IMG/VR virus record: IMGVR_UViG_3300047551_001325 | Span: 9,535 to 73,534 of that record | DNA: 64,000 bases | Source of the DNA: a virus | Direction: 5' to 3' (one strand) | In this document: in pieces, positions 1 through 64,000 of the stretch | How the letters are laid out: each line of letters begins with the position of its first letter | Numbering within the stretch: the first letter of the stretch is position 1 | Program-made: the position numbers and the translations under genes | The notes under the pieces: generated by a model | Seen by the model: the letters and a program-made list of their open reading frames with translations, nothing else | What the model was told of the DNA's origin: nothing | Database searches by the model: none

Positions 1-1
1 A

Positions 2-283
2 GAGTACTTTATGCCAACCTCATCATTTGCTGGTTTTTGCATGATCATGCCGGCTGATTTAGTTAGCAAATGGCGTTTTGATGAAAGAATGAAGTGGTGG
101 TACGGTGATGACGATGTAAAAAGTTGGGTTAGTAGAGTTGCAAACAAAAAAATTGGTATAACGGGTAAATGTCACGCAATCGGCAATATGTCTCATACAA
201 TAAATGGTGATCCACCGCCAAATTTTCATGCTGCGGTAATTAACGACGAAAAACTGTACAGAGAAAAATGGGGTAACAGATAA
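2..283 (+). CDS. Glycosyltransferase (GT2-like), C-terminal part, 5'-truncated by the window
   Basis: Frame open from window start; FAGFCM...RFDERMKWWYGDDD resembles the GT2 C-terminal motif; next to a methyltransferase. Confidence 0.6.
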   Translation, partial: EYFMPTSSFAGFCMIMPADLVSKWRFDERMKWWYGDDDVKSWVSRVANKKIGITGKCHAIGNMSHTINGDPPPNFHAAVINDEKLYREKWGNR

Positions 284-792
284 TGCATCTTGAAGTGTTT
301 AATTGGACAAATGAAGCATTTACTAATTGGCGTAAAAACACTCTATTTGATAAATACAGTGTTTTAGAAATCGGCAGTTTAGACATTAACGGATCAATAC
401 GCTCTATTTTCTCAGATTCTTCATATTATCTTGGGATTGACATGCAAGAAGGCCCGGGAGTAGATCTAGTTGCAAACGCTTCTTCATTTATTGTAGAAGA
501 ACCAGTTGACATTGTTGTATGTTGCGAAGTGTTTGAACACACTGGTGAATGGCCTCAAATAATTGAAGTTACTTATAAAAATCTTAAAAAGAATGGAATT
601 TTTATAGGAACCGCTGCTGGTGAAGGTAGAAAACCACACTCAGCTATTGATGAAAACCCAATACGTGATTGGGAGTATTACTCAAATGTAAAAGCCGAAG
701 ATTTGCGTGGTTGTTTAGAGAATTCGCAGTTTAAAAATATTGTTATTAACAACCTTAATAGCGATATACGTTGGACTGCTATAAAAATATAA
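283..792 (+). CDS. Class I SAM-dependent methyltransferase
   Basis: VLEIGS motif I, YLGID, DIVVCCEVFEH, LKKNG. Confidence 0.85.
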   Translation: MHLEVFNWTNEAFTNWRKNTLFDKYSVLEIGSLDINGSIRSIFSDSSYYLGIDMQEGPGVDLVANASSFIVEEPVDIVVCCEVFEHTGEWPQIIEVTYKNLKKNGIFIGTAAGEGRKPHSAIDENPIRDWEYYSNVKAEDLRGCLENSQFKNIVINNLNSDIRWTAIKI

Positions 793-809
793 AAACAACA
801 AATGTTTGA

Positions 810-883
810 GCCGGATGATGCGTCCGGTTGACGCAAGGTGTCTTATAAACACCCGTAGACGGGTTCAACTCCCGTATCCGGCA
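810..883 (+). tRNA. tRNA-Ile(UAU) with non-canonical D-arm/core; CCA not encoded
   Basis: Acceptor GCCGGAT/ATCCGGC; D-stem TGCGTC/GACGCA; anticodon stem GGTGT/ACACC with loop CTTATAA (TAT at 844-846); T arm ACGGG-TTCAACT-CCCGT; discriminator A. Confidence 0.85.
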
Positions 884-884
884 C

Positions 885-893
885 TGCTACAAT
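885..893 (+). promoter_or_regulatory. Extended -10 promoter (TGcTACAAT), probably leaderless
   Basis: TGnTAnnnT ending 6 nt before the ATG at 900; no SD. Confidence 0.55.
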
Positions 894-899
894 TGTTAG

Positions 900-1037
900 A
901 TGGACAAAAGCCCTGCACAACAATGTGATACGTCTACGCAGTGTGTTTACTGCGGAGGTGAGCTCGTACCCGAGCACGCGCACTATAAGTGTAAAGAGTG
1001 TGGTAGACGTGACGCATGTTGTGAAGGAGTGTATTGA
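900..1037 (+). CDS. Small Zn-ribbon protein (45 aa), not in ORF track
   Basis: MDKSPAQQCDTSTQCVYCGGELVPEHAHYKCKECGRRDACCEGVY; two CxxC pairs; stop overlaps the next start. Confidence 0.7.
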   Translation: MDKSPAQQCDTSTQCVYCGGELVPEHAHYKCKECGRRDACCEGVY

Positions 1038-2266
1038 TTAAAAAACTATTTGGAAGAACAATAAGTGTTTTAAGGTGGTCTTTAATAGTTTTAGCAATAT
1101 TTCCCATAAATACAGCAAAAGCAGAGGCTGAAACCTACACGGTTACTGGGGCAAACGATCTGTGGTTTACCTACACAGAACCCTCAGACTTTAAGGTTCG
1201 CACTTACGCTCAGCAATATGGAATTGACTCCATGCTGTGGTTTTATAACAGCGACGGCGTACTTCTTGCCCAAAACGACGATTACTTTGGGCTTGACTCA
1301 TGGCTTGAAGTCCCTGTTCAACCGGGGTCGTATAGGCTTCGCACAGGTGTTTGTTGCGGAAATCCTGACGCTTGGTATGGGACGTCATATACACTTGAAT
1401 TAAACAGTACCCCAACCAACACGCCGGAGACTACAACGACATGGCCGGAAACCACAACATCCACGACTACAACGACGACAACTTCTACTACTGTCCCCGA
1501 AACGACTGTGCCTGTCACGGAACCCCCGACAACCTCGACAACCTCGACAACTACATCGACTACCTCCACAACTACCTCCACGGTGGTGGAGACGACAACT
1601 ACGACAACCACTGTGGAGACGACTGTTACATCTGCGCCCCAAACAACATCAACGATTGGGACTACTGTTGCCCCCACTGTGGCACCTTCTATCCCAGTGA
1701 CAAGCACGACAAATGCCCCGACTGTGGCTATCCCTCCTCAGGTCTCGTCTACCTCCACCACCACAACGGTCGTCTCAACATCTACGAGCACCTCCATACC
1801 GGAGTCAACCAGTTCGTCTACCAGCACGACCATACCGACGACTGTACCTGTGGACAATGGCCCACAGATTTCTGAAGAAGAAATTGTAAATTTAACTGAC
1901 GAAGAATTAGATAATCTAGTAGAATCTATAGAAGTAAGTGAACTAACCGAGGAATCAATTGCTGCTGTCTTCAGCGAAGAAGTACTTAGCGAATTAACTG
2001 ATGACCAGGTAGTAGAACTTATTGACGCAATCGTCCCAGAAGAACTGTCTGAAGAACAAGCCCTGGCACTGTCTGAAGCGTTAACTAACGCTCCAGATAA
2101 CGTAAAAGAAGAGTTTGAAGCTGAAGTAGACGTGTTTGGTGGTCAATTTGACACGTATGTACCAACAGGGTCTGCTGTGTCTGTAGGAACACGAAGAGTG
2201 GTAGTTGCTGCGGCTGCAGCAAGTTTTGCGATGCCCGCCCCTACGAGTTCAAGGAAAGTTAGATGA
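1034..2266 (+). CDS. Secreted protein: signal peptide, PPC-like beta domain, Thr-rich stalk, acidic repeats, hydrophobic/basic C-terminus
   Basis: Signal ending TAKA-EA; DSMLWFYNSDGVLLAQNDD motif; long T/S/P/V tract; C-terminal RRVVVAAAAASFAMP...RKVR. Confidence 0.75.
   Translation: MIKKLFGRTISVLRWSLIVLAIFPINTAKAEAETYTVTGANDLWFTYTEPSDFKVRTYAQQYGIDSMLWFYNSDGVLLAQNDDYFGLDSWLEVPVQPGSYRLRTGVCCGNPDAWYGTSYTLELNSTPTNTPETTTTWPETTTSTTTTTTTSTTVPETTVPVTEPPTTSTTSTTTSTTSTTTSTVVETTTTTTTVETTVTSAPQTTSTIGTTVAPTVAPSIPVTSTTNAPTVAIPPQVSSTSTTTTVVSTSTSTSIPESTSSSTSTTIPTTVPVDNGPQISEEEIVNLTDEELDNLVESIEVSELTEESIAAVFSEEVLSELTDDQVVELIDAIVPEELSEEQALALSEALTNAPDNVKEEFEAEVDVFGGQFDTYVPTGSAVSVGTRRVVVAAAAASFAMPAPTSSRKVR
1420..1850 (+). 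repeat. Low-complexity ACN-rich tract encoding a mucin-like Thr/Ser/Pro stalk
   Basis: Runs of acaacg/acgact/acctcc; TTTTT, TTVP and TTST units. Confidence 0.85.
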
Positions 2267-2442
2267 TTAAGAAATTATTTAAAGAAACCTCAGCCCTATC
2301 GTGGACACTTGGAGGAACAGCTTTAGTACTAATAACACTTAGCGGTCCAACAAAAGCAGTAGGTTTGTGGATATCTGCTGTATCATTAGTAATCCACTTT
2401 CTTGGTGTGCTTTTTACTAAGGAAACGGAGTCTGAAGAATGA
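2263..2442 (+). CDS. Small 2-TM membrane protein (59 aa), not in ORF track
   Basis: MIKKLFKETSALSWTLGGTALVLITLSGPTKAVGLWISAVSLVIHFLGVLFTKETESEE; ATGA overlaps at both ends. Confidence 0.75.
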   Translation: MIKKLFKETSALSWTLGGTALVLITLSGPTKAVGLWISAVSLVIHFLGVLFTKETESEE

Positions 2443-2558
2443 AAAAAGCTGTATTATTGTTAATACCACTACTGGCATTATCAGCCTGTTCGGATAGATA
2501 TAGGAACCCTGCAGATGACCCAAGAAACCAGACAACGACAAGTGTACCAACCCCGTAA
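2439..2558 (+). CDS. Micro-lipoprotein (39 aa), not in ORF track
   Basis: MKKAVLLLIPLLALSACSDRYRNPADDPRNQTTTSVPTP; LSAC lipobox. Confidence 0.7.
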   Translation: MKKAVLLLIPLLALSACSDRYRNPADDPRNQTTTSVPTP

Positions 2559-2811
2559 ACGCTTATCACCAGAAGATCTAGAAGCTAGAACTAGAGCAGT
2601 GGTCATTATGACACTAGCTGGCGTCCTTCTGTTCAGTGTGTGCGCCCTGTTGTATTCATTGATTTTTGTTTATCAACCATCGGAGCAAAGCCCAAATGAC
2701 GCGGCATTTCTTAAGATACTTGAGCCTCTTATGTTTAGCATTGGTGGCGCCCTTACTGGTTTGGCTGCTGGGCGTGCTATGTCTGCTGGTAAAAAAGAGG
2801 ATAACGAGTAA
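2515..2811 (+). CDS. 2-TM membrane protein
   Basis: Two hydrophobic segments with charged termini. Confidence 0.7.
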   Translation: MTQETRQRQVYQPRKRLSPEDLEARTRAVVIMTLAGVLLFSVCALLYSLIFVYQPSEQSPNDAAFLKILEPLMFSIGGALTGLAAGRAMSAGKKEDNE

Positions 2812-3053
2812 TGGAACCGGTGTATATCCCTATTGTTGTAGCCTTAATAGGGGGACCAGTAATGTGGTTTCTACATCGTTTTGATAAACGTAATACCCAG
2901 CAACATGGTCAAAACATGAAGGTATTAGAGCGTATCGAAACTAAGCAAGATCGTATGGACGGAAAGGTAGATCGCCTAGACGAAAAGGTAGATCGGTTAG
3001 ATGGACGAGTGACAAACCTAGAGTCCGTTAAGACACGCAAGAAAAGTGTATAA
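2811..3053 (+). CDS. Single-TM coiled-coil protein (lysis-associated/holin-like type)
   Basis: N-terminal TM followed by heptads KVDRLDE-KVDRLDG. Confidence 0.65.
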   Translation: MEPVYIPIVVALIGGPVMWFLHRFDKRNTQQHGQNMKVLERIETKQDRMDGKVDRLDEKVDRLDGRVTNLESVKTRKKSV

Positions 3054-3073
3054 TTATTAACACGGAGTCCGAC

Positions 3074-3112
3074 TGGGGTGGGCTATCTGAGGGTGGCCCA
3101 CCCCACATTCTT
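3074..3112 (+). terminator. GC-rich hairpin, probable terminator
   Basis: TGGGGTGGGC...GCCCACCCCA followed by cattctt (weak U-tail). Confidence 0.55.
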
Positions 3113-3128
3113 AGGCTAGAATGGCATT

Positions 3129-3866
3129 ATGACTAATACAGTTAACTATTCTATATCTAAAGGCCTGCCTTGGGAACGTTTGATTATTGTTCGTGATCAA
3201 CGCACACATAGGGTAATTTTCCCAACCTCAGCTAGGGGCAGTATAAAAACTAGCGTTACTGGTCGTAAAGAATTCAATATTACCCTTACAGCAGAAGGTG
3301 GCATACTTTTAGGCTTAACCGAGGAAGACACCACGGACTTACCAACTGGTGAGTTGGAGTTTGACGTATTAGCAACTTACCCAAGAAAAGCCCCATATGC
3401 AGGGGCTAGCGAGGAAGTAACAAGACCAGTAGCACGGGGTACAATTAGTGTAACGGGCTTGGAAAATATTACCCCATTGGAGGACACACAAGCTATGGAA
3501 ATCAGATTCAAACAGCATGTGGACTTCCGAAGAAACTTTACCTGGAGAGACAGTGCAGGAGTAATCTTGACGGTGCAAGATGCCTTTATGCAGGCAAAAG
3601 ACAGTAGTGGTACTACGGTATTAGACCTAAGATGGTATTCATCAACTCCATCTGAAGCAACTGTGATTGGGTTAGCTGGTAACAGACGAGGGTACATTGC
3701 GCCCATAACAGGAGCAACCCTTGAACTTCATATATCTGATAAAAACACAGTACCAGCTGGTAGACATAGTTTTGATATGTTTGTAAAAGATTCTGCCGGA
3801 GATTGGGATTGTTTGGCTTCTGGTGTAGTCGTAGTCGAAGAGGCAATATCGGTACCACCATCATGA
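3129..3866 (+). CDS. Virion structural protein with two tandem beta-sandwich (fibre-attachment-like) domains
   Basis: Two similar halves ending FDVLAT..RGTISV and FDMFVK..SGVVVV; precedes the fibre genes. Confidence 0.55.
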   Translation: MTNTVNYSISKGLPWERLIIVRDQRTHRVIFPTSARGSIKTSVTGRKEFNITLTAEGGILLGLTEEDTTDLPTGELEFDVLATYPRKAPYAGASEEVTRPVARGTISVTGLENITPLEDTQAMEIRFKQHVDFRRNFTWRDSAGVILTVQDAFMQAKDSSGTTVLDLRWYSSTPSEATVIGLAGNRRGYIAPITGATLELHISDKNTVPAGRHSFDMFVKDSAGDWDCLASGVVVVEEAISVPPS

Positions 3867-4285
3867 GCACTGTCGACGTCACAAAACCCGCTAATAAATA
3901 CGTTACAGTTACTAAAACTCAAACCGTATCCAGTGTTGAAAAGGCAGTTGAACAGGTACTTGAGGTACACGATCCTGGGGTTGCTGGTCCTTCAAATGTA
4001 CTTACCATAGGAACTGTAACAACTGGACCCGCAGATGTGACAATAACTGGAGTGTCTCCAAATCAAGTTCTTAATTTTGTAATACCAGTAGGTGCTTCAT
4101 ACATACATAATCAAATAACTTCTTCAACAACTTGGACAATAAACCACAACCTTGGATTTTTCCCGTCTGTTTCTGTTGTAGACAGCGGCGGTAACCATGT
4201 TATAGGTGATGTAACATATGTATCACAAAACGTTGTAACCGTATCATTCAACTCTTCCTTCGGTGGAAAAGCGTACCTATCGTGA
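3863..4285 (+). CDS. Minor structural protein (fibre-associated)
   Basis: WTINHNLGFFPSVSVVD...FGGKAYLS motif; ATG overlaps the upstream stop. Confidence 0.65.
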   Translation: MSTVDVTKPANKYVTVTKTQTVSSVEKAVEQVLEVHDPGVAGPSNVLTIGTVTTGPADVTITGVSPNQVLNFVIPVGASYIHNQITSSTTWTINHNLGFFPSVSVVDSGGNHVIGDVTYVSQNVVTVSFNSSFGGKAYLS

Positions 4286-4291
4286 GGTCTT

Positions 4292-5536
4292 ATGTCTAAG
4301 TTTCTTACAAATATTGATTTAACTGGTAATGAATTACAGAACGTTGTAATCCATAACGCCGGCACTGCACCTACCGCCAGCGCCAAGCTAGGCGGTTTGT
4401 ACTTTGACACCTCAACTGGTGTCAACAAACTTAAGTACTACAACGGTAGCGCCTGGGTTGAATTATCAGTTGGTGCTTCTGGTACATGGCAGCCTTACGA
4501 TGCCGACCTTTCTGCTATCGCAGCCCTTACTGGAACTTCTGGTTTTCTTAAGACAAACGGTTCTGGAACTTGGTCGGTTGACACCAACACATATCTGACA
4601 TCAACAACTGGCGTTACTACGGTAAATGGAAATAGTGGAGCGATTACTAACGTTGCACTAACGACTGGAACCCTTGCTCAGTTTGCATCCGGCACGACAC
4701 CCACCGAATTACGCACACTAATATCTGGGACTACAGGGCTTGGAAACCTTGTATTTGCATTATCGCCCACAATTAGCACCAGTATTATCACCTCCTCTAC
4801 CTCTTTTGACTTAATCAATACGACGGCAACAACTGTTAACTTTGCTGGTGCAGCTACTGCCGTAAACATTGGTGCGGCCAACAGCACCACTACAATTGCT
4901 GGCGACCTAGTGGTGAACGGTACTACCACCACCATTAACAGCACAACTGTAACAGTTGACGATCTAAACATCGTACTTGGTTCTGTCACCACCCCAACTA
5001 ACACCACCGCAAACGGTGGAGGTATTACCGTTGCAGGTGGTGTTGATGGTAACAAGACCTGGAACTGGGTGTCTTCTACCAGCTCCTGGACTTCTTCGGA
5101 GAACATTGATCTAGCTGCAGGTAAGGTTCTTAAGATTGCCGGTACCCAAGTGCTTTCTGCAACTCAGTACACTGGTAACTCTTCAACTGCTACTACCGCT
5201 ACCAACGTAACTGGTGGCGCTGCCGGATCGTTGGTTTACCAAAGCGGTTCTGCTACCACTACTACCTTGGGTATTGGTACTTCTGGCTACGTCTTAACAT
5301 CAAGTGGTTCGGCACCACAATGGTCAAAGAAGAAGCACTCCGAAACACTCGCCTCAAGCGCCACTTCATACTCGATTACTCACGGGTTGGGCACCGCCGA
5401 TCTTGTAGTAGCAGTTTACGCAGTGTCAACTGGTGAGGTAGTTTACGCAGACATAGTTAACACCAGCACCACCACAACTCTGTCATTTGCAACAGCACCA
5501 AGTACCAACCAGTACCGTGTTGTTATACTTGCTTAA
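4292..5536 (+). CDS. Tail fibre-like structural protein
   Basis: G/T/S-rich; GDLVVNGTTTTINSTTVTVDD fibre repeat; C-terminal ITHGLGT domain. Confidence 0.7.
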   Translation: MSKFLTNIDLTGNELQNVVIHNAGTAPTASAKLGGLYFDTSTGVNKLKYYNGSAWVELSVGASGTWQPYDADLSAIAALTGTSGFLKTNGSGTWSVDTNTYLTSTTGVTTVNGNSGAITNVALTTGTLAQFASGTTPTELRTLISGTTGLGNLVFALSPTISTSIITSSTSFDLINTTATTVNFAGAATAVNIGAANSTTTIAGDLVVNGTTTTINSTTVTVDDLNIVLGSVTTPTNTTANGGGITVAGGVDGNKTWNWVSSTSSWTSSENIDLAAGKVLKIAGTQVLSATQYTGNSSTATTATNVTGGAAGSLVYQSGSATTTTLGIGTSGYVLTSSGSAPQWSKKKHSETLASSATSYSITHGLGTADLVVAVYAVSTGEVVYADIVNTSTTTTLSFATAPSTNQYRVVILA

Positions 5537-5558
5537 TAAGTCGTTTTAAAGGAGCCTT

Positions 5559-8500
5559 ATGGCTAACTTTCTAAAGTCCCTCTTTGTTAAGGGGGTTGAA
5601 ATCGATACTGCCGGTGCATCCACCGGTAACGTCCTTTCATACAACGGTACAAAGTTTGCTCCTGCCGCTCCTGGGTCTGGGTCTCTTGCATTAGACGATC
5701 TATCAGATGTTGTTGTTACTTCTCCGGAAGAGTTCCAAGGTCTTTCATATAACGGAGTATCTTGGGTAAACAGCCACATCCCGTTAGTTTCGTATGTGCG
5801 TAATGCTGAAGCCACCACTATTACTACGGGTACGTGTGTTTATCTTTACGGGGCTACCGGGGATCACGCCTCTGTAAAAAGGGCTGACAACACCAGTGAC
5901 ACCACATCATCCAAAACTATTGGTGTTGCTGGTGCAGGCATCACGGCAAGCAACAACGGCCCAATTGTTACCCGTGGATATGTTGATGGTATAGACCTTT
6001 CAACTGGGTATACCGCTGGTGATATCCTATGGCTTGGAACTAACGGGTCTTTTACCAAGACCAAACCAACATCTCCAGCGCACTTAGTTTTTATTGGTGT
6101 AGTAGTTCGGGCAACCAATAACGGTATTATTTACGTTGCTACTCAAAACGGTTATGAACTGGACGAACTACATAATGTCAGTGCTGGGTCTCCCTCAGCG
6201 GGGGATTTCCTTAAATACAACGGATCACTGTGGGTAAACGACGCAATTGATCTTGGTACTGATACCACTGGAAGTTACGTTGCCTCGTTGGTTGCAGGAA
6301 CTGGTATTTCTCTTGCTAACAACTCCGGTGAAGGTGCTACTCCAACCATTACAAATACAGGCGTAACGAGCATCAATACAACTTTGACTGGCGCGGTTAC
6401 TGGTGTTGTGACTACTTCCGACACCGGGACAGTTACTTCCGCAATGATTGCTGATGGGACAATTGTTAATGCGGATGTAAGTACTTCTGCCGCAATTGCC
6501 CATAGCAAACTGGCAAATGCAACCGCTGGTCAAGTTCTTTTAGGAACGACAACTACTGGAGTCGTGACTGCAACAACTCTTTCGGGAGATGTGACCATTA
6601 ACGGTGCTGGAGTAACGGCTATTGGGTCTGGTGTTATAGTTAACGCAGATGTAAACGCTTCTGCCGCTATTGCACTTTCTAAATTGGCAAGTGGTACAGC
6701 CGGTCAAGTTGTGGTGGCTAATGCTTCAGGAGTGCCTACATACACCACTATTTCTGGTGATATCACTGTATCTTCTACTGGCGTTGCAACTATTGCCGCC
6801 AATTCCGTCATACTTGGTACAGACACCACTGGTAACTACATGTCTGACATTTCAGGGACCAGCCCTGTCTCTGTATCCCATACTCCCGCTGAAGGATCAT
6901 CAGCAACTGTTTCATTGGCAACTGCGTATGGCGACACCCAGAACCCGTATGGTTCTAAGACTGCCAACTACTTCCTAGCTTCACCTGATGGGTCTGCATC
7001 TAACCCATCTTTCCGAGCAATGGTCAATGCCGACATCCCGTCAGCATTGACTTCTAAAACATACAACGGGTTGACAGTTACTAGTACCACCGGCACATTT
7101 ACTCTTACTAACACTAAAACTTTATCAGTAACCAACACCCTAACCCTTTCTGGTACAGATTCCACAACAATGACATTCCCTGCTACAAGCAGCACTGTCA
7201 TGACGTTGGCTACCCCCGGAACACTTACTGGCACTTTGACGTTGCGGGCCGGAACTGCCACTGCTGGTACAGCTCCAATGTACCTTCAAAGTGGAACAAA
7301 CCTTACAACAGCAGCGGCTGGAGCTCTTGAGTTTGACGGAACAAACTTATACTTTACTCCATCTACGTCTCGTAAGACTGTTGCATTTACGGATTCAAAC
7401 ATAACAGGCACAGCTGCCAATATTACGGCTTCGTCAAACACGTCTATTACTTCATTGTCCAACCTAGCAACTGTTGGAACTATCACTTCAGGTACATGGT
7501 CAGGGTCATTTGGTGCGGTTTCCGGCGCAAACCTTACATCGCTTAATGCCAGCAATCTTGGGTCAGGTACTGTTCCTTCTGCCCGCATTTCCGGTTCCTA
7601 CAGCGGTATTACCTCAGTTGGTACATTAAGTGGTCTTGCTGTTGCTGGAAATATCTCTTCGCAATCCGTTACTAACGGTGACATCATACAAATAAGCCCA
7701 GTAATGGCTGGTACTACGGGACGTGCGCTTATATTAACCAACGTTGCTCTAACTGCTACTACAAGAACTATTACATTTCCAAATGCGGATGGAACTGTTA
7801 TTACAACAGGAAACCTCACTGGCATCACGGCAGTAGGTACGTTGTCATCTCTTACTGTCGATGGTATTTCATCTACCTCAATCACCCTTGGTGACTGGAG
7901 TGGAAATGGTGCGTATTCTTCAATAGGTGGGGTAAGCGGTTATCTGCTGTTTGGGTCAACTGGAGACAGCAATATTTACCTGCGTTCAAACAATAACAAC
8001 AATGTTTACATTGGAGCGAATGATCAAAACACACTTCATGTGACAAGCAGTCAAACACTCATTGCAACAGGTTCAGCAACAACACCAACATTGGCTATCC
8101 AAGGTGATACCAATACAGGTCTCTATTCAGGTCTTGCAGACTGGCTTAACGTGACGTGTGGTGGAACTGGAATGGCTACCTTTACGACAAGTGGGCCGTT
8201 CTTCGGAACAAACACGACAACTTCAACGGTAACATGGCGTGTTGACACTTTTAACCGCTTAGGAACACCCACTTCAACACGTGAACTAAAGGAGAACATT
8301 GAGGATTTGGCAGGCGAGCAAGCACTATCGATTGTTCGAGCATTACGGCCAAGGACATTTACTTGGAAACCCCAACCGGACGATGGTGAGTTCCTTTCAT
8401 CTTTGAAACAAGGGGCTGTTCAAGCTGGTTTTATCGTAGAAGAAATTGAAGAAACTACACTGCCGTTATCAATGCTTGAATACAAACCCAACATTTCAGA

Positions 8501-8651
8501 CAGTATGACTGAGGACGAAAAGGTTGAAGCAGCTACTAACCTTGCATCGTACATTCCGTATTACTGGAAAGAATCGCATTTGATTGCAATTCTTGCATCC
8601 GCAGTAAAGTCACTAGATGCTAGACTAGCAGTTCTAGAATCAACCCAATAA
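5559..8651 (+). CDS. Long tail fibre with C-terminal peptidase S74-type intramolecular chaperone
   Basis: Internal repeats (IVNADV..SAAIA.SKLA twice, LGTDTTG twice); TS-TRELKENIEDL...LRPRTFTW...GFIVEE then a coiled coil. Confidence 0.8.
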   Translation: MANFLKSLFVKGVEIDTAGASTGNVLSYNGTKFAPAAPGSGSLALDDLSDVVVTSPEEFQGLSYNGVSWVNSHIPLVSYVRNAEATTITTGTCVYLYGATGDHASVKRADNTSDTTSSKTIGVAGAGITASNNGPIVTRGYVDGIDLSTGYTAGDILWLGTNGSFTKTKPTSPAHLVFIGVVVRATNNGIIYVATQNGYELDELHNVSAGSPSAGDFLKYNGSLWVNDAIDLGTDTTGSYVASLVAGTGISLANNSGEGATPTITNTGVTSINTTLTGAVTGVVTTSDTGTVTSAMIADGTIVNADVSTSAAIAHSKLANATAGQVLLGTTTTGVVTATTLSGDVTINGAGVTAIGSGVIVNADVNASAAIALSKLASGTAGQVVVANASGVPTYTTISGDITVSSTGVATIAANSVILGTDTTGNYMSDISGTSPVSVSHTPAEGSSATVSLATAYGDTQNPYGSKTANYFLASPDGSASNPSFRAMVNADIPSALTSKTYNGLTVTSTTGTFTLTNTKTLSVTNTLTLSGTDSTTMTFPATSSTVMTLATPGTLTGTLTLRAGTATAGTAPMYLQSGTNLTTAAAGALEFDGTNLYFTPSTSRKTVAFTDSNITGTAANITASSNTSITSLSNLATVGTITSGTWSGSFGAVSGANLTSLNASNLGSGTVPSARISGSYSGITSVGTLSGLAVAGNISSQSVTNGDIIQISPVMAGTTGRALILTNVALTATTRTITFPNADGTVITTGNLTGITAVGTLSSLTVDGISSTSITLGDWSGNGAYSSIGGVSGYLLFGSTGDSNIYLRSNNNNNVYIGANDQNTLHVTSSQTLIATGSATTPTLAIQGDTNTGLYSGLADWLNVTCGGTGMATFTTSGPFFGTNTTTSTVTWRVDTFNRLGTPTSTRELKENIEDLAGEQALSIVRALRPRTFTWKPQPDDGEFLSSLKQGAVQAGFIVEEIEETTLPLSMLEYKPNISDSMTEDEKVEAATNLASYIPYYWKESHLIAILASAVKSLDARLAVLESTQ

Positions 8652-8661
8652 GGAGATAATT

Positions 8662-8814
8662 ATGTCCGATGTACAAGTAGACGTCAATGTTGTTATTGAG
8701 TCACTAGCAACTCAGGTTGCTCAGCAAGCCCAGCGTATTGCCATACTAGAGGCTACAATTAATGCTATCCAAAAGGCCAAACAGGAGGTCGGTAATGCTG
8801 ACAAAGCAGAATAA
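8662..8814 (+). CDS. Small coiled-coil protein (50 aa), not in ORF track
   Basis: AGGAG SD; MSDVQVDVNVVIESLATQVAQQAQRIAILEATINAIQKAKQEVGNADKAE. Confidence 0.7.
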   Translation: MSDVQVDVNVVIESLATQVAQQAQRIAILEATINAIQKAKQEVGNADKAE

Positions 8815-8983
8815 AGCCCTAATCGCATCTTATGCTCGTAGCGTTCTAGGAGCTGGCGTAGCCACATTTAGTGCTACCCAGGACTGGAAGCTAACCCTTA
8901 ACGCCCTGTGGGCCGCAGCCATTCCTGTGGTCATGCGCTTCCTCAACCCCAAGGACACCGCTTTTGGTAAGGGGTCCGAGTGA
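8795..8983 (+). CDS. Holin
   Basis: GGAGG SD; 62 aa with two hydrophobic segments ending LNPKDTAFGKG; directly before the endolysin. Confidence 0.7.
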   Translation: MLTKQNKALIASYARSVLGAGVATFSATQDWKLTLNALWAAAIPVVMRFLNPKDTAFGKGSE

Positions 8984-9795
8984 ACTACCCATACATTAAG
9001 TTAGTTCTACCCTCAGCCCTAGCAAACCACAAGAACGGACAGCTCCCCCAAGAACTGCTAGCCAAAGTCAAAACCGGTGGCTTGATGTACAAGCCTGCCG
9101 CTGAGCAGTTCGACAAGATGTACGATGCAGCACTAGCTGCTGGTCACAAGCTTAAGAACGTCGGTGACTACCGCTCGTTCCAGGGCCAGTTGAACATGTT
9201 CATGGACCGCTACGAAACGTCAGACACGGGCCGCGTACCCCAGGTTACCCGTCAGTACGAGGGTAAGACTTGGTACCTCAAGAAGGGCAAGGCTCCTAGC
9301 GCTGCCCCAGACCCCACCGGCAAGAAGGGCTCTAACCATGGTTGGGGCCTTGCTATTGACCTTGGTTACGAGGCCGGTGGAAAGCTTCAGTCAATGGGTG
9401 GAGCTTGCTTCGAGTGGATGTGCGCCAACGCTCCTAAGTGGGGTTTCTACCTTCAGACTGGTGACAAGAACTCCAAGGAGTTCGAGTCGTGGCACTGGCA
9501 ATACTGCCTCGGTGATAAGGCCCCAGACGGCACTGTAGCGGCTCCTGTGGAGGCACTCAAGCCCTCAGGTGGCTCGCCAGAGGCTGGCCCAATGAAGTTT
9601 GATTACCCAGGCACCCCAGTACAGCGTGGCTCTAAGGGACCAGCTGCTGCCCTGGTTCAGGCAATCATTGGGGCTACCGCAGACGGTGACTTTGGCCCAC
9701 GCTCAGAACAAGCCCTCAAGGCTTGGCAAACCGCTAATGGGCTCAAAGCAGATGGCATCGTTGGTCCTGTAACATGGAAGAAAATGTTTGGCTGA
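8980..9795 (+). CDS. Endolysin: M15 (VanY-like) Zn peptidase plus peptidoglycan-binding domain
   Basis: YRSF..Q, SNHGWGLAID, ESWHWQY; C-terminal DGDFGP...ADGIVGPVTW. Confidence 0.9.
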   Translation: MNYPYIKLVLPSALANHKNGQLPQELLAKVKTGGLMYKPAAEQFDKMYDAALAAGHKLKNVGDYRSFQGQLNMFMDRYETSDTGRVPQVTRQYEGKTWYLKKGKAPSAAPDPTGKKGSNHGWGLAIDLGYEAGGKLQSMGGACFEWMCANAPKWGFYLQTGDKNSKEFESWHWQYCLGDKAPDGTVAAPVEALKPSGGSPEAGPMKFDYPGTPVQRGSKGPAAALVQAIIGATADGDFGPRSEQALKAWQTANGLKADGIVGPVTWKKMFG

Positions 9796-9807
9796 TAGGA
9801 GCCGTAA

Positions 9808-10758
9808 ATGGCAGTTAGAATACAGATGCGTCGTGGTACCACGGCACAGTGGGCTGCAGCAGCAGGTACAGCTAACGCTGTACTAGCAGCAGGTGAAATA
9901 GGCGTAGACACCACAAGTAAACAACTTAAAGTTGGTGATGGTACAACTACTTGGGCTTCTTTACCTTTCTTTAACTCTGGTACCATCACTGGAGTTGTAG
10001 CTGGTACTGGTCTAACTGGAGGTGGAACCTCAGGATCGGTAACACTTACCGTTTCTACGTCAGGCTCAACTGGGTTAGTTACACGTGGAACATTAACAAC
10101 TAAAGGCGACATCCTGGTTGCCACAGCTGCAAGTACACCCACCAGATTGGGTGTTGGTACAAATGGTCAAATGCTGGCAGCTGATTCTAGTCAAACTACG
10201 GGCCTTACTTGGGTTAACGGTGCTACAATCGCCGGAACAGAAACATTAACAAATAAAACACTAACCAGCCCCACCATAAACAATGGGACTATATCCACAG
10301 CTACCGTTACCAACCCAACAGTTAGTACTGGTACGTTTACATCACCATCTTTAGTTACACCAGTGTTTACCTCCCCCATAGAAGTATGGAACGTTGTAGG
10401 ATCAGCTCCATCAGCTGCTCAAGATATCAACGTAAAGACTTCTACAGCATGGTTGTACACCAGTAACGCAACTGCAAACACTGTTTTAAACATACGTGGG
10501 GATGGTTTAACAACCTTAAACTCCATGCTTTCTAACAACCAAAGCATTACGGTTGCTGTTGGTGTAACAAATGGTACAACTCCTTATTACCCAACTTCTT
10601 TAAAAATTGACGGCACAACCATCACTGCAGTTAAATGGCAGGGTGGAACCTCTCCAACGACCGGAAACGCAAGCAGTATAGACGTGTATGCTTATACAAT
10701 AGTAAAAACTGCTACTAACACATATACGGTGCTTGCCTCACAAACTAAGTTTGCGTAA
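9808..10758 (+). CDS. Fibre protein with Mtd N-terminal-like domain
   Basis: IQMRRGTTAQW..VLAAGEIGVDT...KVGDG..W..LP; TLTNKTLTSP repeat. Confidence 0.75.
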   Translation: MAVRIQMRRGTTAQWAAAAGTANAVLAAGEIGVDTTSKQLKVGDGTTTWASLPFFNSGTITGVVAGTGLTGGGTSGSVTLTVSTSGSTGLVTRGTLTTKGDILVATAASTPTRLGVGTNGQMLAADSSQTTGLTWVNGATIAGTETLTNKTLTSPTINNGTISTATVTNPTVSTGTFTSPSLVTPVFTSPIEVWNVVGSAPSAAQDINVKTSTAWLYTSNATANTVLNIRGDGLTTLNSMLSNNQSITVAVGVTNGTTPYYPTSLKIDGTTITAVKWQGGTSPTTGNASSIDVYAYTIVKTATNTYTVLASQTKFA

Positions 10759-12254
10759 TGCCCTTAATATCTACGTTTTCCTCTGGGTCATCTCGTTCCC
10801 TTGGTTTGGGTAGTGGTATTAGACCTGGCGCTCCAACTATAACCAGTGTTGATTATCTTAATGGTACTACTGGGGGGCGTTTATCAGTCTCTTTTACGGA
10901 GGGAACAACAGGTACTACAGTTACAACTGATTACCAGTACTCAACTGATAATGGTGTAACGTGGGCAACCCGTTCTGGTACTGCATCACCAGTAGTAATT
11001 ACTGGTCTAACAAACGGCACAAACTACACTATAAGACTACGGGCTGTAAACTCAATTGGCCCATCAAACCAATCCAACTCAATAGTTGGACGTCCAGTGG
11101 CTCTACCAGGAGCGCCAACTGTCGCTGTTACCACACACGCAACCGACCTTGGTAAGATAAACGTAGCTGTAACAGCCGGAACAGCAGGAACAGACAACTT
11201 AAATGGTTCTACACCATATGAGTACAGTCTTAATTCAGGGTCTACCTGGACTGGTGTGTCTTCAGCTAACTTCACTATAAGTGGATTAGCTAATGAAACT
11301 TCTTATACTGTTACTGTCAGGGCAATAACCACAAACAACGACCGATCTACTAGTGGTAGTGGTAGTGGTTCTACAATGGCAATTGCTCCAGTTATACCAA
11401 CACCCACTAGCTCAATTAGCGGAACAACTGTAACGGTTTCCTGGGGTGCTATAACAGATGCTAATAGTGGTGTTGCATCGGCAACTCTTTATGAGTTATT
11501 TATTGGAAGCAGTAGTGGTTATGTTTCTGGATCAAGTTATTCAATACCCTCTAACCAATGGTCTGGTGGGTCTACTACATTTACAACACCGTCTAATAGA
11601 AGAACCACGCCTAGTGGTGAAAGTTGGTTAGTTACTTATTACATAATAGCTACTGACAATGTTGGGAAATCTGGACAAGGTAGTACAGCCACTAATAAGT
11701 GGACTAAACCACTTGGTACATTTTATATTACTACTTCCAGCCACGGTACATACGGATCAACAGGTGGTTGGCGTAGTGACCTAGCTAATATTGGAAGCAT
11801 ATTTGTTGGTTGGATTGGTAATACGTATGCATACCAATATGGACACTGGTTTTATGGATCAAATGTCTATAACACAGCAAAAGGTTTTGTACCAGACAGT
11901 GCAACAATTAGAACATATAGAAGCAGTGCTGATGGATGTACTGGCGCAACAGTAGCTTTTGCTACGCATAACTACGCTTCTCAACCTTCTGGTGCTCCAG
12001 CAAATGACATTACATATTACTCTGTAGGTACAGAACAATCTCAAGGTAATGCTAGAGAGTTTGATTTAAGCGCTGCAACGCGCGGTCGCATGGCGGTTGA
12101 TTCAAACTTTGGTATGTTTATGTACCCAGGTAACTCTAATGGAACCATAAATGGAACAGCAGCTACAAACTGTGCCGGCGGCACTACTTACAGAATCTTT
12201 GATTCACCATTTTCGGATGTAAACTCAGGTCGTTTAACACTTGTCTACAACTAA
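10758..12254 (+). CDS. Fibronectin type III repeat structural/receptor-binding protein
   Basis: PGAP..YQYS..W..GLTNGTNYTIRLRAVN, repeated. Confidence 0.8.
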   Translation: MPLISTFSSGSSRSLGLGSGIRPGAPTITSVDYLNGTTGGRLSVSFTEGTTGTTVTTDYQYSTDNGVTWATRSGTASPVVITGLTNGTNYTIRLRAVNSIGPSNQSNSIVGRPVALPGAPTVAVTTHATDLGKINVAVTAGTAGTDNLNGSTPYEYSLNSGSTWTGVSSANFTISGLANETSYTVTVRAITTNNDRSTSGSGSGSTMAIAPVIPTPTSSISGTTVTVSWGAITDANSGVASATLYELFIGSSSGYVSGSSYSIPSNQWSGGSTTFTTPSNRRTTPSGESWLVTYYIIATDNVGKSGQGSTATNKWTKPLGTFYITTSSHGTYGSTGGWRSDLANIGSIFVGWIGNTYAYQYGHWFYGSNVYNTAKGFVPDSATIRTYRSSADGCTGATVAFATHNYASQPSGAPANDITYYSVGTEQSQGNAREFDLSAATRGRMAVDSNFGMFMYPGNSNGTINGTAATNCAGGTTYRIFDSPFSDVNSGRLTLVYN

Positions 12255-12264
12255 GGAGTAGTTT

Positions 12265-12945
12265 ATGGCTAATGAGCCCATGGACCCAGAAACTCGTAAA
12301 AAATTAGCTGCTCTAAAAAAACGTAGAGGTTTAGGCAGAAGTTTAGGAGAAATCTTAGAGGAACAAGAACCATCAGAAGTTCTTGGAAAAACTTTATTTG
12401 CTGATACTTCATCTGATTTTGACACTTTGTGTGAGTCACTAGCTAATAGTATTACTACAGAATTATCTGATGAAACTCTTGAGTTTGGCCAAGCTGAGGA
12501 ATATGGAGAAGGTACTTCTTTAATGAGTACAAGAGTTAAAAGCATCAGATTCTTACCTTATTTTGAAAAAGTAACATGCGAAGATATAAAAAAGCTTGAT
12601 AATGCTGAAGAACTTGTACAAAAAAAAGATATACCAATGATCGTTCAACAGCTTGGATTAACGGGAATCCTAGAAGTGGTATTTTGGAAATGGGGATCAA
12701 TTGGGCACTACGGACCAAGTGGTAACTTTCCATACTCAGAATTCTATTTATGTAAATTACAAAAAGTAGCTTCTGTTGGTAGTAAAGTGCTGGATTGGGA
12801 GCGAGACTATGGCTATAGTCAAATTAGCAAGGGTCAACCCCCTGAAGGGCATGAAGAGCGAAAACTTATAAGAAAAAGTCGAGATTCGTTTGCAGATGAA
12901 GCTGCTCAATTTGGTGTAAACATCAGAAGTAGAAGTAGAAAATAA
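12265..12945 (+). CDS. Hypothetical protein with ParB-like N-terminal peptide and degenerate KTSC-like domain
   Basis: KKRRGLGRSLGEIL; STRVKSIRF...LEVVF..G..Y...ASVGS. Confidence 0.6.
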   Translation: MANEPMDPETRKKLAALKKRRGLGRSLGEILEEQEPSEVLGKTLFADTSSDFDTLCESLANSITTELSDETLEFGQAEEYGEGTSLMSTRVKSIRFLPYFEKVTCEDIKKLDNAEELVQKKDIPMIVQQLGLTGILEVVFWKWGSIGHYGPSGNFPYSEFYLCKLQKVASVGSKVLDWERDYGYSQISKGQPPEGHEERKLIRKSRDSFADEAAQFGVNIRSRSRK

Positions 12946-12964
12946 CAAAGAAAGAGCACATATT

Positions 12965-13294
12965 TTGATAGTTTTACTTAGTTTAATAATAATAAGCTTA
13001 TGTTTGTATTTACTGTTTAGAAACACTTTAAACAGGCTTCAGTATATAGGGCCTGTTTATTGGATAACACGTGATAACACACCAAAAGGAACCCCATTGT
13101 TATCTATTGGTTTTATGAGACAAACAAGTTTTCCTTGGAAAATTGGAAAAGGTATACAAGTAAGCTTACATAATTATTCTTTTCAACTTGGTATTTGTAA
13201 AAAATCAAACCATTCCGATGAAACAGAAGGTATCCTGGGGGCCCTAGGTGGTAGGTACTTAGATACGTCAACAAAAGATATACGGGAGTGGTAA
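12965..13294 (+). CDS. Hypothetical protein with possible N-terminal TM
   Basis: ORF fills the gap; start uncertain. Confidence 0.55.
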   Translation: MIVLLSLIIISLCLYLLFRNTLNRLQYIGPVYWITRDNTPKGTPLLSIGFMRQTSFPWKIGKGIQVSLHNYSFQLGICKKSNHSDETEGILGALGGRYLDTSTKDIREW

Positions 13295-13530
13295 TGTTTT
13301 TTAAAAAAGAACAACAAACAAAAACTGTTAAAAAACTTCCTAGGATTGAAAAAATGGATACACCATCCATTATTAACTGGATGGATTTGACCATAATGAA
13401 TCTTGGTCAAACTTTTGATAATTGGCGATACAAAGATCTCCCAGAGGAGGAAGTATCTCAACATTTGGAGATTGTAAACGGACTTTGGGAAGAACTTTTG
13501 AGTAGAAAATCAAATTTGAACAACAAGTAG
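13294..13530 (+). CDS. Hypothetical protein
   Basis: TAATG overlap; helical charged ORF. Confidence 0.65.
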   Translation: MFFKKEQQTKTVKKLPRIEKMDTPSIINWMDLTIMNLGQTFDNWRYKDLPEEEVSQHLEIVNGLWEELLSRKSNLNNK

Positions 13531-13559
13531 TGTATTATTAATCGCATAGGAGATAACTA

Positions 13560-13859
13560 ATGGTAAATCTAAATAAACGAGACAAAGAAAACCCTCATCC
13601 AAATAGAAAAGCCTTGTTAAGAGGGAACGGAAGAGATCGTGAGTACCTACACGAGTTGGTCAAAAGTATTAACCATCTTGGGTACGAATTTGGTTCTGTG
13701 TCACAAATAGTCTCTGGTGAACCCGAGGATTACGGTTACCTAGTTAGCTTGCCAGATTTGTTCTATTTAATTGACAGAATTGCAGAATCTATCGGCATGC
13801 CAAAAAAGCCTCTAGACATCCCCAATCAGGGAATACTTTTTACTGACGAAGAAGTATAA
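13560..13859 (+). CDS. Hypothetical protein
   Basis: AGGAG SD; directly upstream of terminase. Confidence 0.65.
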   Translation: MVNLNKRDKENPHPNRKALLRGNGRDREYLHELVKSINHLGYEFGSVSQIVSGEPEDYGYLVSLPDLFYLIDRIAESIGMPKKPLDIPNQGILFTDEEV

Positions 13860-13866
13860 TTAAGTA

Positions 13867-15426
13867 ATGCAACAAGTAGCAGAAGAAGGTTCAATACCTG
13901 AAGATATTGAAGCTCTAGAGCTTGACGAAACTTCTCAGGAGTTTATTGATCAGTTAGTTATGAAACTTATACTCTTTACCGAAGAGTTCTGTAACGTAAC
14001 TTTTTTCCCGTATCAAATACCTATTGCTTATCGGATGATTGAATCAATAGTAATTGGTGATGGTGAAGAAATAACACTTGTAGCTACCCGTCAGTCTGGA
14101 AAGTCCGAAGTTTTGTCAAACGTTTTGGCATCGATGATGGTGATTCTTCCTAAGCTTTCAAAGGTGTACCCAACATGGTTGGGTAAGTTTGAAAAAGGCT
14201 TTTGGTGTGGAGTTTTTGCCCCGGTTGAAGACCAAGCCGACACTGTGTTTAGTCGTATAGTAAGCAAGCTTACTAGTGATCATGCAATGGACTTTTTACT
14301 TGACCCTGAGATTGACGATAAGGCTACCTCTGGTGGGTCCCGAGGTAAAGGCAGGATCATAAGCCTTAAGCATTCAGGCTCTCTTTGCCGTATGCAAACT
14401 TGTAACCCAAAAGCCAAAATTGAGTCTAAAACATACCATTTTGTGCTTGTGGACGAAGCTCAGGAAGCTGACGAGTTTATGATTACCAAATCAATTAAAC
14501 CCATGTTGGCATTCAATAACGGAAGCATTGCATTAACAGGCACAGCTACCAGGAATAAATCTTATTTTTATAAGATGATTCAATTTAATAAACGCCGCGA
14601 TGTTAACTCTCGTCGTAACCACAGACAATGCCATTTTGAATACGATTGGAAAACGGCAGCAAAATACAACGAAAACTACGCAAAATTCATCTCTAAAGAA
14701 AAGATAAGAATCGGAGAAGATTCAGACGAGTTTCAAATGTCTTACTGTAACAAATGGATTCTAGAAAAAGGAATGTTTGTTTCAGATGAACGTCTATCAC
14801 GTATGTACGATCAGTCTATGGGCCTTGTAAAACAGTGGTGGAGAACACCAGTCGTTGTTGGCATTGACGTAGCTAGATCAAACGACTCAACTGTTGTGAC
14901 AGTTTGTTGGGTGGACTGGGACCATCCTGATGGTTTTGGGTTCTACGAACATCGAGTTTTAAATTGGTTGGAGATCAACAATGAAGAATGGGAATCACAG
15001 TATTTTGAGATTATTGATTTTCTTCGTAATTATAATGTTTATAGAATTGGTGTTGATGCCCAGGGTGTTGGAGGTGCTGTAGCCGAGCGCCTACAAATAC
15101 TTCTTCCAAAAATAGAAGTGCTAGCAGTAACTTCTGACGCCAAAAACCAAAATGAACGCTGGGTTCATTTAACAGAGTTAATACAAAGAGATCAGTTGAT
15201 TATTCCTGGCCATTCAAAAGCACGACGTACACGATCTTGGAAAAGATTTAATCAACAAATGTCAGACCTAGAAAAAGTGTACAGAGGACCATATCTTTTA
15301 GCTGCGGCCCCTGAGGAAAAAGGCGCTTTTGATGACTACCCAGACTCCCTAGCCATTGCTTGTTCAATGTCTGTTGCAGACACTATGCCGATGGTGACGG
15401 TATCCGAGAGCCCATTCTTCAGATAA
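13867..15426 (+). CDS. terL: Terminase large subunit
   Basis: ATRQSGKS Walker A, VLVDEAQE Walker B, GIDVAR and DDYPDS nuclease motifs. Confidence 0.95.
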   Translation: MQQVAEEGSIPEDIEALELDETSQEFIDQLVMKLILFTEEFCNVTFFPYQIPIAYRMIESIVIGDGEEITLVATRQSGKSEVLSNVLASMMVILPKLSKVYPTWLGKFEKGFWCGVFAPVEDQADTVFSRIVSKLTSDHAMDFLLDPEIDDKATSGGSRGKGRIISLKHSGSLCRMQTCNPKAKIESKTYHFVLVDEAQEADEFMITKSIKPMLAFNNGSIALTGTATRNKSYFYKMIQFNKRRDVNSRRNHRQCHFEYDWKTAAKYNENYAKFISKEKIRIGEDSDEFQMSYCNKWILEKGMFVSDERLSRMYDQSMGLVKQWWRTPVVVGIDVARSNDSTVVTVCWVDWDHPDGFGFYEHRVLNWLEINNEEWESQYFEIIDFLRNYNVYRIGVDAQGVGGAVAERLQILLPKIEVLAVTSDAKNQNERWVHLTELIQRDQLIIPGHSKARRTRSWKRFNQQMSDLEKVYRGPYLLAAAPEEKGAFDDYPDSLAIACSMSVADTMPMVTVSESPFFR

Positions 15427-15485
15427 GTCCATTAAAACGTGGTAATCTACATATATACACGTCCATTCCAACAGGAGGATAACCT

Positions 15486-15887
15486 ATGGCTGTAGCCCCC
15501 GCCCCAATGTTCCCAGAAAAGGGTGACCCACAATTTGAGCTTGCACTTGCTCCAAGCATCCCAATGAACCGTGGTCCACTCCGCTTTGAGGAAGGCGTAG
15601 CAACCGACACCGACGTTCCAATGGACTTTAGCATTGGCGCTTATGAGGACACCGCTCCTTCGCCCATGCGGATGAACCACAACAATCCCGAGATGTTTTA
15701 TAAGTACCCTGAGGAAACCATGCGTGAGCGCGCTCACGTAGGTTCCGCTACCTGGATTGAAGCCCCTGATCACCTCCGTGAGTTTGTTATGGGTTCAATG
15801 TCCGGAGATGGCATGCCCCAGTTTGAGTACTCCTATAACACAGGTGGGCACATGAATCTTCCCAACAAGACAGTTGTTTCTGGCTGA
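15486..15887 (+). CDS. Hypothetical phage protein
   Basis: AGGAGG SD; RGPLRFEEGVATDTDVP. Confidence 0.75.
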   Translation: MAVAPAPMFPEKGDPQFELALAPSIPMNRGPLRFEEGVATDTDVPMDFSIGAYEDTAPSPMRMNHNNPEMFYKYPEETMRERAHVGSATWIEAPDHLREFVMGSMSGDGMPQFEYSYNTGGHMNLPNKTVVSG

Positions 15888-15891
15888 GATC

Positions 15892-15927
15892 TGATACAGT
15901 AAATGCTCCGTCTAAAAGGAGCATTTA
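15892..15927 (+). promoter_or_regulatory. Extended -10 (TGaTACAGT) abutting a 10-bp hairpin that hides the SD and start codon
   Basis: TAAATGCTCC (15900-15909) is the reverse complement of GGAGCATTTA (15918-15927). Confidence 0.55.
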
Positions 15928-16088
15928 TGAACATTCTTCAAATAGCAGCAGCTCTGAAGTACCTTCAGCGTGTAACAGCTCGTGGAGTTGAAGAAGAGCA
16001 GGAACTGTACGCATTAATCCAATCACTTTCAAATGCGTTGCATAATGCAAAACCTGTGTATACTACAAGTGGCTCAACCGCCGCATAA
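15927..16088 (+). CDS. Small hypothetical protein (53 aa)
   Basis: AAGGAG SD before ATG at 15927. Confidence 0.6.
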   Translation: MNILQIAAALKYLQRVTARGVEEEQELYALIQSLSNALHNAKPVYTTSGSTAA

Positions 16089-16127
16089 ACACACTCTTAA
16101 CTAGAGTGGTATCACAAGGAGTATTAG

Positions 16128-16403
16128 ATGTCAGATTCCAACGGTCTTATAAAAGACTTAATGGAGCGTCATACGGGCTCTATAAAACAAAAGTGCTCGT
16201 ACACTCGCATCAAAGAAAGCATGCCCGCTGATGAAGCGGAGGCTGTTGAAAACGCAGAGAAAGCCATAAAAACTGATTCTGGCAATGGTAGAGCAAAAAT
16301 CTATTCATGCACTTGGTTGTCAGAAATCCTAACCAAGAATGGCTATTCAATAAGCGCAAGCACAATCTCCCGTCATATGAATGGGCGGTGTGGTTGTGAG
16401 TGA
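16128..16403 (+). CDS. Small HTH-like protein, possibly Zn-binding
   Basis: WLSEILTKNGYSISASTISRH..GRCGC plus an N-terminal Cys. Confidence 0.6.
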   Translation: MSDSNGLIKDLMERHTGSIKQKCSYTRIKESMPADEAEAVENAEKAIKTDSGNGRAKIYSCTWLSEILTKNGYSISASTISRHMNGRCGCE

Positions 16404-17376
16404 TCTTGTCAAAGCCTTAACAATTGCTCCAGAGTGGCCTGTAGTACAACCAGGGCCGTCTGTGCGTATGCCAAAGCTTTCTACAAAAGCTTCATCAAGT
16501 AAAGATGGCTACGAAACATGTGTTGTTCTTCCAGACATGCAAATTGGTTATTTTAGAGCACGTTCTGGTGAGCTTGAACCAACACACGATGAGAACGCAA
16601 TAGACATTGCTTTTTCAATTATCAAAAACTTAAATCCAGACTTAGTTGTGCTTGTCGGAGACAACCTTGATTTTCCTGAGTTTGGAAAGTACAGATTAAG
16701 TAGTGCTTATGCACTAACTACACAAGCATCAATTGACAGAGCAACTGTCCTTTGTGCTCAGTTAAGAACTGTTGCACCAAACGCTAAAATAGTTTGGTTA
16801 GCAGGAAACCACGAAGAAAGATTGGTGAACTTTGTCCTCGACAACGCAAAAGCAGCATTCGGAATCAAACGTGGGGTCAGCCCTGACTCTTGGCCTGTTC
16901 TTTCTATCCCTTATCTCTGTCGCTTCGATGATTATGGGGTGGATTATGTACCGGGCTATCCAGCGGGACAATTTTGGATCAACCAAAGACTCCGTGTCAT
17001 CCACGGCACAAAAGTACGCAGTAACGGGTCGACAGCGCATGCGTACCTCAACACTGAAAAGTCCTCAGTTTTATATGGGCACATCCACCGCCGCGAATGG
17101 GCAGAACGCTCACGCGACGATTTCGATGGCCCAAAAACCATCATGGCCGCATCCCCTGGTACGTTGGCAAGATGTGACGGAACCGTACCATCGACAAAAG
17201 GATCTATAGATCTAGATGGTAGACCAATGACTATTGTTGAAGATTGGCAACAAGGTATTGGCATTGTGACCTACCAACCTGGTGAGGGAAACTTTTTCTA
17301 CGAACAAATTCCATTCCATAATGGAACAGCATTTTTTAGAGGGAAGTTTTACAATGCACAAACCCAAAAAGTCTAA
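16381..17376 (+). CDS. Calcineurin-like metallophosphoesterase (start may be GTG at 16396)
   Basis: PDMQIG, VGDNLD, AGNHE, IHG, GHIHR. Confidence 0.9.
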   Translation: MGGVVVSDLVKALTIAPEWPVVQPGPSVRMPKLSTKASSSKDGYETCVVLPDMQIGYFRARSGELEPTHDENAIDIAFSIIKNLNPDLVVLVGDNLDFPEFGKYRLSSAYALTTQASIDRATVLCAQLRTVAPNAKIVWLAGNHEERLVNFVLDNAKAAFGIKRGVSPDSWPVLSIPYLCRFDDYGVDYVPGYPAGQFWINQRLRVIHGTKVRSNGSTAHAYLNTEKSSVLYGHIHRREWAERSRDDFDGPKTIMAASPGTLARCDGTVPSTKGSIDLDGRPMTIVEDWQQGIGIVTYQPGEGNFFYEQIPFHNGTAFFRGKFYNAQTQKV

Positions 17377-17704
17377 AAACCCTACTACTCCCAAGTTAGC
17401 CATTATCACGTGGTTAGACGCATTTGATGGACCAACTGGGTGGGTAGATCCCTTGGATTATAAACCCCGCCCAGTTCGTCCCATCTCAGTTGGATGGGTA
17501 GTAGACGACTTTTTGAAAGACCATATAACGCTGGTCGGTACCTACTTAGTAGATCTCAATGATTCACAAAATCCGGTGTACTATAGCAATCCCTCTCATA
17601 TCCCTTTGGGAATGGTACAATCAATAACATACATTGACGTTCCAAGTTCAATAGAACAACTCATTATTAATGATTTAAACACCAGGGGATTTAATGCCGA
17701 TTGA
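17354..17704 (+). CDS. Small beta-barrel-type phage protein
   Basis: ITWLDA..GW..SVGWV..IPLGMV pattern. Confidence 0.6.
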   Translation: MHKPKKSKNPTTPKLAIITWLDAFDGPTGWVDPLDYKPRPVRPISVGWVVDDFLKDHITLVGTYLVDLNDSQNPVYYSNPSHIPLGMVQSITYIDVPSSIEQLIINDLNTRGFNAD

Positions 17705-19385
17705 TTTCTGGTCACCAAGTTACAGAGCTTCTTCTAGTGACTTAACTGTTGCTATATCACCCCTTGGTTTAGTTGAGTTAGCTGACGAAGAGTTTGAGGT
17801 ACACGGACCTAGGCTGAACAGATACAGCGCTTGTTGGGCTTGGTACCTTGGTCACCACTGGTCTTACCGTCGTGAACAGGGTGAGCAAAACATCACTCTA
17901 AATTACACAAGAACGTTTGCTGACTACATTACAAACTTTTGTTTTGGTAAAGGTCTTCAATGGAAAGTGCCAGAACAAAATGCTGCAATCATTCCCCATC
18001 TATTACATAAAGTCTGGGAAATAGACAACTCAAAGCATAATGTGCTTTGGGAAATGGGGCAGTTAGCCGGCGTTACTGGTGACTGCTTCGTAAAGGTTGC
18101 TTACGAAGAGCCATACATTGACCCACTAGGAATCATGAATGAGGGACGAATCAGAGTAATTCCTCTAAACCCAGCGCACTGTTTTCCCGAGTATCACCCA
18201 CACGACCGTGATCGACTACTTCGGTTTAAACTTAAATACCGATTCTGGGGTACTTCACCTGAAGGAACACGCCAGGTATACACCTTTACAGAAATACTTA
18301 CTGATGACAGCATTGAACAGTACATCAATGACGAACTAGTAGATCAGTACCCTAATCCAATTGGTCGTATTCCCGTAGTGCATATACCAAATATGACAAT
18401 CTCTTCGTCACCTTGGGGTCAGTCTGATATCTGGGATATCATCCCCTTAAACCGTGAGTTAAACGAAAAGATGACCGAAATATCGGACATCATTAACTAT
18501 CACGCAGCTCCGGTAACAATCATTATTGGAGCAAAAGCCAGTCAACTTGAACGCGGTCCAAAGAAAGTTTGGGCAGGTTTGCCAAAGGATGCATCTGTAA
18601 CCAACCTAGAATCTCGTGGTGACATGGCTGGAGCGCTTCAGTACATTCAATTCTTAAAGCGTGTAATGCATGAAATAACAGGTGTACCTGAGACTGCATT
18701 AGGTCAATTCCAGCCGGTGTCAAACACGTCTGGTGTGGCGCTGTCTATTCAGTACCAACCTCTAATGAACCGCTATAACATGAAACGGATTCACTTTACA
18801 AAAGGTCTAGAGAAAGTTAATGAAATAATTATAAGAACTGCTGCTATTTTCCAACCAGAGTTGCTTATATACGACCCCTCTAAAGCTGAGGCCCCAGAGG
18901 GCGATCAACTACCACAACTAGATCCATCTGATCCCCTTACCTATAAGACACAGGTTCACTGGCCAGAACCACTGCCAGTTGATGTACTCATTAAACTTAA
19001 TGAAGCTCAGGCCAAAATGGCAATGGGTCTTGAATCCAAAGAAGGCGCTTTGCGTACTCTTGGTGAAGAATTCCCACGTGAAAAACTTGCTGAGATTTTT
19101 GAAGAACTGCGAGATGACGCTGTTGATCAGGGAGCGCTTGACATGCTTCGCGCACAGATTAACCAAGCAGTTATGCTTGCCACAGGCTTGTTACCTGGCC
19201 CCGAAGGTACCAGCACGGTACCCGCTGGAGGTGCTAATGTAACAAGTGCAGGTTCACCACAATCTGGAGGTCCATTACCTGGTCCTCAAGCAGTTGGTGG
19301 TCCTGTAGAAGGAATGGTAAACAATATAGTTGCAAAGGCATACGGAGCTAGGCTCGCCCAGCGCCGTGTTCCTGATGAAGAATAA
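17694..19385 (+). CDS. Portal protein (SPP1 gp6-like)
   Basis: GDCFVKV, NPIGRIPVVHIPN, GQSDI, NTSGVAL; size and position. Confidence 0.9.
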   Translation: MPIDFWSPSYRASSSDLTVAISPLGLVELADEEFEVHGPRLNRYSACWAWYLGHHWSYRREQGEQNITLNYTRTFADYITNFCFGKGLQWKVPEQNAAIIPHLLHKVWEIDNSKHNVLWEMGQLAGVTGDCFVKVAYEEPYIDPLGIMNEGRIRVIPLNPAHCFPEYHPHDRDRLLRFKLKYRFWGTSPEGTRQVYTFTEILTDDSIEQYINDELVDQYPNPIGRIPVVHIPNMTISSSPWGQSDIWDIIPLNRELNEKMTEISDIINYHAAPVTIIIGAKASQLERGPKKVWAGLPKDASVTNLESRGDMAGALQYIQFLKRVMHEITGVPETALGQFQPVSNTSGVALSIQYQPLMNRYNMKRIHFTKGLEKVNEIIIRTAAIFQPELLIYDPSKAEAPEGDQLPQLDPSDPLTYKTQVHWPEPLPVDVLIKLNEAQAKMAMGLESKEGALRTLGEEFPREKLAEIFEELRDDAVDQGALDMLRAQINQAVMLATGLLPGPEGTSTVPAGGANVTSAGSPQSGGPLPGPQAVGGPVEGMVNNIVAKAYGARLAQRRVPDEE

Positions 19386-19435
19386 ATAGTTGTTTTAAAA
19401 CAGTCATTATCAGCCCAACTAAAAGAGGTTAACTT

Positions 19436-20209
19436 ATGTCAAAATTTGAAGATGGTATTCAGGTTCCCGTAGATCCGGAAGAAGCGCCGGCTCCAAAGGT
19501 TCAGGAAGAAAAGTATTTCTCCGAAGAGGACATCCAAAAGGTGCGCCAACAGGAGAAGGAAAAGATGTATAAGCGTCTTGAAGACGCTGACCATCGTGTC
19601 AAGTCAATGGAAGAAAAGCTAAACATTCTTAGTAGCGAGCGTGAAAAGGCTATTAAAGAAGCCGAAGATCGCGCTAAGAAGGAAGCTGAACTCATTCGTC
19701 AACGTGAGCTTGAAGAACTGAGCGCCAAAGAACTCCTCATAAAGAAAGAGGATGAGTGGAGCCAGCGCATCAACCAAGTTGAGCACGAATGGGGCCAGAA
19801 GTTTGCTGAGTTAGAAAAGCAACGTCAGGCGCAAGAAGCCATGCTTGATAAGGAGCGCTATCTCCAGCAACTAGAGTCTTACCGCCAAAGAAGAATCCAG
19901 GCGGAATCAGAGACGATCATTCCAGAGCTGCGTGATCTTATTTCAGGTAATACTGAAGAGGAGATTGAAAACAGCATCACCGTACTTCGTGATAGAAGTA
20001 CTGCTATAATTGAATCAATCCAGCAGGCGAGTACCCCTCGTTTGAAGGGGGCTCCGGTAACGGCTCCCCCGTCTGGGCCACTGGACAACCAAACGGATTA
20101 CCAAACGGTCAGCGCGGAGGATATCCGCAATATGCCGATGGATCAATATGTAAAAATGCGTGAAAGATTACTGTCAGCAACACGGACTCAGCAACGAGGA
20201 CGTTACTAA
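19436..20209 (+). CDS. Capsid scaffolding protein
   Basis: E/K/Q coiled coil between portal and capsid; C-terminal IRNMPMDQYVKMRERLL. Confidence 0.8.
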   Translation: MSKFEDGIQVPVDPEEAPAPKVQEEKYFSEEDIQKVRQQEKEKMYKRLEDADHRVKSMEEKLNILSSEREKAIKEAEDRAKKEAELIRQRELEELSAKELLIKKEDEWSQRINQVEHEWGQKFAELEKQRQAQEAMLDKERYLQQLESYRQRRIQAESETIIPELRDLISGNTEEEIENSITVLRDRSTAIIESIQQASTPRLKGAPVTAPPSGPLDNQTDYQTVSAEDIRNMPMDQYVKMRERLLSATRTQQRGRY

Positions 20210-20244
20210 ACCCAAACTAACCCTATCCATCGGAGGATATTAAC

Positions 20245-21351
20245 ATGGCATTACCCGCACCCGCAGGTGGAGCAATTACAGGTACAGCTACCGGTTCAGT
20301 GACCGGTTATACTGACGGTAGTTCCGCTCTATCCCCAGCAATCCAGCAAATTTGGTCAAAGGAAATCCTTTTCCAGGCCATGCCCGTACTTCGCTTTGAA
20401 CAGTTCGCTGTTAAGAAGACCGAACTCGGTGTCATGCCCGGTTTGACCATCAACTTCATGCGTTACAACAACCTTTCAGTTGATGAGTCAGCAGGAGCTA
20501 CCCTTAGCGAAGGCACCCGTATGGAGCCCGTAGCTTTGTCCGCAAGCCAAATTCAGATCACCGTAAGCGAGCATGGTAAGGCTGTGGCTGTTACCGAGTT
20601 GCTGCTCAACGCATCTTTCGATGACGTCATGGCATCAGCTTCTCGTCTACTTGGTCGTCACATGGCCCAGAGCATGGACATCCAAGCTCGTAACACCCTC
20701 TACAAGAACGGTGTACCGTTCGGCGGTGGATCAGCAGTTCCTCCAAGCGTTGTGTTTGGTCGTACGGCTGCTTCTACCCGTGGAGCAATAAGCCCCTACG
20801 ACGCCGGTACCCTTGGCACCGCTTCTTCACCCGGTTACCTCAGCCCAGCATCCATCAAGGATGCCGTTGAAGTTCTCGCCGGACAGAACATCCCACGCCT
20901 TGGTGACACCTACGTATGTTTCGTACACCCAAGTCAGAGCCGTTCACTTCGTGACTGGCCCGAATTCATCGAAGTCACCAAGTACGCCGCTCCCGGCAAC
21001 TTCATGCTTGGTGAAATCGGTCGTTTGTACGACGTAGTTTTCATTGAAACCACCCAAGTCAAGAAGGGCCTAGATGCTACTGCATCAACTGCTCCTCTGT
21101 ACGGAATGGGTTCAACCCTTGACACCAGTGCTACTTCTGGTTTCCAAGAAAACGCCGACGCTTACAACGCCATCATGATCGGTGACAACGCCTTCGGTCA
21201 CGCAATCAGCCTACCGGTTGAGCTACGTGACGGTGGTGTCATCGACTTTGGTCGTGAGCACGGTCTTGCTTGGTACGCCATCTGGGGCTTCGGTGTCATC
21301 ACCCACGAAAGCCGTGTGATTCTAAACACACTCGGTGGCGCAATTTCCTGA
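20245..21351 (+). CDS. Major capsid protein (N4-gp56 family)
   Basis: LSEG..., CFVHP, GEIGRLYDVVFIET, DFGREHGLAWY; strong codon bias. Confidence 0.92.
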   Translation: MALPAPAGGAITGTATGSVTGYTDGSSALSPAIQQIWSKEILFQAMPVLRFEQFAVKKTELGVMPGLTINFMRYNNLSVDESAGATLSEGTRMEPVALSASQIQITVSEHGKAVAVTELLLNASFDDVMASASRLLGRHMAQSMDIQARNTLYKNGVPFGGGSAVPPSVVFGRTAASTRGAISPYDAGTLGTASSPGYLSPASIKDAVEVLAGQNIPRLGDTYVCFVHPSQSRSLRDWPEFIEVTKYAAPGNFMLGEIGRLYDVVFIETTQVKKGLDATASTAPLYGMGSTLDTSATSGFQENADAYNAIMIGDNAFGHAISLPVELRDGGVIDFGREHGLAWYAIWGFGVITHESRVILNTLGGAIS

Positions 21352-21369
21352 ACTTAACGTTCAGATGAT

Positions 21370-21410
21370 GTAGTATGGTGGGGGGTAATTCCCCCACCAT
21401 ATTGCTTTAT
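21370..21410 (+). terminator. Intrinsic terminator after the major capsid gene
   Basis: GTAGTATGGTGGGGG...CCCCCACCATATTGC followed by TTTAT. Confidence 0.75.
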
Positions 21411-21435
21411 ATGGTAAAACAAAAAGGAGAATACA

Positions 21436-21693
21436 ATGCCTCGTAAAATTACAACCACTACAAATTGGGCAGAACCAGCAGAAAATCAGGAAGAAGACGA
21501 AGTAGTCGTTGAAGAGCCAATTACGGTTTCTAACACCGACGGTGATCTTGTTAAGGCAAGAGTAAAAGGTACATGGCTCATGATCTGGGGCCAAGCCAAG
21601 TTTGACTTCAAAGACGGTAAGACCTACAAGCTTCCTAAGGATCTTTTTAACTATCTTCGCGCAAACGGAAACATCTACGACACTATGGCTTGA
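21436..21693 (+). CDS. Small hypothetical protein (capsid-associated by position)
   Basis: AAGGAG SD; follows the capsid gene. Confidence 0.7.
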   Translation: MPRKITTTTNWAEPAENQEEDEVVVEEPITVSNTDGDLVKARVKGTWLMIWGQAKFDFKDGKTYKLPKDLFNYLRANGNIYDTMA

Positions 21694-21700
21694 GGTGTAA

Positions 21701-23149
21701 ATGCCTTATATAATCCCCAACGCAACTGATGTTGACGGTACTAAGTTTATTGCCCTTGATCAGGCTGAGCCAGACTCACTTGATTTTCAAATATTGGGCG
21801 ATAGATCTACTGGAGTATTGTCTGGTTGTGCCGTAACTGCTTCTACAACATCTGGAGCGGTAGCTATCGCTAGTGGGTATGTTGCGCTAAGTGGAGTAGT
21901 GTACACAGTATCTGGTGATTCAAGTAAGGCTTTAAGCACCGGCCCGTCATCTGGGTATCGTTTTGATGTCGTTGTTATAAGGTGTAACCCTGCAACAAAC
22001 ACATCAGAAATAACCATTATTGATGGTGTACAAAGTGTTACAAACCCAACATATCCAAAGTCTGCTGCTAGACTACTTACAACAACTGGGGTAAGTACCT
22101 CAACTTACATAACAGAAAACGATGTTGTCTTAGCAGTCGTGTTCCGACAAGGAACAACCGCTCCATCTAACGCAAACATCATTGACAAACGTGTTAATGT
22201 TCCGTCAACTACATCTTTGCGTGGTAGCGCAATACCATCAAACGGCATTGGTTCTGATGGAGACTTTTATTACAAAACCACGGTTGGAGCCAGCTCTGCT
22301 GGGGTTTACGTAAAACGAGATGGGGTTTGGGTTGAACTTTTGTTGAGCGGTGATTCAGGCTCTGTTACACCCATTGGCGCAATAATAATGTGGCCAAGTA
22401 ACTCCACTAGCCCCAACCCAGCTGGTAAATCTTATTGGTTAGAGTGTGACGGAAGTATGGTATCTAAAGCAACTTATTCAGAGTTGTCCGTATTGCTTGG
22501 AACTACTTATGGAGCAGACACTACTACACAGTTTAAACTTCCAAATATGTATTCCGCTACATCAAACTTTGTATCTGGCAGTTCAACTGCAGGAACAATT
22601 GGTGGTAGTTCAACAATAAATATATCTACTAGTAATTTGCCCGCGCACAGCCACAGTTTGAATGGGCATACACATCCTGTTGGTGACCACACACACAATA
22701 TGGCACATGGTCACGGTTCTGGAGAAACAGTGACCAATGGTCAACATAGTCATCAACCTTTGGGTGGACAAGATGAAACACCATCAGAAGGTATTGGTTT
22801 TGTTACTAGGCTTGGTCAAGCAATAACAGGTGTTTTGTACGGTGGTACTTTGGGCTGGTTGAAGGGGTATGTTGTTCCTGGCTCAGCAACTAATGACTTA
22901 ATAGCTGATGGTCTTACCGGTGTTGTTGGACAAGGAATGCAAGTTCACTATACATTTAATACTACTGAGCACACTGGTCATAGGCACGTGTTTGTGACTC
23001 CAGATTATACTGGTACAAGTGGCGGCCTTGTTAATGCATCAGCTGCAACCGGAGCCAGCAGTGGTAATACGGGAAACACAGGAGATGGTTCTCCAATAAC
23101 CTATACACCACCAAACATTAGTATGCGCTGGTTTATTAGAGCAAAATGA
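21701..23149 (+). CDS. Fibre/whisker protein with tail-collar domain and HxH repeats
   Basis: PIGAIIMWP..WLECDG..Y.EL..LG..YG..FKLPN; HSH, HTH, HGH, HRH; ends WFIRAK. Confidence 0.8.
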   Translation: MPYIIPNATDVDGTKFIALDQAEPDSLDFQILGDRSTGVLSGCAVTASTTSGAVAIASGYVALSGVVYTVSGDSSKALSTGPSSGYRFDVVVIRCNPATNTSEITIIDGVQSVTNPTYPKSAARLLTTTGVSTSTYITENDVVLAVVFRQGTTAPSNANIIDKRVNVPSTTSLRGSAIPSNGIGSDGDFYYKTTVGASSAGVYVKRDGVWVELLLSGDSGSVTPIGAIIMWPSNSTSPNPAGKSYWLECDGSMVSKATYSELSVLLGTTYGADTTTQFKLPNMYSATSNFVSGSSTAGTIGGSSTINISTSNLPAHSHSLNGHTHPVGDHTHNMAHGHGSGETVTNGQHSHQPLGGQDETPSEGIGFVTRLGQAITGVLYGGTLGWLKGYVVPGSATNDLIADGLTGVVGQGMQVHYTFNTTEHTGHRHVFVTPDYTGTSGGLVNASAATGASSGNTGNTGDGSPITYTPPNISMRWFIRAK

Positions 23150-23301
23150 CAGAAAAACTGCCTAAACCAACTGGTACTGCTGACCAAATTAAATTACGAA
23201 AAGTAACAGCTGTTACGTCTATGCGGGTTGAACAGCCGGCGCTAAACCAACCGTTGCAAAAAACAGTGCCTGGTAAAGACTCTGCAGATACCCCTACATA
23301 A
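23146..23301 (+). CDS. Small hypothetical protein (51 aa), not in ORF track
   Basis: ATGA overlap; MTEKLPKPTGTADQIKLRKVTAV... Confidence 0.55.
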   Translation: MTEKLPKPTGTADQIKLRKVTAVTSMRVEQPALNQPLQKTVPGKDSADTPT

Positions 23302-23315
23302 GGTAAACTTATATC

Positions 23316-24116
23316 ATGGCAACAATTACAGACATTGAAAATATAGCAAGAACTTATCTTCGAGATTTTCCTAAGTTCTTTCAAACGTCTTTTGATATTG
23401 TTGGTAGAACTTATGATTTAAGTCATATAAATGTTGACTCAGACTCACTATGGGTTGCTGTGTACGCAACGGGATCTGGCTCTGCATCTGCACTTAGCGC
23501 AACTGATTATAGTCTTGATGAAAGAAACGGCGTACTAAGACTATCTAATACATATTCTTCTGGAACAAAGGTTATGGTAGAAGGCTACTACTATGAATGG
23601 GTAACCCCGACCGATTTATCTTTCTACACTCAACGCGCACTAGAAAAACACTTACACACAATTAACCTATCGGTTGACCAATTAGCCGATGTAGTGATAA
23701 ACGCAATTGGTATTGCAGCTATATGTGAATGTTTGTGGGCGTTGATGACTGAATACAGCCGGGACATTGACGTCATTACTTCGGAATCCGTGCATATTCC
23801 AGCCAGCCAAAGGTTTAGAATGGTTCAAGGTTTGCTGGCACAATGGGAAAAAGAGTACGAACGTCACGCCGCAAACCTTAACATTGGATTTGACCGCCTT
23901 GAGGTTATGAACTTGCGCAGAGTTTCTCGCACTACTAATCGTCTTGTTCCGTTGTATAAGCAAAAAGAACTTGGCGATTTTTCTCCAATGGAACGGCTAT
24001 GGCCAGAAATTGATGATGGCATCGTTACTCCAGAAGTTAAGGGAGACCGACTACGCGAAGACGTGTATGTTGACACAACACCACCATCTGGTGCTACTAC
24101 CAACGCATTCTACTGA
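23316..24116 (+). CDS. Head-to-tail adaptor-like protein
   Basis: Position in the neck block; DYSLDERNGVLRL insertion. Confidence 0.6.
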   Translation: MATITDIENIARTYLRDFPKFFQTSFDIVGRTYDLSHINVDSDSLWVAVYATGSGSASALSATDYSLDERNGVLRLSNTYSSGTKVMVEGYYYEWVTPTDLSFYTQRALEKHLHTINLSVDQLADVVINAIGIAAICECLWALMTEYSRDIDVITSESVHIPASQRFRMVQGLLAQWEKEYERHAANLNIGFDRLEVMNLRRVSRTTNRLVPLYKQKELGDFSPMERLWPEIDDGIVTPEVKGDRLREDVYVDTTPPSGATTNAFY

Positions 24117-24658
24117 TGAACCTTCATACTGAACTTTCATTAATAAACAAGCATTTCACAAAGCGTCATAAAGAAGCTGGTGAAGAATTCATTGTATGGT
24201 ATGAGTTTGTTCCACTAGGAACTTCCGCAGCTACAAACAGTGTGTATGACGATGTGTACGACGAGTCTCCATCAGGTATTGGTGGACGCAAGTATAAAAC
24301 TGGTGTTGTTTTACCAGTGCTTTTGGTTTCCGAAGCAGAAGACCAGCGTAGAGCAATTCCAGAAGGTCGTCTAACTTTAGAAACAATTGATGCTTTTATA
24401 CCAATAAAAGCTATGCGAGATTCTGGTATATCAAATGTGTGGGAATACCGTGAGCATTTAAACGACGTTTTTATGTATGATGGCCGATTTTATTCAGTGT
24501 TTGACTACAGGGTTAGGGGCCGCCTAAAAGAGGAAGTGTTTGTACTACTGCAAGGTCAAGAATTGTATGTTGACCAGGAGTTTGTCAATGATGACACATT
24601 TCCTACTCTTACAAGCAACAACTTGCCGTGGCCTACATCCTTACCTCAAATAGGGTAA
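24116..24658 (+). CDS. Head-to-tail stopper/neck protein
   Basis: Position; DVFMYDGRFYSV barrel-like motif. Confidence 0.6.
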   Translation: MNLHTELSLINKHFTKRHKEAGEEFIVWYEFVPLGTSAATNSVYDDVYDESPSGIGGRKYKTGVVLPVLLVSEAEDQRRAIPEGRLTLETIDAFIPIKAMRDSGISNVWEYREHLNDVFMYDGRFYSVFDYRVRGRLKEEVFVLLQGQELYVDQEFVNDDTFPTLTSNNLPWPTSLPQIG

Positions 24659-24718
24659 AATTAAGATAGTTATAGCGAGCGCTATAACAGTCAACGCCTA
24701 GAACTGTAAGGAGACCCA

Positions 24719-25129
24719 ATGTTTGGGAATTCTAAATCTGTATCTCCTACGTCCAGTTCTGACGTTCAAATCTCAAAGCCAAAACCACGAATGCCGTGGG
24801 CTATACATTCCTGGATTACTCGGCTAGAGAAATTTAATGACGGCATTGAAAAAGCCGTAAGTAAGTACCAGGAAGAGGTCAGGCAAGAAGCAGCTCCCAA
24901 CTGGGGTGAAGTTGCATCAACTATAGTGGTTGAGTTTGACAAAAAAACTATGACCGTTAATATTTACTCACCACACCCTGATGCAACACATCTTGAATAT
25001 GGTACACCTGAGGTACCACCAGCACCAGTTATACGTATGGCAGCAATACGAGCTCAGGAAAAGTTAATACCATTTATTAAAGAAGAGTTTGCCAAAATTG
25101 GGCTATCTAGAGGTGGTGCTCATGCCTAA
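24719..25129 (+). CDS. Neck protein (HK97 gp10-like)
   Basis: HLEYGT...PAPVIR motif. Confidence 0.6.
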   Translation: MFGNSKSVSPTSSSDVQISKPKPRMPWAIHSWITRLEKFNDGIEKAVSKYQEEVRQEAAPNWGEVASTIVVEFDKKTMTVNIYSPHPDATHLEYGTPEVPPAPVIRMAAIRAQEKLIPFIKEEFAKIGLSRGGAHA

Positions 25130-25820
25130 TAAGGGATTTCTCCTTGCAGAAGATGCCGCTGTAAAAAACAGGTTTAGCAACTTAACTGTATCTGACGACA
25201 GAAACGCAAGTAGAGAAGTTCAAGTATTTTTTAGATACCCAGAAGGCGAAACAGAGAAAATATACCCATTTATAACCGTCGAAATGGTGGGGTTATCTCA
25301 TGACACTCGACGCCAGTTATCAGAGACTACTCTGTATTACAGCAACAGTGCGTCAGCCTCAAATAATGCTAATTACATTAATTACTACCCATCAGAATTA
25401 ACTGCATCTGAGATGTCGTCAATGGTAAATAACTCTAATGTTTTAGCTGTACACTCATTTATACCAGTTAGTTTGGTTTACCAAATAACCACGCATACCA
25501 GAAGCGCTCTGCATGACCGGCAACTTTCAAGTAAAATACTACGTAGAGTAGTGCCGTTTAGGCAGGGCTTTATTGAAATACCTGAAGATGGTACTATTAG
25601 AAGGTTTGATTTGATGTCATGGTCTACTTCTGACCTATTGGATAGAGAATCTGGTTATAGAAAACGCATATTTAGAAAGATGTTTACAATCCAAATGAAC
25701 GCTGAGATAGCTGCAACTGATCTGACATCAATCAGGAAGGTAGCTTCTGTAGTTGGTAATATATATGATAACGATACGGAAATTCACACCCTAACACCCC
25801 AAATTTCAGAGGAGTTTTAA
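25122..25820 (+). CDS. Tail terminator/completion protein
   Basis: Directly before the sheath; YPFITVE, LVYQIT. Confidence 0.6.
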   Translation: MPNKGFLLAEDAAVKNRFSNLTVSDDRNASREVQVFFRYPEGETEKIYPFITVEMVGLSHDTRRQLSETTLYYSNSASASNNANYINYYPSELTASEMSSMVNNSNVLAVHSFIPVSLVYQITTHTRSALHDRQLSSKILRRVVPFRQGFIEIPEDGTIRRFDLMSWSTSDLLDRESGYRKRIFRKMFTIQMNAEIAATDLTSIRKVASVVGNIYDNDTEIHTLTPQISEEF

Positions 25821-27341
25821 ATGCCTGAATATAAGAATCCAGGAGTATACGTATCCGAGTCGGCATTTTTGCCGAAGGTTCGTAGAGGAGTAACCTCAAG
25901 ATCAGCCGCTGCCTTTTTTGGTGAGGCTTCGCGAGGCCCTTCAGACGCTACTTTAGTGCAATCATGGTCAGAATATAAGACCCTCTATGGAGATCTTTCT
26001 CAAACCTCTGATCTTGGTTTTGCTGTTTACCACTATTTTTCAAACGGTGGTAGAGACGCCTGGATAACTCGCGTAATTGGAAGCACTGCAGTAACTGCTA
26101 CTACGGTTGCAAGATACTACCCTAATGGTTCCGGTAATGCTTCAGCAACACTCTTTACTGCTTCTGCAAAGAGCAAGGGTGCCTGGGGCAACAGTCTTAC
26201 TCTTGAATTTTCAAATGGTAACACTGCTGCTACTGGAACAGTAATGCCCAGTTTTAACCTCGTTATTAAACTTAGCGGTGAAGAAGTTGAACGTTGGAAC
26301 GACTTGTCTCCAGACATTTCAAATAGCCGTTACTTTGTTACTATTCTTAATAACTACTCAAGTTACCTTGCTAGTGTTGTAGCAGGCTCATCCATTACAG
26401 CAAACTCTAGCTGGGTATTTAACTCAACAGCCATAAGCTTTACTAATGGATCTAACGGAAGCGCCGTACAGGATTCTGACTATGTAACAGCACTAAGTAA
26501 ACTTGATGCAGTTGAAGGAGTTTTGCTACTTAATGCAGTTAACAAAACTTCTGCAACTATCATTAACCAGTTCTTGTCAAAGGCAGAATCGCGTGGTAAC
26601 TCATTTGTGATCATTGATCCCGACATGACCGCTTCAGATGTTTCTACCATTGGTGGTTCTGTAGTTGGAAGCTACACAAGTTCTAACTACGGAGCTGTGT
26701 ATTACCCACACCTAACCATGGTTGATCCTTCTAAGACTGGTCCTGGTGCCGTACGCGCAACTGCTCCAGGAGGCGCAATTGCTGGTACATACGTCCGCAC
26801 AGAGATTGAGCGTAATGTTGCCAAAAGCCCAGCTGGTTACAACGTAACTGTTCGCAACGCCCTTGGTCTTGGTACTTCATTTACTGAGGCCCAAACTGGC
26901 ACGTTGTACTCAACATACAATGTGAACGTGTTGAAAGCCGTTCCAGGTGGTGGAATCATCATCAATGGTGCCCGCACCCTAGACAAGTCAGCTCCAGGCA
27001 AGTTCATTTCAGCTCGTAGAACCTTGAACTACCTTAAGCAAGCACTCAAGGAAGGTACTTCATCAGCAGTGTTTGAACCAAACGACTCAAGACTTTGGGA
27101 TCAACTCACTGGTTCGGTTTCAGCTTTGCTTGGAGAGTTCTGGCGTCAAGGTGGCCTTAAGGGTAAGAACGCTTCAGAGGCTTACTACGTAATTTGTGAT
27201 GAGTCAAACAACACGGCTGTAACAGTTGACAATGGAGAAGTACATATTGAGGTTGGCGTTGCACTCCAATACCCAGCCGAATTTGTGGTAATAAACCTGT
27301 CCCAATGGACCGGTGGTTCAAACGCAACAGAAACACTCTGA
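25821..27341 (+). CDS. Contractile tail sheath protein
   Basis: PGVYVSE, GAWGN, AVYYP, GARTL, VFEPND..LW, PAEFVVI. Confidence 0.95.
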   Translation: MPEYKNPGVYVSESAFLPKVRRGVTSRSAAAFFGEASRGPSDATLVQSWSEYKTLYGDLSQTSDLGFAVYHYFSNGGRDAWITRVIGSTAVTATTVARYYPNGSGNASATLFTASAKSKGAWGNSLTLEFSNGNTAATGTVMPSFNLVIKLSGEEVERWNDLSPDISNSRYFVTILNNYSSYLASVVAGSSITANSSWVFNSTAISFTNGSNGSAVQDSDYVTALSKLDAVEGVLLLNAVNKTSATIINQFLSKAESRGNSFVIIDPDMTASDVSTIGGSVVGSYTSSNYGAVYYPHLTMVDPSKTGPGAVRATAPGGAIAGTYVRTEIERNVAKSPAGYNVTVRNALGLGTSFTEAQTGTLYSTYNVNVLKAVPGGGIIINGARTLDKSAPGKFISARRTLNYLKQALKEGTSSAVFEPNDSRLWDQLTGSVSALLGEFWRQGGLKGKNASEAYYVICDESNNTAVTVDNGEVHIEVGVALQYPAEFVVINLSQWTGGSNATETL

Positions 27342-27358
27342 TAAGGAGAGATGATTAA

Positions 27359-27976
27359 ATGGCACGTTCAGCGAGCACAGATCCGGTAAGGAACTTTAAG
27401 TTCCAAGTCCAAATTCAACCCACCAGCAACACAAGACTCGCTACTGTCCTAAGCGGGATTGGAGACCTTGGTTTTGCGGCCATGACCGGTGTTTCAGTAC
27501 AGCACCAAATGGTTGGGTACCGAGAGGGTGGGATGAACACCCACACTCATAAACTAGTAGGCCAGTCCGACTTTGGACCAGTTACATTTAGTCGTGGTGT
27601 AATTGCCGAACAAAGCCATTTGTGGAAGTGGTCAGAGTTTATTCACTCATGGAACCAAGCTGCAAACAACGCAGGGTCAGATTCTAACGTAGATAATGGT
27701 AACGATTATCGTTGCCATATTCTTGTACGTGTGTTTGACCACCCTCACTCAGTTGGTAACTACCAGGAATCTGGTGTTGTTCCATCATCTGCAACCAACC
27801 TTGGTAAAGCACGTCTTGGTATTAAGTTGTTTAACTGCTGGCCTGGTGCCTACACCCTCAGCGACCTTTCAGCTGGAGACTCAGGCATCATTGTTCAACA
27901 ATTGACAGTTCACCATGAAGGGTTTAAACTTGCTTGGAACGCAACAGATATTGCTGCCCTTGCATCTGTTAACTAA
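27359..27976 (+). CDS. Tail tube protein (T4 gp19-like)
   Basis: DPVRNFKF, YREGG, VTFSRG, NCWP. Confidence 0.9.
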   Translation: MARSASTDPVRNFKFQVQIQPTSNTRLATVLSGIGDLGFAAMTGVSVQHQMVGYREGGMNTHTHKLVGQSDFGPVTFSRGVIAEQSHLWKWSEFIHSWNQAANNAGSDSNVDNGNDYRCHILVRVFDHPHSVGNYQESGVVPSSATNLGKARLGIKLFNCWPGAYTLSDLSAGDSGIIVQQLTVHHEGFKLAWNATDIAALASVN

Positions 27977-28001
27977 TTTATAAAATAACAAGGAGAACAA
28001 A

Positions 28002-28796
28002 TTGGAAAACTCAGTAGAAGTTGAGTCGTTTGATAACGCATTTAAAGACCCAGCACCTTCAATTGCTTTACCTGAAACAGTAATTGTTGAGCTCCACAGA
28101 GGTTTGTTAAACCCCAGCACTGGGCAATGGCAAACAACAGCCGAAGTTCGAGAACTTACAGGTAAAGACGAAGAGTTTTTAGCATCCCTTGAAAGTAACA
28201 AAACAATAACGTACGCCATGTACGTTAATCAATTAGTTAGCCGAGCTACTGTGCGTATTGGTGATACACAGATTCAAGGAAACAAATCCCTTATTGAAGA
28301 GCTAATCACCGGAGACAGAGACACGTTGTTGCTTGGAATCATTAAGGCAACCTACGGACCAGAGCGCACTTTTACATATCCATGTGATTCTTGTAGAACA
28401 CCAAACTCGATAACTATCGAACTTGACACTGACTTTCCAATGCAAACAGCAAAAGAAAATCTACGTGAACCTTTTGAAGTGGTATTTAAAAAAGGAAAAA
28501 AGGTAAAGTTTAGGTACCCAGTCGGTTCAGACAACATTGCAATGGGTAAAGGTGAAACCACAGCTCAACAAAGTACAATATTAATATCTCGTTGCGTGGT
28601 GTGGCCTGAGCACAGAGACTCCCTGTTTAACGAAGAGTGGGCAAAAAACCTATCTATGAACGATAGAAACCTAGTACTAAAGGCTCTACTTTCACCAAAA
28701 GTTGGCCCCAAGCTAGGGGAGGTGAATACCCAGTGCGTGCATTGTGGCGCTGATATAACTGTAAATATCGACTGGGTATCCCTTCTACTCGCCTAA
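28002..28796 (+). CDS. Tail/baseplate assembly chaperone (T4 gp26-like, two CxxC)
   Basis: VRELTGKDEE, GDRDTLLL, CDSC, CVHC; between tube and TMP; TTG start with AAGGAG. Confidence 0.75.
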   Translation: MENSVEVESFDNAFKDPAPSIALPETVIVELHRGLLNPSTGQWQTTAEVRELTGKDEEFLASLESNKTITYAMYVNQLVSRATVRIGDTQIQGNKSLIEELITGDRDTLLLGIIKATYGPERTFTYPCDSCRTPNSITIELDTDFPMQTAKENLREPFEVVFKKGKKVKFRYPVGSDNIAMGKGETTAQQSTILISRCVVWPEHRDSLFNEEWAKNLSMNDRNLVLKALLSPKVGPKLGEVNTQCVHCGADITVNIDWVSLLLA

Positions 28797-28941
28797 TCTA
28801 AAAAGTATATACTGGGAATACGAAGGTGTGGCCTCTGTATACAAAGGGTTTAGTTTAAACGACATACAGGACATGAGCGTCCGCCAAAGAGATTTTTGGT
28901 TTCGTATGGCTAAGTGGCGACTAACGGACGGAGGTGGTTAA
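28765..28941 (+). CDS. Probable frameshift-expressed chaperone extension (gpT/gpE'-like), +1 frame
   Basis: Open frame ...PFYSPNLKSIYWEYEGVASVYKGFSLNDIQDMSVRQRDFWFRMAKWRLTDGGG; no SD-led start; TAA overlaps the TMP ATG. Confidence 0.7.
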   Translation: MSTGYPFYSPNLKSIYWEYEGVASVYKGFSLNDIQDMSVRQRDFWFRMAKWRLTDGGG

Positions 28942-31900
28942 TGGCAACTGATGACGACATTCAGAAAATGGTTTCAAAAGAAACCCAGTCGATGGCTAGA
29001 GCTGAAGTTGGTATTAACGCCGACACCACCGATCTAAAAAACATTACAGACGCCCTCAAGAAAGCAAAAGAAGAGGGAGAACGTCTAGCTGTATCTTTGG
29101 GCAAAGCTGTACAAGCTATGAAGAGCTTGAAAGAAATGGGCCTTGTTCAAGTATACGACCAGTCCGCGCATTGGAGCGGTGGTCAAGGAGGAGCAGGAGG
29201 TGCCGGCCAATTAAGTGTTGGAAGCACTCCCGTAGCTGGGTCTAAGCCAAGCCACCCAGCTCCTGTTGTTCCAGCACCAAACGCTGTTGTTGCGGCAGGA
29301 GGAGCTTCACCAGGTATATCAGCGGTTGCAGCTGGGTCACCACTTGGTTCCGGATTTGCGGCGCAGTTCTTAAGAGGAGCAGCAGGTGCTGGAGCACCAG
29401 GTGTTCCTGGAATCCTCGGTGGTGGTGGTACTGGTGCAATTGGTACTGCCGGACAGCTTGGAGCAGGTGGTTTTGGGGCCGGAAACATTGGAGCAATAGT
29501 TGGCAGTCTAGGTAGCCAAATTGTCCAAGCAATTGACAAACGTGTTGAATCTGGCAGAGCCTACACCTTAGCCGCAGACAAGAGCACATTGGTTATGCAG
29601 CAACTCACTGGTATGAGCCAAAGTGGGGTTATGAATAACTTAAGAATGCCATTAACCCAATACAAACTTGGCGTTAACGGCATCAATGAGATGATGGACT
29701 TACAAGCAAGGACGGGCATAAACGCGGCTGGACAGGCTAGAAGCGTTGAGTTCATGAGAACCCTGAGTGGGTTTACAATGGGGGCTGCTGGAGCTACTGG
29801 AATCATTGAAAGCCTTGCTGATCCAGAGACTGTAAACAAAATGTTTATGATGACTGGTATGAGTTTAATTGGACCAGGTGGTAAACAGCGTTCAACTCAG
29901 TCCCTGATTGAAAACCTTGCAAAACGCGCTGGGTTAATGGACCCTAAACTTGCAGCAACAGCAATGGCCCCGGGTTCGGTATCAAGAGCAACCCTTTCAC
30001 AAATGGGTGTTACTGGCGATATGCAAGAACAAGTTTTAAGATTTGCCCAATCAAACGCAGCGTTTCGTAAACGTGGTGGAAAAGGTACATACGATCCAAC
30101 AAAAGAAGAAGATCGTAAACTTATGGGTATTGACGACACCTTCGCTATGGAGGCAGAGGAGACCCAACGCAGACGAGGCAAGCGTGAAGAACAGTTTTAT
30201 AGAGACCAAGCGGACGCTTATGCAAAACTTGAAAGGCAGACCCAAAGACTTACTGACGCTATGGCTAAGTTTGAACACGCAATGGAAGGGATTATTGGTG
30301 CAAGAACCGGAAGTCGAGTAGGTCAAAAGTTGCTTGGTGGATTAGCCGGTGCAGGAGGAATGGGTTTACTTGGCATGGGTGTTGCAACTTTAGCTACTGG
30401 TGGAGCTGCTGGTGGGTTATTGCTTGGTGGAGCCGTTCTTAGCGGCATAGGAAAAATACTTGGTGACCCCAACACAAGTGATGACTTTGCATCGTCTATC
30501 TGGACACCACGTTCAAGTAGTTCTACTGTTGTTGGTAGCAGTACAGCTACTGTGCCAGCAGGCACACCAGCAATACCTATAACTCCTGATGTCCCTGCGG
30601 CAATAACTCCAGACCCAGAAACCGCTCCTTTGCAGCTTTGGGAAGCTGGTCAATACGATGTGTTTAGGACTGGGTTAAAGTCAACCTTTAGCGATTCATT
30701 TTTGCAAACTCAATATAGCGGTAAAAGTGAACACACTATAAAAAATAGTGGTGAGTTTAATGAGTTAAATGGTGCCCTTAGAAAAGCCATAAACAGTATG
30801 GCTGACAGGGCAATGGTTGAGGCTGGCTTGGACATCAACCTTGTAAGCGGTCGCCGTTCTACCGATGAACAGTTAAAACTTTTCCTTGAAAGATACCAAG
30901 TAGCACCACCTGGGGTAAAAGAATACAAAGACGCTTTTGATGGTAAATACTATAAAGTTAAAAACTTTTATGGTTCTAATTGGATGAAAAAGCCTCAAAA
31001 TAGTGATCCTCCAGTAGCTGTGCCAGGAACTTCTTTACATGAAATTGGAATGGCCGCAGACATTGATATGTCTGATCCAAGAGTTGCTCAGTGGGTAAGA
31101 AACAACAAATGGAGATTTAACCTAGTCAATGGAGAAGGCGAAGAACACCACTTGCAGCTTGCTTGGACAAAAGATATGACCTTAAGTCAATTCTTAGGAA
31201 AAACAGGTTTAAGTATTGAACAGGCAACTAAGAACACACATGTTGCTATGCAAGGTAGCAGTCGTTACACAAACTCATTTAGACCTGGATTTGGAGTAGA
31301 TATAAATAGATTTTCTGAAGCGCTTCTTAGAAGATGGGGTTACACAGTAACACCAGAGAAGGTAATGCTTCTTAGAGCATGGTCAGATAAAGAAGGAACA
31401 GGTGGTTCCTATAACCCAATGAACGTCATTTCTGGAAACAACAGAGTTGATCCGTCTACTGGATACGAGAGAGCCGAAACAAACTATAACAGTAATGGTG
31501 GTGGCATGTATCCAGTACAAAACTTTGATAGTTTTGAACAAGGCGTTGAGTACACTGCTCTTCATTTAGGCACAAACAACCAAGCACTTATGGGAATCTT
31601 GGCTCAACCACGTCCAACAATTGACCAAATTAGAACAGTGCTGTCATCTGTAAACAGAAAAACAATGCTTAACATTTTTAACGGGTATGCAAATCGCTAC
31701 CAAGATCCTGACTATGGGGTAAAAGGGCTCTACAATATAAATGGAATGGATTTTGGAAAAAAACTAGCTGGTTATTCTGGAGATCCACAGCGATCAATGA
31801 GTGGTTCTACATTGTCTCCAATTTCTATGCCATCAACTGCTGCTGCTGCAACTCCGGTTGTTGGTAATAACCCTGTAGTTCAACAAGGTAGCACTATAAC

Positions 31901-32036
31901 TATATCTCCAGTAATTAACATGACTACTACTGGGGCTTCAGGCAGTGTTAGTGAATATGACCTAAGATTAATGGCAAAACGAATTGCCAAATTAATTGAA
32001 CAAGAAACCAACCTTGATAAAATTAGGAGATCATAG
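28941..32036 (+). CDS. Tape-measure-like protein with M15 peptidase and lysozyme-like domains
   Basis: GGAGG SD; A/G-rich helical N-half; SGRRS..Q, GTSLHEIGMAADI, EEHHLQ; EG..YNPMN..VQNFDSFEQG. Confidence 0.8.
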   Translation: MATDDDIQKMVSKETQSMARAEVGINADTTDLKNITDALKKAKEEGERLAVSLGKAVQAMKSLKEMGLVQVYDQSAHWSGGQGGAGGAGQLSVGSTPVAGSKPSHPAPVVPAPNAVVAAGGASPGISAVAAGSPLGSGFAAQFLRGAAGAGAPGVPGILGGGGTGAIGTAGQLGAGGFGAGNIGAIVGSLGSQIVQAIDKRVESGRAYTLAADKSTLVMQQLTGMSQSGVMNNLRMPLTQYKLGVNGINEMMDLQARTGINAAGQARSVEFMRTLSGFTMGAAGATGIIESLADPETVNKMFMMTGMSLIGPGGKQRSTQSLIENLAKRAGLMDPKLAATAMAPGSVSRATLSQMGVTGDMQEQVLRFAQSNAAFRKRGGKGTYDPTKEEDRKLMGIDDTFAMEAEETQRRRGKREEQFYRDQADAYAKLERQTQRLTDAMAKFEHAMEGIIGARTGSRVGQKLLGGLAGAGGMGLLGMGVATLATGGAAGGLLLGGAVLSGIGKILGDPNTSDDFASSIWTPRSSSSTVVGSSTATVPAGTPAIPITPDVPAAITPDPETAPLQLWEAGQYDVFRTGLKSTFSDSFLQTQYSGKSEHTIKNSGEFNELNGALRKAINSMADRAMVEAGLDINLVSGRRSTDEQLKLFLERYQVAPPGVKEYKDAFDGKYYKVKNFYGSNWMKKPQNSDPPVAVPGTSLHEIGMAADIDMSDPRVAQWVRNNKWRFNLVNGEGEEHHLQLAWTKDMTLSQFLGKTGLSIEQATKNTHVAMQGSSRYTNSFRPGFGVDINRFSEALLRRWGYTVTPEKVMLLRAWSDKEGTGGSYNPMNVISGNNRVDPSTGYERAETNYNSNGGGMYPVQNFDSFEQGVEYTALHLGTNNQALMGILAQPRPTIDQIRTVLSSVNRKTMLNIFNGYANRYQDPDYGVKGLYNINGMDFGKKLAGYSGDPQRSMSGSTLSPISMPSTAAAATPVVGNNPVVQQGSTITISPVINMTTTGASGSVSEYDLRLMAKRIAKLIEQETNLDKIRRS

Positions 32037-32038
32037 TC

Positions 32039-34312
32039 ATGGCTTATAAGACTGATCGTAATAGCTTATTTAGTCAGCTTCCTCCTGGCGTAAGACAGGG
32101 TGAAGTCACTAACGGTCAAACCGTTGAAAACCAAGCATTTCAATTTCCAACTAATATTGCTAGGGTTGCTAGTAGTGCTAATCTACAAAAAGGTGCATTG
32201 TCCGACGCTAACGCTGAGAGCGTTACATTAACGCGTGGATTTATGCGAAACCTAATGACCGATCTTGGTGAAAACCAACCAAGATTCCCTGACGTTAGGT
32301 GTTTTTTTCAGTTTAACCCACAGGATATTGAACACGTAATTGAAGCACGAAAAGACATGTATCTTCCGATACTCCAAGATCCTCAACAGCTACGCCAACC
32401 AATGGCCGGTAATGCAATGTTCAACTTTGAACTAATCTTTGACAGGACAATGGAAGTTAACACACAGACATACAAAACCGTTTCTCGTGGTGGTGAACCT
32501 ATACCAGATTCAACATCACCAGGTACTGTTGGTGTGTTTCATGATTTAAGAGTGTTGTATTCAATAATAGGCCAAGGCCTTAGTGAAGAGCTACTAGCCG
32601 CACAGCAAGTAAAACTAAAAAATGATGCTAAAGCATTTGCTATAAAAAACTATAGTTCTTTAAACGTTCAATACAACGCAGAAAGTGACGCGTTCACGTC
32701 AAATAAAACTCTTACAAACCCAGAAGACGATGTGTATTCCGATGATCCCAACTCAGTTGCAACTGCCGACTTCCTAAACAAACTAACGTCTGATCCAACG
32801 TCAATTAACAGTTTCCTTGCTGATTTTAATATTGGAAACTCTGCATTTTTAATACCGCAACCATGTCGAGTAGTGTTCTCCCCTGTGTTTATGGTTGATG
32901 GATTTGTTATGGGTACCAAAGTATTGTTTACTAAATTTAGTACAAAAATGATACCTACTCAATGCAAAGTATATATAACTATGCAAGCAACTTATTTAGG
33001 GTTTGCTAGAGCAAAAACATTTGTAACTGAGCAACTTGATGAAACAGCTAGGCAAAACACCGAGGATGAACGCACGGCGGTTTCCGAGGTTGGAGCCGTA
33101 GGTACTGAACTTTCTTCAGCTGTTTCAAACACAGTAGTAGGGTTTTCTAGTGATCCAAGGGTAATCACACAACCAAGTGGTTCTTCTTCTGGTGAAAACT
33201 CTATAGTGTATTATGAATCAAAATTAAATAACATATCAACTCGTGTTGGCTGGGCTTACCAACCATTATGGTTATTTGCTACAAAAGACTTTTGGTATAC
33301 TCGCCCAACTGTAGCCCAGTATGTTGGAGCACCACCAGGTGTTGGTTCAAAAGAGTTCGTAGTTGGAAGTGGAGAGTATGACCCAACGTACTCACTACAG
33401 TCCCCTACATACACTAGAACTCCCGCGTTTCAACCGCAACTTTCAGTGCGTGTCTGCCCAAGTGAAGCAGACAAAACTAGAATAAAAGAAAAGATATTTG
33501 AAGCACTGCAGTCATCAAATCCAAAACTTAACTTTGAAATAAAAGTTCATTTTTTTGGGCCATTTTCAACCGAAGGTGCTGCTAATTCATTTTTGTCTAC
33601 AAACATAGGACAAACGCCTTTTCAATCTCTCTCAAAAGAGTCAATTAGTGCTCTCTATGTAGGAAAGTATGGAATTACTAAAGAGATTGGCACAAAAGAA
33701 AAATGGGATGATTACGCAAAAGATCCGCAAAACTGGTCGATGGACATGGGTTCTTCTAATGACGATACAAACAAACGTAACACGGCTCCAAACCCTATTA
33801 CAATAAATACTAAAAATTCATCAAATATTTCTATAGCAGATGCTGTGGACTCAAGAATTACAGCTGCATACGCTTCTGCTGTTTCTGAGTATGGGAGTAC
33901 TGTAAACAATGCAATAAACTACACAAAAGCTCTGTACTACGATGGTGTATCCAGCAAAGTTGAAAAAGTAGACCCTAGGTGGAATGGTACAACTAATAAT
34001 TTTAGAGATCAAATAGGAATGCCTGTAGAGGTTTACCAAATCACTACTGGGTATGCTAATCAGCAAGGAAGCGCTGCAGATAGATTGGACTCTCTTCTTC
34101 AACTAGTTGACTCTGTTCACCAATTGAGCAGTAAATACTTTGCGGTTGTTGTCGACGCAGTTGTTAAATACTCTATTGAAACAGAAGCTGGTATCTACAA
34201 ACAGGCATCTCCCGGTGGTGTTAGATCATCGTTTGTTGCTTTGGGGGGAACAATTGGAAAACAAACGTCACTTAACTTTGGATGGGGAGGGTTGGCAATA
34301 GTGCCAATTTGA
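32039..34312 (+). CDS. Tail tube initiator/baseplate protein
   Basis: FQFNPQDI, FELIFDRT, F..KMIP pattern; follows TMP. Confidence 0.6.
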   Translation: MAYKTDRNSLFSQLPPGVRQGEVTNGQTVENQAFQFPTNIARVASSANLQKGALSDANAESVTLTRGFMRNLMTDLGENQPRFPDVRCFFQFNPQDIEHVIEARKDMYLPILQDPQQLRQPMAGNAMFNFELIFDRTMEVNTQTYKTVSRGGEPIPDSTSPGTVGVFHDLRVLYSIIGQGLSEELLAAQQVKLKNDAKAFAIKNYSSLNVQYNAESDAFTSNKTLTNPEDDVYSDDPNSVATADFLNKLTSDPTSINSFLADFNIGNSAFLIPQPCRVVFSPVFMVDGFVMGTKVLFTKFSTKMIPTQCKVYITMQATYLGFARAKTFVTEQLDETARQNTEDERTAVSEVGAVGTELSSAVSNTVVGFSSDPRVITQPSGSSSGENSIVYYESKLNNISTRVGWAYQPLWLFATKDFWYTRPTVAQYVGAPPGVGSKEFVVGSGEYDPTYSLQSPTYTRTPAFQPQLSVRVCPSEADKTRIKEKIFEALQSSNPKLNFEIKVHFFGPFSTEGAANSFLSTNIGQTPFQSLSKESISALYVGKYGITKEIGTKEKWDDYAKDPQNWSMDMGSSNDDTNKRNTAPNPITINTKNSSNISIADAVDSRITAAYASAVSEYGSTVNNAINYTKALYYDGVSSKVEKVDPRWNGTTNNFRDQIGMPVEVYQITTGYANQQGSAADRLDSLLQLVDSVHQLSSKYFAVVVDAVVKYSIETEAGIYKQASPGGVRSSFVALGGTIGKQTSLNFGWGGLAIVPI

Positions 34313-34315
34313 TAT

Positions 34316-34561
34316 ATGAAAACAAAATATTTATCATCCGACAGATACACTCTTGATGACTCCGGACAAACAGCTTCAAGAACGCGCTTTATTGCTAGTG
34401 GCTATTCCGTGTACACATCAGTACAGGGTGACACTTTTATGTCATTAAGCATCCGATTTTTAGGAGATCAATCGCGTTACTGGGAAATTGCCGACATTAA
34501 TCCTCAAGTTGAATGGCCAGATAGGATACCTGTTGGAACAACACTTAGGATTCCAATATGA
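34316..34561 (+). CDS. LysM-like baseplate protein (tail X)
   Basis: GDTF..LS..FLGD..YWEIADINP..IPVGTTLRIP. Confidence 0.85.
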   Translation: MKTKYLSSDRYTLDDSGQTASRTRFIASGYSVYTSVQGDTFMSLSIRFLGDQSRYWEIADINPQVEWPDRIPVGTTLRIPI

Positions 34562-35721
34562 TTGGACCGTCAATAAATAAGTTTTCTGCAAACTGTGTGT
34601 TTAAACTAAACGGTGTTGCTGTTGACTATTCAACAATTATTGAACATGAACTGGCTCTTTCTGAAAACAAACATGATCTACTTATAGTCACAATGGCCGG
34701 TGTTCCGGCAGCTGCCGTAACAGACTACATTGGAGTTCCCGTTTCTTTTTCTCTTGGAGAAGGTTTTGGAACATCTCAAAAGTTTGTTGGGTATGTATCA
34801 TACGTAGAGCCAATGCATAACGCCAAAGATGGGTTGATCAACAAAAGCCCAATACAACTTGTAAAAGTTTACTGCATTGGTGCTTCAATGGTTATGAAAG
34901 AAGTTAGATCAAAAGTTTGGGAAAATCCAACACTGTCGGAAATAGTCACATTTATAGCCGAGACTCATGGGTTTAGTGCCGACTTTCCAAAGGAAGACTA
35001 CCGACCACTTAGATTGGTTCAATCAAACGAAAGTGACTGGTCTTTCTTAAATAGAGTTTGCAAAAAGTTTGGTTTGTCATTTTCCCTGCATGGAACACAT
35101 CTCCATTTATGGGATCGTAATAAGTTTACTGGGAGAACTTCATCATTCCACAGGGCTTTAACCAGCAACAACACTCAAGATAACCGCCCATTTTATGTTC
35201 TTAACTTTGAAGCAACTCTTGGAAAGATATCGTCTTCCGGCGATAGAAGTAGAAGTGTTGTTACTGTTCTAGATTCGCAAAACAATATACATGTAGTTGT
35301 TGATGAATCGTCAGAGTATTTTCCAGGGTCATCTGATTCTCCAAAATTGTTTAAAAAACCACTTACCCTTTCTTTAAACTCATTGGAAGAAGGAATAAGA
35401 ACTATTGATTCTTACGATAAATACAACTCAATTTATAACGCAAAAATTAATGTAATGTATGGCGGAGGAGCTGTACCCGGTGGCATACTTTACCTTGATG
35501 GGTTTTCATCAAAATTTGACGGATTTTGGTACATATCTGATGTTACGCATTTTATTAAATCTGAAAACTATGTAACAGAATTAGTTTTAGCAAAATCAGA
35601 AGAATTTAGTGAAATTATAGATACATCTAATGTCACTAGTTTTAAAGAACCACCGGAGTACAAAATGAATTTTAATGAGCAGTGGGTTGCCAGCACAGTA
35701 AAGGTCTCTGAATATGCCTAG
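34558..35721 (+). CDS. Baseplate hub (gpD/gp27-like)
   Basis: Q.NESDWSFLNRV, FDGFWYISDVTH. Confidence 0.85.
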   Translation: MIGPSINKFSANCVFKLNGVAVDYSTIIEHELALSENKHDLLIVTMAGVPAAAVTDYIGVPVSFSLGEGFGTSQKFVGYVSYVEPMHNAKDGLINKSPIQLVKVYCIGASMVMKEVRSKVWENPTLSEIVTFIAETHGFSADFPKEDYRPLRLVQSNESDWSFLNRVCKKFGLSFSLHGTHLHLWDRNKFTGRTSSFHRALTSNNTQDNRPFYVLNFEATLGKISSSGDRSRSVVTVLDSQNNIHVVVDESSEYFPGSSDSPKLFKKPLTLSLNSLEEGIRTIDSYDKYNSIYNAKINVMYGGGAVPGGILYLDGFSSKFDGFWYISDVTHFIKSENYVTELVLAKSEEFSEIIDTSNVTSFKEPPEYKMNFNEQWVASTVKVSEYA

Positions 35722-35947
35722 TTCTGATATAACCCTTCACAGAGCTTTGGTAGTTCGTCGATCTGGAAACGATATCTACGTTAAGATACCAAGCCTATTG
35801 GGCGCTACCGAATCAATCGCAGTACACACCCCAAAGACTCCTTCCGCAAATTGGCCTCCTGCAGATAACTCCCAGATAATCGTGGCAGTTGAAGGGGAAA
35901 ACTTTAATAAAGTGTATGCTGTATCAAATATAGATATTGGAATTTAG
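35714..35947 (+). CDS. Short spike-related OB-fold protein
   Basis: IYVKIPSLLG..P...IIVAVEG pattern; between hub and gp25. Confidence 0.5.
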   Translation: MPSSDITLHRALVVRRSGNDIYVKIPSLLGATESIAVHTPKTPSANWPPADNSQIIVAVEGENFNKVYAVSNIDIGI

Positions 35948-35960
35948 TTTGAGGTGATCT

Positions 35961-36359
35961 ATGAAATCAATAAAAATACCATTCTCTTTTGTTGGTGGAA
36001 AAGTTAACGCAACCACAGATGAATCTTCTATTGCTAACCAAAAAATAGAAAGTGTTCTGACAACCTCACGAGGAGAACGCATTTTAAATCAAACTTTTGG
36101 AAGTGACATAAAGAAGCTTGTTAACGAAGTACCTACCGATAGCATTTTAGCTGATGCTAAAATAGAATCTATGTATGACTTAAAAAGTCAAGTATCTGGT
36201 GTACAAATAATTGATATGAATTTTGATCTTGATTCACTAACTAGCGACGACCCAACACTAAATGTGTATGTTACATACAAACTACCGTTGGGTACATTTA
36301 GAACTGGAAGAGTTAAACTTGCTGTTCCTGGAATAATTACAGAAGATACGATTGTGTAG
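35961..36359 (+). CDS. Baseplate wedge/sheath initiator (gp25-like)
   Basis: VLTTSRGERILNQTFGS. Confidence 0.88.
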   Translation: MKSIKIPFSFVGGKVNATTDESSIANQKIESVLTTSRGERILNQTFGSDIKKLVNEVPTDSILADAKIESMYDLKSQVSGVQIIDMNFDLDSLTSDDPTLNVYVTYKLPLGTFRTGRVKLAVPGIITEDTIV

Positions 36360-36366
36360 GTAACTA

Positions 36367-37839
36367 ATGGCATCTGATCAAACATTCAACTACGCAAGTA
36401 GAACATACGGAACAATCCGACAAGACCTTCTGGCTCGGGCATCAACCGTTGTCCCCGAATGGACTGACCGAGATGCATCTGATTTTGGTATGTTGTTTGT
36501 AGACCTATGGTCTTATATGGGCGACATCATACACTACTATGTCGATAGGACTGGTAGAGAGTCTTTTATATCAACTGCTACGCAAAGAGAGAGCCTTATT
36601 GCATACGCAAACATGTTTGGGTACAAACCAAGCGGTAGAGAATCAGCAAGAGGTTCTGTGTATATTTCAAACTCTTCTGGTGCATCTGCATACACTTTGC
36701 CAATAAACTCCCAGTTGCGTGCTACTTACGACAACATTAACTACAACTTTTACACCACAAACGCAATAACTATTGCGCCAGGTACTACTGAAGAAGTAGA
36801 AATAGTTGAAGGTAAAATAACCACTAATGATGTTTTAACAACATCTTCTTCTGGTGCTCCAAACCAATCCTATATCCTTACAAATGCAGACCCAGCAATT
36901 TCCACTATTGAATTAACGGTCACTGAGGACGGCGTTGATGTACCCTACCTACAATACGCAGATGCTCAAGATATGTCATCTGGATCAAGAGGTTTTCTTG
37001 TAAAGCTCACCTCAGCAGGAACAGTCCAAATAACTTTTGGTAACCGTATTAATGGGTTTGTGCCGCCGGCTGGATCTAGGATAACAGCCTCGTACACTAG
37101 AAGTTCTGGCGTAAATGGAAACCTTGGTTCTAACTTAATAACTTCGTTTGTTGAATCACACCCTAGTTACATAACTATTTCCTCTTCCACTACAACAACT
37201 GGTGGAACCAACGGGGAGACTGCGGAGAGTCTTAAAGCCAACATTATCTCGTCAATACGCACGCAAGATAGGGCCGTAACTCTCCAAGACTACGCTGATA
37301 TAGCTAAAAGTGTTTCTGGTGTTTACAAAGCTGTGGCTGCATACACACCAGCGTCTGCTGGAAGTTCGGCTGGAGCTTCTGTAACTGTTTATGCATTGCC
37401 ATATGTGAGTGACTTTTTAACAACGTCTAGTTACTCAATTACTGTTCCATCTACCATTAAAACAGACGTAGTAGACAAGTTGTCCACTAGAAGTATGGTT
37501 GGTGTTACGCCAGTCGCTGCAAGTTCAGTTACCTTGCGACGATTAGATATTATTGCATCTATACAAGTTTCGGAAGGGTTTGTAAAAAGCTGGGTTGAAG
37601 CAAATGTAAGAAACGCCCTGGACGGATTATTTACATTTGATAACGCAGACTTTGGAAAAGAAATAAAAAAGGGTGAAGTTTACAAACTTTTGATGAACCT
37701 TACTGGTGTTGACTACATTGACATATCATCTTTTGTAATAAAAGATGGGTCAAATAACACTATTACTGCTCTTGATCCAGCACACGTACTACGAAAGGGG
37801 ACTATAACACTTACGTTCTCTGGAGGGATGGGTAGCTAA
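36367..37839 (+). CDS. Baseplate J-like wedge protein
   Basis: PEWTD..SDFG, TATQR, FGN..G..P, GG..GET, RAVTLQDY. Confidence 0.9.
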   Translation: MASDQTFNYASRTYGTIRQDLLARASTVVPEWTDRDASDFGMLFVDLWSYMGDIIHYYVDRTGRESFISTATQRESLIAYANMFGYKPSGRESARGSVYISNSSGASAYTLPINSQLRATYDNINYNFYTTNAITIAPGTTEEVEIVEGKITTNDVLTTSSSGAPNQSYILTNADPAISTIELTVTEDGVDVPYLQYADAQDMSSGSRGFLVKLTSAGTVQITFGNRINGFVPPAGSRITASYTRSSGVNGNLGSNLITSFVESHPSYITISSSTTTTGGTNGETAESLKANIISSIRTQDRAVTLQDYADIAKSVSGVYKAVAAYTPASAGSSAGASVTVYALPYVSDFLTTSSYSITVPSTIKTDVVDKLSTRSMVGVTPVAASSVTLRRLDIIASIQVSEGFVKSWVEANVRNALDGLFTFDNADFGKEIKKGEVYKLLMNLTGVDYIDISSFVIKDGSNNTITALDPAHVLRKGTITLTFSGGMGS

Positions 37840-37842
37840 CAA

Positions 37843-39633
37843 ATGGCCCGCAAATCCTTTGTAGTTAGAAGTACAGCACCTAGCGGTGGTTCATACCTAC
37901 AGTACTACCCATCTGGAGCTTCTTTAGGTTCAGCTAGTGCTACTGGAGCAGCATCTGCTGCCTATATACGCGGAGATGGCGTTCAAGTACCACCTACTCT
38001 AGGTACGGCTGTACCGGTTGGTAATACGCTATACAACGCTGCTTATTTTGAAGCAGCGGCTTCTAGTTACAATGAAGTAACACTGTCTTGGGATTTAACT
38101 CTGTATGATACAGACCCAACTAACCCGTCCTCTACAAGACCATACTCAGTATTGATTGTGTATTCAAACTATGGTTGCCCAGACACTATCGATGAGGGTT
38201 CCATAATAGTTGAAACGCGTAACATATCTAGTTTTGTTCATACAGAAGTTATAGGTGTATGGGCTTACTATTCAATGTTTATTAGATATAGATCTTATGA
38301 AGGAGACGACTACTATGAGATCGTTTCAAAGATGCCAGTACTACTACCCAGTAACCAGGATTCTTTGGAAGATCTATACTCAAAAATTCCTGAACACTAC
38401 CGGGCTTTAGACGAGGCAGATTCAGGGCATTTACAAAAATATTTGTCAATATTCAGTTGGGACTTGGACAAAATTAAATCTACGCTACGGTATGCATTAG
38501 CAATGCGTGACCCATTGGTGTCCGATGAAGAATTACTTAACTATGTGGCTCAAGATTTAGGAGTGACACTAACAACAGATGACGTAGGTTCTCAACGTTT
38601 AAGAGATTACTTAATAAGTTTTTCAAAACTTAAAAAGAAAGCAGGATCAAAAACATCTATTGAAGCACACCTTGAAGCTTTGTGTGGAGCAGATGTAATA
38701 TTAAACGAATCTGCTAAAACAATAAAAGTATACCCACAAAGAATAAACCTTTTATCTGACCCAGCATTCACCAGTGGAGTTGCATCTGGCCTTGATGGTG
38801 GAGAGCCAACTGTAACAAACAGTGCAATAGCATATGATTCTGGTGTCTTAGGAGATTCACAGACCGTGGTGTACAGTGGTGGATCAACGCCAAACGAAAC
38901 ACTTAGCTCAGGAGTTGCCACTACCGAACGGTGGTCAAGTTTTCCAGACCCAATAGACACTACCTATACGTACCTTGAGACAGCCTCTACGGCAAGTCCT
39001 GGTTCTCCAAAATACATAAAAGTAATAGGTGGAGACATTCTGTATTTTTCAATCTCTGTACCTCCTGAAACAGATGTTGCTGCGTATATACAAGATTCTA
39101 TTAACTCAGTATCTTTGTATGCACCAGGGGGTGCCTCTGGAGGATCTGCTGGGTTAATAACCACGGATAGCACTGCTCAAATTTATGCTGGAAAAAGTTA
39201 TTGGAGATTAGAAGTACCTTCTTCTGTAACGTCCTACACAAATGCTGTTTTAAGCATACGCTTTGCTAACTCTGTTGGATCGGTGTCTATATCTTATAAT
39301 GACTTCCAATACGCCCTTCTTGAAAGAGACTATATTGGAGAATACTTTGATGGAAACACATCTCGTGGTGGGTGGTTGATCGGGTCAACTGGCTCAATAT
39401 CAGACTATCGTTGGAAGGGGACAGCAAACGATTCTGAATCCGTGTACTCATCCAACTGGGCAAAGACTCAAAATGTAATAGACAGACTCCTTCAGTTCAT
39501 AATCCCCGTAACCGAATCAATTTCTTCTGGAACCCTGTACAGTAATGGTTACTACAAAAACACAAGTAACGTTATTTCAAAGATACCAACTTACAAATAC
39601 GTAATAACATACGACAACATACCAGGAGTTTAA
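37843..39633 (+). CDS. Baseplate wedge/fibre-attachment protein (P2 gpI-like core)
   Basis: LYSKIPEHY..D..LQKYL, LLNYVAQDLG; EYFDG..W.G.A..S.S. Confidence 0.65.
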   Translation: MARKSFVVRSTAPSGGSYLQYYPSGASLGSASATGAASAAYIRGDGVQVPPTLGTAVPVGNTLYNAAYFEAAASSYNEVTLSWDLTLYDTDPTNPSSTRPYSVLIVYSNYGCPDTIDEGSIIVETRNISSFVHTEVIGVWAYYSMFIRYRSYEGDDYYEIVSKMPVLLPSNQDSLEDLYSKIPEHYRALDEADSGHLQKYLSIFSWDLDKIKSTLRYALAMRDPLVSDEELLNYVAQDLGVTLTTDDVGSQRLRDYLISFSKLKKKAGSKTSIEAHLEALCGADVILNESAKTIKVYPQRINLLSDPAFTSGVASGLDGGEPTVTNSAIAYDSGVLGDSQTVVYSGGSTPNETLSSGVATTERWSSFPDPIDTTYTYLETASTASPGSPKYIKVIGGDILYFSISVPPETDVAAYIQDSINSVSLYAPGGASGGSAGLITTDSTAQIYAGKSYWRLEVPSSVTSYTNAVLSIRFANSVGSVSISYNDFQYALLERDYIGEYFDGNTSRGGWLIGSTGSISDYRWKGTANDSESVYSSNWAKTQNVIDRLLQFIIPVTESISSGTLYSNGYYKNTSNVISKIPTYKYVITYDNIPGV

Positions 39634-39634
39634 A

Positions 39635-39889
39635 ATGGATTTGATTATAGCTGGGTTAGCTGTATACAAAGTATTACAGTTTATTGATTCCTTGCTACCA
39701 AAAGAAGCCATGCCATGGGTAAAACTACTTGCATCACTGTCACTGTCGTACGGTGCATGCGCATTAATTTCTACCGAGAATATTTTAATTAATGGAGCGG
39801 CAGTTGCCGCACTATCTGGTACAGTGCACTCAGTCCTTCGCTTGTTAACTCTAAGTGGAGACGCAGCTTCCAGAAAAAATATTAGATAG
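39635..39889 (+). CDS. Small membrane protein
   Basis: AGGAG SD; hydrophobic segments. Confidence 0.65.
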   Translation: MDLIIAGLAVYKVLQFIDSLLPKEAMPWVKLLASLSLSYGACALISTENILINGAAVAALSGTVHSVLRLLTLSGDAASRKNIR

Positions 39890-39897
39890 GAGATTTA

Positions 39898-40698
39898 GTG
39901 GGTACTAACACAACTTACGGAATACTCGGAACTTCTGATGTTCCAAGAGAGGTCATCGTTGCGTCACTGACGGACAGTGGTAAAGGCCGATATGTAATTC
40001 CTTGGTACGGAACTAAAAAGATATCCCCAGCTCTTGAGTATGTTTACGATTGGCTGTTGGATAACGAGATGGAATACGTAGTCATCGAAGCTACTGATGG
40101 TAGACCGTTGCCAAACGCAATTAAAAAGTCAGCTGCATCTGTAGAACAAACGGATGAAGTAGACATGGAAATCATGTCTCTTCTTGAGGCAACAAAGGAC
40201 AGTGCTGCATTAATTATGTGGGATGAGTCAAACCCACAGCGTTCATTGTTTTTGGCATCAACAGCGTTGGGTATGGGTATTAAGTCTCTTGAGCTTACAA
40301 ACGGATTAGTGCCGATAATTGTAGAAGATTCAGATTTAATCATACCCGCTTCTAACAATCAGTCTGGTGTTATGCAATTAACAACCAAGAGCAACACTGA
40401 CGCACACATTGATAACTTGTTAAATCTAGACACAAGTAGTTTTGATAGAGAAACACTTGAGGTTATGCCAGCAGTATCCGTTAAACGAATGGCTGCAAAC
40501 GCAGGGTTTAACGTTAAGACAAAAGAGGAAGCAATTAATGCCTTGACAGGAACACCTATTGAAGAACAGATTGCTAGTTTGGATGTAGGAACTGTTTTGT
40601 TAATGTTTAATGATGGTACAGAACTTGGATTTTCCATGAATAAAGATCTACTAAAAAAGATCATGGATGTAGTTTTAGATCATCAAGCAAACTTGTAA
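39898..40698 (+). CDS. Hypothetical protein
   Basis: AGGAG plus GTG start; 266-aa ORF. Confidence 0.7.
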   Translation: MGTNTTYGILGTSDVPREVIVASLTDSGKGRYVIPWYGTKKISPALEYVYDWLLDNEMEYVVIEATDGRPLPNAIKKSAASVEQTDEVDMEIMSLLEATKDSAALIMWDESNPQRSLFLASTALGMGIKSLELTNGLVPIIVEDSDLIIPASNNQSGVMQLTTKSNTDAHIDNLLNLDTSSFDRETLEVMPAVSVKRMAANAGFNVKTKEEAINALTGTPIEEQIASLDVGTVLLMFNDGTELGFSMNKDLLKKIMDVVLDHQANL

Positions 40699-40716
40699 TC
40701 TGCACAAGTTGCAAAT

Positions 40717-40752
40717 AAAAAAGCCCCAGGTTTTTCCTGGGGCTTTTTCTTT
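40717..40752. terminator. Bidirectional intrinsic terminator between convergent blocks
   Basis: AAAAAA-GCCCCAGG-ttttt-CCTGGGGC-TTTTTCTTT. Confidence 0.9.
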
Positions 40753-40779
40753 ACCTACAACTGCAGGTAATCAATGAGT

Positions 40780-40896
40780 TCACTTCTTTTTGGGGGCTGC
40801 CTTCTTGGCAGGTGCTGACTTCTTGCCCTTGGCGGGACCTTTGCCGTAACCGGGGTCCTTCTTGTCCTTGAGGCCACATCCACATGATGCACACAT
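40780..40896 (-). CDS. 38-aa micro-protein with CxxCGC head and Lys/Ala/Pro tail, not in ORF track
   Basis: GGAGGT SD; MCASCGCGLKDKKDPGYGKGPAKGKKSAPAKKAAPKKK. Confidence 0.75.
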   Translation of the reverse strand: MCASCGCGLKDKKDPGYGKGPAKGKKSAPAKKAAPKKK

Positions 40897-40897
40897 A

Positions 40898-41146
40898 CTA
40901 CTTACCTCCCTTCCTATGTTTTGCTGTTTTCTTAGCAATTGCTTCAGGCTGTTTTACAAACTGTTTACCTTCGCTGTTGCCTTTTGCTTTAGCTCTATTT
41001 GTAGCAGCTTTTTCTGCAGGAGACAACGAATCCCAAGCTTTATCTGGAAGATAACGTTTTTTTCCTTTTGACTCTGATCCGTCTGAGGTTCGCCACTTTT
41101 CTTTAGTCCACTTGTCAAGATCTTTTTGTGGTTCCTTCTTGGCCAT
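40898..41146 (-). CDS. Basic small protein (second half of a DUF5872-like pair)
   Basis: KWTKEKWRTSDG..RYLPDKAW..KQFVKQP. Confidence 0.75.
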   Translation of the reverse strand: MAKKEPQKDLDKWTKEKWRTSDGSESKGKKRYLPDKAWDSLSPAEKAATNRAKAKGNSEGKQFVKQPEAIAKKTAKHRKGGK

Positions 41147-41148
41147 GA

Positions 41149-41340
41149 TTAATCCTTGTAACCGCCGCCAGCTTCTTTATAACGCTTGGCTAGCAGTTGT
41201 GCTTTGCGTGCTGACCATTCACCAGGGTCTCCTCCCTTGGTGCCAGCTTTGATCTCATTGAACAAGCGTTTACGTAGAGCGGGTTTGGTGTAGTTGCCGG
41301 CTTCGTTGACTTTTGATTCAGTTTTCTTTTTAGCGGCCAT
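41149..41340 (-). CDS. Basic small protein (DUF5872-like)
   Basis: NYTKPALR..GG.PGEWSARKAQLLAKRY..AGGGY. Confidence 0.75.
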   Translation of the reverse strand: MAAKKKTESKVNEAGNYTKPALRKRLFNEIKAGTKGGDPGEWSARKAQLLAKRYKEAGGGYKD

Positions 41341-41627
41341 CAGCAATCCCACTTACGCAAAGACTTGTTAATCCGTGAATTGGGATCATTTGCTGTCTTC
41401 TTTGAAGTGTTCTTCTTCTTCATACCTTCCATGCGTGCACAAAAAGAGTCACGTCTGGCAGCGTCCTTCTTGGATTTAGCTGCCTTTTCTTTTGACACGG
41501 GTGGTTTTAGGTCGCTACCTGGGTGCTCCCGCTCATAAGATCTGCGGCCTTCAGCATTAAGACCACCCTCAGGATTTTTTCCTTCAGATCTAGTCCAAGC
41601 AGCGGACTTTTTCTTTTTAGCAGTCAT
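41340..41627 (-). CDS. Basic small protein (DUF6321-like)
   Basis: AWTRSEGKNPEGGLN..RRDSFCARM..DPNSRINKSLRKWDC; GAGGT SD. Confidence 0.75.
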   Translation of the reverse strand: MTAKKKKSAAWTRSEGKNPEGGLNAEGRRSYEREHPGSDLKPPVSKEKAAKSKKDAARRDSFCARMEGMKKKNTSKKTANDPNSRINKSLRKWDC

Positions 41628-41634
41628 AGTTACC

Positions 41635-42069
41635 TCACTTAGTCGAAGCGCGGAGTTGCCACGCCCATTTTTTGTGCATGTCAATTCGTCCAGATATAAA
41701 ATCCGCAATACCTTGTTCATCTGCTTTAGTTGCTTTTTTAAAGGTATCATTAAGTGATTTAATTACAGATTCATTGGCGGTAAGCAAAGCTTTTGCCATT
41801 GCTTTTGGGGACGGTTCAACATCTTTAAACTGTACCGTAGTTAACTCATTAAACTTCTTTAAACTAAATGGAGCGTAGTCATCTAACTTACGGATGTTCT
41901 CTGCAATAGGGTCGATGCTCCCGTAGGCGTCTTCATAGATGTCTGAGAACAAATCGTGGTATTGACTGAAGTCAGGCCCTTCTACATTCCAATGGTACCC
42001 ATGGGCCATAAAGTAAAATGTAACTACGTCCGACACGAGTACTTTTAAAGCTTTAATTAATTCTTCCAT
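41635..42069 (-). CDS. dps: Dps (DNA protection during starvation, ferritin-like)
   Basis: HGYHWNVEG..F..H..Y...D.IAE.IR; H.K..W.L. Confidence 0.92.
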   Translation of the reverse strand: MEELIKALKVLVSDVVTFYFMAHGYHWNVEGPDFSQYHDLFSDIYEDAYGSIDPIAENIRKLDDYAPFSLKKFNELTTVQFKDVEPSPKAMAKALLTANESVIKSLNDTFKKATKADEQGIADFISGRIDMHKKWAWQLRASTK

Positions 42070-42097
42070 TGTGCTCCTAGTCAAACGGTCACCCCAA

Positions 42098-42106
42098 ATA
42101 ATACCA
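42098..42106 (-). promoter_or_regulatory. Extended -10 promoter (TGgTATTAT) for the leftward cassette
   Basis: Reverse complement of ataatacca, about 30 nt upstream of dps. Confidence 0.5.
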
Positions 42107-42157
42107 TCTCGACAATGGTTGCGGACAGCAACAGGTGGCGCTAACCTCAGTGGTCCA

Positions 42158-43411
42158 ATGGGAACTAATAACGTATTTGGTGGGCGTTTTGTCGCTGTAC
42201 CTGAGTGGGCATTGACCTACGTAAACGAGCACGGACAGCCACGTGATCTACAGATACTAACATGTATTGTGTCAATGATAAACTTTCATGACAAGTCTGT
42301 AACCGTGTCTGTGACTGAGCTGGCAAAGATTGCCCACACATCAAAAGAAACTGTAAAACGATCACTAAAATGGTTAGCTGACAACTTTGTAATCAGTGTA
42401 ACTGTTGATAAAAAACCAAACCCAAACACATACACAGTACATTACACTCAGCAAGTGATGGGGTCATCAGTGACCCCATCTAGGGTCATGGATGACCCAT
42501 TCATGGGGGCATCAGTGACCCCTACTACGGTAGGGGATAGGGTCGTACATGACCCTATTAAAACGCTTGAACTGCCAGCGTGTGAGGGGTTTTCTGAAAC
42601 TCCTAGAGTAATACTATTACTAAACAGAGAAAATACAGAAGTACTACAAAAGGCCGATGGCGGAGATGGTAAGGTTAATGACATGATTTTAGGCGCAGAT
42701 CCAAACGATGTTGTGAAGAGTGATGAACCGGTTAAACGCAAGCCACGTCCTGAAGTAAATCACTTAGTAAACTACTTTGTTTATCATCCACGATCAGTAA
42801 TGGCGTGTTCGTACACGTTTCAAGAAACACAAATACTCAGAAGAACTATACGGTTACTCCTAGACTCTGGGCTTACACGGGCATCAATTGCAAAAATGAT
42901 TGACAAGTTCTTTAGCACCGACCGAATGCGCTCAGCAGATTCTCCTGTACACATGTTCTCAAGCAAAGCAGTTCAACAATCTTTGATGGACAAAGTTGAA
43001 ACTGAATTAGATGAGAACACCAACCCAGTTCTGACATTGATGCTCAATGACTTCAACAGAGATAATGTACATCTACCGTGGGATTCATCAGCAGACGAGC
43101 ATCTTCGTAAAACAGTTATCATGTCTGGAATGGATGCTTGTTATCGCTATCCAGAAGTAGTTGCTAAAGTAATTGAATCCTACACAGACTTCTCTCATCC
43201 AGAGTTTAAACGTAAACTATCTGCACTTAACTCTCTGGTTAAGTGGCACTTAAACGAAGAGGACTGCGATAAAGAAGAACTTTTAAAAATTCTTTCTGAT
43301 ACCACACTTCCAAAAGAGTTGCTTGCAAAAACTAGGTCAACCCTTAGACCAGCAGCTGATACGATTGTTTCAGCAATTTACAATTATCGAAGAGGTTCTC
43401 ATGGGGTATGA
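42158..43411 (+). CDS. Replication initiator-like protein with N-terminal HTH
   Basis: SVTELAKIAHTSKETVKRSLKWL..NTY; internal DNA repeats; precedes loader and helicase. Confidence 0.75.
   Translation: MGTNNVFGGRFVAVPEWALTYVNEHGQPRDLQILTCIVSMINFHDKSVTVSVTELAKIAHTSKETVKRSLKWLADNFVISVTVDKKPNPNTYTVHYTQQVMGSSVTPSRVMDDPFMGASVTPTTVGDRVVHDPIKTLELPACEGFSETPRVILLLNRENTEVLQKADGGDGKVNDMILGADPNDVVKSDEPVKRKPRPEVNHLVNYFVYHPRSVMACSYTFQETQILRRTIRLLLDSGLTRASIAKMIDKFFSTDRMRSADSPVHMFSSKAVQQSLMDKVETELDENTNPVLTLMLNDFNRDNVHLPWDSSADEHLRKTVIMSGMDACYRYPEVVAKVIESYTDFSHPEFKRKLSALNSLVKWHLNEEDCDKEELLKILSDTTLPKELLAKTRSTLRPAADTIVSAIYNYRRGSHGV
42457..42558. repeat. Four palindromic iteron-like sites, probable replication origin
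   Basis: GGGTCA-N4-TGACCC-type sites starting at 42461, 42483, 42506 and 42540. Confidence 0.75.
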
Positions 43412-43616
43412 CGGTATGTTTGCGTTTGCAAGTTTTGAAGACCTTATCAACTTTGTGACTTGGGTCACAGCATCGTTTGATGACCCACAAGAGTTCATGG
43501 AATGGGTAGAGTCACGGACCTCAGACTTTTCAAAAATTGACAATGAATTTTGGAGCATAATTGAAAATGGCTATTACACGGAAAGTACCAACACAGACGT
43601 TCCCGGTTCCGACTGA
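43401..43616 (+). CDS. Small acidic hypothetical protein
   Basis: GAGG SD before ATG at 43401. Confidence 0.55.
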   Translation: MGYDGMFAFASFEDLINFVTWVTASFDDPQEFMEWVESRTSDFSKIDNEFWSIIENGYYTESTNTDVPGSD

Positions 43617-44196
43617 TTGGAAATCTGAAAAGTGGTGGCGTAACCGCTCAAAAGACGAACGTGTGTTCCACACACGCATACCAGCAAGATGGACGAGCTT
43701 CGCTCTAGAAAATCTAGAAGTAAGTGACTCCACTAAATCTGAAGTATCAAAGTGGTTGAATAATTATCAACCAGGTGACAGTCTTTTCCTACACGGAAAA
43801 TCAGGTTGTGGAAAGAGTGTTGTTGCTCAAGCAGTCCTATCTGAGATTGTTTCTAACCACGAGCTTTCTGGCCGCTTTGTAAGTAGCGATCGGTATATCG
43901 ACATGCTCAAAGATACATTTGAACAGGATGGTGGACTACTTCCTGAAATGTACTCAATGCCATACTTACTGAAGTACATTCAAGGTGTCTTTGATGTTGT
44001 CATGCTTGATGGTGTTGGTCAAGAAAGAGAAACTGATTTCTCAACACACGAAATCGGTAGCCTCATTAGGCGCAGATATGAAGACACCAGATCAATGATC
44101 ATCACAACAACGATGGGTGTAATGGACTTCAATCGACGTTATGGGGATCGGGTAAAGGTCGCAACAACGGAGATGACAGAGATTAGAGTTTCGTAA
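43567..44196 (+). CDS. DnaC/IstB-like helicase loader ATPase
   Basis: IPARW, HGKSGCGKS, VMLDGVGQE, LIRRRY, IITT. Confidence 0.88.
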   Translation: MAITRKVPTQTFPVPTDWKSEKWWRNRSKDERVFHTRIPARWTSFALENLEVSDSTKSEVSKWLNNYQPGDSLFLHGKSGCGKSVVAQAVLSEIVSNHELSGRFVSSDRYIDMLKDTFEQDGGLLPEMYSMPYLLKYIQGVFDVVMLDGVGQERETDFSTHEIGSLIRRRYEDTRSMIITTTMGVMDFNRRYGDRVKVATTEMTEIRVS

Positions 44197-44639
44197 TGGA
44201 ACGCGGAGACATATCCGATTACACAATTATTTCCCAAGCCTGTATCTGGGAAGGCGTACTTGCTAATCCACCTGAAGGGCTTACTTCTAAAACTCGTTAT
44301 CGTTTCTACGAGCGTGCCAACAACTGGGATTCAGCCATACCAATGTGGAAACCAAATGACTTGTCCGTCAGATCAATTGCTGACTGCACCAACAGATTGC
44401 ATATTGGTACTGACGTGATCACATTTCTATCTCAAGATGCTGTAGACCCCATCTATAACTGGTTGCTCAGAAAAGGAATTACTACTACCGTGTTGTATTA
44501 CCCCTCAGCTGAGGAGTATGCTCTTGACCTTCGCTACAACCGTGGAATAAAAACCGTCTACGTTGCCAACGATGACGACGCACTAACGATAGGGTTACGA
44601 GCCCATGTCGTACAACCAAACACTGCTTGGAGAATCTGA
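44196..44639 (+). CDS. Hypothetical protein, possibly degenerate HAD-like fold
   Basis: IWEGVLA N-terminal strand; coupled between loader and helicase. Confidence 0.6.
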   Translation: MERGDISDYTIISQACIWEGVLANPPEGLTSKTRYRFYERANNWDSAIPMWKPNDLSVRSIADCTNRLHIGTDVITFLSQDAVDPIYNWLLRKGITTTVLYYPSAEEYALDLRYNRGIKTVYVANDDDALTIGLRAHVVQPNTAWRI

Positions 44640-45892
44640 TGGCTTCCAGTGAGCTGTATTTAGTTTCAAAAATAATTCAAGAAAAAGATATAACTACTCC
44701 GGTACGAGCCGGACTAAAACCAGACCACTTTACTGGTTCTTGGGTTGAGGTTTGGTCTTGGTTGCTTGACTTCCAACGTACTCACGGTGCAGTTCCTACT
44801 GAACGTGTGTTTTCACAAGAGTTTGGCGACATACATCTTGAGGATGCATCCGGAGAAACTTTCTCCAGACTTATTGATGAAGTCCTCGCTGCGTACCGGC
44901 AGAGAACCATCATGGATTCTCTATCCCATGCAATCCCCGCGATCAACAACAACGACATTGATGAAGCAATGTCAGCCCTTGCGGCGGGTCTTCAAAAAGC
45001 CTCAGTTGAATCATCACGTCTTAGAGACATTGACATTATTCAAAACTGGGAAAACAGAATGTCGCGTTATGAAGAGATGCGTAATACACCAAATGCTCTT
45101 CGTGGCATACCTACAGGTTTTCATGGGCTAGACAGAATCACACACGGTCTTCGTCCGCAACAGTTTATTGTGTTTGCAGGAGAACCAAAGCGAGGAAAAT
45201 CTTTGTTTGCATTGATCCTTGCCAACTCCGCTCACATCCATGGAAAGCGCCCATTGTTTGTTTCTTTTGAAATGAGCATTGAGGAACAAGAGGCTCGTTA
45301 TGACTCTCTTATTTCTAAAGTTCCGTATACGCGTATCCTTTCGGGCGACCTGTCTAACTCTGATATGGCAAAGATCAAACGTGCGCTGAGTATAAGAAAG
45401 AACATGCAACCCTTTGTGTTTAGCGAGGACACATCGTCGTTGACAACAGTTACAGCACTGGCAGGAAAGGTTCAGGAATATCAACCAGACTTGCTTGTTG
45501 TAGATGGTGTGTACCTGATGGACGACGAAGAGGGTGAGGCAAAAGGCTCACCACAGGCTTTAACAAATATCACCAGAGCGTTGAAGCGACTTGCCCAACG
45601 ATTTGATATTCCGGTAGTTGCAACAACACAGGTGTTGTCATGGAAGCTACAGAACAGAAAAACACGAGCCGTAACCGCGGACGCAATCGGTTACACATCT
45701 TCGTTTGCTCAAGACGCAGACTTGATACTTGGTGTAGAACGAAATCCTGATGTAGACGATCAAGCGATTATCAGAGTTGTGCTAGCAAGAACTGCCCCAA
45801 CTGGAGAAGTACACGTAAAATGGGATTGGGCTACCATGGAGTTTGAGGAAGTAAACGATTATGACGACTACATCAACCCATCATTCGATTAA
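44639..45892 (+). CDS. dnaB: DnaB-like replicative helicase
   Basis: GIPTGF..LD, AGEPKRGKS, SFEMS, VVDGVYLM, QDAD. Confidence 0.93.
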   Translation: MASSELYLVSKIIQEKDITTPVRAGLKPDHFTGSWVEVWSWLLDFQRTHGAVPTERVFSQEFGDIHLEDASGETFSRLIDEVLAAYRQRTIMDSLSHAIPAINNNDIDEAMSALAAGLQKASVESSRLRDIDIIQNWENRMSRYEEMRNTPNALRGIPTGFHGLDRITHGLRPQQFIVFAGEPKRGKSLFALILANSAHIHGKRPLFVSFEMSIEEQEARYDSLISKVPYTRILSGDLSNSDMAKIKRALSIRKNMQPFVFSEDTSSLTTVTALAGKVQEYQPDLLVVDGVYLMDDEEGEAKGSPQALTNITRALKRLAQRFDIPVVATTQVLSWKLQNRKTRAVTADAIGYTSSFAQDADLILGVERNPDVDDQAIIRVVLARTAPTGEVHVKWDWATMEFEEVNDYDDYINPSFD

Positions 45893-46778
45893 CCTAGCTC
45901 AAGTTCTTGAGTCGGTTGGCGTTGAGATTAAGCGCGTTGGCGACAGAGAGATAACAGGCAAATGCCCTGTGCACATTCGTACTGTTGGACGCCAAGATAA
46001 CTCCCCGTCATGGAGCATGAACGCCACAACAGGTTTGTGGATATGCTTTTCATGTGGTGCTCGCGGGTCGTTATCATCGTTACTCTATGAACTTACTGGT
46101 GATTCTGATTCTCTAGGCATACAGAAGATGCTTGTTGAATCTTCTTTTGAAGCTTTAAAAGCACCAAAAGTTCAACAAGAAGAAGTTTACGTAGACCGCG
46201 ATGCATTCTTTGGTTTTGCAAGAGTGCCAGAAGCACTTTGTGCATCAAGAAACCTTGATCCAGAACTAACCCACAAACACGGCGTACGCTGGAACAAAGA
46301 CCGTAGGGCGTGGGCCATACCGATTATGTCGCCTACCGGAAGACTAGAGGGGTGGCAAGAGAAGAGACTTGGCAGTGTTCTTAATTATCCAAATGGTGTA
46401 AAGAAATCTAAAACACTTTTTGGTATTGAGCGTTTTAAAAGCAAGACAGCCGTCCTTGTAGAATCCCCACTTGACGTAGTTAGGTTTGCAGCCATAGGAA
46501 CTGATGCTCAAGCGTTAGGTACATTTGGTGCTTATGTATCCGATGAACAACTTAGATTAACTTTGTATGTTGCCGACAAAATTGTCGTAGCAATGGACAA
46601 CGATGACGCAGGCGTTGCTTCTAGCAAGAAGATATACAAAGCACTAGGTACCCCACGAGCAGGTCTTTTGTGGTGGAACTATAGTAATTCAAACTGCAAA
46701 GACATAGGTGACATGGAAGACGAGGAAATTAAGGTAGGATTAGATACCGCAACTGTCCTACCACCTTGGATTACCTAA
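45861..46778 (+). CDS. dnaG: DNA primase (CHC2 Zn finger plus TOPRIM)
   Basis: CPVH...CFSCG; LVESPLD; MDNDDAG; KDIGD. Confidence 0.9.
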   Translation: MTTTSTHHSINLAQVLESVGVEIKRVGDREITGKCPVHIRTVGRQDNSPSWSMNATTGLWICFSCGARGSLSSLLYELTGDSDSLGIQKMLVESSFEALKAPKVQQEEVYVDRDAFFGFARVPEALCASRNLDPELTHKHGVRWNKDRRAWAIPIMSPTGRLEGWQEKRLGSVLNYPNGVKKSKTLFGIERFKSKTAVLVESPLDVVRFAAIGTDAQALGTFGAYVSDEQLRLTLYVADKIVVAMDNDDAGVASSKKIYKALGTPRAGLLWWNYSNSNCKDIGDMEDEEIKVGLDTATVLPPWIT

Positions 46779-46779
46779 T

Positions 46780-48327
46780 ATGTTTACAGGATCACTATAC
46801 CCATATCAAGAGGAGTCTGTTGAGAAGATGCTCGACAGAGGTCAAGTACTACTTGGGTTGGTGATGGGTGCTGGTAAGACTGTTACAACCATCGCCGCAA
46901 TAGAGTCTTTGTTTGACGCTAACGAAATAGACCGTTGCCTAGTCGTAACACCAGCATCACTTAAATACCAGTGGAAACGAGAGATTGAACGTTTTACTAA
47001 CTCTCGTGTAACTGTAATTGACGGTACTGTAAAGGAACGAGAGCGGTGTTGGAAGTCAGCGTTATCGGCAAAATATGTAATTGTAAACCCCGAGTGTTTG
47101 ATTCGCGACCTGGTGCTATTTAAAAAAGTTGATTGTCAAGCCATAGTGGTAGACGAGGCAACAATGCTTAAATCTAGAGTCAGCAAACGCTCAAAGTTGG
47201 TAAAGAAAATTGCAAAGCCTATGCTCTATCGGTATGCCTTAACCGGTCAACCAATCGAAAACAAGCCAGAGGAATTGTTCTCAATTATGGAGTTTGTTGA
47301 CCCAAGTGTTCTTGGCGCGTTTACAGACTTTGATAGAACATTTATCGTACGAGATCATTGGGGCAAACCACTTAGGTATCGAAACCTTGCGGAACTTCAC
47401 AAGTCTTTGACGCATTGTATGATCAGAAAGACAAGAGAAGATATTGCAGATCAACTACCAGAGATTATCCATCAAGTAATACCTGTGCCATTTGACGAAG
47501 CTGGTGCTTCTTTGTACAGGTCTATATCAAAAGATTTGCTTTACCATCTACAACAAGCAATGTCTAAACACGGTGGATCTTTTAATCTATGGAAGCATTA
47601 CAACGACCCGGAATCAAACGAAGCTCAGGGTCAAATAATGTCTAGGTTAACTGTGCTAAGAATGTTATGTGATAATCCACAATTAGTAGTTAGATCTTCA
47701 GAAATCTACGCTGATCCAAAAAGGCCCGACGAGGGTAGCGCTTATGCTCATGATATATATTCTAGGGGGCTTATGTCTAAAGTTACAGCTGCTCCCAAAC
47801 TTGACGCTGTAGTGGAGTACATTCAGGAAGTCCTATCAGCTGACCCTAAAAACAAGGTTGTATTATTTTCTTTCTTTAAAGAAAACTTAAGACTAATACA
47901 ACAAGCAACCTCAAAGTTAACAAATAGTGTGTTGTTTATGGGAGGAATGAGCGCTGAAGAAAAGGATAAAGCCAAGCAGCTTTTTGGTAACGATGCAAAC
48001 ACTCGTTTGTTTTTATCCTCGGATGCCGGTGGGTACGGAGTAGACTTGCCAATGGCAAACTACTTAATATCATACGACCTACCATGGAGCAGCGGTAAGT
48101 TGGAACAGAGAGAAGCCAGAATCATTAGATTGTCTTCACAATTTCCTCACGTAACTATTGCAACTTTTGTTATGCAGGGTAGTATTGAAGAGAGACAGTA
48201 TGAGATGCTTCAACAAAAACGTTCAATCAACGAAGCGTTTGTTGATGGTAAGCACCATGATCATAAAGGTGGCTTTGACATAACGTTAGGGAGTCTCTCA
48301 AACTTCTTAAAACAATCACACGTATAG
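46780..48327 (+). CDS. SNF2-family helicase
   Basis: MGAGKT, VDEA, LTGQP, GYGVDL, EQREAR. Confidence 0.92.
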   Translation: MFTGSLYPYQEESVEKMLDRGQVLLGLVMGAGKTVTTIAAIESLFDANEIDRCLVVTPASLKYQWKREIERFTNSRVTVIDGTVKERERCWKSALSAKYVIVNPECLIRDLVLFKKVDCQAIVVDEATMLKSRVSKRSKLVKKIAKPMLYRYALTGQPIENKPEELFSIMEFVDPSVLGAFTDFDRTFIVRDHWGKPLRYRNLAELHKSLTHCMIRKTREDIADQLPEIIHQVIPVPFDEAGASLYRSISKDLLYHLQQAMSKHGGSFNLWKHYNDPESNEAQGQIMSRLTVLRMLCDNPQLVVRSSEIYADPKRPDEGSAYAHDIYSRGLMSKVTAAPKLDAVVEYIQEVLSADPKNKVVLFSFFKENLRLIQQATSKLTNSVLFMGGMSAEEKDKAKQLFGNDANTRLFLSSDAGGYGVDLPMANYLISYDLPWSSGKLEQREARIIRLSSQFPHVTIATFVMQGSIEERQYEMLQQKRSINEAFVDGKHHDHKGGFDITLGSLSNFLKQSHV

Positions 48328-48334
48328 GAGAACC

Positions 48335-48775
48335 ATGGAAAAGGTTGTTGAAATTGCACGTAAATACCCAGAGCAAGAGTTAGCTCTGATCAGCAAAGAG
48401 TACAATGATCTAAAGAGTTTGATTGATAAGTACCAAACAAGACTTGATCAGCTTAAGAAAGAGTTGAACCAACAAGCAGACCTTTTTGGAGATGAAGACG
48501 ACAAAGGCCACAAGTGGCTTAGAGCTGGCAATTTTCAAATAAAAAGAGAACGTAGAGTTTCTGTAAACCTTGATGTTAATGGCGCAGAAGTTTGGGCAAA
48601 AGATAACAACATCTGGGATGACATATCAGAAGTAGTGCGTGTCCTTGATGAAGACAAACTACTAGGCAAAGTTTGGGAAAATCCTGAACTAAAGCCGGCA
48701 CTAGACAACCTGTATGTAAAGAAAGAAACCTGGGCGTTTAAGCTTTCAGAAAGCAAGAGCTATGACGACGAATGA
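48335..48775 (+). CDS. Hypothetical coiled-coil phage protein
   Basis: AGGAG SD; DDKGHKW. Confidence 0.7.
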   Translation: MEKVVEIARKYPEQELALISKEYNDLKSLIDKYQTRLDQLKKELNQQADLFGDEDDKGHKWLRAGNFQIKRERRVSVNLDVNGAEVWAKDNNIWDDISEVVRVLDEDKLLGKVWENPELKPALDNLYVKKETWAFKLSESKSYDDE

Positions 48776-48935
48776 CATTTACAACTGGTTAAAAGATCAC
48801 GCAGTAGTACACACTGGATCTGGTGATACCTACGATGTAGTAAGGTTTAAAGAAGCAATCTCTTTGATTGAGTTCTTAATGGAAGAACGTGATTATTGGA
48901 AGAACGCATACATGGAGGCAACTAGTGCCCCGTGA
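48762..48935 (+). CDS. Small hypothetical protein (57 aa), not in ORF track
   Basis: MTTNDIYNWLKDHAVVHTG...; overlaps both neighbours and fills the gap. Confidence 0.6.
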   Translation: MTTNDIYNWLKDHAVVHTGSGDTYDVVRFKEAISLIEFLMEERDYWKNAYMEATSAP

Positions 48936-49359
48936 TCCTCTTGACCTATTTAACGACCTTCCTGATTTCCCTGGAAAAACACCACCTAAAAACCGTTCTA
49001 TAAAAAAGTCAGATAATAGGCTTGAGGATAGATTCAACGGAGCAAAAGGTAAGGTCTTTAGGATAGGTGGAGAAGAGCGTATGTTCTTCTCAGTAGGAGA
49101 ACTTGCTAAATGCTTGAATCGTAAACCAGTAACTATTAGGATGTGGGAGCAACAAGGGTGGATACCAAAAGCCACCTACAGAACACCAACACCCAAAGGC
49201 GAACAAATTCCTGGAAAAACTTTAAAAGGTCGTAGACTTTACAGTTTGGAACAGGTAGAGTTCTTGATGGATGCCCTAGAGCATTTCAAGATAGACGATC
49301 CCAACAAGGCCAATTGGGATGGTTTTAGAAAACACATAAAAAACAAGTGGCCCAACTAA
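48925..49359 (+). CDS. MerR-like HTH DNA-binding protein
   Basis: FSVGELAKCL.RKPVTIRMWEQQGWIP..RRLYS; GGAGG plus GTG start. Confidence 0.8.
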   Translation: MPRDPLDLFNDLPDFPGKTPPKNRSIKKSDNRLEDRFNGAKGKVFRIGGEERMFFSVGELAKCLNRKPVTIRMWEQQGWIPKATYRTPTPKGEQIPGKTLKGRRLYSLEQVEFLMDALEHFKIDDPNKANWDGFRKHIKNKWPN

Positions 49360-49378
49360 CAAAAGAAAAGAGAAAAAC

Positions 49379-50074
49379 ATGTCAAGATACGATGATGACG
49401 AAACAGAAATGATGGACGAGGAAGCTGCAGCGCCGCGTCGGCGTCTGACGGTAGTAGAGGATGAAGAAACGCCGGCCCCGGTTGCTGCTTCAAACTCAAT
49501 CCGTAGAGGATGGGGTGCGGTTGAGCAGGCAAAATCTGCAGACTCTCCTTACGCACAACGTCTTCGTGTTAGCGAAGACCCAATCATCATCAAGTTTCTT
49601 GAAGATGAGCCCTATGCAACATACAGACAGCATTGGATTGAACGAACCGGACAGAAGTCATTTACCTGCATTGCAGACCTAGACCCAAAGGGTTGCCCAC
49701 TGTGTGATGCTGGTAGTCGGCCTTCAACTAGATTTGCGTTCAATGTTGTTTTGTTGTCTCCCGACTCAGAACCAGTGTTGAAGTCCTACGAAGTAGGTCC
49801 TCGCGTCATTGACCAGCTCAAGAACTTCCACATCGACCCACGTCAGGGTCCTTTGTCAAAGCACTTCTGGGCAGTAAGTCGCTCCGGTAAGGGAGCTACC
49901 TCGGCAACCAACCACCAACTGGTCAAGGAGCGTGACTTGGAAGAATGGAATATTGATGTGCTTGATGAAGCAGACTTCAAAGTTCTTCGCAAGTCGGTGT
50001 ACACCTCAGATATCATTCAGATACCCGTCCGTAAGGACTTGATCCAAATCGCATTGGAAGACCTGTCTGACTGA
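49379..50074 (+). CDS. ssDNA-binding protein (T4 gp32-like)
   Basis: IKFL..QHW..FTC..CPLC..FAFNV; precedes the polymerase. Confidence 0.75.
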   Translation: MSRYDDDETEMMDEEAAAPRRRLTVVEDEETPAPVAASNSIRRGWGAVEQAKSADSPYAQRLRVSEDPIIIKFLEDEPYATYRQHWIERTGQKSFTCIADLDPKGCPLCDAGSRPSTRFAFNVVLLSPDSEPVLKSYEVGPRVIDQLKNFHIDPRQGPLSKHFWAVSRSGKGATSATNHQLVKERDLEEWNIDVLDEADFKVLRKSVYTSDIIQIPVRKDLIQIALEDLSD

Positions 50075-50075
50075 G

Positions 50076-52163
50076 ATGACAAACCTAACGAACGACGTGG
50101 GGGGTCTTATGGCCCCCCACGTGGTGTCTTCAATAGAAGAACTACACGAGATAGTCCAACACATACAAAGTGTTGGAGCTTTTGCTTTTGACGTAGAAAC
50201 ACGTGGCAACGTTGAACGTCACAGTGATGTGCTTGCGTGGATTGAACAAGAGTGGAAGCAACACGAAAGCACTTTAAAAACAACTTCCGAAGAAGTCTTA
50301 GCTAGATCAAAAGAGGCCATCATCTTAAGATGGCAAAACACCTTGGCCCTTGATCCAATGCGAAACGAAGTGTTTTGGATAGGCATAGCAACGGAAGGAA
50401 AATCATGGGCTATCCCAATGGGTCATCCAAATGGGGAAATCCTTGTACCCGAAGAGCGTGGAGATGGAACAACCGTACCTCCCCCTGGGTATCGCAAACT
50501 TTTAGCAAATGGCAAAGAATCTCTAGCAAAAGCTAGGTACTATATACCAGCACAGTACTCAGAAGCCCCAGAGCAACTATCACGCACCGATGTGTTTCAA
50601 GCTCTAGAACCCCTGTTCTTTAGTGATCTGGTTAAGGTGGGGCACAACATCAAGTTCGATGCTAGGTCAATACGTAAGTATTACAATGACTGTCTGCCGC
50701 ACGGGCCGTTTGTAGACACGATGATCATTCAACACATTCTCAACGAGAACTTGCTTGAATACAGTCTTGACAAACTTATTGCCCATAACTTTGGTGGCTT
50801 TAATCCTTACTACATGGATGGAAAAATAGGAGCCATAATTACTCAGGTTCCATTCTCCAAAGCAGTTAGGTATGTGCATCTAGACGTTAAGTGGACTTGG
50901 CATTTGTACAAACTTCTTTGGCAGAAGATTCAAAACAAGGAAGAACTGTTGTCATGTCTACGTCAAGACATGGATGTAATCCGTGTTCTAATGGACATGG
51001 AGGACACAGGCATACCCGTAGACCATAGGTCTATGACAAAACTTGGCAAAGAACTAGACACACATCTAAACGAACTTCTTCTACAAATGATGGATTACGC
51101 ACCACCTGGTTTTAATCCAGATAGTCCAAAGCACAAACAACAGTTACTGTTTAGTGGCAAACGTGAGGGCGGGTTAGGCCTAAAGCCAACTAAATATACT
51201 GAAAAAGGTTCAGCATCAGTTGATGAGGAAGCTTTGCGCAACTTAGAAAACAAACATCCTGTAGTACCATTATTACTTGATTGGGCAGAAACAAAGAAAA
51301 CAAAGTCTACTTATGTAGACGGTCTACTTACTAAACTGCACAAAGGTTCTCTTCATCCATCTTTTCACCTACACAGAACTGCTACTGGAAGACTTTCATC
51401 TAGTAACCCAAACTTGCAAAACATTCCAAGAGACAGCAGCGTACGAGGACTGTTTGTAGCCCATCCTGGTTATGTTCTCCTTGTAGCTGACTATGACCAG
51501 ATTGAATTGCGTGTTATGTGCATGTTCTCTGGAGACAAGAAGATGAGTGAGTTCTTCCTTAACAACGAAGATATTCATGCTGGAGCAGCGGCTTTGATCT
51601 TAGGCAAAGATGTGTCTGAGATTACACCAGAAGAACGTCAGCTTGGTAAAGGTGTCAACTTCTTGACAGCGTATGGTGGTGGTCCACAAAAACTTGCCAG
51701 AACTACCGGAGTAGACGTTGAGCATGCCCGTTCAGTAATTGACCAGTATTACAAACAGTTTTCTGGAATTACAAAATGGAAAAAGAGTGTAATAGAATCG
51801 GGTATCAAGAATGGTTACGTTGAAACTATCTCCGGTAGACGCCGGCGTTTACCCGATCTACGGTCAGACGACAACTCCCTAAAATCTAGGGCAGAGCGCC
51901 AAGCAGTCAACGCTGTAGTTCAAGGGTCTGCCGCTGATATTTGTAAAAAAGCTATGATCGATGTAAACGCTCTTTTGCAAGACACAGGAGCCAAAATCCT
52001 GGTACAGGTGCATGACGAATTGGTGGCCATGGTTCCTGAGGACTTGGTAGACGAGCTACAGCCCAAGTTTATTATGTCCATGGGAGATGGTAATATTATT
52101 AATGGTATTCCATTAAAAGTTTCATGCCACTCAGCCTATAATTGGTCGGAGGCGAAAGGGTAA
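50076..52163 (+). CDS. polA: DNA polymerase family A with 3'-5' exonuclease
   Basis: FDVET, HNIKFD, TGRLSSSNPNLQNIP, ADYDQIELR, K.VNF..AYG, QVHDE. Confidence 0.95.
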   Translation: MTNLTNDVGGLMAPHVVSSIEELHEIVQHIQSVGAFAFDVETRGNVERHSDVLAWIEQEWKQHESTLKTTSEEVLARSKEAIILRWQNTLALDPMRNEVFWIGIATEGKSWAIPMGHPNGEILVPEERGDGTTVPPPGYRKLLANGKESLAKARYYIPAQYSEAPEQLSRTDVFQALEPLFFSDLVKVGHNIKFDARSIRKYYNDCLPHGPFVDTMIIQHILNENLLEYSLDKLIAHNFGGFNPYYMDGKIGAIITQVPFSKAVRYVHLDVKWTWHLYKLLWQKIQNKEELLSCLRQDMDVIRVLMDMEDTGIPVDHRSMTKLGKELDTHLNELLLQMMDYAPPGFNPDSPKHKQQLLFSGKREGGLGLKPTKYTEKGSASVDEEALRNLENKHPVVPLLLDWAETKKTKSTYVDGLLTKLHKGSLHPSFHLHRTATGRLSSSNPNLQNIPRDSSVRGLFVAHPGYVLLVADYDQIELRVMCMFSGDKKMSEFFLNNEDIHAGAAALILGKDVSEITPEERQLGKGVNFLTAYGGGPQKLARTTGVDVEHARSVIDQYYKQFSGITKWKKSVIESGIKNGYVETISGRRRRLPDLRSDDNSLKSRAERQAVNAVVQGSAADICKKAMIDVNALLQDTGAKILVQVHDELVAMVPEDLVDELQPKFIMSMGDGNIINGIPLKVSCHSAYNWSEAKG
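50095..50122 (+). promoter_or_regulatory. Strong 12-bp hairpin at the 5' end of the polymerase gene
   Basis: ACGTGGGGGGTC-ttat-GGCCCCCCACGT. Confidence 0.55.
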
Positions 52164-52621
52164 TGATGTCCTCAAGTCCAGTAGAAGAGCGCAATTTTTA
52201 TCTAACCCTTTCTATATTAGAAGGGCAGAAACTTGCTCATGCGGCTGGGTTTTCTGTGCCATCTGCCGATGTCCAGGAACACGAGATTATGGACATTATG
52301 CAAAAGTGGTTTACATTGTCCCATGCTGGAATACTAGATAGTGTAAAAGAATGTGCTAACTGGATGATTAATGTAATCAAAGATACAAATGATCTAGATG
52401 ACGAAAGTTTGGCCGCAACCGAAAACATCATAACTGCATTTGGTATAGCTGCCATATCTCATTTGATTGACCAAGAGATGTTGAGCATACTAGAACCAGA
52501 AAACTATGACCCATCATTAGTTGAAACTAATATTGTGTCCTTGCTAGGCTTTATGCTATCGTCATCACTATCAGATGACGACGAGTTAGATCTAGAGGAT
52601 GGTGAAGAAGATGAGCAGTGA
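52163..52621 (+). CDS. Hypothetical acidic protein
   Basis: TAATG coupling to polA. Confidence 0.7.
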   Translation: MMSSSPVEERNFYLTLSILEGQKLAHAAGFSVPSADVQEHEIMDIMQKWFTLSHAGILDSVKECANWMINVIKDTNDLDDESLAATENIITAFGIAAISHLIDQEMLSILEPENYDPSLVETNIVSLLGFMLSSSLSDDDELDLEDGEEDEQ

Positions 52622-53021
52622 TTGGTGGTCAAAACGTTTAAGTAGCAATCAACCTGCTGCCTCTAGACCTACTACAACATCTATGCCACCAGTGACACCA
52701 CCCATACGCATACCATCAGGGTTGGTTCACTCAAATCCACAACCTTATCAAGACACGACTATCCCCCAACAACACAATCCTAATGAACCCATAACTATGG
52801 GAGAAGCCCTCAGACAACCCCACCTATGGGAAGGTCGTGGAGAAGCTGCTAAAAAACAAGGCAACCTAACTTGCCCAGACTGTGGTAGTGGTAACGTTTT
52901 TGTGCGCACAGCAAAAGGTGGGAATACAACAATCAACGGAAACAGCCCAGCTCCACGATGCTTTGAATGCGGTTGGAATGGGATGTACGACCAAGCCTCC
53001 CAATCTTCTTGGGGAGTATAA
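52611..53021 (+). CDS. Zn-ribbon protein with Pro-rich N-terminus
   Basis: CPDCGSGN...RCFECGW. Confidence 0.7.
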   Translation: MSSDWWSKRLSSNQPAASRPTTTSMPPVTPPIRIPSGLVHSNPQPYQDTTIPQQHNPNEPITMGEALRQPHLWEGRGEAAKKQGNLTCPDCGSGNVFVRTAKGGNTTINGNSPAPRCFECGWNGMYDQASQSSWGV

Positions 53022-53035
53022 CAACAAGGAAAACA

Positions 53036-54055
53036 ATGAAAAGTGAAACTAGCCGTGAGAGCCTTGAATCAATCATCTCTTCTATCAACAAGAAGTACGG
53101 TGAGAATGTAATAGTACAAGGTAACCAAGTAAAAGAAGAAGTACCACGCATTACTACTGGTGTGTTGGCGTTTGATTTAATGCTTGGTGGAGGGTGGCCC
53201 ATGAACCAATGGTCTGAAATCATTGGTGATGAATCATCCGGTAAAACAGCTCTTGCATACAAGACTATTGCAGCAAACCAAGCCGCTGACCCAGAGTGGG
53301 TAGCAATGTGGATTGCTGCTGAAGAGTTTGTTCCAGACTACGCTAAGGCGATTGGTGTTGACCTTGATCGTCTGTGGGTAGTTGAGACCAATGTTATGGA
53401 ACAGGTCTACGATCTAATTCTACGAGCTATGGAAAATAGGGCTGTTGATTGTATAGTTCTTGATTCACTCCCAGCCTTAGTACCTGGTGATGAAGCTGAG
53501 AAGATGATGGATGAGTTCTCCATGGGTCTTGGGGCCAGACTTACTGGTAAGTTCTTCCGCAAGAGCAGCAAGGCTCAGAAGCGTTCATTGATTAATGACG
53601 ACCGTGGGTGTACCGGGTTGATCATCAATCAGTGGCGTGAAAAGATTGGTGTTATGTATGGTGACCCCAGAACCACACCAGGTGGTAAAGCTAAAAACTT
53701 CCACTACTTCGTTAGACTAGAAGTAAAGAGAGATGAATGGTTGAAGTTTAAAGACGAACCAGTTGGTCAAACCATCAAAGCTCGTACAATGAAGAACAAG
53801 ACATACAGACCACAACAGGTTGCTGTTGTTGACTTTTACTTTGCTGATTGCCAATCATTTAAACTTGGTGACTTTGACGTTATCAAAGACATAGTAAACA
53901 TCTGTATTGCAACAGACATAATTACAAGAGCTGGTGCCTACTACAACTACAAAGACCAAAAGTGGCAAGGAAAAGATGCCCTATTGCTTGGTGTTCGTGA
54001 AGATCTAGAGTTACAATCAGAGCTCAAAGAGAAAGCAAAGGAGTATTTCCTATGA
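53036..54055 (+). CDS. recA: RecA-like recombinase
   Basis: GDESSGKT, VLDSL, INQWREKIGVMYGDP.TTPGG. Confidence 0.93.
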   Translation: MKSETSRESLESIISSINKKYGENVIVQGNQVKEEVPRITTGVLAFDLMLGGGWPMNQWSEIIGDESSGKTALAYKTIAANQAADPEWVAMWIAAEEFVPDYAKAIGVDLDRLWVVETNVMEQVYDLILRAMENRAVDCIVLDSLPALVPGDEAEKMMDEFSMGLGARLTGKFFRKSSKAQKRSLINDDRGCTGLIINQWREKIGVMYGDPRTTPGGKAKNFHYFVRLEVKRDEWLKFKDEPVGQTIKARTMKNKTYRPQQVAVVDFYFADCQSFKLGDFDVIKDIVNICIATDIITRAGAYYNYKDQKWQGKDALLLGVREDLELQSELKEKAKEYFL

Positions 54056-54387
54056 TATTTGGTAGAGAAGAAAAGCAGAGCATAATGAAGGCTTCAAAAA
54101 AGCAGGAAAAGCGCTCAGCAAAAATCTATAAGGGTAGCCGTAATGCTGGTTCAGGTTCTGGTTGGTTGCGTAAGAATGATGTACGTACCCATGAACTACT
54201 AATTGAGAATAAACTTACAAACAACCTAAAGTCTTACTCAATCAAAGCCAGTGAGCTTGTGGACTTAACACAACGAGGTGTATTGGAAGATCGCTTGCCG
54301 GTAATGCAGTTTGACTTGGGTGGAAAGCACTATGTCATTCTCAACGAAGCTGACTTTCAAATGCTTATAGGAGTAGACGGGAACTGA
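54052..54387 (+). CDS. PD-(D/E)XK nuclease / Holliday junction resolvase
   Basis: QEKR..GSGSG..KNDV...IENK. Confidence 0.75.
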   Translation: MIFGREEKQSIMKASKKQEKRSAKIYKGSRNAGSGSGWLRKNDVRTHELLIENKLTNNLKSYSIKASELVDLTQRGVLEDRLPVMQFDLGGKHYVILNEADFQMLIGVDGN

Positions 54388-54389
54388 CC

Positions 54390-55259
54390 GTGACAGACAC
54401 TCCTTGGTACGCCAAGACTTACAAAGAATCAATTAAGTCCAAAGGCCGGATACTTCCAGTAATACAAGAACGTCTTATTGCCAGTAACCGCGAAAGAAAC
54501 AAGCACAGAGATACTGACCATCTACACCCATCGGAGCTGTCAAAGAAAGACTGGTGCGCCAGAGCAGCTTGGTATAAAATTAATAAGTATCCAGCCTCAG
54601 ATGAGTCATATAATATGACTAGGTTAAATGTGTTTGAGGAGGGCCATGCAATTCATGCAAAATGGCAAAGATGGATGCACCAAGCTGGTGTACTGGCTGG
54701 TAAGTGGGAATGCACGTCGTGCAATGAAGTATGGTATGGGGTTTCTCCTAGCACTTGCCACCAGTGTGGTTCTACTAATGTCGTTTATAGGGAGGTACCT
54801 GTACGTGACGATGGGTTTCGCATACTCGGTCACGCGGATGGAGAACTGGTTGATGGAGAAGGCAAAGCCCTTATTGAAATAAAGAGCGTTGGCCTAGGTA
54901 CAGTTAGATGGGATCACCCAAACCTTTACAAAGCGTACTCAAGTGGAGAACTTACACTTGATGGTTTATGGAAGAACATAAAAAAACCATTTGCTTCACA
55001 TGTTCGTCAAGGGCATATCTACATGCACTGCACTGGGCACGATAAGATTATCTTTATATACGAGTGGAAGCCAACTCAAGAAGTAAAGGAATTTACAGTT
55101 ACCTTTCAAGAAGAAATTATGCAGCCAATTCTTGACAACTGTAGTAAGGTTATTGCACACTTAGAAAGCAACACAGAACCAGAACATCCGGATTGGGCTA
55201 CAGACAGCAAGGCCAACGGGTGTAAGTACTGCCCATACAAAAAGGTTTGTTGGAAATGA
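54390..55259 (+). CDS. Cas4-like PD-(D/E)XK exonuclease with inserted Zn ribbon
   Basis: HPS..WCAR, G.AIH, GHADG, IEIKS, Q..IYM, CKYCPYKKVC; CTSC/CHQC. Confidence 0.85.
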   Translation: MTDTPWYAKTYKESIKSKGRILPVIQERLIASNRERNKHRDTDHLHPSELSKKDWCARAAWYKINKYPASDESYNMTRLNVFEEGHAIHAKWQRWMHQAGVLAGKWECTSCNEVWYGVSPSTCHQCGSTNVVYREVPVRDDGFRILGHADGELVDGEGKALIEIKSVGLGTVRWDHPNLYKAYSSGELTLDGLWKNIKKPFASHVRQGHIYMHCTGHDKIIFIYEWKPTQEVKEFTVTFQEEIMQPILDNCSKVIAHLESNTEPEHPDWATDSKANGCKYCPYKKVCWK

Positions 55260-55750
55260 GAGTAATACCAAAAGACGATGGAGACCCAGCTCTTACTAAA
55301 TTTAGGAGTAAGTTTTCGTTGCCAACAAGACCGTCGGATAGCCCACCAGAACTACCTGACCACCTGGACGACCTTGACGATAGTTCCCTTATGGATTTGT
55401 ACACTGAGTTTATGTCCTGGGTGTCATACACTAAAGGACAGCTAGTACAGGCTGAGATTGATGAGGACAGAGACGGCAACTTGTGCCGCATCACAGAAGC
55501 CAAGGTGCTCATTGAACAATGGGGTTCAGATGTAAAAGGTGATAGAGTTACGATTGCCAAAGCCCGTAGAGATACAGACCCACGAGTCGTAGCTCAGCAA
55601 GAAAAATACCAAGTGTCTAGAGCTTATAGAAAGCTAGTAGAAGCTGTATTTGAATCATGTGAGAGAGGGGCTCAACTTCTTTCAAGAGAACTTAGTAGGC
55701 GTATAGGTTTAAACAGTAAAGAACAACGTACATCTAGATTTGGAGCATAA
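55256..55750 (+). CDS. Helical phage protein (UvsY-like by position and pattern)
   Basis: Coiled-coil ending LSRELSRR within the recombination block. Confidence 0.5.
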   Translation: MRVIPKDDGDPALTKFRSKFSLPTRPSDSPPELPDHLDDLDDSSLMDLYTEFMSWVSYTKGQLVQAEIDEDRDGNLCRITEAKVLIEQWGSDVKGDRVTIAKARRDTDPRVVAQQEKYQVSRAYRKLVEAVFESCERGAQLLSRELSRRIGLNSKEQRTSRFGA

Positions 55751-55752
55751 CT

Positions 55753-55914
55753 ATGAACACTAACGAATGGGCAGACAAGGCCAACGCTCGACTAGCGTCT
55801 CAGTCCGATGCGTATCGTTCTACCACAGAACCACTTAACCGAATTAACGACACTCTTAAAGAGATCAAAGCCTTGCTGATCGAAATTAGAAATATCTTTA
55901 GAGATGACAAATAG
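55753..55914 (+). CDS. Small coiled-coil protein (53 aa), not in ORF track
   Basis: GGAG SD; MNTNEWADKANARL...EIKALLIEIRNIFRDDK. Confidence 0.65.
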   Translation: MNTNEWADKANARLASQSDAYRSTTEPLNRINDTLKEIKALLIEIRNIFRDDK

Positions 55915-56269
55915 AGCAAAACAAAAAGGAACTTCGTTTGAAACATCTATCAAACGTTATTTAAACAGCAACGGGTTCCTTAAAGCTTCTCGTACAGTGC
56001 TCAAGGGCAGTGAAGACACCGGAGATATCAACGGCATACGCAATAACCTAGCCGAAAGAGAACTTGCCATACAGTGTAAAAACCAACGTAAGTTAAACTT
56101 AAGCGGGTGGTTAGACGCTACTGTTGAACAGGCAGCAAAACTAGGAAAAGCTTTGCCAGCCTTAGTTGTTAAACGGGCTGGTAAAGGGGAAAAAGCACTA
56201 GGTGATACCTACGTTGTGATGCGGTTAGATGACTTTGTTACTCTGCTGAAAGAGGGCGGTTACTCCTAA
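55904..56269 (+). CDS. Holliday junction resolvase (Hjc-like)
   Basis: KQKGTSFE, DTGDI, IQCKN. Confidence 0.8.
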   Translation: MTNRAKQKGTSFETSIKRYLNSNGFLKASRTVLKGSEDTGDINGIRNNLAERELAIQCKNQRKLNLSGWLDATVEQAAKLGKALPALVVKRAGKGEKALGDTYVVMRLDDFVTLLKEGGYS

Positions 56270-56313
56270 AATTATAAGGTTGATAACAACCTTTTAAACA
56301 TACGGAGTAAACT

Positions 56314-56595
56314 ATGTCTCAAGAACCAGTAGATGATATTGTTAAAGTATCAGGTGGGAGTAATCCACAAAGCGTTGGATCGATTGTAGCCAGGTCAGTA
56401 ATTGCCGGCCAATCTCCAAAGATGCGCGCAATAGGTGCTAGTGCAGTCAACCAAGCTGTTAAAGCTTGCGCTATCGCACGAGGTTTTGTAGCACCAAGAG
56501 GTGTTGACCTGTGCTTTATTATCGGGTTTGATGACATCCCTGGTGACAACGGAGAAACCATTTCTGCGATTTCTTTTAAACCAGTTACTCGGTAA
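56314..56595 (+). CDS. spoVS: SpoVS family protein (Alba-like)
   Basis: KVS..SNP.SV.S.., AIGASAVNQAVKA.AIARGFVAP.G.DL...F. Confidence 0.92.
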   Translation: MSQEPVDDIVKVSGGSNPQSVGSIVARSVIAGQSPKMRAIGASAVNQAVKACAIARGFVAPRGVDLCFIIGFDDIPGDNGETISAISFKPVTR

Positions 56596-56660
56596 TAAAC
56601 ACCACTATAAAGTGGTAATATTATAAGTATTACCCCTTGCTACTTTGGAGTTAACTGACG

Positions 56661-59600
56661 ATGGCAAAGAGAAAACCTAAAAAAATTGAAGGTTTAATTT
56701 CTAAATCTTTAGAAGAAGCAAGAGCAGATGATGCAAGAGTAAACGCTAAAAAAGCTGATTCTCCTGCCGATACTTCTAGTACTAAAGACACCTCATCAAG
56801 GCCAACGACGCCCCTACTTACTGGTACTCCAAAAAAACCAGTACCACCTCCACCTTCTGGTGGCCCAAAACAGGTCACAAGTAGCGAGTTAACAGATGAT
56901 GAAAAAGAAATAATTGAACAAACATTGGCGTTAAGCAAAGAAAAAGCTCCAAACGAAGTTCAAAGTCCTTTTGATAGAAGACTAGCAGAGTTACCACCAC
57001 ATGTAGTCCGAGAAATACTGAAAGAAACACCTGGTAGAAACAGGGAAAGAGATCGCAAGAGAAAAGCCGACGAAAGAGGCACTCCTGAAGACAAACGGCG
57101 CACAGGTCACACCAAAGGTGAACAACGCAAAGGTGACATAAAGCGTTCAAAAGTAAAAAAGTCCAGAGAAGAACGGTCCAAGGAAGTTTCAGCTATTGCA
57201 AAGGCAAAAGTTGACAAGTTTGCAACTGAATCTGACGTTGCCGACACGAAATATAAAAAATCCCAAGCTTATGACAGGGAACTTTTAGCACCAGGCGGCT
57301 CAGAATCACCTGATCTGCCTTGGGCAATTCAAGGTGTACCAGAGTTTCTTAGAACCTACACTACTGGCGGACTCCCCGGTATAACATATGATCCAAAGAG
57401 CCCATACAGTGACAAGCACGGATATGTTAGCTCAAGAGATGGTAAAACACCAACAGAAGAAGATCTAATAGCACACCTGATATTCCTAGAGGGTGTACCT
57501 GGGATAGATGACCTAGATACTACTGAGTTAATGAGTGACTCTGGTGCCGTTAGTAAAGCTGAACTTTTACAAGACACCGGAGATGTAAGTATCGGTGGTG
57601 AGCGGGAATATGCACCAGGCTCAATTAATGTAAAAGACCTAACTGTAACAGACGCTGCAGAAAAAGCTGCTTCTAAAGCCAGTGCCAATGAATCTCAATT
57701 AGTAAAAAATACTAGACAAAGCATGGCTGAACAAGCATGGGCAGAATCGCAAGACCCTGTATATGGTGGAGGCCCAACAACATCAGAACAGCTTTTAGAA
57801 AAAGATATTGAGGTTGACCCTGAACTAGCTTCACAAAGATTAACTTTTGACGAATCTGGTAACCCAACTCTTGCTGGTAGAGGTCCTAGACCACAGGCAG
57901 AAACGCGGGAAGAAAGAGCCGCTGCTAGATCAGGATATATGAGACGACTTCTTACTAGAGCAGGATTGTATAGAGATAAATTTAGAGAAATGGAAAGAAG
58001 TGACAATACCTTTGACACTTTTTCCGCCAGAGAACCACAAAGAGATTCATACCCTAAAGGCAAAAGCGGTGATGAGGCATACCAACAAGACCTAGTAATT
58101 TATAACATTTCTTTTGGAAAGAAGTCTCAATTACAAGAGTCTCTAGAAAGAGAACAACGTGACGTACGGTTAAAGGCCGCCAATGAACACTTAGACCAAA
58201 TAGCTAACACTGGGGACGACAGTACAAGAAAACAAACAAAACAATTTATAGAAAATAATAAAATTACAGGAGAAGTTTTACTTTCCCCAGCTATCTATCA
58301 CCAGCGTTTTGGTGAAAGTGGCCTTCGTTTGGAAGGTGAAGAAGAAGGACTAACACACTCCGAATTTAAAGACTTACTGGGGTTTGACTCAGATACTAGT
58401 GAAACTAGTACGGCCTACCCACAGTCTGGTAGACAAACAACTTTAACTGAAGACCCAGCAACTGGTCAAAGAACTTATGATATTACAAGACCTGGTTTAC
58501 TAAAAAGTGTTGTTGAAGACCAACAACGCAAGTTTCCAGGAACCGAAGTTCGCTCACGTCCAAATGACCAACCCGGAGGTCCTGCGTATCTACACCGTGG
58601 TCGTGCTCCAGGAAGCATAGATTATTTATATGGTCATATATTTGATGCCTTAGAGCGTCTACCAAAACAACCAGCTGGTACAGTGCTCCCTTCCATGAAA
58701 AAGGAGGGTGACCCCACAGCTAGAAGGTCAGATAGAGTTGTTGGTAGTGGTCTAACTCGTCAACAATTGCAATATGTTAACGAGTTGCGCAAAAAAGGAA
58801 AGATTGGTATGCAGTCCTCTGAACTCTTCTCTGAAGGAGTACAGGACCCAACACTAAATCCAGAACTATTTAGAATAGACCCTGTTACAAAAGTAGAAAC
58901 CGCAAAAGATGCAGGTGGTAGATGGACACGTGCTGCTGCGCAAAAGGTAAGACAACGTGCCGAAGGTGCAGGTACTTTGGCTCAAAGACGCCTGAAGTGG
59001 GAAACACGCGAAAGTGACGAAACTGAAGAAGTAAAAGTACCAATTTATTCAGATCCTAGCCCAGACCAAAACCCATCAATAATCGGATACCGCACCGATA
59101 CTAGGAAAAAAACATTCCAATCGCCAGTGATGGAGTCTTACCAAGAAGTAGATGAAAAAGGAAACTTAAAATTTGAAAGAAAACAAAAAGTTGATGAAGC
59201 GGGCGCTCCAGTATATGACGAAAACAACAAACCAGTAATGGAAAGAGTACCCGTTATGGGTACACGCCAAGCAACAGAAGTTGTTGGTGTTGATTCGTCT
59301 GGCAGACGACCCGGTGTGTTCTTGCGTAAACCAAGAACCGTACAAGTAGGTGAAGACAAAAAAACTGGAGAACCAATTCTAGAAGATGTTCAAGGCGTAG
59401 AAAGCGAAATTACTGGCTACGGTGCAATAGCCGCAAGAGAGATACAACGACGTCTTGACAAAGGATTGATGTCCCCAGAGTTTAGACGTTCAGTTGGACT
59501 TGTCTCTGATAAAAACGCCCAAAGTCTTGCACGCACTGCAGCAAGAATTGAAGAGCAAGATGCTACGGATGAAGAGTACTTAAGAGCACTTGGTAAATCA

Positions 59601-62522
59601 GCTCAAGCTTTTAATGAACGCAAACCACATATGGCTGCTGCCTTAAAAGATTTAGAGGATGCTAGAAGAGTAAGAGCAGCTGCAGAAGAAAAAACACGAA
59701 AAGACATAGCAGCTGGAACACACACAAAATTTGACGAAGCAGGTAATGAGGTACCAGGCTTGTCTCCTTTAGGAGAAGCCCCATTTAGAGGAGACTTTGA
59801 TAGTAGTCCAGAAGGACTAGCAGAGTACCAAAAAGCAGTTAGAAGTCATACCGCACGCCGTGGGCAAGTAACCCGCGCTATAAAAGATGCTGGTAGACAA
59901 GCGGTAACTCGTCACATTGAAAGAATAAGAAACGAATCAGAACTTGAACTAGATCCTAAAACAGGTGAGTTTGTTTATGAGGAAGTAGAGTTACCAAATG
60001 GAGAAACTCTTAGAAGACCAAAACTTGCAGATATACCTGACGCAGAAAAAGGCACAACTAGAGTTTCAAATGAAATTCGTGCAACCATACTTGAACGTCT
60101 ATTAGGCACACCCCCAGCATCACGTAAACGCACTATGAAAAGAACTGTTTATGGTGGTAAGTACTTTACTGGTGAAGACGCAACAGTTAACGGTCGTTCA
60201 GTATACCCAGCAGGTCTTCAATGGAAAGGTGTGTTAGATCTTCCAAAAGATTTAGAACGAGAAGACATTGGAGATGTGTCTTACACACATGTTCCCTCAG
60301 AAAGAGAAAGAAAAGACTGGGAAAAAACTAAAGACTTCACTGGTAACACCAGTCTAAATGCAGAATCAACGATTAACAGTATCTTGAGTTCTTTACCAAA
60401 ACTTGATGAAAGTGGTCAAGTTGTTTATGCTGATGCTGAAAATCAAATACCAGAAAAAATGTTTGGTGAAGCCCCATCACAAATGCAATCATTAATTGAA
60501 GATCTCGGTATTACTGATAAAGCAGAAAGACTTGCAACCTTAAATGGTGCGGATATAACGGCAGAGGACGTAGCCCTTGCTCGTGCGGTAAAGCAGAGGG
60601 GTTACAAAGCCACTGCTTCTGGTATTTCCCCAAGAACTGAATCCGAATCTATAAGAATTGAAAAAGCACGTGCGGGCACACCAGATGTAGAGGCTGAATC
60701 ACGACTAGCACGGGTTAAAGCTGGAGAAGAACACAGAGTAGTCCAGACTGAGAGAATAAGACAAAAAGAACTTGAAGAACTAAACGCTCCTCGCGATAAA
60801 GTAACCGCTCCTGCAGTATCTGGGTATGCGGCACTTCCGTTCTTACCACAAATAAGACAAGTAATAAAAGGAAGTGATGGAAGCGTACGATACGGAAGAA
60901 CCACTGGTGTTCCTGCAACAGGCAAACAGTTTGAGGGTATTGCCCCACTACAACGTTTTGCTCCCTCACACACTGGAGAAGTGGTCACGGAAAACCCAGA
61001 TAGCCCACTTATAGACCCACTAAACCTTGGGTATCAAGAAGTACTACATCCTGATAGCAGTCGTGCTGAAGAAGGTGGAAAAGCATTGGTTTCTGCCTCC
61101 AATGAATTTGTACCAGAGAAAGAACCAGAGAAAATTGAAGGTGTTCAAGGAGAGCAAACTCCACCCAAAAAGAAAAAAGACAAAGGTATTCAAGGAAGAA
61201 ACATTCCAGCAAGAATGGGTCTTCCAAGCACAAATCCACTATCTATAAGTGGGCTAATGGACGAAAGCGGAATGATACGTTATGCCCGCTCTCCATACAT
61301 GGTAACCAGGGAGAGTAGACAGTCAAGTGACGCAGATAATGATGGTCCACTACCAGATATAGGGACAGTATCTGGTACTGGTGAACACATGCTAACTCAA
61401 TCAGAGTTTAACGACATACGTAAACAACATAAACAACATACCACTGTAGGACGCGCAGATATTGCAGATCTTCTAAAAACTTCAGCAGCACACGGTGACT
61501 TACGGGAAAACGCTGAGTACGACGCAGCAAAAGAAAAACAAGCTGTACATGAAAAGAACATTACTCGCCTAGAAAACATTATGAAAAACAGCACCATAGT
61601 TGACCCAAGAGCAACACCAGGTGTTGGTCCAGGCAAGCATGTAACTATAAATATTAACGGAAAAACACAAACATTTGAGGTTACTGGTTCATCGTCTGCT
61701 AAAGGAACTCACCAACGTCTATCACCTTCTTCACCAATAGGTGCAGCAATTTTAGGGAAGGATGTTGGACATAATTTTGATGTTCAAACTCCAAGCGGTC
61801 GTGTATCCGGTTCTATTAAAGGCATAACACTAGCCGATGAACCATCCGGAGAACCTAGTCTCATAAACGCAGATGATATCAAGACAGGTGGAGCTACCGG
61901 CGGTCCTCAGATAACTAGAGTCACCCCCTCTATAGGAACTGGCGGCTCAGAACCAAACAGACAACCAGTTAGAGGTCCAGTTAGAGGTACTGGTAACTAC
62001 GTTAGATTTGGGAGGCTTGGCAGAGGATTGCCAGAATCTGCTCCTAGTCAATCAACTAGCCAACCAAACCCCAGCACACCTACTCCTGCACCTAGTGAAT
62101 TAGAAGAAACACTGTCAAGCTTGCCCCCAGAATACAGGATGGCTCATGAACTTAGAAGAAACATTGGTTCTGCAGTAGAATCTAACATGCCAATTGCCCC
62201 TGCATTTGGTCGGTTTGCTGGCGCTGAACTTACAAAGCCCAATGTTGTACCCAATGTTGTAACTGACGAGCCAGATTTAAATACAAGACGCACAAACCTA
62301 CGATCAGGTACTGGTCGGTTCTCAGTACAACCAGGTGCTGATATTCCAACTGGTGGGACAATGCGGTTGAATCAACCTGATACAAGTTCAGTATCAGCTC
62401 TCTCGTCAGGGACAGCAACCTTACCACGTGGTTCACGATTTGTGTCATTACCAAGTACATCAAGAAACTTGTCAGGTCAATTTGGCGACACAACTACTAA
62501 AAAAGATGATGAACAATCTTGA
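56661..62522 (+). CDS. Giant (1953 aa) low-complexity protein containing a GreA domain
   Basis: Single ORF; charged P/G-rich sequence; embedded Gre-factor domain. Confidence 0.8.
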   Translation: MAKRKPKKIEGLISKSLEEARADDARVNAKKADSPADTSSTKDTSSRPTTPLLTGTPKKPVPPPPSGGPKQVTSSELTDDEKEIIEQTLALSKEKAPNEVQSPFDRRLAELPPHVVREILKETPGRNRERDRKRKADERGTPEDKRRTGHTKGEQRKGDIKRSKVKKSREERSKEVSAIAKAKVDKFATESDVADTKYKKSQAYDRELLAPGGSESPDLPWAIQGVPEFLRTYTTGGLPGITYDPKSPYSDKHGYVSSRDGKTPTEEDLIAHLIFLEGVPGIDDLDTTELMSDSGAVSKAELLQDTGDVSIGGEREYAPGSINVKDLTVTDAAEKAASKASANESQLVKNTRQSMAEQAWAESQDPVYGGGPTTSEQLLEKDIEVDPELASQRLTFDESGNPTLAGRGPRPQAETREERAAARSGYMRRLLTRAGLYRDKFREMERSDNTFDTFSAREPQRDSYPKGKSGDEAYQQDLVIYNISFGKKSQLQESLEREQRDVRLKAANEHLDQIANTGDDSTRKQTKQFIENNKITGEVLLSPAIYHQRFGESGLRLEGEEEGLTHSEFKDLLGFDSDTSETSTAYPQSGRQTTLTEDPATGQRTYDITRPGLLKSVVEDQQRKFPGTEVRSRPNDQPGGPAYLHRGRAPGSIDYLYGHIFDALERLPKQPAGTVLPSMKKEGDPTARRSDRVVGSGLTRQQLQYVNELRKKGKIGMQSSELFSEGVQDPTLNPELFRIDPVTKVETAKDAGGRWTRAAAQKVRQRAEGAGTLAQRRLKWETRESDETEEVKVPIYSDPSPDQNPSIIGYRTDTRKKTFQSPVMESYQEVDEKGNLKFERKQKVDEAGAPVYDENNKPVMERVPVMGTRQATEVVGVDSSGRRPGVFLRKPRTVQVGEDKKTGEPILEDVQGVESEITGYGAIAAREIQRRLDKGLMSPEFRRSVGLVSDKNAQSLARTAARIEEQDATDEEYLRALGKSAQAFNERKPHMAAALKDLEDARRVRAAAEEKTRKDIAAGTHTKFDEAGNEVPGLSPLGEAPFRGDFDSSPEGLAEYQKAVRSHTARRGQVTRAIKDAGRQAVTRHIERIRNESELELDPKTGEFVYEEVELPNGETLRRPKLADIPDAEKGTTRVSNEIRATILERLLGTPPASRKRTMKRTVYGGKYFTGEDATVNGRSVYPAGLQWKGVLDLPKDLEREDIGDVSYTHVPSERERKDWEKTKDFTGNTSLNAESTINSILSSLPKLDESGQVVYADAENQIPEKMFGEAPSQMQSLIEDLGITDKAERLATLNGADITAEDVALARAVKQRGYKATASGISPRTESESIRIEKARAGTPDVEAESRLARVKAGEEHRVVQTERIRQKELEELNAPRDKVTAPAVSGYAALPFLPQIRQVIKGSDGSVRYGRTTGVPATGKQFEGIAPLQRFAPSHTGEVVTENPDSPLIDPLNLGYQEVLHPDSSRAEEGGKALVSASNEFVPEKEPEKIEGVQGEQTPPKKKKDKGIQGRNIPARMGLPSTNPLSISGLMDESGMIRYARSPYMVTRESRQSSDADNDGPLPDIGTVSGTGEHMLTQSEFNDIRKQHKQHTTVGRADIADLLKTSAAHGDLRENAEYDAAKEKQAVHEKNITRLENIMKNSTIVDPRATPGVGPGKHVTININGKTQTFEVTGSSSAKGTHQRLSPSSPIGAAILGKDVGHNFDVQTPSGRVSGSIKGITLADEPSGEPSLINADDIKTGGATGGPQITRVTPSIGTGGSEPNRQPVRGPVRGTGNYVRFGRLGRGLPESAPSQSTSQPNPSTPTPAPSELEETLSSLPPEYRMAHELRRNIGSAVESNMPIAPAFGRFAGAELTKPNVVPNVVTDEPDLNTRRTNLRSGTGRFSVQPGADIPTGGTMRLNQPDTSSVSALSSGTATLPRGSRFVSLPSTSRNLSGQFGDTTTKKDDEQS
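61389..61832 (+). other. greA: GreA/GreB transcript-cleavage factor domain within the giant ORF
   Basis: MLT..F...GR..I...AAHGDLRENAEYDAAKEKQ..I..LE; C-domain LSPSSPIGAAILGKDVG..V.TPSG. Confidence 0.9.
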
Positions 62523-62569
62523 AATAACAAGTAAAAACCAGTAGCATATATTTAGAGGTAATAAACAAT

Positions 62570-62731
62570 ATGCGTAAGTACAGCAATGATGATTGGCGTA
62601 AACTAGCTAACTCACAGAACATAGACGACATTTTTGATGAAGTGTATGAAGAACAAGAAAAGCTAGAGTACAAACAAAGACGCAAGGAAAAAGAGAGACA
62701 TGGCTGCAAAGAAGACTTCTTCAACTCCTAA
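62570..62731 (+). CDS. Small charged protein (53 aa), not in ORF track
   Basis: GAGGT upstream; MRKYSNDDWRKLANSQNIDDIFDEV... Confidence 0.55.
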   Translation: MRKYSNDDWRKLANSQNIDDIFDEVYEEQEKLEYKQRRKEKERHGCKEDFFNS

Positions 62732-62840
62732 AAAGAAGAAGACTGAAAAGAAACAAGCCCCCAAACCTAAGCCAATATCAAACGTTGGTGGTGGGCAAGG
62801 TGGCATCTTAGGGGCATTTGGAGGAACCCTTGGCCGCTAG
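62700..62840 (+). CDS. Small basic protein (46 aa), not in ORF track
   Basis: MAAKKTSSTPKKKKTEKKQAPKPKPISNVGGGQGGILGAFGGTLGR. Confidence 0.55.
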   Translation: MAAKKTSSTPKKKKTEKKQAPKPKPISNVGGGQGGILGAFGGTLGR

Positions 62841-63333
62841 TCCAAACCAACAGACATTCACCGACTGGGGTGGAGGGTATGATCCTTACGTACCTGAAAG
62901 CCAGCCAATGCTCGGCCCCACGCCATCATTTAGGAACGCCAAAGACGCAAGACTAGCTGCTTGGGGCGGTTCACCAGACACCCAGTACCCAGATGGTTAC
63001 TTGGGAACTATGTCATCTAACCGAAGACAAGACAAAATTGTAAACGCTGTTGCTAGAACAAACACACGCCCATACAGCCGAGGAGTTCACAAAGGTGAAC
63101 GTATTAACGCTGGTGACTACATATGGCCAGAAGAGTTTAATCTACAGACTGGTTTACAATATCAATCTCAAGGTATGAAGTTTGCCCCACCAGGGGCAGC
63201 ACCAGTACAACTAACAAACGACGGTAAAGCAGGGCCCCGAGGGATACCGAGGGGTATTGGAAGGCAACAACAGGAAGTAATTGACATGCAAAGACGCAGC
63301 CTTCTTAAAACCCTAGCACCACCTTGGAAATGA
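62830..63333 (+). CDS. Hypothetical phage protein
   Basis: GGAGG plus TTG at 62830; YPDGYLGT..RGVHKGERI. Confidence 0.7.
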   Translation: MAASPNQQTFTDWGGGYDPYVPESQPMLGPTPSFRNAKDARLAAWGGSPDTQYPDGYLGTMSSNRRQDKIVNAVARTNTRPYSRGVHKGERINAGDYIWPEEFNLQTGLQYQSQGMKFAPPGAAPVQLTNDGKAGPRGIPRGIGRQQQEVIDMQRRSLLKTLAPPWK

Positions 63334-63362
63334 TAAACTGTTAATAACAAAGGAGGCAAATT

Positions 63363-63800
63363 ATGGCCATTAGTTCATTTAATAACGGTGGGGTTGGCGC
63401 TGGACGTGGAGATAACCCACACGGAGTAGCATCTGGTAAACCACGCACTTTTGGTACCACCAACCCTAATGCCCCTGTAGGCGTACATGCCCCTAATGTT
63501 ATGGCATTCTCATCATCTACTCGTAACGCTCCAGCTCCTTCCAAACAAGAGATTGCAGATAATACAGCCCAAGGCAAAATCTCACCAATAAGTAATGGTA
63601 GCCAAGCTGGTTATACTGTTTCTCCAGGAAAAATGGGTGATTTAAGAAGCGCTTACAAAAATATTCGACAAACACGTCCAGACCTAGATAAGGACACTGC
63701 AAGAAGTATGTCGATTTCATCTGTTGGCGGAGGAAACATGACTCAAGACGCCTACGGTAACGCTACTGACGCAAGATACACACAAAAACCAATTATGTAA
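63363..63800 (+). CDS. Hypothetical low-complexity protein
   Basis: AGGAGG SD; TGaTAAACT -10-like element upstream. Confidence 0.7.
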   Translation: MAISSFNNGGVGAGRGDNPHGVASGKPRTFGTTNPNAPVGVHAPNVMAFSSSTRNAPAPSKQEIADNTAQGKISPISNGSQAGYTVSPGKMGDLRSAYKNIRQTRPDLDKDTARSMSISSVGGGNMTQDAYGNATDARYTQKPIM

Positions 63801-63815
63801 TTAAGGAGAAATACC

Positions 63816-64000
63816 ATGACTGCACCACACATAACACTAGTTGAAGCTATGTACAAGATTCATGTAGAAGGGTTAAATCCAGGTCTTACCTTAGAAGACC
63901 AACGCAAAGCACATGAGAATCTTCAAATTCAATACAAAGATGCCATAGCCCAGGCTAGAAAACAAAACCCTCACACCTGGAACGGCGTTAGAGATAACTC
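63816..64000 (+). CDS. Hypothetical protein, 3'-truncated by the window
   Basis: AAGGAG SD; frame open to the window end. Confidence 0.6.
   Translation, partial: MTAPHITLVEAMYKIHVEGLNPGLTLEDQRKAHENLQIQYKDAIAQARKQNPHTWNGVRDN

Follow-up and report, generated by a model that had tools for sequence, protein, structure and literature searches.

A conserved phage tRNA-Ile(UAU) gene with a probable tRNASec-type core, a candidate reader of AUA

The window analysed here, that is, the whole stretch of phage DNA under study (64 kb; bases 9535–73534 of a 73.5-kb IMG/VR record with a completeness estimate of 81%), carries on its plus strand a 74-nt tRNA gene with the anticodon UAU (positions 810–883), in which residues that are near-universal in elongator tRNAs give way to those typical of bacterial tRNASec. 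We regard its product as a genuine, selected tRNA, most likely one that is charged with isoleucine and reads AUA, and that is held together by a Sec-type core in which G8 and G48 form base triples; we put the probability of this reading at roughly 0.65. The isoleucine charging, the reading of AUA, the state of U34 and the three-dimensional triples are what we infer from the sequence of the gene and of its relatives, and the evidence for each is set out below.

The acceptor stem pairs GCCGGAU (810–816) with AUCCGGC (876–882) over 7 bp and leads into G8 (817), at a position where U is near-universal, and A9. The D arm (819–835) comprises a 6-bp stem, UGCGUC (819–824; U10 to C15) paired with GACGCA (830–835; G20b to A25), which includes the pairs U14:A21 and C15:G20b and closes the 5-nt loop CGGUU (825–829; C16, G18, G19, U20 and U20a). 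After A26 comes the anticodon arm, in which GGUGU and ACACC enclose the loop CUUAUAA (842–848; C32, U33, U34, A35, U36, A37 and A38), with the anticodon itself at 844–846. The variable loop, CGUAG (854–858; C44, G45, U46, A47 and G48), places G48 at 858, and the T arm (859–875) consists of a 5-bp stem, ACGGG with CCCGU, capped by the canonical loop UUCAACU. The discriminator is A73 (883) and no CCA is encoded. All four stems are fully paired, and the 7/5 cloverleaf retains G18, G19 and the T-loop elbow. The stems, the UAU anticodon and the identities of residues 8, 14, 15, 21, 37, 38, 48 and 73 are just as given in a first-pass annotation made from the letters alone, and its 6-bp D stem is borne out by folding: the minimum free energy structure is a cloverleaf with this stem (−32.5 kcal/mol; z = −3.45; equalled by one of 200 shuffles), it beats the version with a 4-bp D stem by 5.0 kcal/mol under the nearest-neighbour model, and the pair probabilities of 14:21 and 15:20b are both 0.99.

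ARAGORN reports a tRNA-Ile(tat) at 810–884, the sole tRNA that it finds in the window. Run against either the region or the whole virus record, the Rfam tRNA model RF00005 matches the gene over its full length (model positions 1–71) with 40.9 bits (E = 1.5e-7) against a gathering cut-off of 29 bits, so that a covariance-model score, proposed by the first-pass annotation as a check, lies above the cut-off for a tRNA. The same family searched at the gathering threshold over the whole window (1–64000) gave no match and missed the gene altogether: speed-filtered Rfam scans can lose tRNAs with a core of this kind. The core that RF00005 represents, U8:A14 with R15:Y48, is replaced in this tRNA by G8, U14, C15 and G48. 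Few features of elongator tRNAs are as highly conserved as U8:A14 and the Levitt pair at 15:48.

Conservation of the gene was followed along two routes. A homologue search with the 410-aa protein encoded downstream gave 56 related loci, 11 of which have a syntenic tRNA(tat), and a scan of IMG/VR with the D-arm string added further copies. By contig names, the resulting family spans 28 other IMG/VR contigs in addition to the source contig, with 40 loci and 16 distinct sequences. Across the alignment of these 16, 99.2% of the stem cells are paired, and nine pairs show compensatory two-sided changes (five in the acceptor stem, two in the anticodon stem and two in the T stem), a number matched by none of 500 shuffles; of the seven acceptor pairs, five thus change on both sides within the family, and all seven do so in the wider set of lineages described below. 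Mismatched copies are few (a C12·A23 opposition in L137 and an A·C in the T stem of L202). The D arm, by contrast with the other stems, is frozen, and G8, U14, C15, G18, G19, G20b, A21 and G48 never vary. The tRNA is about 92% identical per column, whereas its flanks cease to align within a few bases of either end; moreover, about 11 of the contigs have homologues of none of the three proteins encoded beside it, and the gene therefore appears to persist in different phage backgrounds. All 17 tRNAs with the family D arm, among the loci fetched by the D-arm scans, carry UAU. In a collection of genome contigs, ARAGORN found no tRNA carrying the D-arm pattern at any of the 120 loci among the matches listed; the pattern is a 16-mer with two degenerate positions, for which we estimate about a thousand chance matches in that collection, so that chance should account for the majority of the hits.

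These data bear directly on whether the gene is merely decaying. The loss of U8 and A14, and the failure of the whole-window Rfam scan, are what a pseudo-tRNA would show, but such a sequence should not maintain its pairing through nine compensated changes in 16 distinct versions, and the departures from the canonical core are themselves invariant; we consider decay to be extremely improbable. That this is a genuine phage tRNA gene, functional and kept by selection, is in our judgement well supported by the comparative data, in line with the first-pass view that it is functional rather than decayed. The accompanying suggestion, that homologues be collected to see whether the unusual core is conserved, has a clear outcome, as G8, U14, C15 and G48 are identical in 16 of 16 sequences. 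The covariation proposed at 8/14/21 and 15/48 has a mixed one: within the family the residues are invariant, such that neither 14:21 nor 15:20b yields a signal, whereas 14:21 does vary between lineages.

The closest parallel to this core lies in bacterial tRNASec. In the Aquifex aeolicus structure, as it is described by Itoh et al. (Itoh 2013, PMC3711452), the D stem has 6 bp, formed by residues 10–15 with 20a–25, and the triples 14:21:8 and C15:G20a:G48 replace U8:A14 and R15:Y48; according to the same account, bacterial tRNASec conserves C15, G20a and G48 without exception. With numbering that we assigned after that study, the selC product of Escherichia coli K-12 has the linker G8 U9, the D stem CGUCUC/GAGGCG with U14:A21 and C15:G20a, the loop CGGU and, ahead of the T stem, a lone G48. 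With this molecule the phage tRNA has in common G8, U14:A21, C15 paired with G20a or G20b, G48, and the top of the arm, UC-CGGU-GA, in which it has one extra loop base; with bacterial tRNASec in general it shares the 6-bp D stem, the combination of C15:G20a/b and G48, a Watson–Crick pair at 14:21, and a short D loop containing G18 and G19. It differs in having a 7/5 branch, a 5-nt variable loop, a 5-nt D loop and UAU, where bacterial tRNASec has an 8/5 (13-bp) branch, a long extra arm, a 4-nt D loop and UCA. The Rfam model for tRNASec, RF01852, scores the gene at 36.6 bits, and the margin of RF00005 over RF01852 is only about 4 bits for this tRNA (40.9 versus 36.6), whereas for the other two tRNAs of this phage, both canonical, it is 33 and 39 bits. 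A tRNASec proper was considered and rejected on the basis of the 7/5 branch, the 5-nt variable loop, the UAU anticodon and an RF01852 score below that model's 47-bit cut-off.

The other way to accommodate the same residues is an AUA-reading tRNA-Ile of canonical layout with substituted partners, namely, a 4-bp D stem, a G8–U14 pair and a reversed Levitt pair, C15:G48, as the first-pass annotation had supposed. A trans pair C15:G48 would be isosteric with G15:C48, and C15 and G48 do occur together in two lineages (L131 and L082) in which a U at 20x leaves C15 without a partner there, so that these two are better fitted by the direct pair. Within the family, however, U14:A21 and C15:G20b are Watson–Crick in 16 of 16 members, a further lineage (L377) has C:G at 14:21 and keeps all six pairs, the 6-bp stem is favoured by the folding margin of 5 kcal/mol, and the residues concerned are precisely those that serve both as stem pairs and in triples in the solved tRNASec described by Itoh et al. 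(2013, PMC3711452). The canonical layout is thus a minority possibility, to which we would give about one chance in five, and the core is best read as being of the bacterial tRNASec type rather than as a simply reversed 15:48 pair. The first-pass annotation was, therefore, right about the residues C15 and G48, whereas the pair that it made of them is the less likely arrangement. Since C15, G20b and G48 are all invariant, their sequence is compatible both with a Sec-type triple and with a direct C15:G48 pair.

Comparison with other phage tRNAs places the family in a broader setting. A scan of IMG/VR with the anticodon loop and one T-arm variant fixed and the core positions left free (scan 20) gave at least 118 loci, and the notion that tRNA-Ile(UAU) is rare does not, therefore, hold for phages. 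Among the matches listed there are 83 distinct tRNA(UAU) sequences, 14 with G8 and 69 without, and C15 together with G48 is found in 12 of the 14 but in none of the 69; the 12 sequences with G8, C15 and G48 represent no more than three or four lineages. A second scan (scan 40), in which G48 was imposed as a requirement, added further sequences, and 22 were aligned (alignment A3), the rows having been chosen for possession of G8. Overall, no fewer than four phage tRNA(UAU) lineages combine G8, C15 and G48; they share G8, C15:G20b, G48 and a 5-nt YGGUN loop, whereas the remainder of the D stem and the other stems differ with compensation. We infer homology between the lineages from their scores with a covariance model of our own (R1), which are 52–68 bits compared with less than 45 for canonical tRNAs. 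The D stem takes four forms: UGCGUC/GACGCA in the 16 sequences of the family itself; UUCCCC/GGGGAA in L377, where all six pairs are Watson–Crick and 14:21 is C:G; and GUGAGC/GAACAC (three sequences) and GCGAGC/GACCGC (two sequences), in both of which 13:22 and 14:21 are non-Watson–Crick. Across the 22-sequence alignment, 19 of the 23 pairs change on both sides, including five of the six D-stem pairs; 15:20b is C:G in all 22, 14:21 is U:A in 16, C:G in one and G·A in five, and the discriminator A73 is invariant (22/22).

The T stem settles the branch layout. In the same alignment 49:65 (A:U, C:G or G:C) and 50:64 (C:G, U:A or A:U) covary, which fixes a 7/5 arrangement; an 8/4 layout with a G8–N65 pair was rejected, because 49:65 covaries while G8 stays fixed. 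This matters for the comparison with the allo-tRNAs. In the account of Mukai et al., these have an 8/4 or 9/3 branch, a long variable arm and a D stem that resembles that of tRNASec and is closed by a tetraloop, and UAU is one of the anticodons that predominate among them (Mukai 2017, PMC5389517). The phage tRNA and the allo-tRNAs, compared here by description only, have in common the long, Sec-like D stem and UAU, and differ in the branch, the variable arm and the D tetraloop (PMC5389517). Assignment of the gene to the allo-tRNAs was also rejected, given that the covariation at 49:65 with a fixed G8 excludes 8/4 and that the variable loop has 5 nt. The preference for UAU common to the phage tRNAs with this core and to the allo-tRNAs is a notable parallel.

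A survey of 358 distinct phage tRNA sequences, of which 278 could be parsed and 80 could not, shows how unusual such cores are: of the 278, 245 have U and 18 have G at position 8, and 247 have A at position 14. Among 455 distinct viral tRNAs, a sample enriched in UAU by design, 24 have a D stem of at least 5 bp closing a 5-nt NGGNN loop, these being 20 UAU tRNAs, two Ile(GAU), one Gln and one Asp; within this viral sample, the non-canonical D arm looks enriched in isoleucine tRNAs. Phage tRNA-Ile(UAU) with a canonical core have the same anticodon loop, CUUAUAA, the same A73 and T arm, and presumably the same part in AUA codon compensation, and are distinguished by U8, A14, mostly G15:C48 or G15:G48, and a 4-bp D stem, where the family has G8, U14:A21, C15:G20b, G48 and 6 bp.

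Several further phage tRNAs deserve mention. A 73-nt tRNA(UAU) with the D arm UGCUUC CGGUU GAGGCA, very like that of the family, occurs in three loci (L378:6304–6376 and 6475–6547, L384:3683–3755 and L402:3593–3665); it can be read either with a 6-bp D stem and no 8–9 linker, or with U8, G9, a 4-bp stem and a D loop of only 5 nt, and the two copies in L378 are identical and lie 171 nt apart. Two phages with an odd-core tRNA(UAU) also encode a tRNA-Ile(GAU) with G8, a long D stem and a 5-nt GG loop. In another lineage the UAU tRNA combines A8 with an A14:U21 pair, and a similar tRNA-Ile(GAU) shows the same features (the loci behind these remarks are L124 and L432 for tRNA-Ile(gat), and L140 and L092 for tRNA(tat)).

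Support for the decoding of AUA comes from codon usage. Over 78 ORFs called crudely on the 73.5-kb record (22,199 codons), ATA accounts for 423 of 1237 isoleucine codons (34%), which bears out the first-pass impression, gained by eye, that ATA is frequent, and AGA for 394 of 1128 arginine codons (35%). From the proportions of A, T and C at fourfold-degenerate third positions, ATA would be expected at 39%; at 34%, it is essentially not avoided. The ratio of observed to expected ATA has a median of 0.83 in loci that carry the tRNA (n = 8), against 0.35 in loci that do not (n = 39) and 0.45 in the subset of the latter matched for GC content (n = 22), such that the carriers' use of ATA, relative to base composition, is about twice that of their relatives. 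One-sided Mann–Whitney tests give p ~1e-5 against all non-carriers and ~7e-5 against the GC-matched ones, for loci that are akin and so not phylogenetically independent. For this comparison, duplicates and loci with fewer than 40 isoleucine codons were dropped, leaving about 100 isoleucine codons per locus in crudely called ORFs, and a non-carrier is a locus at which the tRNA is absent, on a genome that may have one elsewhere. The proposal that the tRNA decodes AUA thus gains indirect support, from codon usage in the phage and its relatives, in that ATA usage tracks the presence of the gene.

Codon choice also differs strongly between genes of the one phage. The major head protein (phrog_1357, E = 2e-65; window 20245–21351) uses ATA for one of 22 isoleucines and AGA for none of 15 arginines, whereas in a 1953-aa protein of unknown family (window 56661–62522) ATA encodes 38 of 80 isoleucines and AGA 80 of 158 arginines. 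Avoidance of both codons by the head protein is expected if the host reads both slowly, and suggests that ATA and AGA may both still be slow in the host; it shows, too, that tRNA-Ile(UAU) does not make ATA an optimal codon. The second phage tRNA relevant here, Arg(UCU), reads AGA, and lies upstream of the window on the opposite strand together with a CAU tRNA (G000:C1:2632–2705 and 3501–3574); both are canonical, at 74 and 72 bits. The predicted specificities of the Ile(UAU) and Arg(UCU) tRNAs match ATA and AGA exactly, which is classical codon compensation. The CAU tRNA may be an elongator tRNA-Met or a lysidine-dependent tRNA-Ile2; by inspection it is without initiator features, and in BLAST searches against E. 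coli and phages it matched only generic tRNA-Lys and tRNA-Met bodies. Should it be tRNA-Ile2, the phage would have two different AUA decoders.

Taken together, these observations suggest the following scheme. The tRNA would be transcribed with its neighbours and cut out by host RNases, after which the host CCA-adding enzyme would complete its 3' end and the host IleRS would charge it through A35, U36, A37, A38 and A73. Of the features found in AUA decoders that are independent of TilS, the gene has the encoded UAU with A37, A38 and A73, A38 being replaced by U or C in some relatives. With U34 in place of C34, the lysidine step catalysed by TilS should not be needed, an independence that follows only from the encoded base. 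The charged tRNA would then read AUA and, together with tRNA-Arg(UCU), would provide capacity for two codons that are heavily used in the phage and probably poorly read by a freshwater host. Within the tRNA, U14:A21 and C15:G20b would lengthen the D stem to 6 bp while the 5-nt loop keeps G18 and G19 available for the elbow, and G8 and G48 would probably dock on 14:21 and 15:20b, respectively, as triples, filling the places of U8:A14 and R15:Y48. The result would be an alternative to the canonical core that is no less ordered.

Precedent for such a decoder exists in Mycoplasma mobile, the tRNA-Ile2(UAU) of which likewise has an encoded UAU and, as reported by Taniguchi et al., reads AUA without lysidine (Taniguchi 2013, PMC3575796). 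That system is described as having co-evolved with an IleRS containing Arg865 and with a ribosome that rejects AUG (PMC3575796), whereas the present tRNA is phage-borne and has a non-canonical core. In E. coli, by the same account, IleRS is a poor enzyme for UAU tRNA unless Arg replaces W905, and an unmodified UAU tRNA also binds AUG on the ribosome (Taniguchi 2013, PMC3575796); function of the phage tRNA would, therefore, depend on the host IleRS, the host ribosome or modification of U34. The frozen, unusual body of the tRNA might bear on this problem of UAU charging and AUG binding.

That recognition of UAU by IleRS is not universal, according to the study of M. mobile (PMC3575796), raises the question of whether the RNA is charged with a different amino acid or is a tRNA-like decoy, primer or regulatory element that does not decode at all. 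Its RF00005 score of 40.9 bits is low for a tRNA, and the allo-tRNAs with a Sec-like D arm, which often carry UAU, are described as not being isoleucine tRNAs (Mukai 2017, PMC5389517). Against this, the features needed for decoding are kept across the lineages, namely, a 7-nt anticodon loop with U33, an invariant UAU with A37, A73, G18 and G19, and the T loop; the long variable arm that would serve SerRS is absent; and presence of the gene tracks ATA usage. A non-decoding RNA or one charged with another amino acid is accordingly a poor candidate, and we prefer the AUA-reading tRNA-Ile by a wide measure.

A different kind of explanation would keep the AUA decoder and seek the reason for its body in counter-defence: the tRNA would survive when a host tRNase, or an enzyme that reads U8/A14 or the core, strikes the host tRNA-Ile. 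Phage tRNAs resistant to defence tRNases are reportedly documented. Resistant phage tRNAs are also described in connection with P2-OLD (PMC12445682), and a bacterial Schlafen nuclease is described as leaving cleavage signatures on tRNA-Ile(CAU) among others (PMC13056530); moreover, non-canonical bodies recur in phage tRNA(UAU). The documented escapes lie, however, in the anticodon loop or stem, whereas the loop here is the standard CUUAUAA, as it is in most canonical-core phage tRNA(UAU), and the idea of anticodon-nuclease evasion advanced in the first-pass annotation finds no support. No defence or anti-defence gene was found beside the tRNA in Pfam and PHROGs searches of the neighbouring genes, and codon compensation already accounts for the presence of the gene. 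Counter-defence is, therefore, improbable, although somewhat less so than a non-decoding RNA.

The phage is tailed, with terminase, portal, major head and tape-measure genes, and DNA almost identical to it is present in metagenomes of fresh water and drinking water from 15 studies. Its portal (window 17694–19385) is 54% identical over its full length to its counterparts in Streptomyces phages such as BRock, by this protein the nearest cultured relative, and others of the genus Borockvirus, which is the sole clue to its affinities; these phages are about 113 kb with roughly 35 tRNAs, and those of BRock include no Ile(UAU). A GC content of 43.6% and a freshwater habitat fit poorly with a Streptomyces host. 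No WhiB-like motif was found in six frames, a megablast of window 1–6000 against GenBank phages gave no match, and blastn with the tRNA returned only T-arm fragments of unrelated tRNAs. Searching five freshwater or other genomes and 151 Actinomycetota genomes (one of the latter, G006, is unpublished and supports no claim made here) with the model R1 gave at best 49.5 bits, for a canonical tRNA-Thr(UGU).

The tRNA is co-oriented with, and lies between, a weakly methyltransferase-like ORF and a 45-aa ORF with four cysteines; Pfam and PHROGs searches of the genes around 810–883 gave only weak, generic methyltransferase and GT2 matches and nothing related to tRNA. No sigma-70 promoter or terminator of its own flanks the gene beyond chance expectation. 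An extended −10-like motif, TGnTAYAAT (885–893), begins two bases past the 3' end of the tRNA and is exact in nine of 12 aligned loci, and 18 nt ahead of it, within the T loop, is TTCAAC, a weak −35-like match (both within window 864–902). The 45-aa ORF, homologues of which follow the tRNA in five loci (L005, L011, L013, L016 and L071), has its ATG at 900, about 7 nt beyond the motif and without a Shine–Dalgarno sequence, and its mRNA may, therefore, be leaderless. A DNA contig from a freshwater sequencing run (X3) matches through position 886 and then continues into unrelated sequence (window 884–886). This break, together with the divergence of relatives at both ends of the tRNA, would place the gene at a mosaic junction between modules of the phage genome. 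Two metatranscriptome runs and one run that is probably DNA contain only small parts of a 6-kb stretch, with no contig over 810–883; as tRNAs are rarely assembled, this has no bearing on expression.

Why the unusual body persists invites a bolder, and distinctly speculative, proposal, which we think is unlikely to be correct in full but marginally less doubtful than counter-defence. The Sec-type core (G8, C15, G48, a long D stem and a 5-nt GG loop) could be a portable body plan that phages reuse preferentially on isoleucine tRNAs, and that persists because it changes how host factors treat an AUA decoder with U34; it would then be a structural route to TilS-free decoding of AUA rather than a neutral frozen accident. 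The proposal draws on the occurrence of the core in at least four UAU lineages, on its presence in two tRNA-Ile(GAU) genes of those phages, and on the parallel with the UAU-rich allo-tRNAs. The steps affected could be charging by an IleRS averse to UAU, modification at U34 or at position 8, discrimination between AUA and AUG, or cleavage by a defence tRNase.

In the literature searched, which took in few subscription journals, we found no description of a tRNA of this type, only the work on tRNASec, allo-tRNAs, M. mobile and nuclease evasion. A 6-bp D stem with a two-triple core has been described as a special feature of tRNASec and of the related allo-tRNAs, and the same residues are seen here in a class I tRNA of ordinary size with a 7/5 branch, conserved in many freshwater phages that are uncultivated. 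Because filtered Rfam scans can miss such genes, the AUA-decoding capacity of phages may be under-annotated. If the proposed geometry holds, a Sec-type core would be compatible with normal elongation outside the selenocysteine system, which would have a bearing both on tRNA engineering and on the origin of tRNASec.

What the first reader, a model, noticed from the sequence alone, without database searches (positions are those of the whole stretch)
56661..62522. Complete GreA domain embedded in a 1953-aa disordered-looking phage protein
Seen: both GreA domains (61389-61832) with the tip motif HGDLRENAEY intact, in frame within long charged low-complexity sequence. Known: the tip Asp and Glu (E. 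coli D41/E44) reach the RNA polymerase active site through the secondary channel and stimulate cleavage of backtracked RNA; GreA is normally a free ~160-aa host protein. I know no described phage fusion of this kind. Inference: a polyvalent, possibly virion-delivered scaffold that binds host RNAP to rescue or redirect transcription, either tethered or released by proteolysis. This is the best candidate for a new system here.
Basis: partly seen in the sequence, partly recalled or inferred. Interest (0 to 1): 0.8.

Follow-up and report, generated by a model that had tools for sequence, protein, structure and literature searches.

The report
GreA module inside giant phage protein
An uncultured freshwater phage carries a real, inherited 1953-residue, mostly unstructured protein with a complete copy of the bacterial factor GreA built into it, which probably lets the phage grip or restart its host's RNA polymerase.

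Summary
ORF 56661-62522 (+) encodes 1953 aa. Residues 1577-1722 match both GreA Pfam domains above their cut-offs. The catalytic tip (D1613/E1616, aligned to E. coli D41/E44) is unchanged in 7 of 7 orthologues, and the model superposes on GreA (TM 0.84).

The fusion is not a misassembly. Six other full-length orthologues (44-83% identity) keep it, and contigs from two further studies bridge both junctions.

The other ~1800 residues hit no family or fold. They are cysteine-free, hydrophilic and predicted as long helices plus disorder.

The gene sits at a fixed place (replication module, SpoVS-like gene, giant gene) in ~94-kb myoviruses whose nearest isolates are BRock-like Streptomyces phages. 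A sister clade has the same scaffold but no Gre module, so Gre is a lineage-specific insert, not swappable cargo.

The giant gene changes 6-20 times faster in amino acids than its neighbours. It is still under purifying selection.

Best reading: a tethered Gre factor acting on host RNA polymerase. RNAP binding has only weak co-fold support, and cleavage is untested. 'Polyvalent' and 'virion-delivered' are not supported.

The scan noted two similar 'Gre finger in giant actinophage protein' cases on other DNA. My literature searches found no description in print.

The parts
56661..62522 (+). Giant gene, 1953 aa (P0001). No Cys, 6 Trp, very hydrophilic.
   Evidence: Orthologues P0002-P0007 are 44-83% identical over 97-100% of the length.
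56661..57260 (+). N-terminal ~200 residues: highly charged and basic (net +15 over residues 1-200), conserved (60-80%), predicted as short helices with disordered stretches.
57336..60617 (+). Scaffold core (residues 226-1319), shared at 25-27% identity with the Gre-less sister clade (P0008-P0011). No family or fold match.
59508..59939 (+). Most confident scaffold element: a long helical hairpin (helices 950-1018 and 1050-1093; pLDDT mostly 75-91 over residues ~990-1090). Between the helices lies the motif T-R-x5-G-T-H (T1012, R1013, G1019-H1021), invariant in both clades.
60921..61370 (+). Upstream linker (residues 1421-1570): variable (40% identity to the L002 orthologue), with indels, pLDDT <50 (block means mostly 25-35).
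61389..61598 (+). Gre N-terminal coiled-coil 'finger' (residues 1577-1646).
   Evidence: Pfam PF03449, E 1.8e-16; pLDDT 80-90; Foldseek hits to GreA, GreB and Gfh1
61491..61520 (+). Finger tip HGDLRENAEY. D1613 and E1616 correspond to E. coli GreA D41 and E44. G-D-L-x-E-N-x-E is invariant in 7 of 7 orthologues.
61623..61826 (+). Gre C-terminal globular (FKBP-like) docking domain (residues 1655-1722), with the conserved S-x-x-S-P-I-G-x-A-I-x-G-K motif.
   Evidence: Pfam PF01272, E 1.7e-11
61836..62519 (+). C-terminal tail (residues 1726-1953): 37% identity to the L002 orthologue, mostly pLDDT <40, with a few short conserved motifs (e.g. VRGTGNxVRFG, NIGxA, terminal LSxQF).
56314..56595 (+). Upstream neighbour, a 93-aa SpoVS-like protein. 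It is syntenic in both clades and 100% identical in protein to L003 although synonymous sites are saturated.
62818..63333 (+). Downstream neighbour, 171 aa, no family match. It is syntenic in both clades and 97.7% identical to L003.

Best explanation
The gene encodes a clade-specific giant protein of uncultured freshwater ~94-kb myoviruses. The protein is largely non-globular, made of long helices and disordered stretches. In one subclade a complete GreA module was inserted into its variable C-terminal third, between a ~150-residue and a ~230-residue disordered linker.

Proposed mechanism. The protein is made in the infected cell. The phage has no recognisable RNA polymerase or sigma factor, so it must use the host enzyme. 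The globular Gre domain docks on the rim helices of the host beta' subunit. The coiled-coil finger enters the secondary channel. D1613 and E1616 at its tip help the active site cut backtracked RNA, so that arrested polymerases restart. Because the module stays tethered, it also links RNA polymerase physically to whatever the scaffold binds.

Shown here: the domain's presence, fold and tip conservation; that the fusion is real and inherited; the disordered flanks; purifying selection; and the gene's fixed position.

Inferred: binding to host RNAP (weak co-fold support only), cleavage stimulation, the tether role, and the scaffold's partner.
For: - Both Gre domains score above the Pfam cut-offs.
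- NCBIfam ranks GreA models (113 bits) well above GreB (53 bits) and Rnk (26 bits).
- The model of residues 1571-1725 has pLDDT 80-90. It superposes on GreA 9a7t_B (E 1.5e-12, TM 0.84, rmsd 2.4 A), on RNAP-bound Gfh1 and on GreB.
- D1613/E1616 align with E. coli D41/E44.
- Of 35 columns that are >=80% conserved in 119 cellular Gre proteins, 22 are kept in >=6 of 7 phage copies. These include the whole tip and the SP-G/G-K docking motif.
- Gre is better conserved (59% identity to L002) than its flanks (40% and 37%), and pN 0.278 is far below pS 0.747.
- All 6 other full-length relatives keep the module at the same place.
- Independent contigs bridge both junctions with no differences: X5 record 9 (61149-62340) and X9 records 12-13.
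- Short identical contigs occur in two RNA libraries. DNA carry-over is not excluded.
- No PF00940, PF00623 or Sigma70_r2 match in the 73.5-kb record. No PF00623 match in the CheckV-complete sister genome.
- Co-fold of the Gre module with E. coli beta' residues 340-940 gave 'weak support': score 0.50, best of 3 controls 0.00. In the tool's calibration that mark was reached by 58 of 80 solved complexes and 2 of 110 mismatched pairs, but scores of 0.60 or under by only 7 of those 80 and by both mismatches that passed. The three runs agree in at least 70% of their contacts. Partner pLDDT was 76-77. Gre-RNAP complexes are solved, so the pass may come from memory.
Against: - The module scores below every NCBIfam GreA cut-off (113 against 139 bits).
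- The Arg four residues before GDL is present in 100% of the 119 cellular Gre proteins but is Ala in 7 of 7 phage copies. The Lys at 1624 is Leu in 5 of 7. By my recollection, not from a call, these lie in the RNA-contacting basic patch.
- The module's amino-acid divergence (dN 0.347) equals the giant protein's mean (0.348). That is 6-20 times the dN of neighbouring genes that show any change (0.015-0.063); SpoVS shows none. Constraint on the module is therefore relaxed, or it is under diversifying pressure.
- A sister clade does without any Gre module, so the scaffold's core job does not depend on Gre.
- The host is unknown, and the co-fold used a stand-in from E. coli.
- There is no direct evidence of expression timing, RNAP binding or cleavage.
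Confidence: 0.5

Rival explanations
1. Channel occupant rather than cleavage factor. The tethered Gre module binds the secondary channel mainly to exclude host factors (the host's own GreA and other channel binders) or to inhibit or redirect host RNAP, as Gfh1 or the phage and plasmid TraR/Orf73 proteins do.
For: - Loss of the otherwise universal Arg (Ala in 7 of 7 phage copies) and of Lys1624 (Leu in 5 of 7).
- The score is below the GreA equivalog cut-offs.
- The module evolves fast, as expected in a host-phage conflict.
- The model also superposes on RNAP-bound Gfh1 (TM 0.80-0.81).
- Phage lambda Orf73 and other TraR homologues are reported to reprogram host transcription directly (PMC9239242; title and start of abstract seen in the listing only).
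Against: - Both tip carboxylates and the whole G-D-L-x-E-N-A-E tip are invariant in 7 of 7 copies.
- Sequence similarity is much higher to GreA (E 1.9e-13) than to Gfh1 (E 2e-7).
Confidence: 0.2
2. Virion-packaged, ejected protein. The giant unstructured polypeptide is packed in the head and threaded into the cell with the DNA, so a Gre activity or an RNAP tether is present before any phage gene is expressed. This concerns delivery and is compatible with either activity above.
For: - 1953 aa with no Cys, very hydrophilic, mostly extended or disordered. That would suit passage through a tail.
- From my own knowledge, not from a call: large ejected proteins are known (N4 virion RNAP, T4 Alt).
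Against: - The gene lies after the replication and recombination genes and the SpoVS-like gene. It is about 25 kb downstream of the terminase-to-tape-measure block.
- No PHROG structural family matches.
- No proteomic data are available.
Confidence: 0.15
3. Decaying passenger. The Gre module was captured by chance into a tolerant disordered region and has no role of its own.
For: - The module's dN equals that of the rest of the giant protein.
- The sister clade lacks it.
- Several canonical residues are lost: 13 of 35 conserved columns are not kept in >=6 of 7 phage copies.
Against: - It is retained in all 7 orthologues down to 44% overall identity.
- It is more conserved than both flanks.
- The tip is invariant and the fold is predicted confidently.
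Confidence: 0.07
4. Precursor that is cut by a protease to release a free ~160-aa Gre factor.
For: The module is bracketed by long disordered linkers that a protease could reach.
Against: - No protease motif or domain was identified.
- The linker sequences are poorly conserved.
- Nothing tested here bears on it directly.
Confidence: 0.05
5. Assembly chimera or frameshift artefact joining a host greA to a phage ORF.
For: None found.
Against: - Seven full-length versions (44-100% identity) from JGI, ENA and Logan sources carry the same architecture.
- Two contigs of other studies bridge both junctions with 0 differences.
- The closest free-standing Gre is only 36% identical.
Confidence: 0.01

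Closest known systems
GreA/GreB transcript-cleavage factors (Pfam PF03449 + PF01272; E. coli GreA, PDB 1grj)
   Same: - Both domains are present in the same order.
- The predicted fold is the same (TM 0.81-0.84).
- The acidic tip residues and the docking-domain motif are conserved.
   Different: - The module is embedded at residues 1577-1722 of a 1953-aa phage protein.
- It is at most 36% identical to any free Gre found.
- It scores below the NCBIfam GreA cut-offs.
- It lacks the universally conserved Arg before the tip.
Cellular 'long GreA' fusion proteins (NCBIfam NF011309, 906 positions; NF004969, 718 positions, 'transcript cleavage factor/unknown domain fusion protein'). From my own knowledge these are from spirochaetes and chlamydiae.
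   Same: A complete Gre module sits at the C-terminal side of a long extension of unknown function.
   Different: - Only the Gre part matches (profile positions 752-900 and 570-704; 49.6 and 34.3 bits against cut-offs of 714 and 697).
- The phage extension is unrelated and twice as long.
- The phage protein continues for another 230 residues after Gre.
- It is viral.
HelD (RNAP-recycling factor with a Gre-like N-terminal finger; PDB 6wvk_H)
   Same: A secondary-channel finger joined to a large protein. It is a Foldseek hit at E 5e-5.
   Different: No helicase or ATPase domain is detectable in the phage protein. Unlike HelD, the phage protein also has the Gre C-terminal domain.
TPR-GreA/B-C-PIN conflict systems (Kaur, Iyer, Burroughs & Aravind 2021, PMC8195603; passages read)
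   Same: A Gre-derived RNAP-docking domain used inside a large conflict-type protein.
   Different: - Those are cellular defence proteins that carry only the Gre C-terminal domain, together with TPR, PIN and an effector.
- Here the full Gre factor is present.
- No TPR, PIN or effector is found.
- The owner is the phage.
TraR / phage lambda Orf73 (PMC9239242; listing and start of abstract only)
   Same: A factor encoded by a mobile element that acts on host RNAP through the secondary channel.
   Different: Those are ~73-aa DksA-like proteins. They are not Gre homologues and are not fused to a scaffold.
Polyvalent proteins of phages and conjugative elements (Iyer et al. 2017, PMC5512222; searched for terms)
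   Same: A very large phage protein that plausibly acts on host machinery.
   Different: - Those are defined by 2-15 recognisable domains in one polypeptide. Here there is only one.
- The paper's main text has no occurrence of 'GreA' or 'Gre'.
- Its supplementary domain tables could not be seen.

Membership tests
GreA/GreB family | N-terminal antiparallel coiled-coil domain (PF03449) | tested here: met
   60.5 bits against a cut-off of 24.5. Helices 455-484 and 493-517 of the fragment model have pLDDT 80-90.
GreA/GreB family | C-terminal globular domain (PF01272) | tested here: met
   44.4 bits against a cut-off of 26.9. Foldseek TM 0.80-0.84 to GreA, GreB and Gfh1.
GreA/GreB family | Two acidic tip residues (E. 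coli D41, E44) | tested here: met
   D1613 and E1616 align with D41 and E44. They are invariant in 7 of 7 orthologues.
GreA/GreB family | Score above NCBI's curated GreA model cut-offs | tested here: not met
   TIGR01462: 113 bits against 139. The best equivalog, NF001263: 104.7 against 145.
GreA/GreB family | Conserved basic residue four positions before GDL (Arg in 100% of 119 cellular Gre proteins) | tested here: not met
   Ala1609 in 7 of 7 phage copies.
GreA/GreB family | Binds RNAP at the beta' rim helices and secondary channel | tested here: inconclusive
   Co-fold with E. coli beta' residues 340-940: weak support, score 0.50 against a best control of 0.00. This may reflect memory of solved Gre-RNAP complexes, and the host enzyme was not used.
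GreA/GreB family | Stimulates endonucleolytic cleavage of backtracked RNA | not testable with these tools
   Needs a biochemical assay.
Long GreA fusions (NF011309 / NF004969) | Homologous N-terminal extension; whole-protein score above the cut-off | tested here: not met
   Only the Gre portion aligns. Scores are 49.6 against 714 and 34.3 against 697 bits.
Polyvalent proteins (Iyer et al. 2017) | Two or more distinct recognisable functional domains in one polypeptide | tested here: not met
   Pfam, PHROGs, NCBIfam, PDB profile search, Foldseek PDB and BFVD, and the ESM Atlas give nothing apart from Gre.
Polyvalent proteins (Iyer et al. 2017) | Delivered into the recipient cell with the DNA | not testable with these tools
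   No virion proteome is available. The gene lies outside the structural module.
TPR-GreA/B-C-PIN conflict systems | TPR repeats and a PIN nuclease flanking a Gre C-terminal domain | tested here: not met
   No TPR or PIN hit at E<=1 in any of the 11 family members scanned.
HelD-like RNAP recycling factors | SF1 helicase-like ATPase domains after the Gre-like finger | tested here: not met
   No ATPase or helicase family hit.
Cryptic phage RNA polymerase (N4 vRNAP-like or two-barrel type) | Polymerase catalytic domain | tested here: inconclusive
   No PF00940 or PF00623 match in the record; for PF00940 the tool's 14 control genomes gave no match either, so that search shows nothing. 0 Foldseek PDB hits at E<=0.001 for residues 1-1125. 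That model is of low confidence (mean pLDDT 55), so a hidden fold cannot be excluded.

The most novel reading that the evidence does not exclude
Giant, fast-evolving, mostly disordered proteins of freshwater actinobacterial-type phages are flexible tethers. They capture host RNA polymerase through a Gre finger pushed into its secondary channel, and hold it at a phage structure such as the genome, the replisome or a condensate-like factory. This would be a previously undescribed way of hijacking host transcription.

Here the whole Gre factor was recruited. The scan's two other cases (notes e1-5854957 and e1-5893643, unchecked, on other DNA) would then be independent recruitments of the same finger into unrelated giant proteins. 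My by-sequence look-up found no look-alike of this protein in other windows.
Probability: 0.25. Interest if true: 0.85.

Novelty: new variant of a known kind. Interest (0 to 1): 0.62.

Why it matters
Phages are known to control host RNA polymerase with small binders, covalent modification or their own polymerases. A complete transcript-cleavage factor built into a ~2000-residue phage protein is not described in what I could search.

If it binds the host enzyme, it would show that the secondary channel is a phage target in non-proteobacterial hosts. It would also give a handle on a family of giant 'dark' phage proteins, because the Gre module names one binding partner. The natural with/without pair of sister clades would help dissect what tethering adds.

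The fast evolution of the module next to near-frozen neighbour genes suggests a host-phage conflict at the polymerase.

Tried and rejected
- Megablast of the gene against 50,697 phage records: no match.
- tblastn against the same records: 18 records matched. All matches cover only query residues ~1564-1725, at 27-35% identity. None covers the scaffold. Several are evidently bacterial contigs filed as phage.
- PHROGs: 0 families for the whole protein. Only single-member hits turned up across the 11 family members, the best being phrog_48 'tail protein' at E 0.00069 in one member.
- ESM Atlas: no usable hit.
- Foldseek of residues 1-1125: PDB gave 0 hits at E<=0.001. BFVD gave 1 hit at 7e-4 with TM 0.07, which is meaningless.
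- Internal repeats: none better than E 0.003.
- Promoter and terminator scan of 55500-64000: counts as in the shuffles (14 against 11.8 expected, and 14 against 9.9).
- Search for other long Gre fusions (1074-3418 aa): 5 of the 6 orthologues (P0007 was not returned) and no other protein, out of 798 candidates. The search is limited to proteins sharing 5-residue words.
- IMG/VR scan with a Gre profile: 11 other loci. 0 of 11 lie in an ORF longer than 200 aa (154-186 aa from the first start codon). The scan is limited to two exact peptide patterns.
- WhiB as a marker of an actinobacterial host: not found in the record.
- Donor or host inference from the Gre module: the best free hit, P0013, is only 36% identical. 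All but 3 of its 80 best genome relatives carry actinobacterial names, by my reading of the list. The next hits, from other phyla, score almost as well, so no donor can be named.
- dN/dS proper: synonymous sites are saturated in every gene of the pair compared (pS 0.52-0.76). Only pN against pS and relative dN are usable.
- RNA-library contigs (runs X19 and X20) cover only 11 and 6 of 30 bins, and DNA carry-over is not excluded. They do not prove transcription.
- Considered and dropped: a sliding-clamp-binding motif in the terminal LSxQF, which does not fit the consensus as I recall it; and a T4-type capsid-targeting or protease site at the N-terminus, which is untestable here.
Full report
**1. 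Observation**

The window is bases 9535-73534 of a 73,534-bp IMG/VR virus record with CheckV completeness 81%. ORF 56661-62522 (+) is open for 1953 codons and has a GGAG 10 nt before its ATG.

Pfam finds GreA_GreB_N at residues 1577-1646 (60.5 bits, cut-off 24.5) and GreA_GreB C-terminal at residues 1655-1722 (44.4 bits, cut-off 26.9). It finds nothing else at E<=1. phmmer against PDB chains aligns the motif HGDLRENAEY with E. coli GreA residues 39-48, so D1613 corresponds to D41 and E1616 to E44.

An AlphaFold2 model of residues 1126-1953 is confident only for residues ~1571-1725 (pLDDT 80-90). That part superposes on GreA (9a7t_B, E 1.5e-12, TM 0.84, rmsd 2.4 A), on RNAP-bound Gfh1, on GreB and on 1grj.

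**2. The fusion is real and inherited**

A search of 5.8 billion protein clusters returned 8 proteins at E<=0.001 among 7998 scored candidates. Six are full-length relatives (1948-2050 aa; 83, 55, 56, 56, 56 and 44% identity; 97-100% coverage), and all six carry both Gre Pfam domains.

In the 7-sequence alignment G1612, D1613, L1614, R1615, E1616, N1617 and E1619 are invariant.

Near-identical DNA is listed in freshwater and drinking-water metagenomes: 20 of 22 listed rows, from 12 studies, 3 rows being possible sources of this DNA. When laid on 60300-62522, contigs of two runs from other studies bridge both Gre junctions with no differences. These are X5 record 9 (61149-62340), X9 record 12 (60867-61635) and X9 record 13 (61621-62079).

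Two RNA-library runs hold short identical contigs, including 61454-61659 and 61710-61860. DNA carry-over cannot be excluded.

**3. Genome context**

All genes lie on the + strand.
- Structural genes: terminase large subunit 13867-15426, portal 17694-19385, major head protein 20245-21351, tail sheath 25821-27341, tape measure 28914-32036. This is a myovirus.
- Replication and recombination genes: DnaB 44627-45892, primase 45861-46778, SNF2 helicase 46780-48327, family-A DNA polymerase 50076-52163, RecA/UvsX-like 52967-54055, Cas4-type exonuclease 54390-55259.
- Next come the window's counterparts of a PDDEXK nuclease and a 93-aa SpoVS-like protein. The Pfam hits were obtained on the L002 orthologues, which are 93% and 100% identical to the window's genes.
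- Then the giant gene, followed by ORFs of 171 aa and 145 aa with no family match.

No T7-type RNAP, multisubunit RNAP domain, sigma-70 region 2 or WhiB was found in the record. For PF00940 the tool's 14 control genomes gave no match either, so that one search shows nothing.

The major head protein is 61.7% identical to that of Streptomyces phage BRock and 44% to Bacillus phage BCD7. BRock has the SpoVS-like gene (gp51) but no giant gene beside it. GC content is 43%.

**4. The scaffold**

Residues outside the Gre module give nothing in any of these searches:
- PHROGs;
- NCBIfam;
- a PDB profile search, where all 6 hits are Gre or Gfh1;
- the ESM Atlas;
- Pfam and PHROG scans of all 11 family members;
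- Foldseek of the residue 1-1125 model against PDB (0 hits at E<=0.001) and against BFVD (one hit, TM 0.07).

The protein has no Cys and 6 Trp. Charged residues make up 18-52% of each 50-residue block over residues 1-1650 and 12-22% beyond.

The 1-1125 model has mean pLDDT 55 and pTM 0.24. It consists of long helices and hairpins. The best-defined element is a helical hairpin (helices 950-1018 and 1050-1093; pLDDT mostly 75-91 over residues ~990-1090).

The Gre flanks (about residues 1420-1570 and 1728-1953) have pLDDT mostly below 40. They are also the least conserved parts.

**5. A sister clade without Gre**

Two further hits, P0008 (1380 aa) and P0009 (1532 aa), align with residues ~226-1319 at 25-27% identity and have no Gre domain.

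An exhaustive phmmer run with residues 226-1320 over 1.84 billion representatives found only 4 clusters. Two are Gre-bearing and two are Gre-less (P0010, P0011). The family is therefore rare.

P0009 lies on a 93,972-bp IMG/VR record (CheckV 100%) at the same syntenic place: polymerase, RecA, Cas4, SpoVS-like 93 aa, giant gene, then ORFs of 167 and 141 aa. That record and a second one have no PF03449 match anywhere. A profile-profile comparison of 35 cellular Gre proteins with the Gre-less clade gives probability 0.06%.

The giant protein is thus a conserved positional gene of this phage group. Gre is a lineage-specific insertion (or loss) in its variable C-terminal third, not one of several swappable cargoes.

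**6. Evolutionary rate**

I compared the window with the L003 phage. Neighbouring proteins are 75-100% identical, for example RecA 96.7%, polymerase 90.6%, SpoVS-like 100% and the 171-aa ORF 97.7%. The giant protein is only 56-60% identical. Against the sister phage L004, most neighbours are 56-90% identical, though the 145-aa ORF is only 32%. The giant protein matches at 27% over 428 residues.

By the Nei-Gojobori method, synonymous sites are saturated everywhere (pS 0.52-0.76). dN is 0.0-0.063 for the eight neighbours and 0.348 for the giant gene.

Within the giant gene:
- the Gre module has pN 0.278 against pS 0.747 and 59% identity;
- its flanks have 40% and 37% identity;
- the scaffold blocks have 61-71% identity.

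The gene is therefore under purifying selection but is far less constrained than its neighbours. The Gre module is an island of conservation between two fast linkers, yet it still evolves at the giant gene's average rate.

**7. How canonical is the module?**

NCBIfam ranks GreA models first (113 and 104.7 bits), ahead of GreB (53 bits) and Rnk (26 bits). All are below the curated cut-offs.

The closest free-standing Gre among 1612 hits is 36% identical. All but 3 of that protein's 80 best genome relatives carry actinobacterial names, by my reading of the list. Hits from other phyla score nearly as well, so no donor can be named.

Of 35 columns that are >=80% conserved in 119 cellular Gre proteins, 22 are kept in >=6 of 7 phage copies. 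The tip and the S-x-x-S-P-x-G / G-K docking motif are kept 7 of 7. The Arg four residues before GDL, present in 100% of cellular proteins, is Ala in 7 of 7. Lys1624 is Leu in 5 of 7. By my recollection, not from a call, these basic residues contact the RNA 3' end, so the activity may be altered.

**8. Binding test**

A co-fold of the module (42-row alignment) with E. coli beta' residues 340-940 gave 'weak support': score 0.50, best of 3 controls 0.00. The three runs agree in at least 70% of their contacts, and partner pLDDT was 76-77.

In the tool's calibration the mark was reached by 58 of 80 solved complexes and by 2 of 110 mismatched pairs. Scores of 0.60 or under were reached by only 7 of those 80, and by both mismatches that passed.

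Gre-RNAP complexes are solved, so the pass may only reflect likeness. The host enzyme was not used.

**9. Comparison with what is known**

- Cellular long-GreA fusions exist (NF011309, NF004969), but only their Gre part matches.
- HelD has a Gre-like finger on an ATPase (Foldseek E 5e-5).
- The TPR-GreA/B-C-PIN defence systems use only the C-terminal domain (PMC8195603, passages read).
- TraR and lambda Orf73 are small secondary-channel binders encoded by mobile elements (PMC9239242, listing and start of abstract only).
- The polyvalent-protein paper does not mention GreA or Gre in its main text (PMC5512222). Nor does the jumbo-phage survey (PMC7824862). Supplements were closed.
- Full-text searches for a phage Gre fusion gave no relevant paper.
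- A pattern-limited IMG/VR scan found 11 other Gre loci. All are in ORFs of 154-186 aa, and 0 of 11 are giant.
- The scan's own notes list two other 'Gre finger in giant, disordered, fast-evolving actinophage protein' cases on other genomes (e1-5854957, e1-5893643). They are unchecked by me. The by-sequence look-up found no look-alike of this protein, so they are probably different proteins.

**10. Verdict**

This is a real, conserved, phage-encoded giant protein carrying a complete GreA module with an intact tip on disordered tethers.

The most likely role (about 0.5) is a tethered Gre factor that enters the host RNAP secondary channel, restarts backtracked complexes on phage DNA and links the polymerase to the scaffold's unknown partner.

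Rivals:
- channel occupation or inhibition (0.2);
- virion delivery, as the mode of arrival (0.15);
- a functionless passenger (0.07);
- proteolytic release (0.05);
- an assembly artefact (0.01).

I rate it a new variant of a known kind, with interest about 0.6.

Noticed in passing
window 62818-63333 (171-aa ORF) and 56314-56595 (93-aa SpoVS-like): The two small genes that bracket the giant gene are almost frozen. They are 97.7% and 100% identical in protein to the L003 phage, although synonymous sites are saturated (pS 0.67 and 0.69). The giant gene between them is only 56-60% identical. The 171-aa protein has no Pfam, PHROG or NCBIfam match. Its true start may lie downstream of the TTG, since the first Met is at residue 31.
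   Followed up: partly
window 59508-59939 (residues 950-1093): The long helical hairpin is the only confidently modelled scaffold element. The segment between its helices carries a T-R-x5-G-T-H motif (T1012, R1013, G1019-H1021) that is invariant in both the Gre-bearing and the Gre-less clade. Its function is unknown. Long helical hairpins are also what secondary-channel factors use, but nothing tested here links the two.
   Followed up: no
window 62571-62815: The ~300-bp gap between the giant gene and the 171-aa ORF holds two short ORFs. One is a Lys-rich, Gly-rich peptide beginning MAAKKTSS. I read them by eye from the sequence and did not analyse them.
   Followed up: no
window 810-884: A single tRNA-Ile with anticodon TAT.
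   Followed up: no
L009-L019 (IMG/VR contigs): Eleven contigs classed as viral, some of them 190-465 kb long, carry free-standing Gre-like ORFs of 154-186 aa. I did not check whether these are true phage genes or host flanks of prophages.
   Followed up: partly
window 5559-8651 and 10758-12254: Tail-fibre-like and minor-tail-like genes lie upstream of the terminase gene, apart from the main tail block. The genome order may be permuted relative to BRock.
   Followed up: no
phage collection hits H9-H13, H16-H17: Several INPHARED 'phage' records that match the Gre module are Salmonella WGS contigs or short unannotated records. They look like bacterial DNA filed as phage.
   Followed up: no
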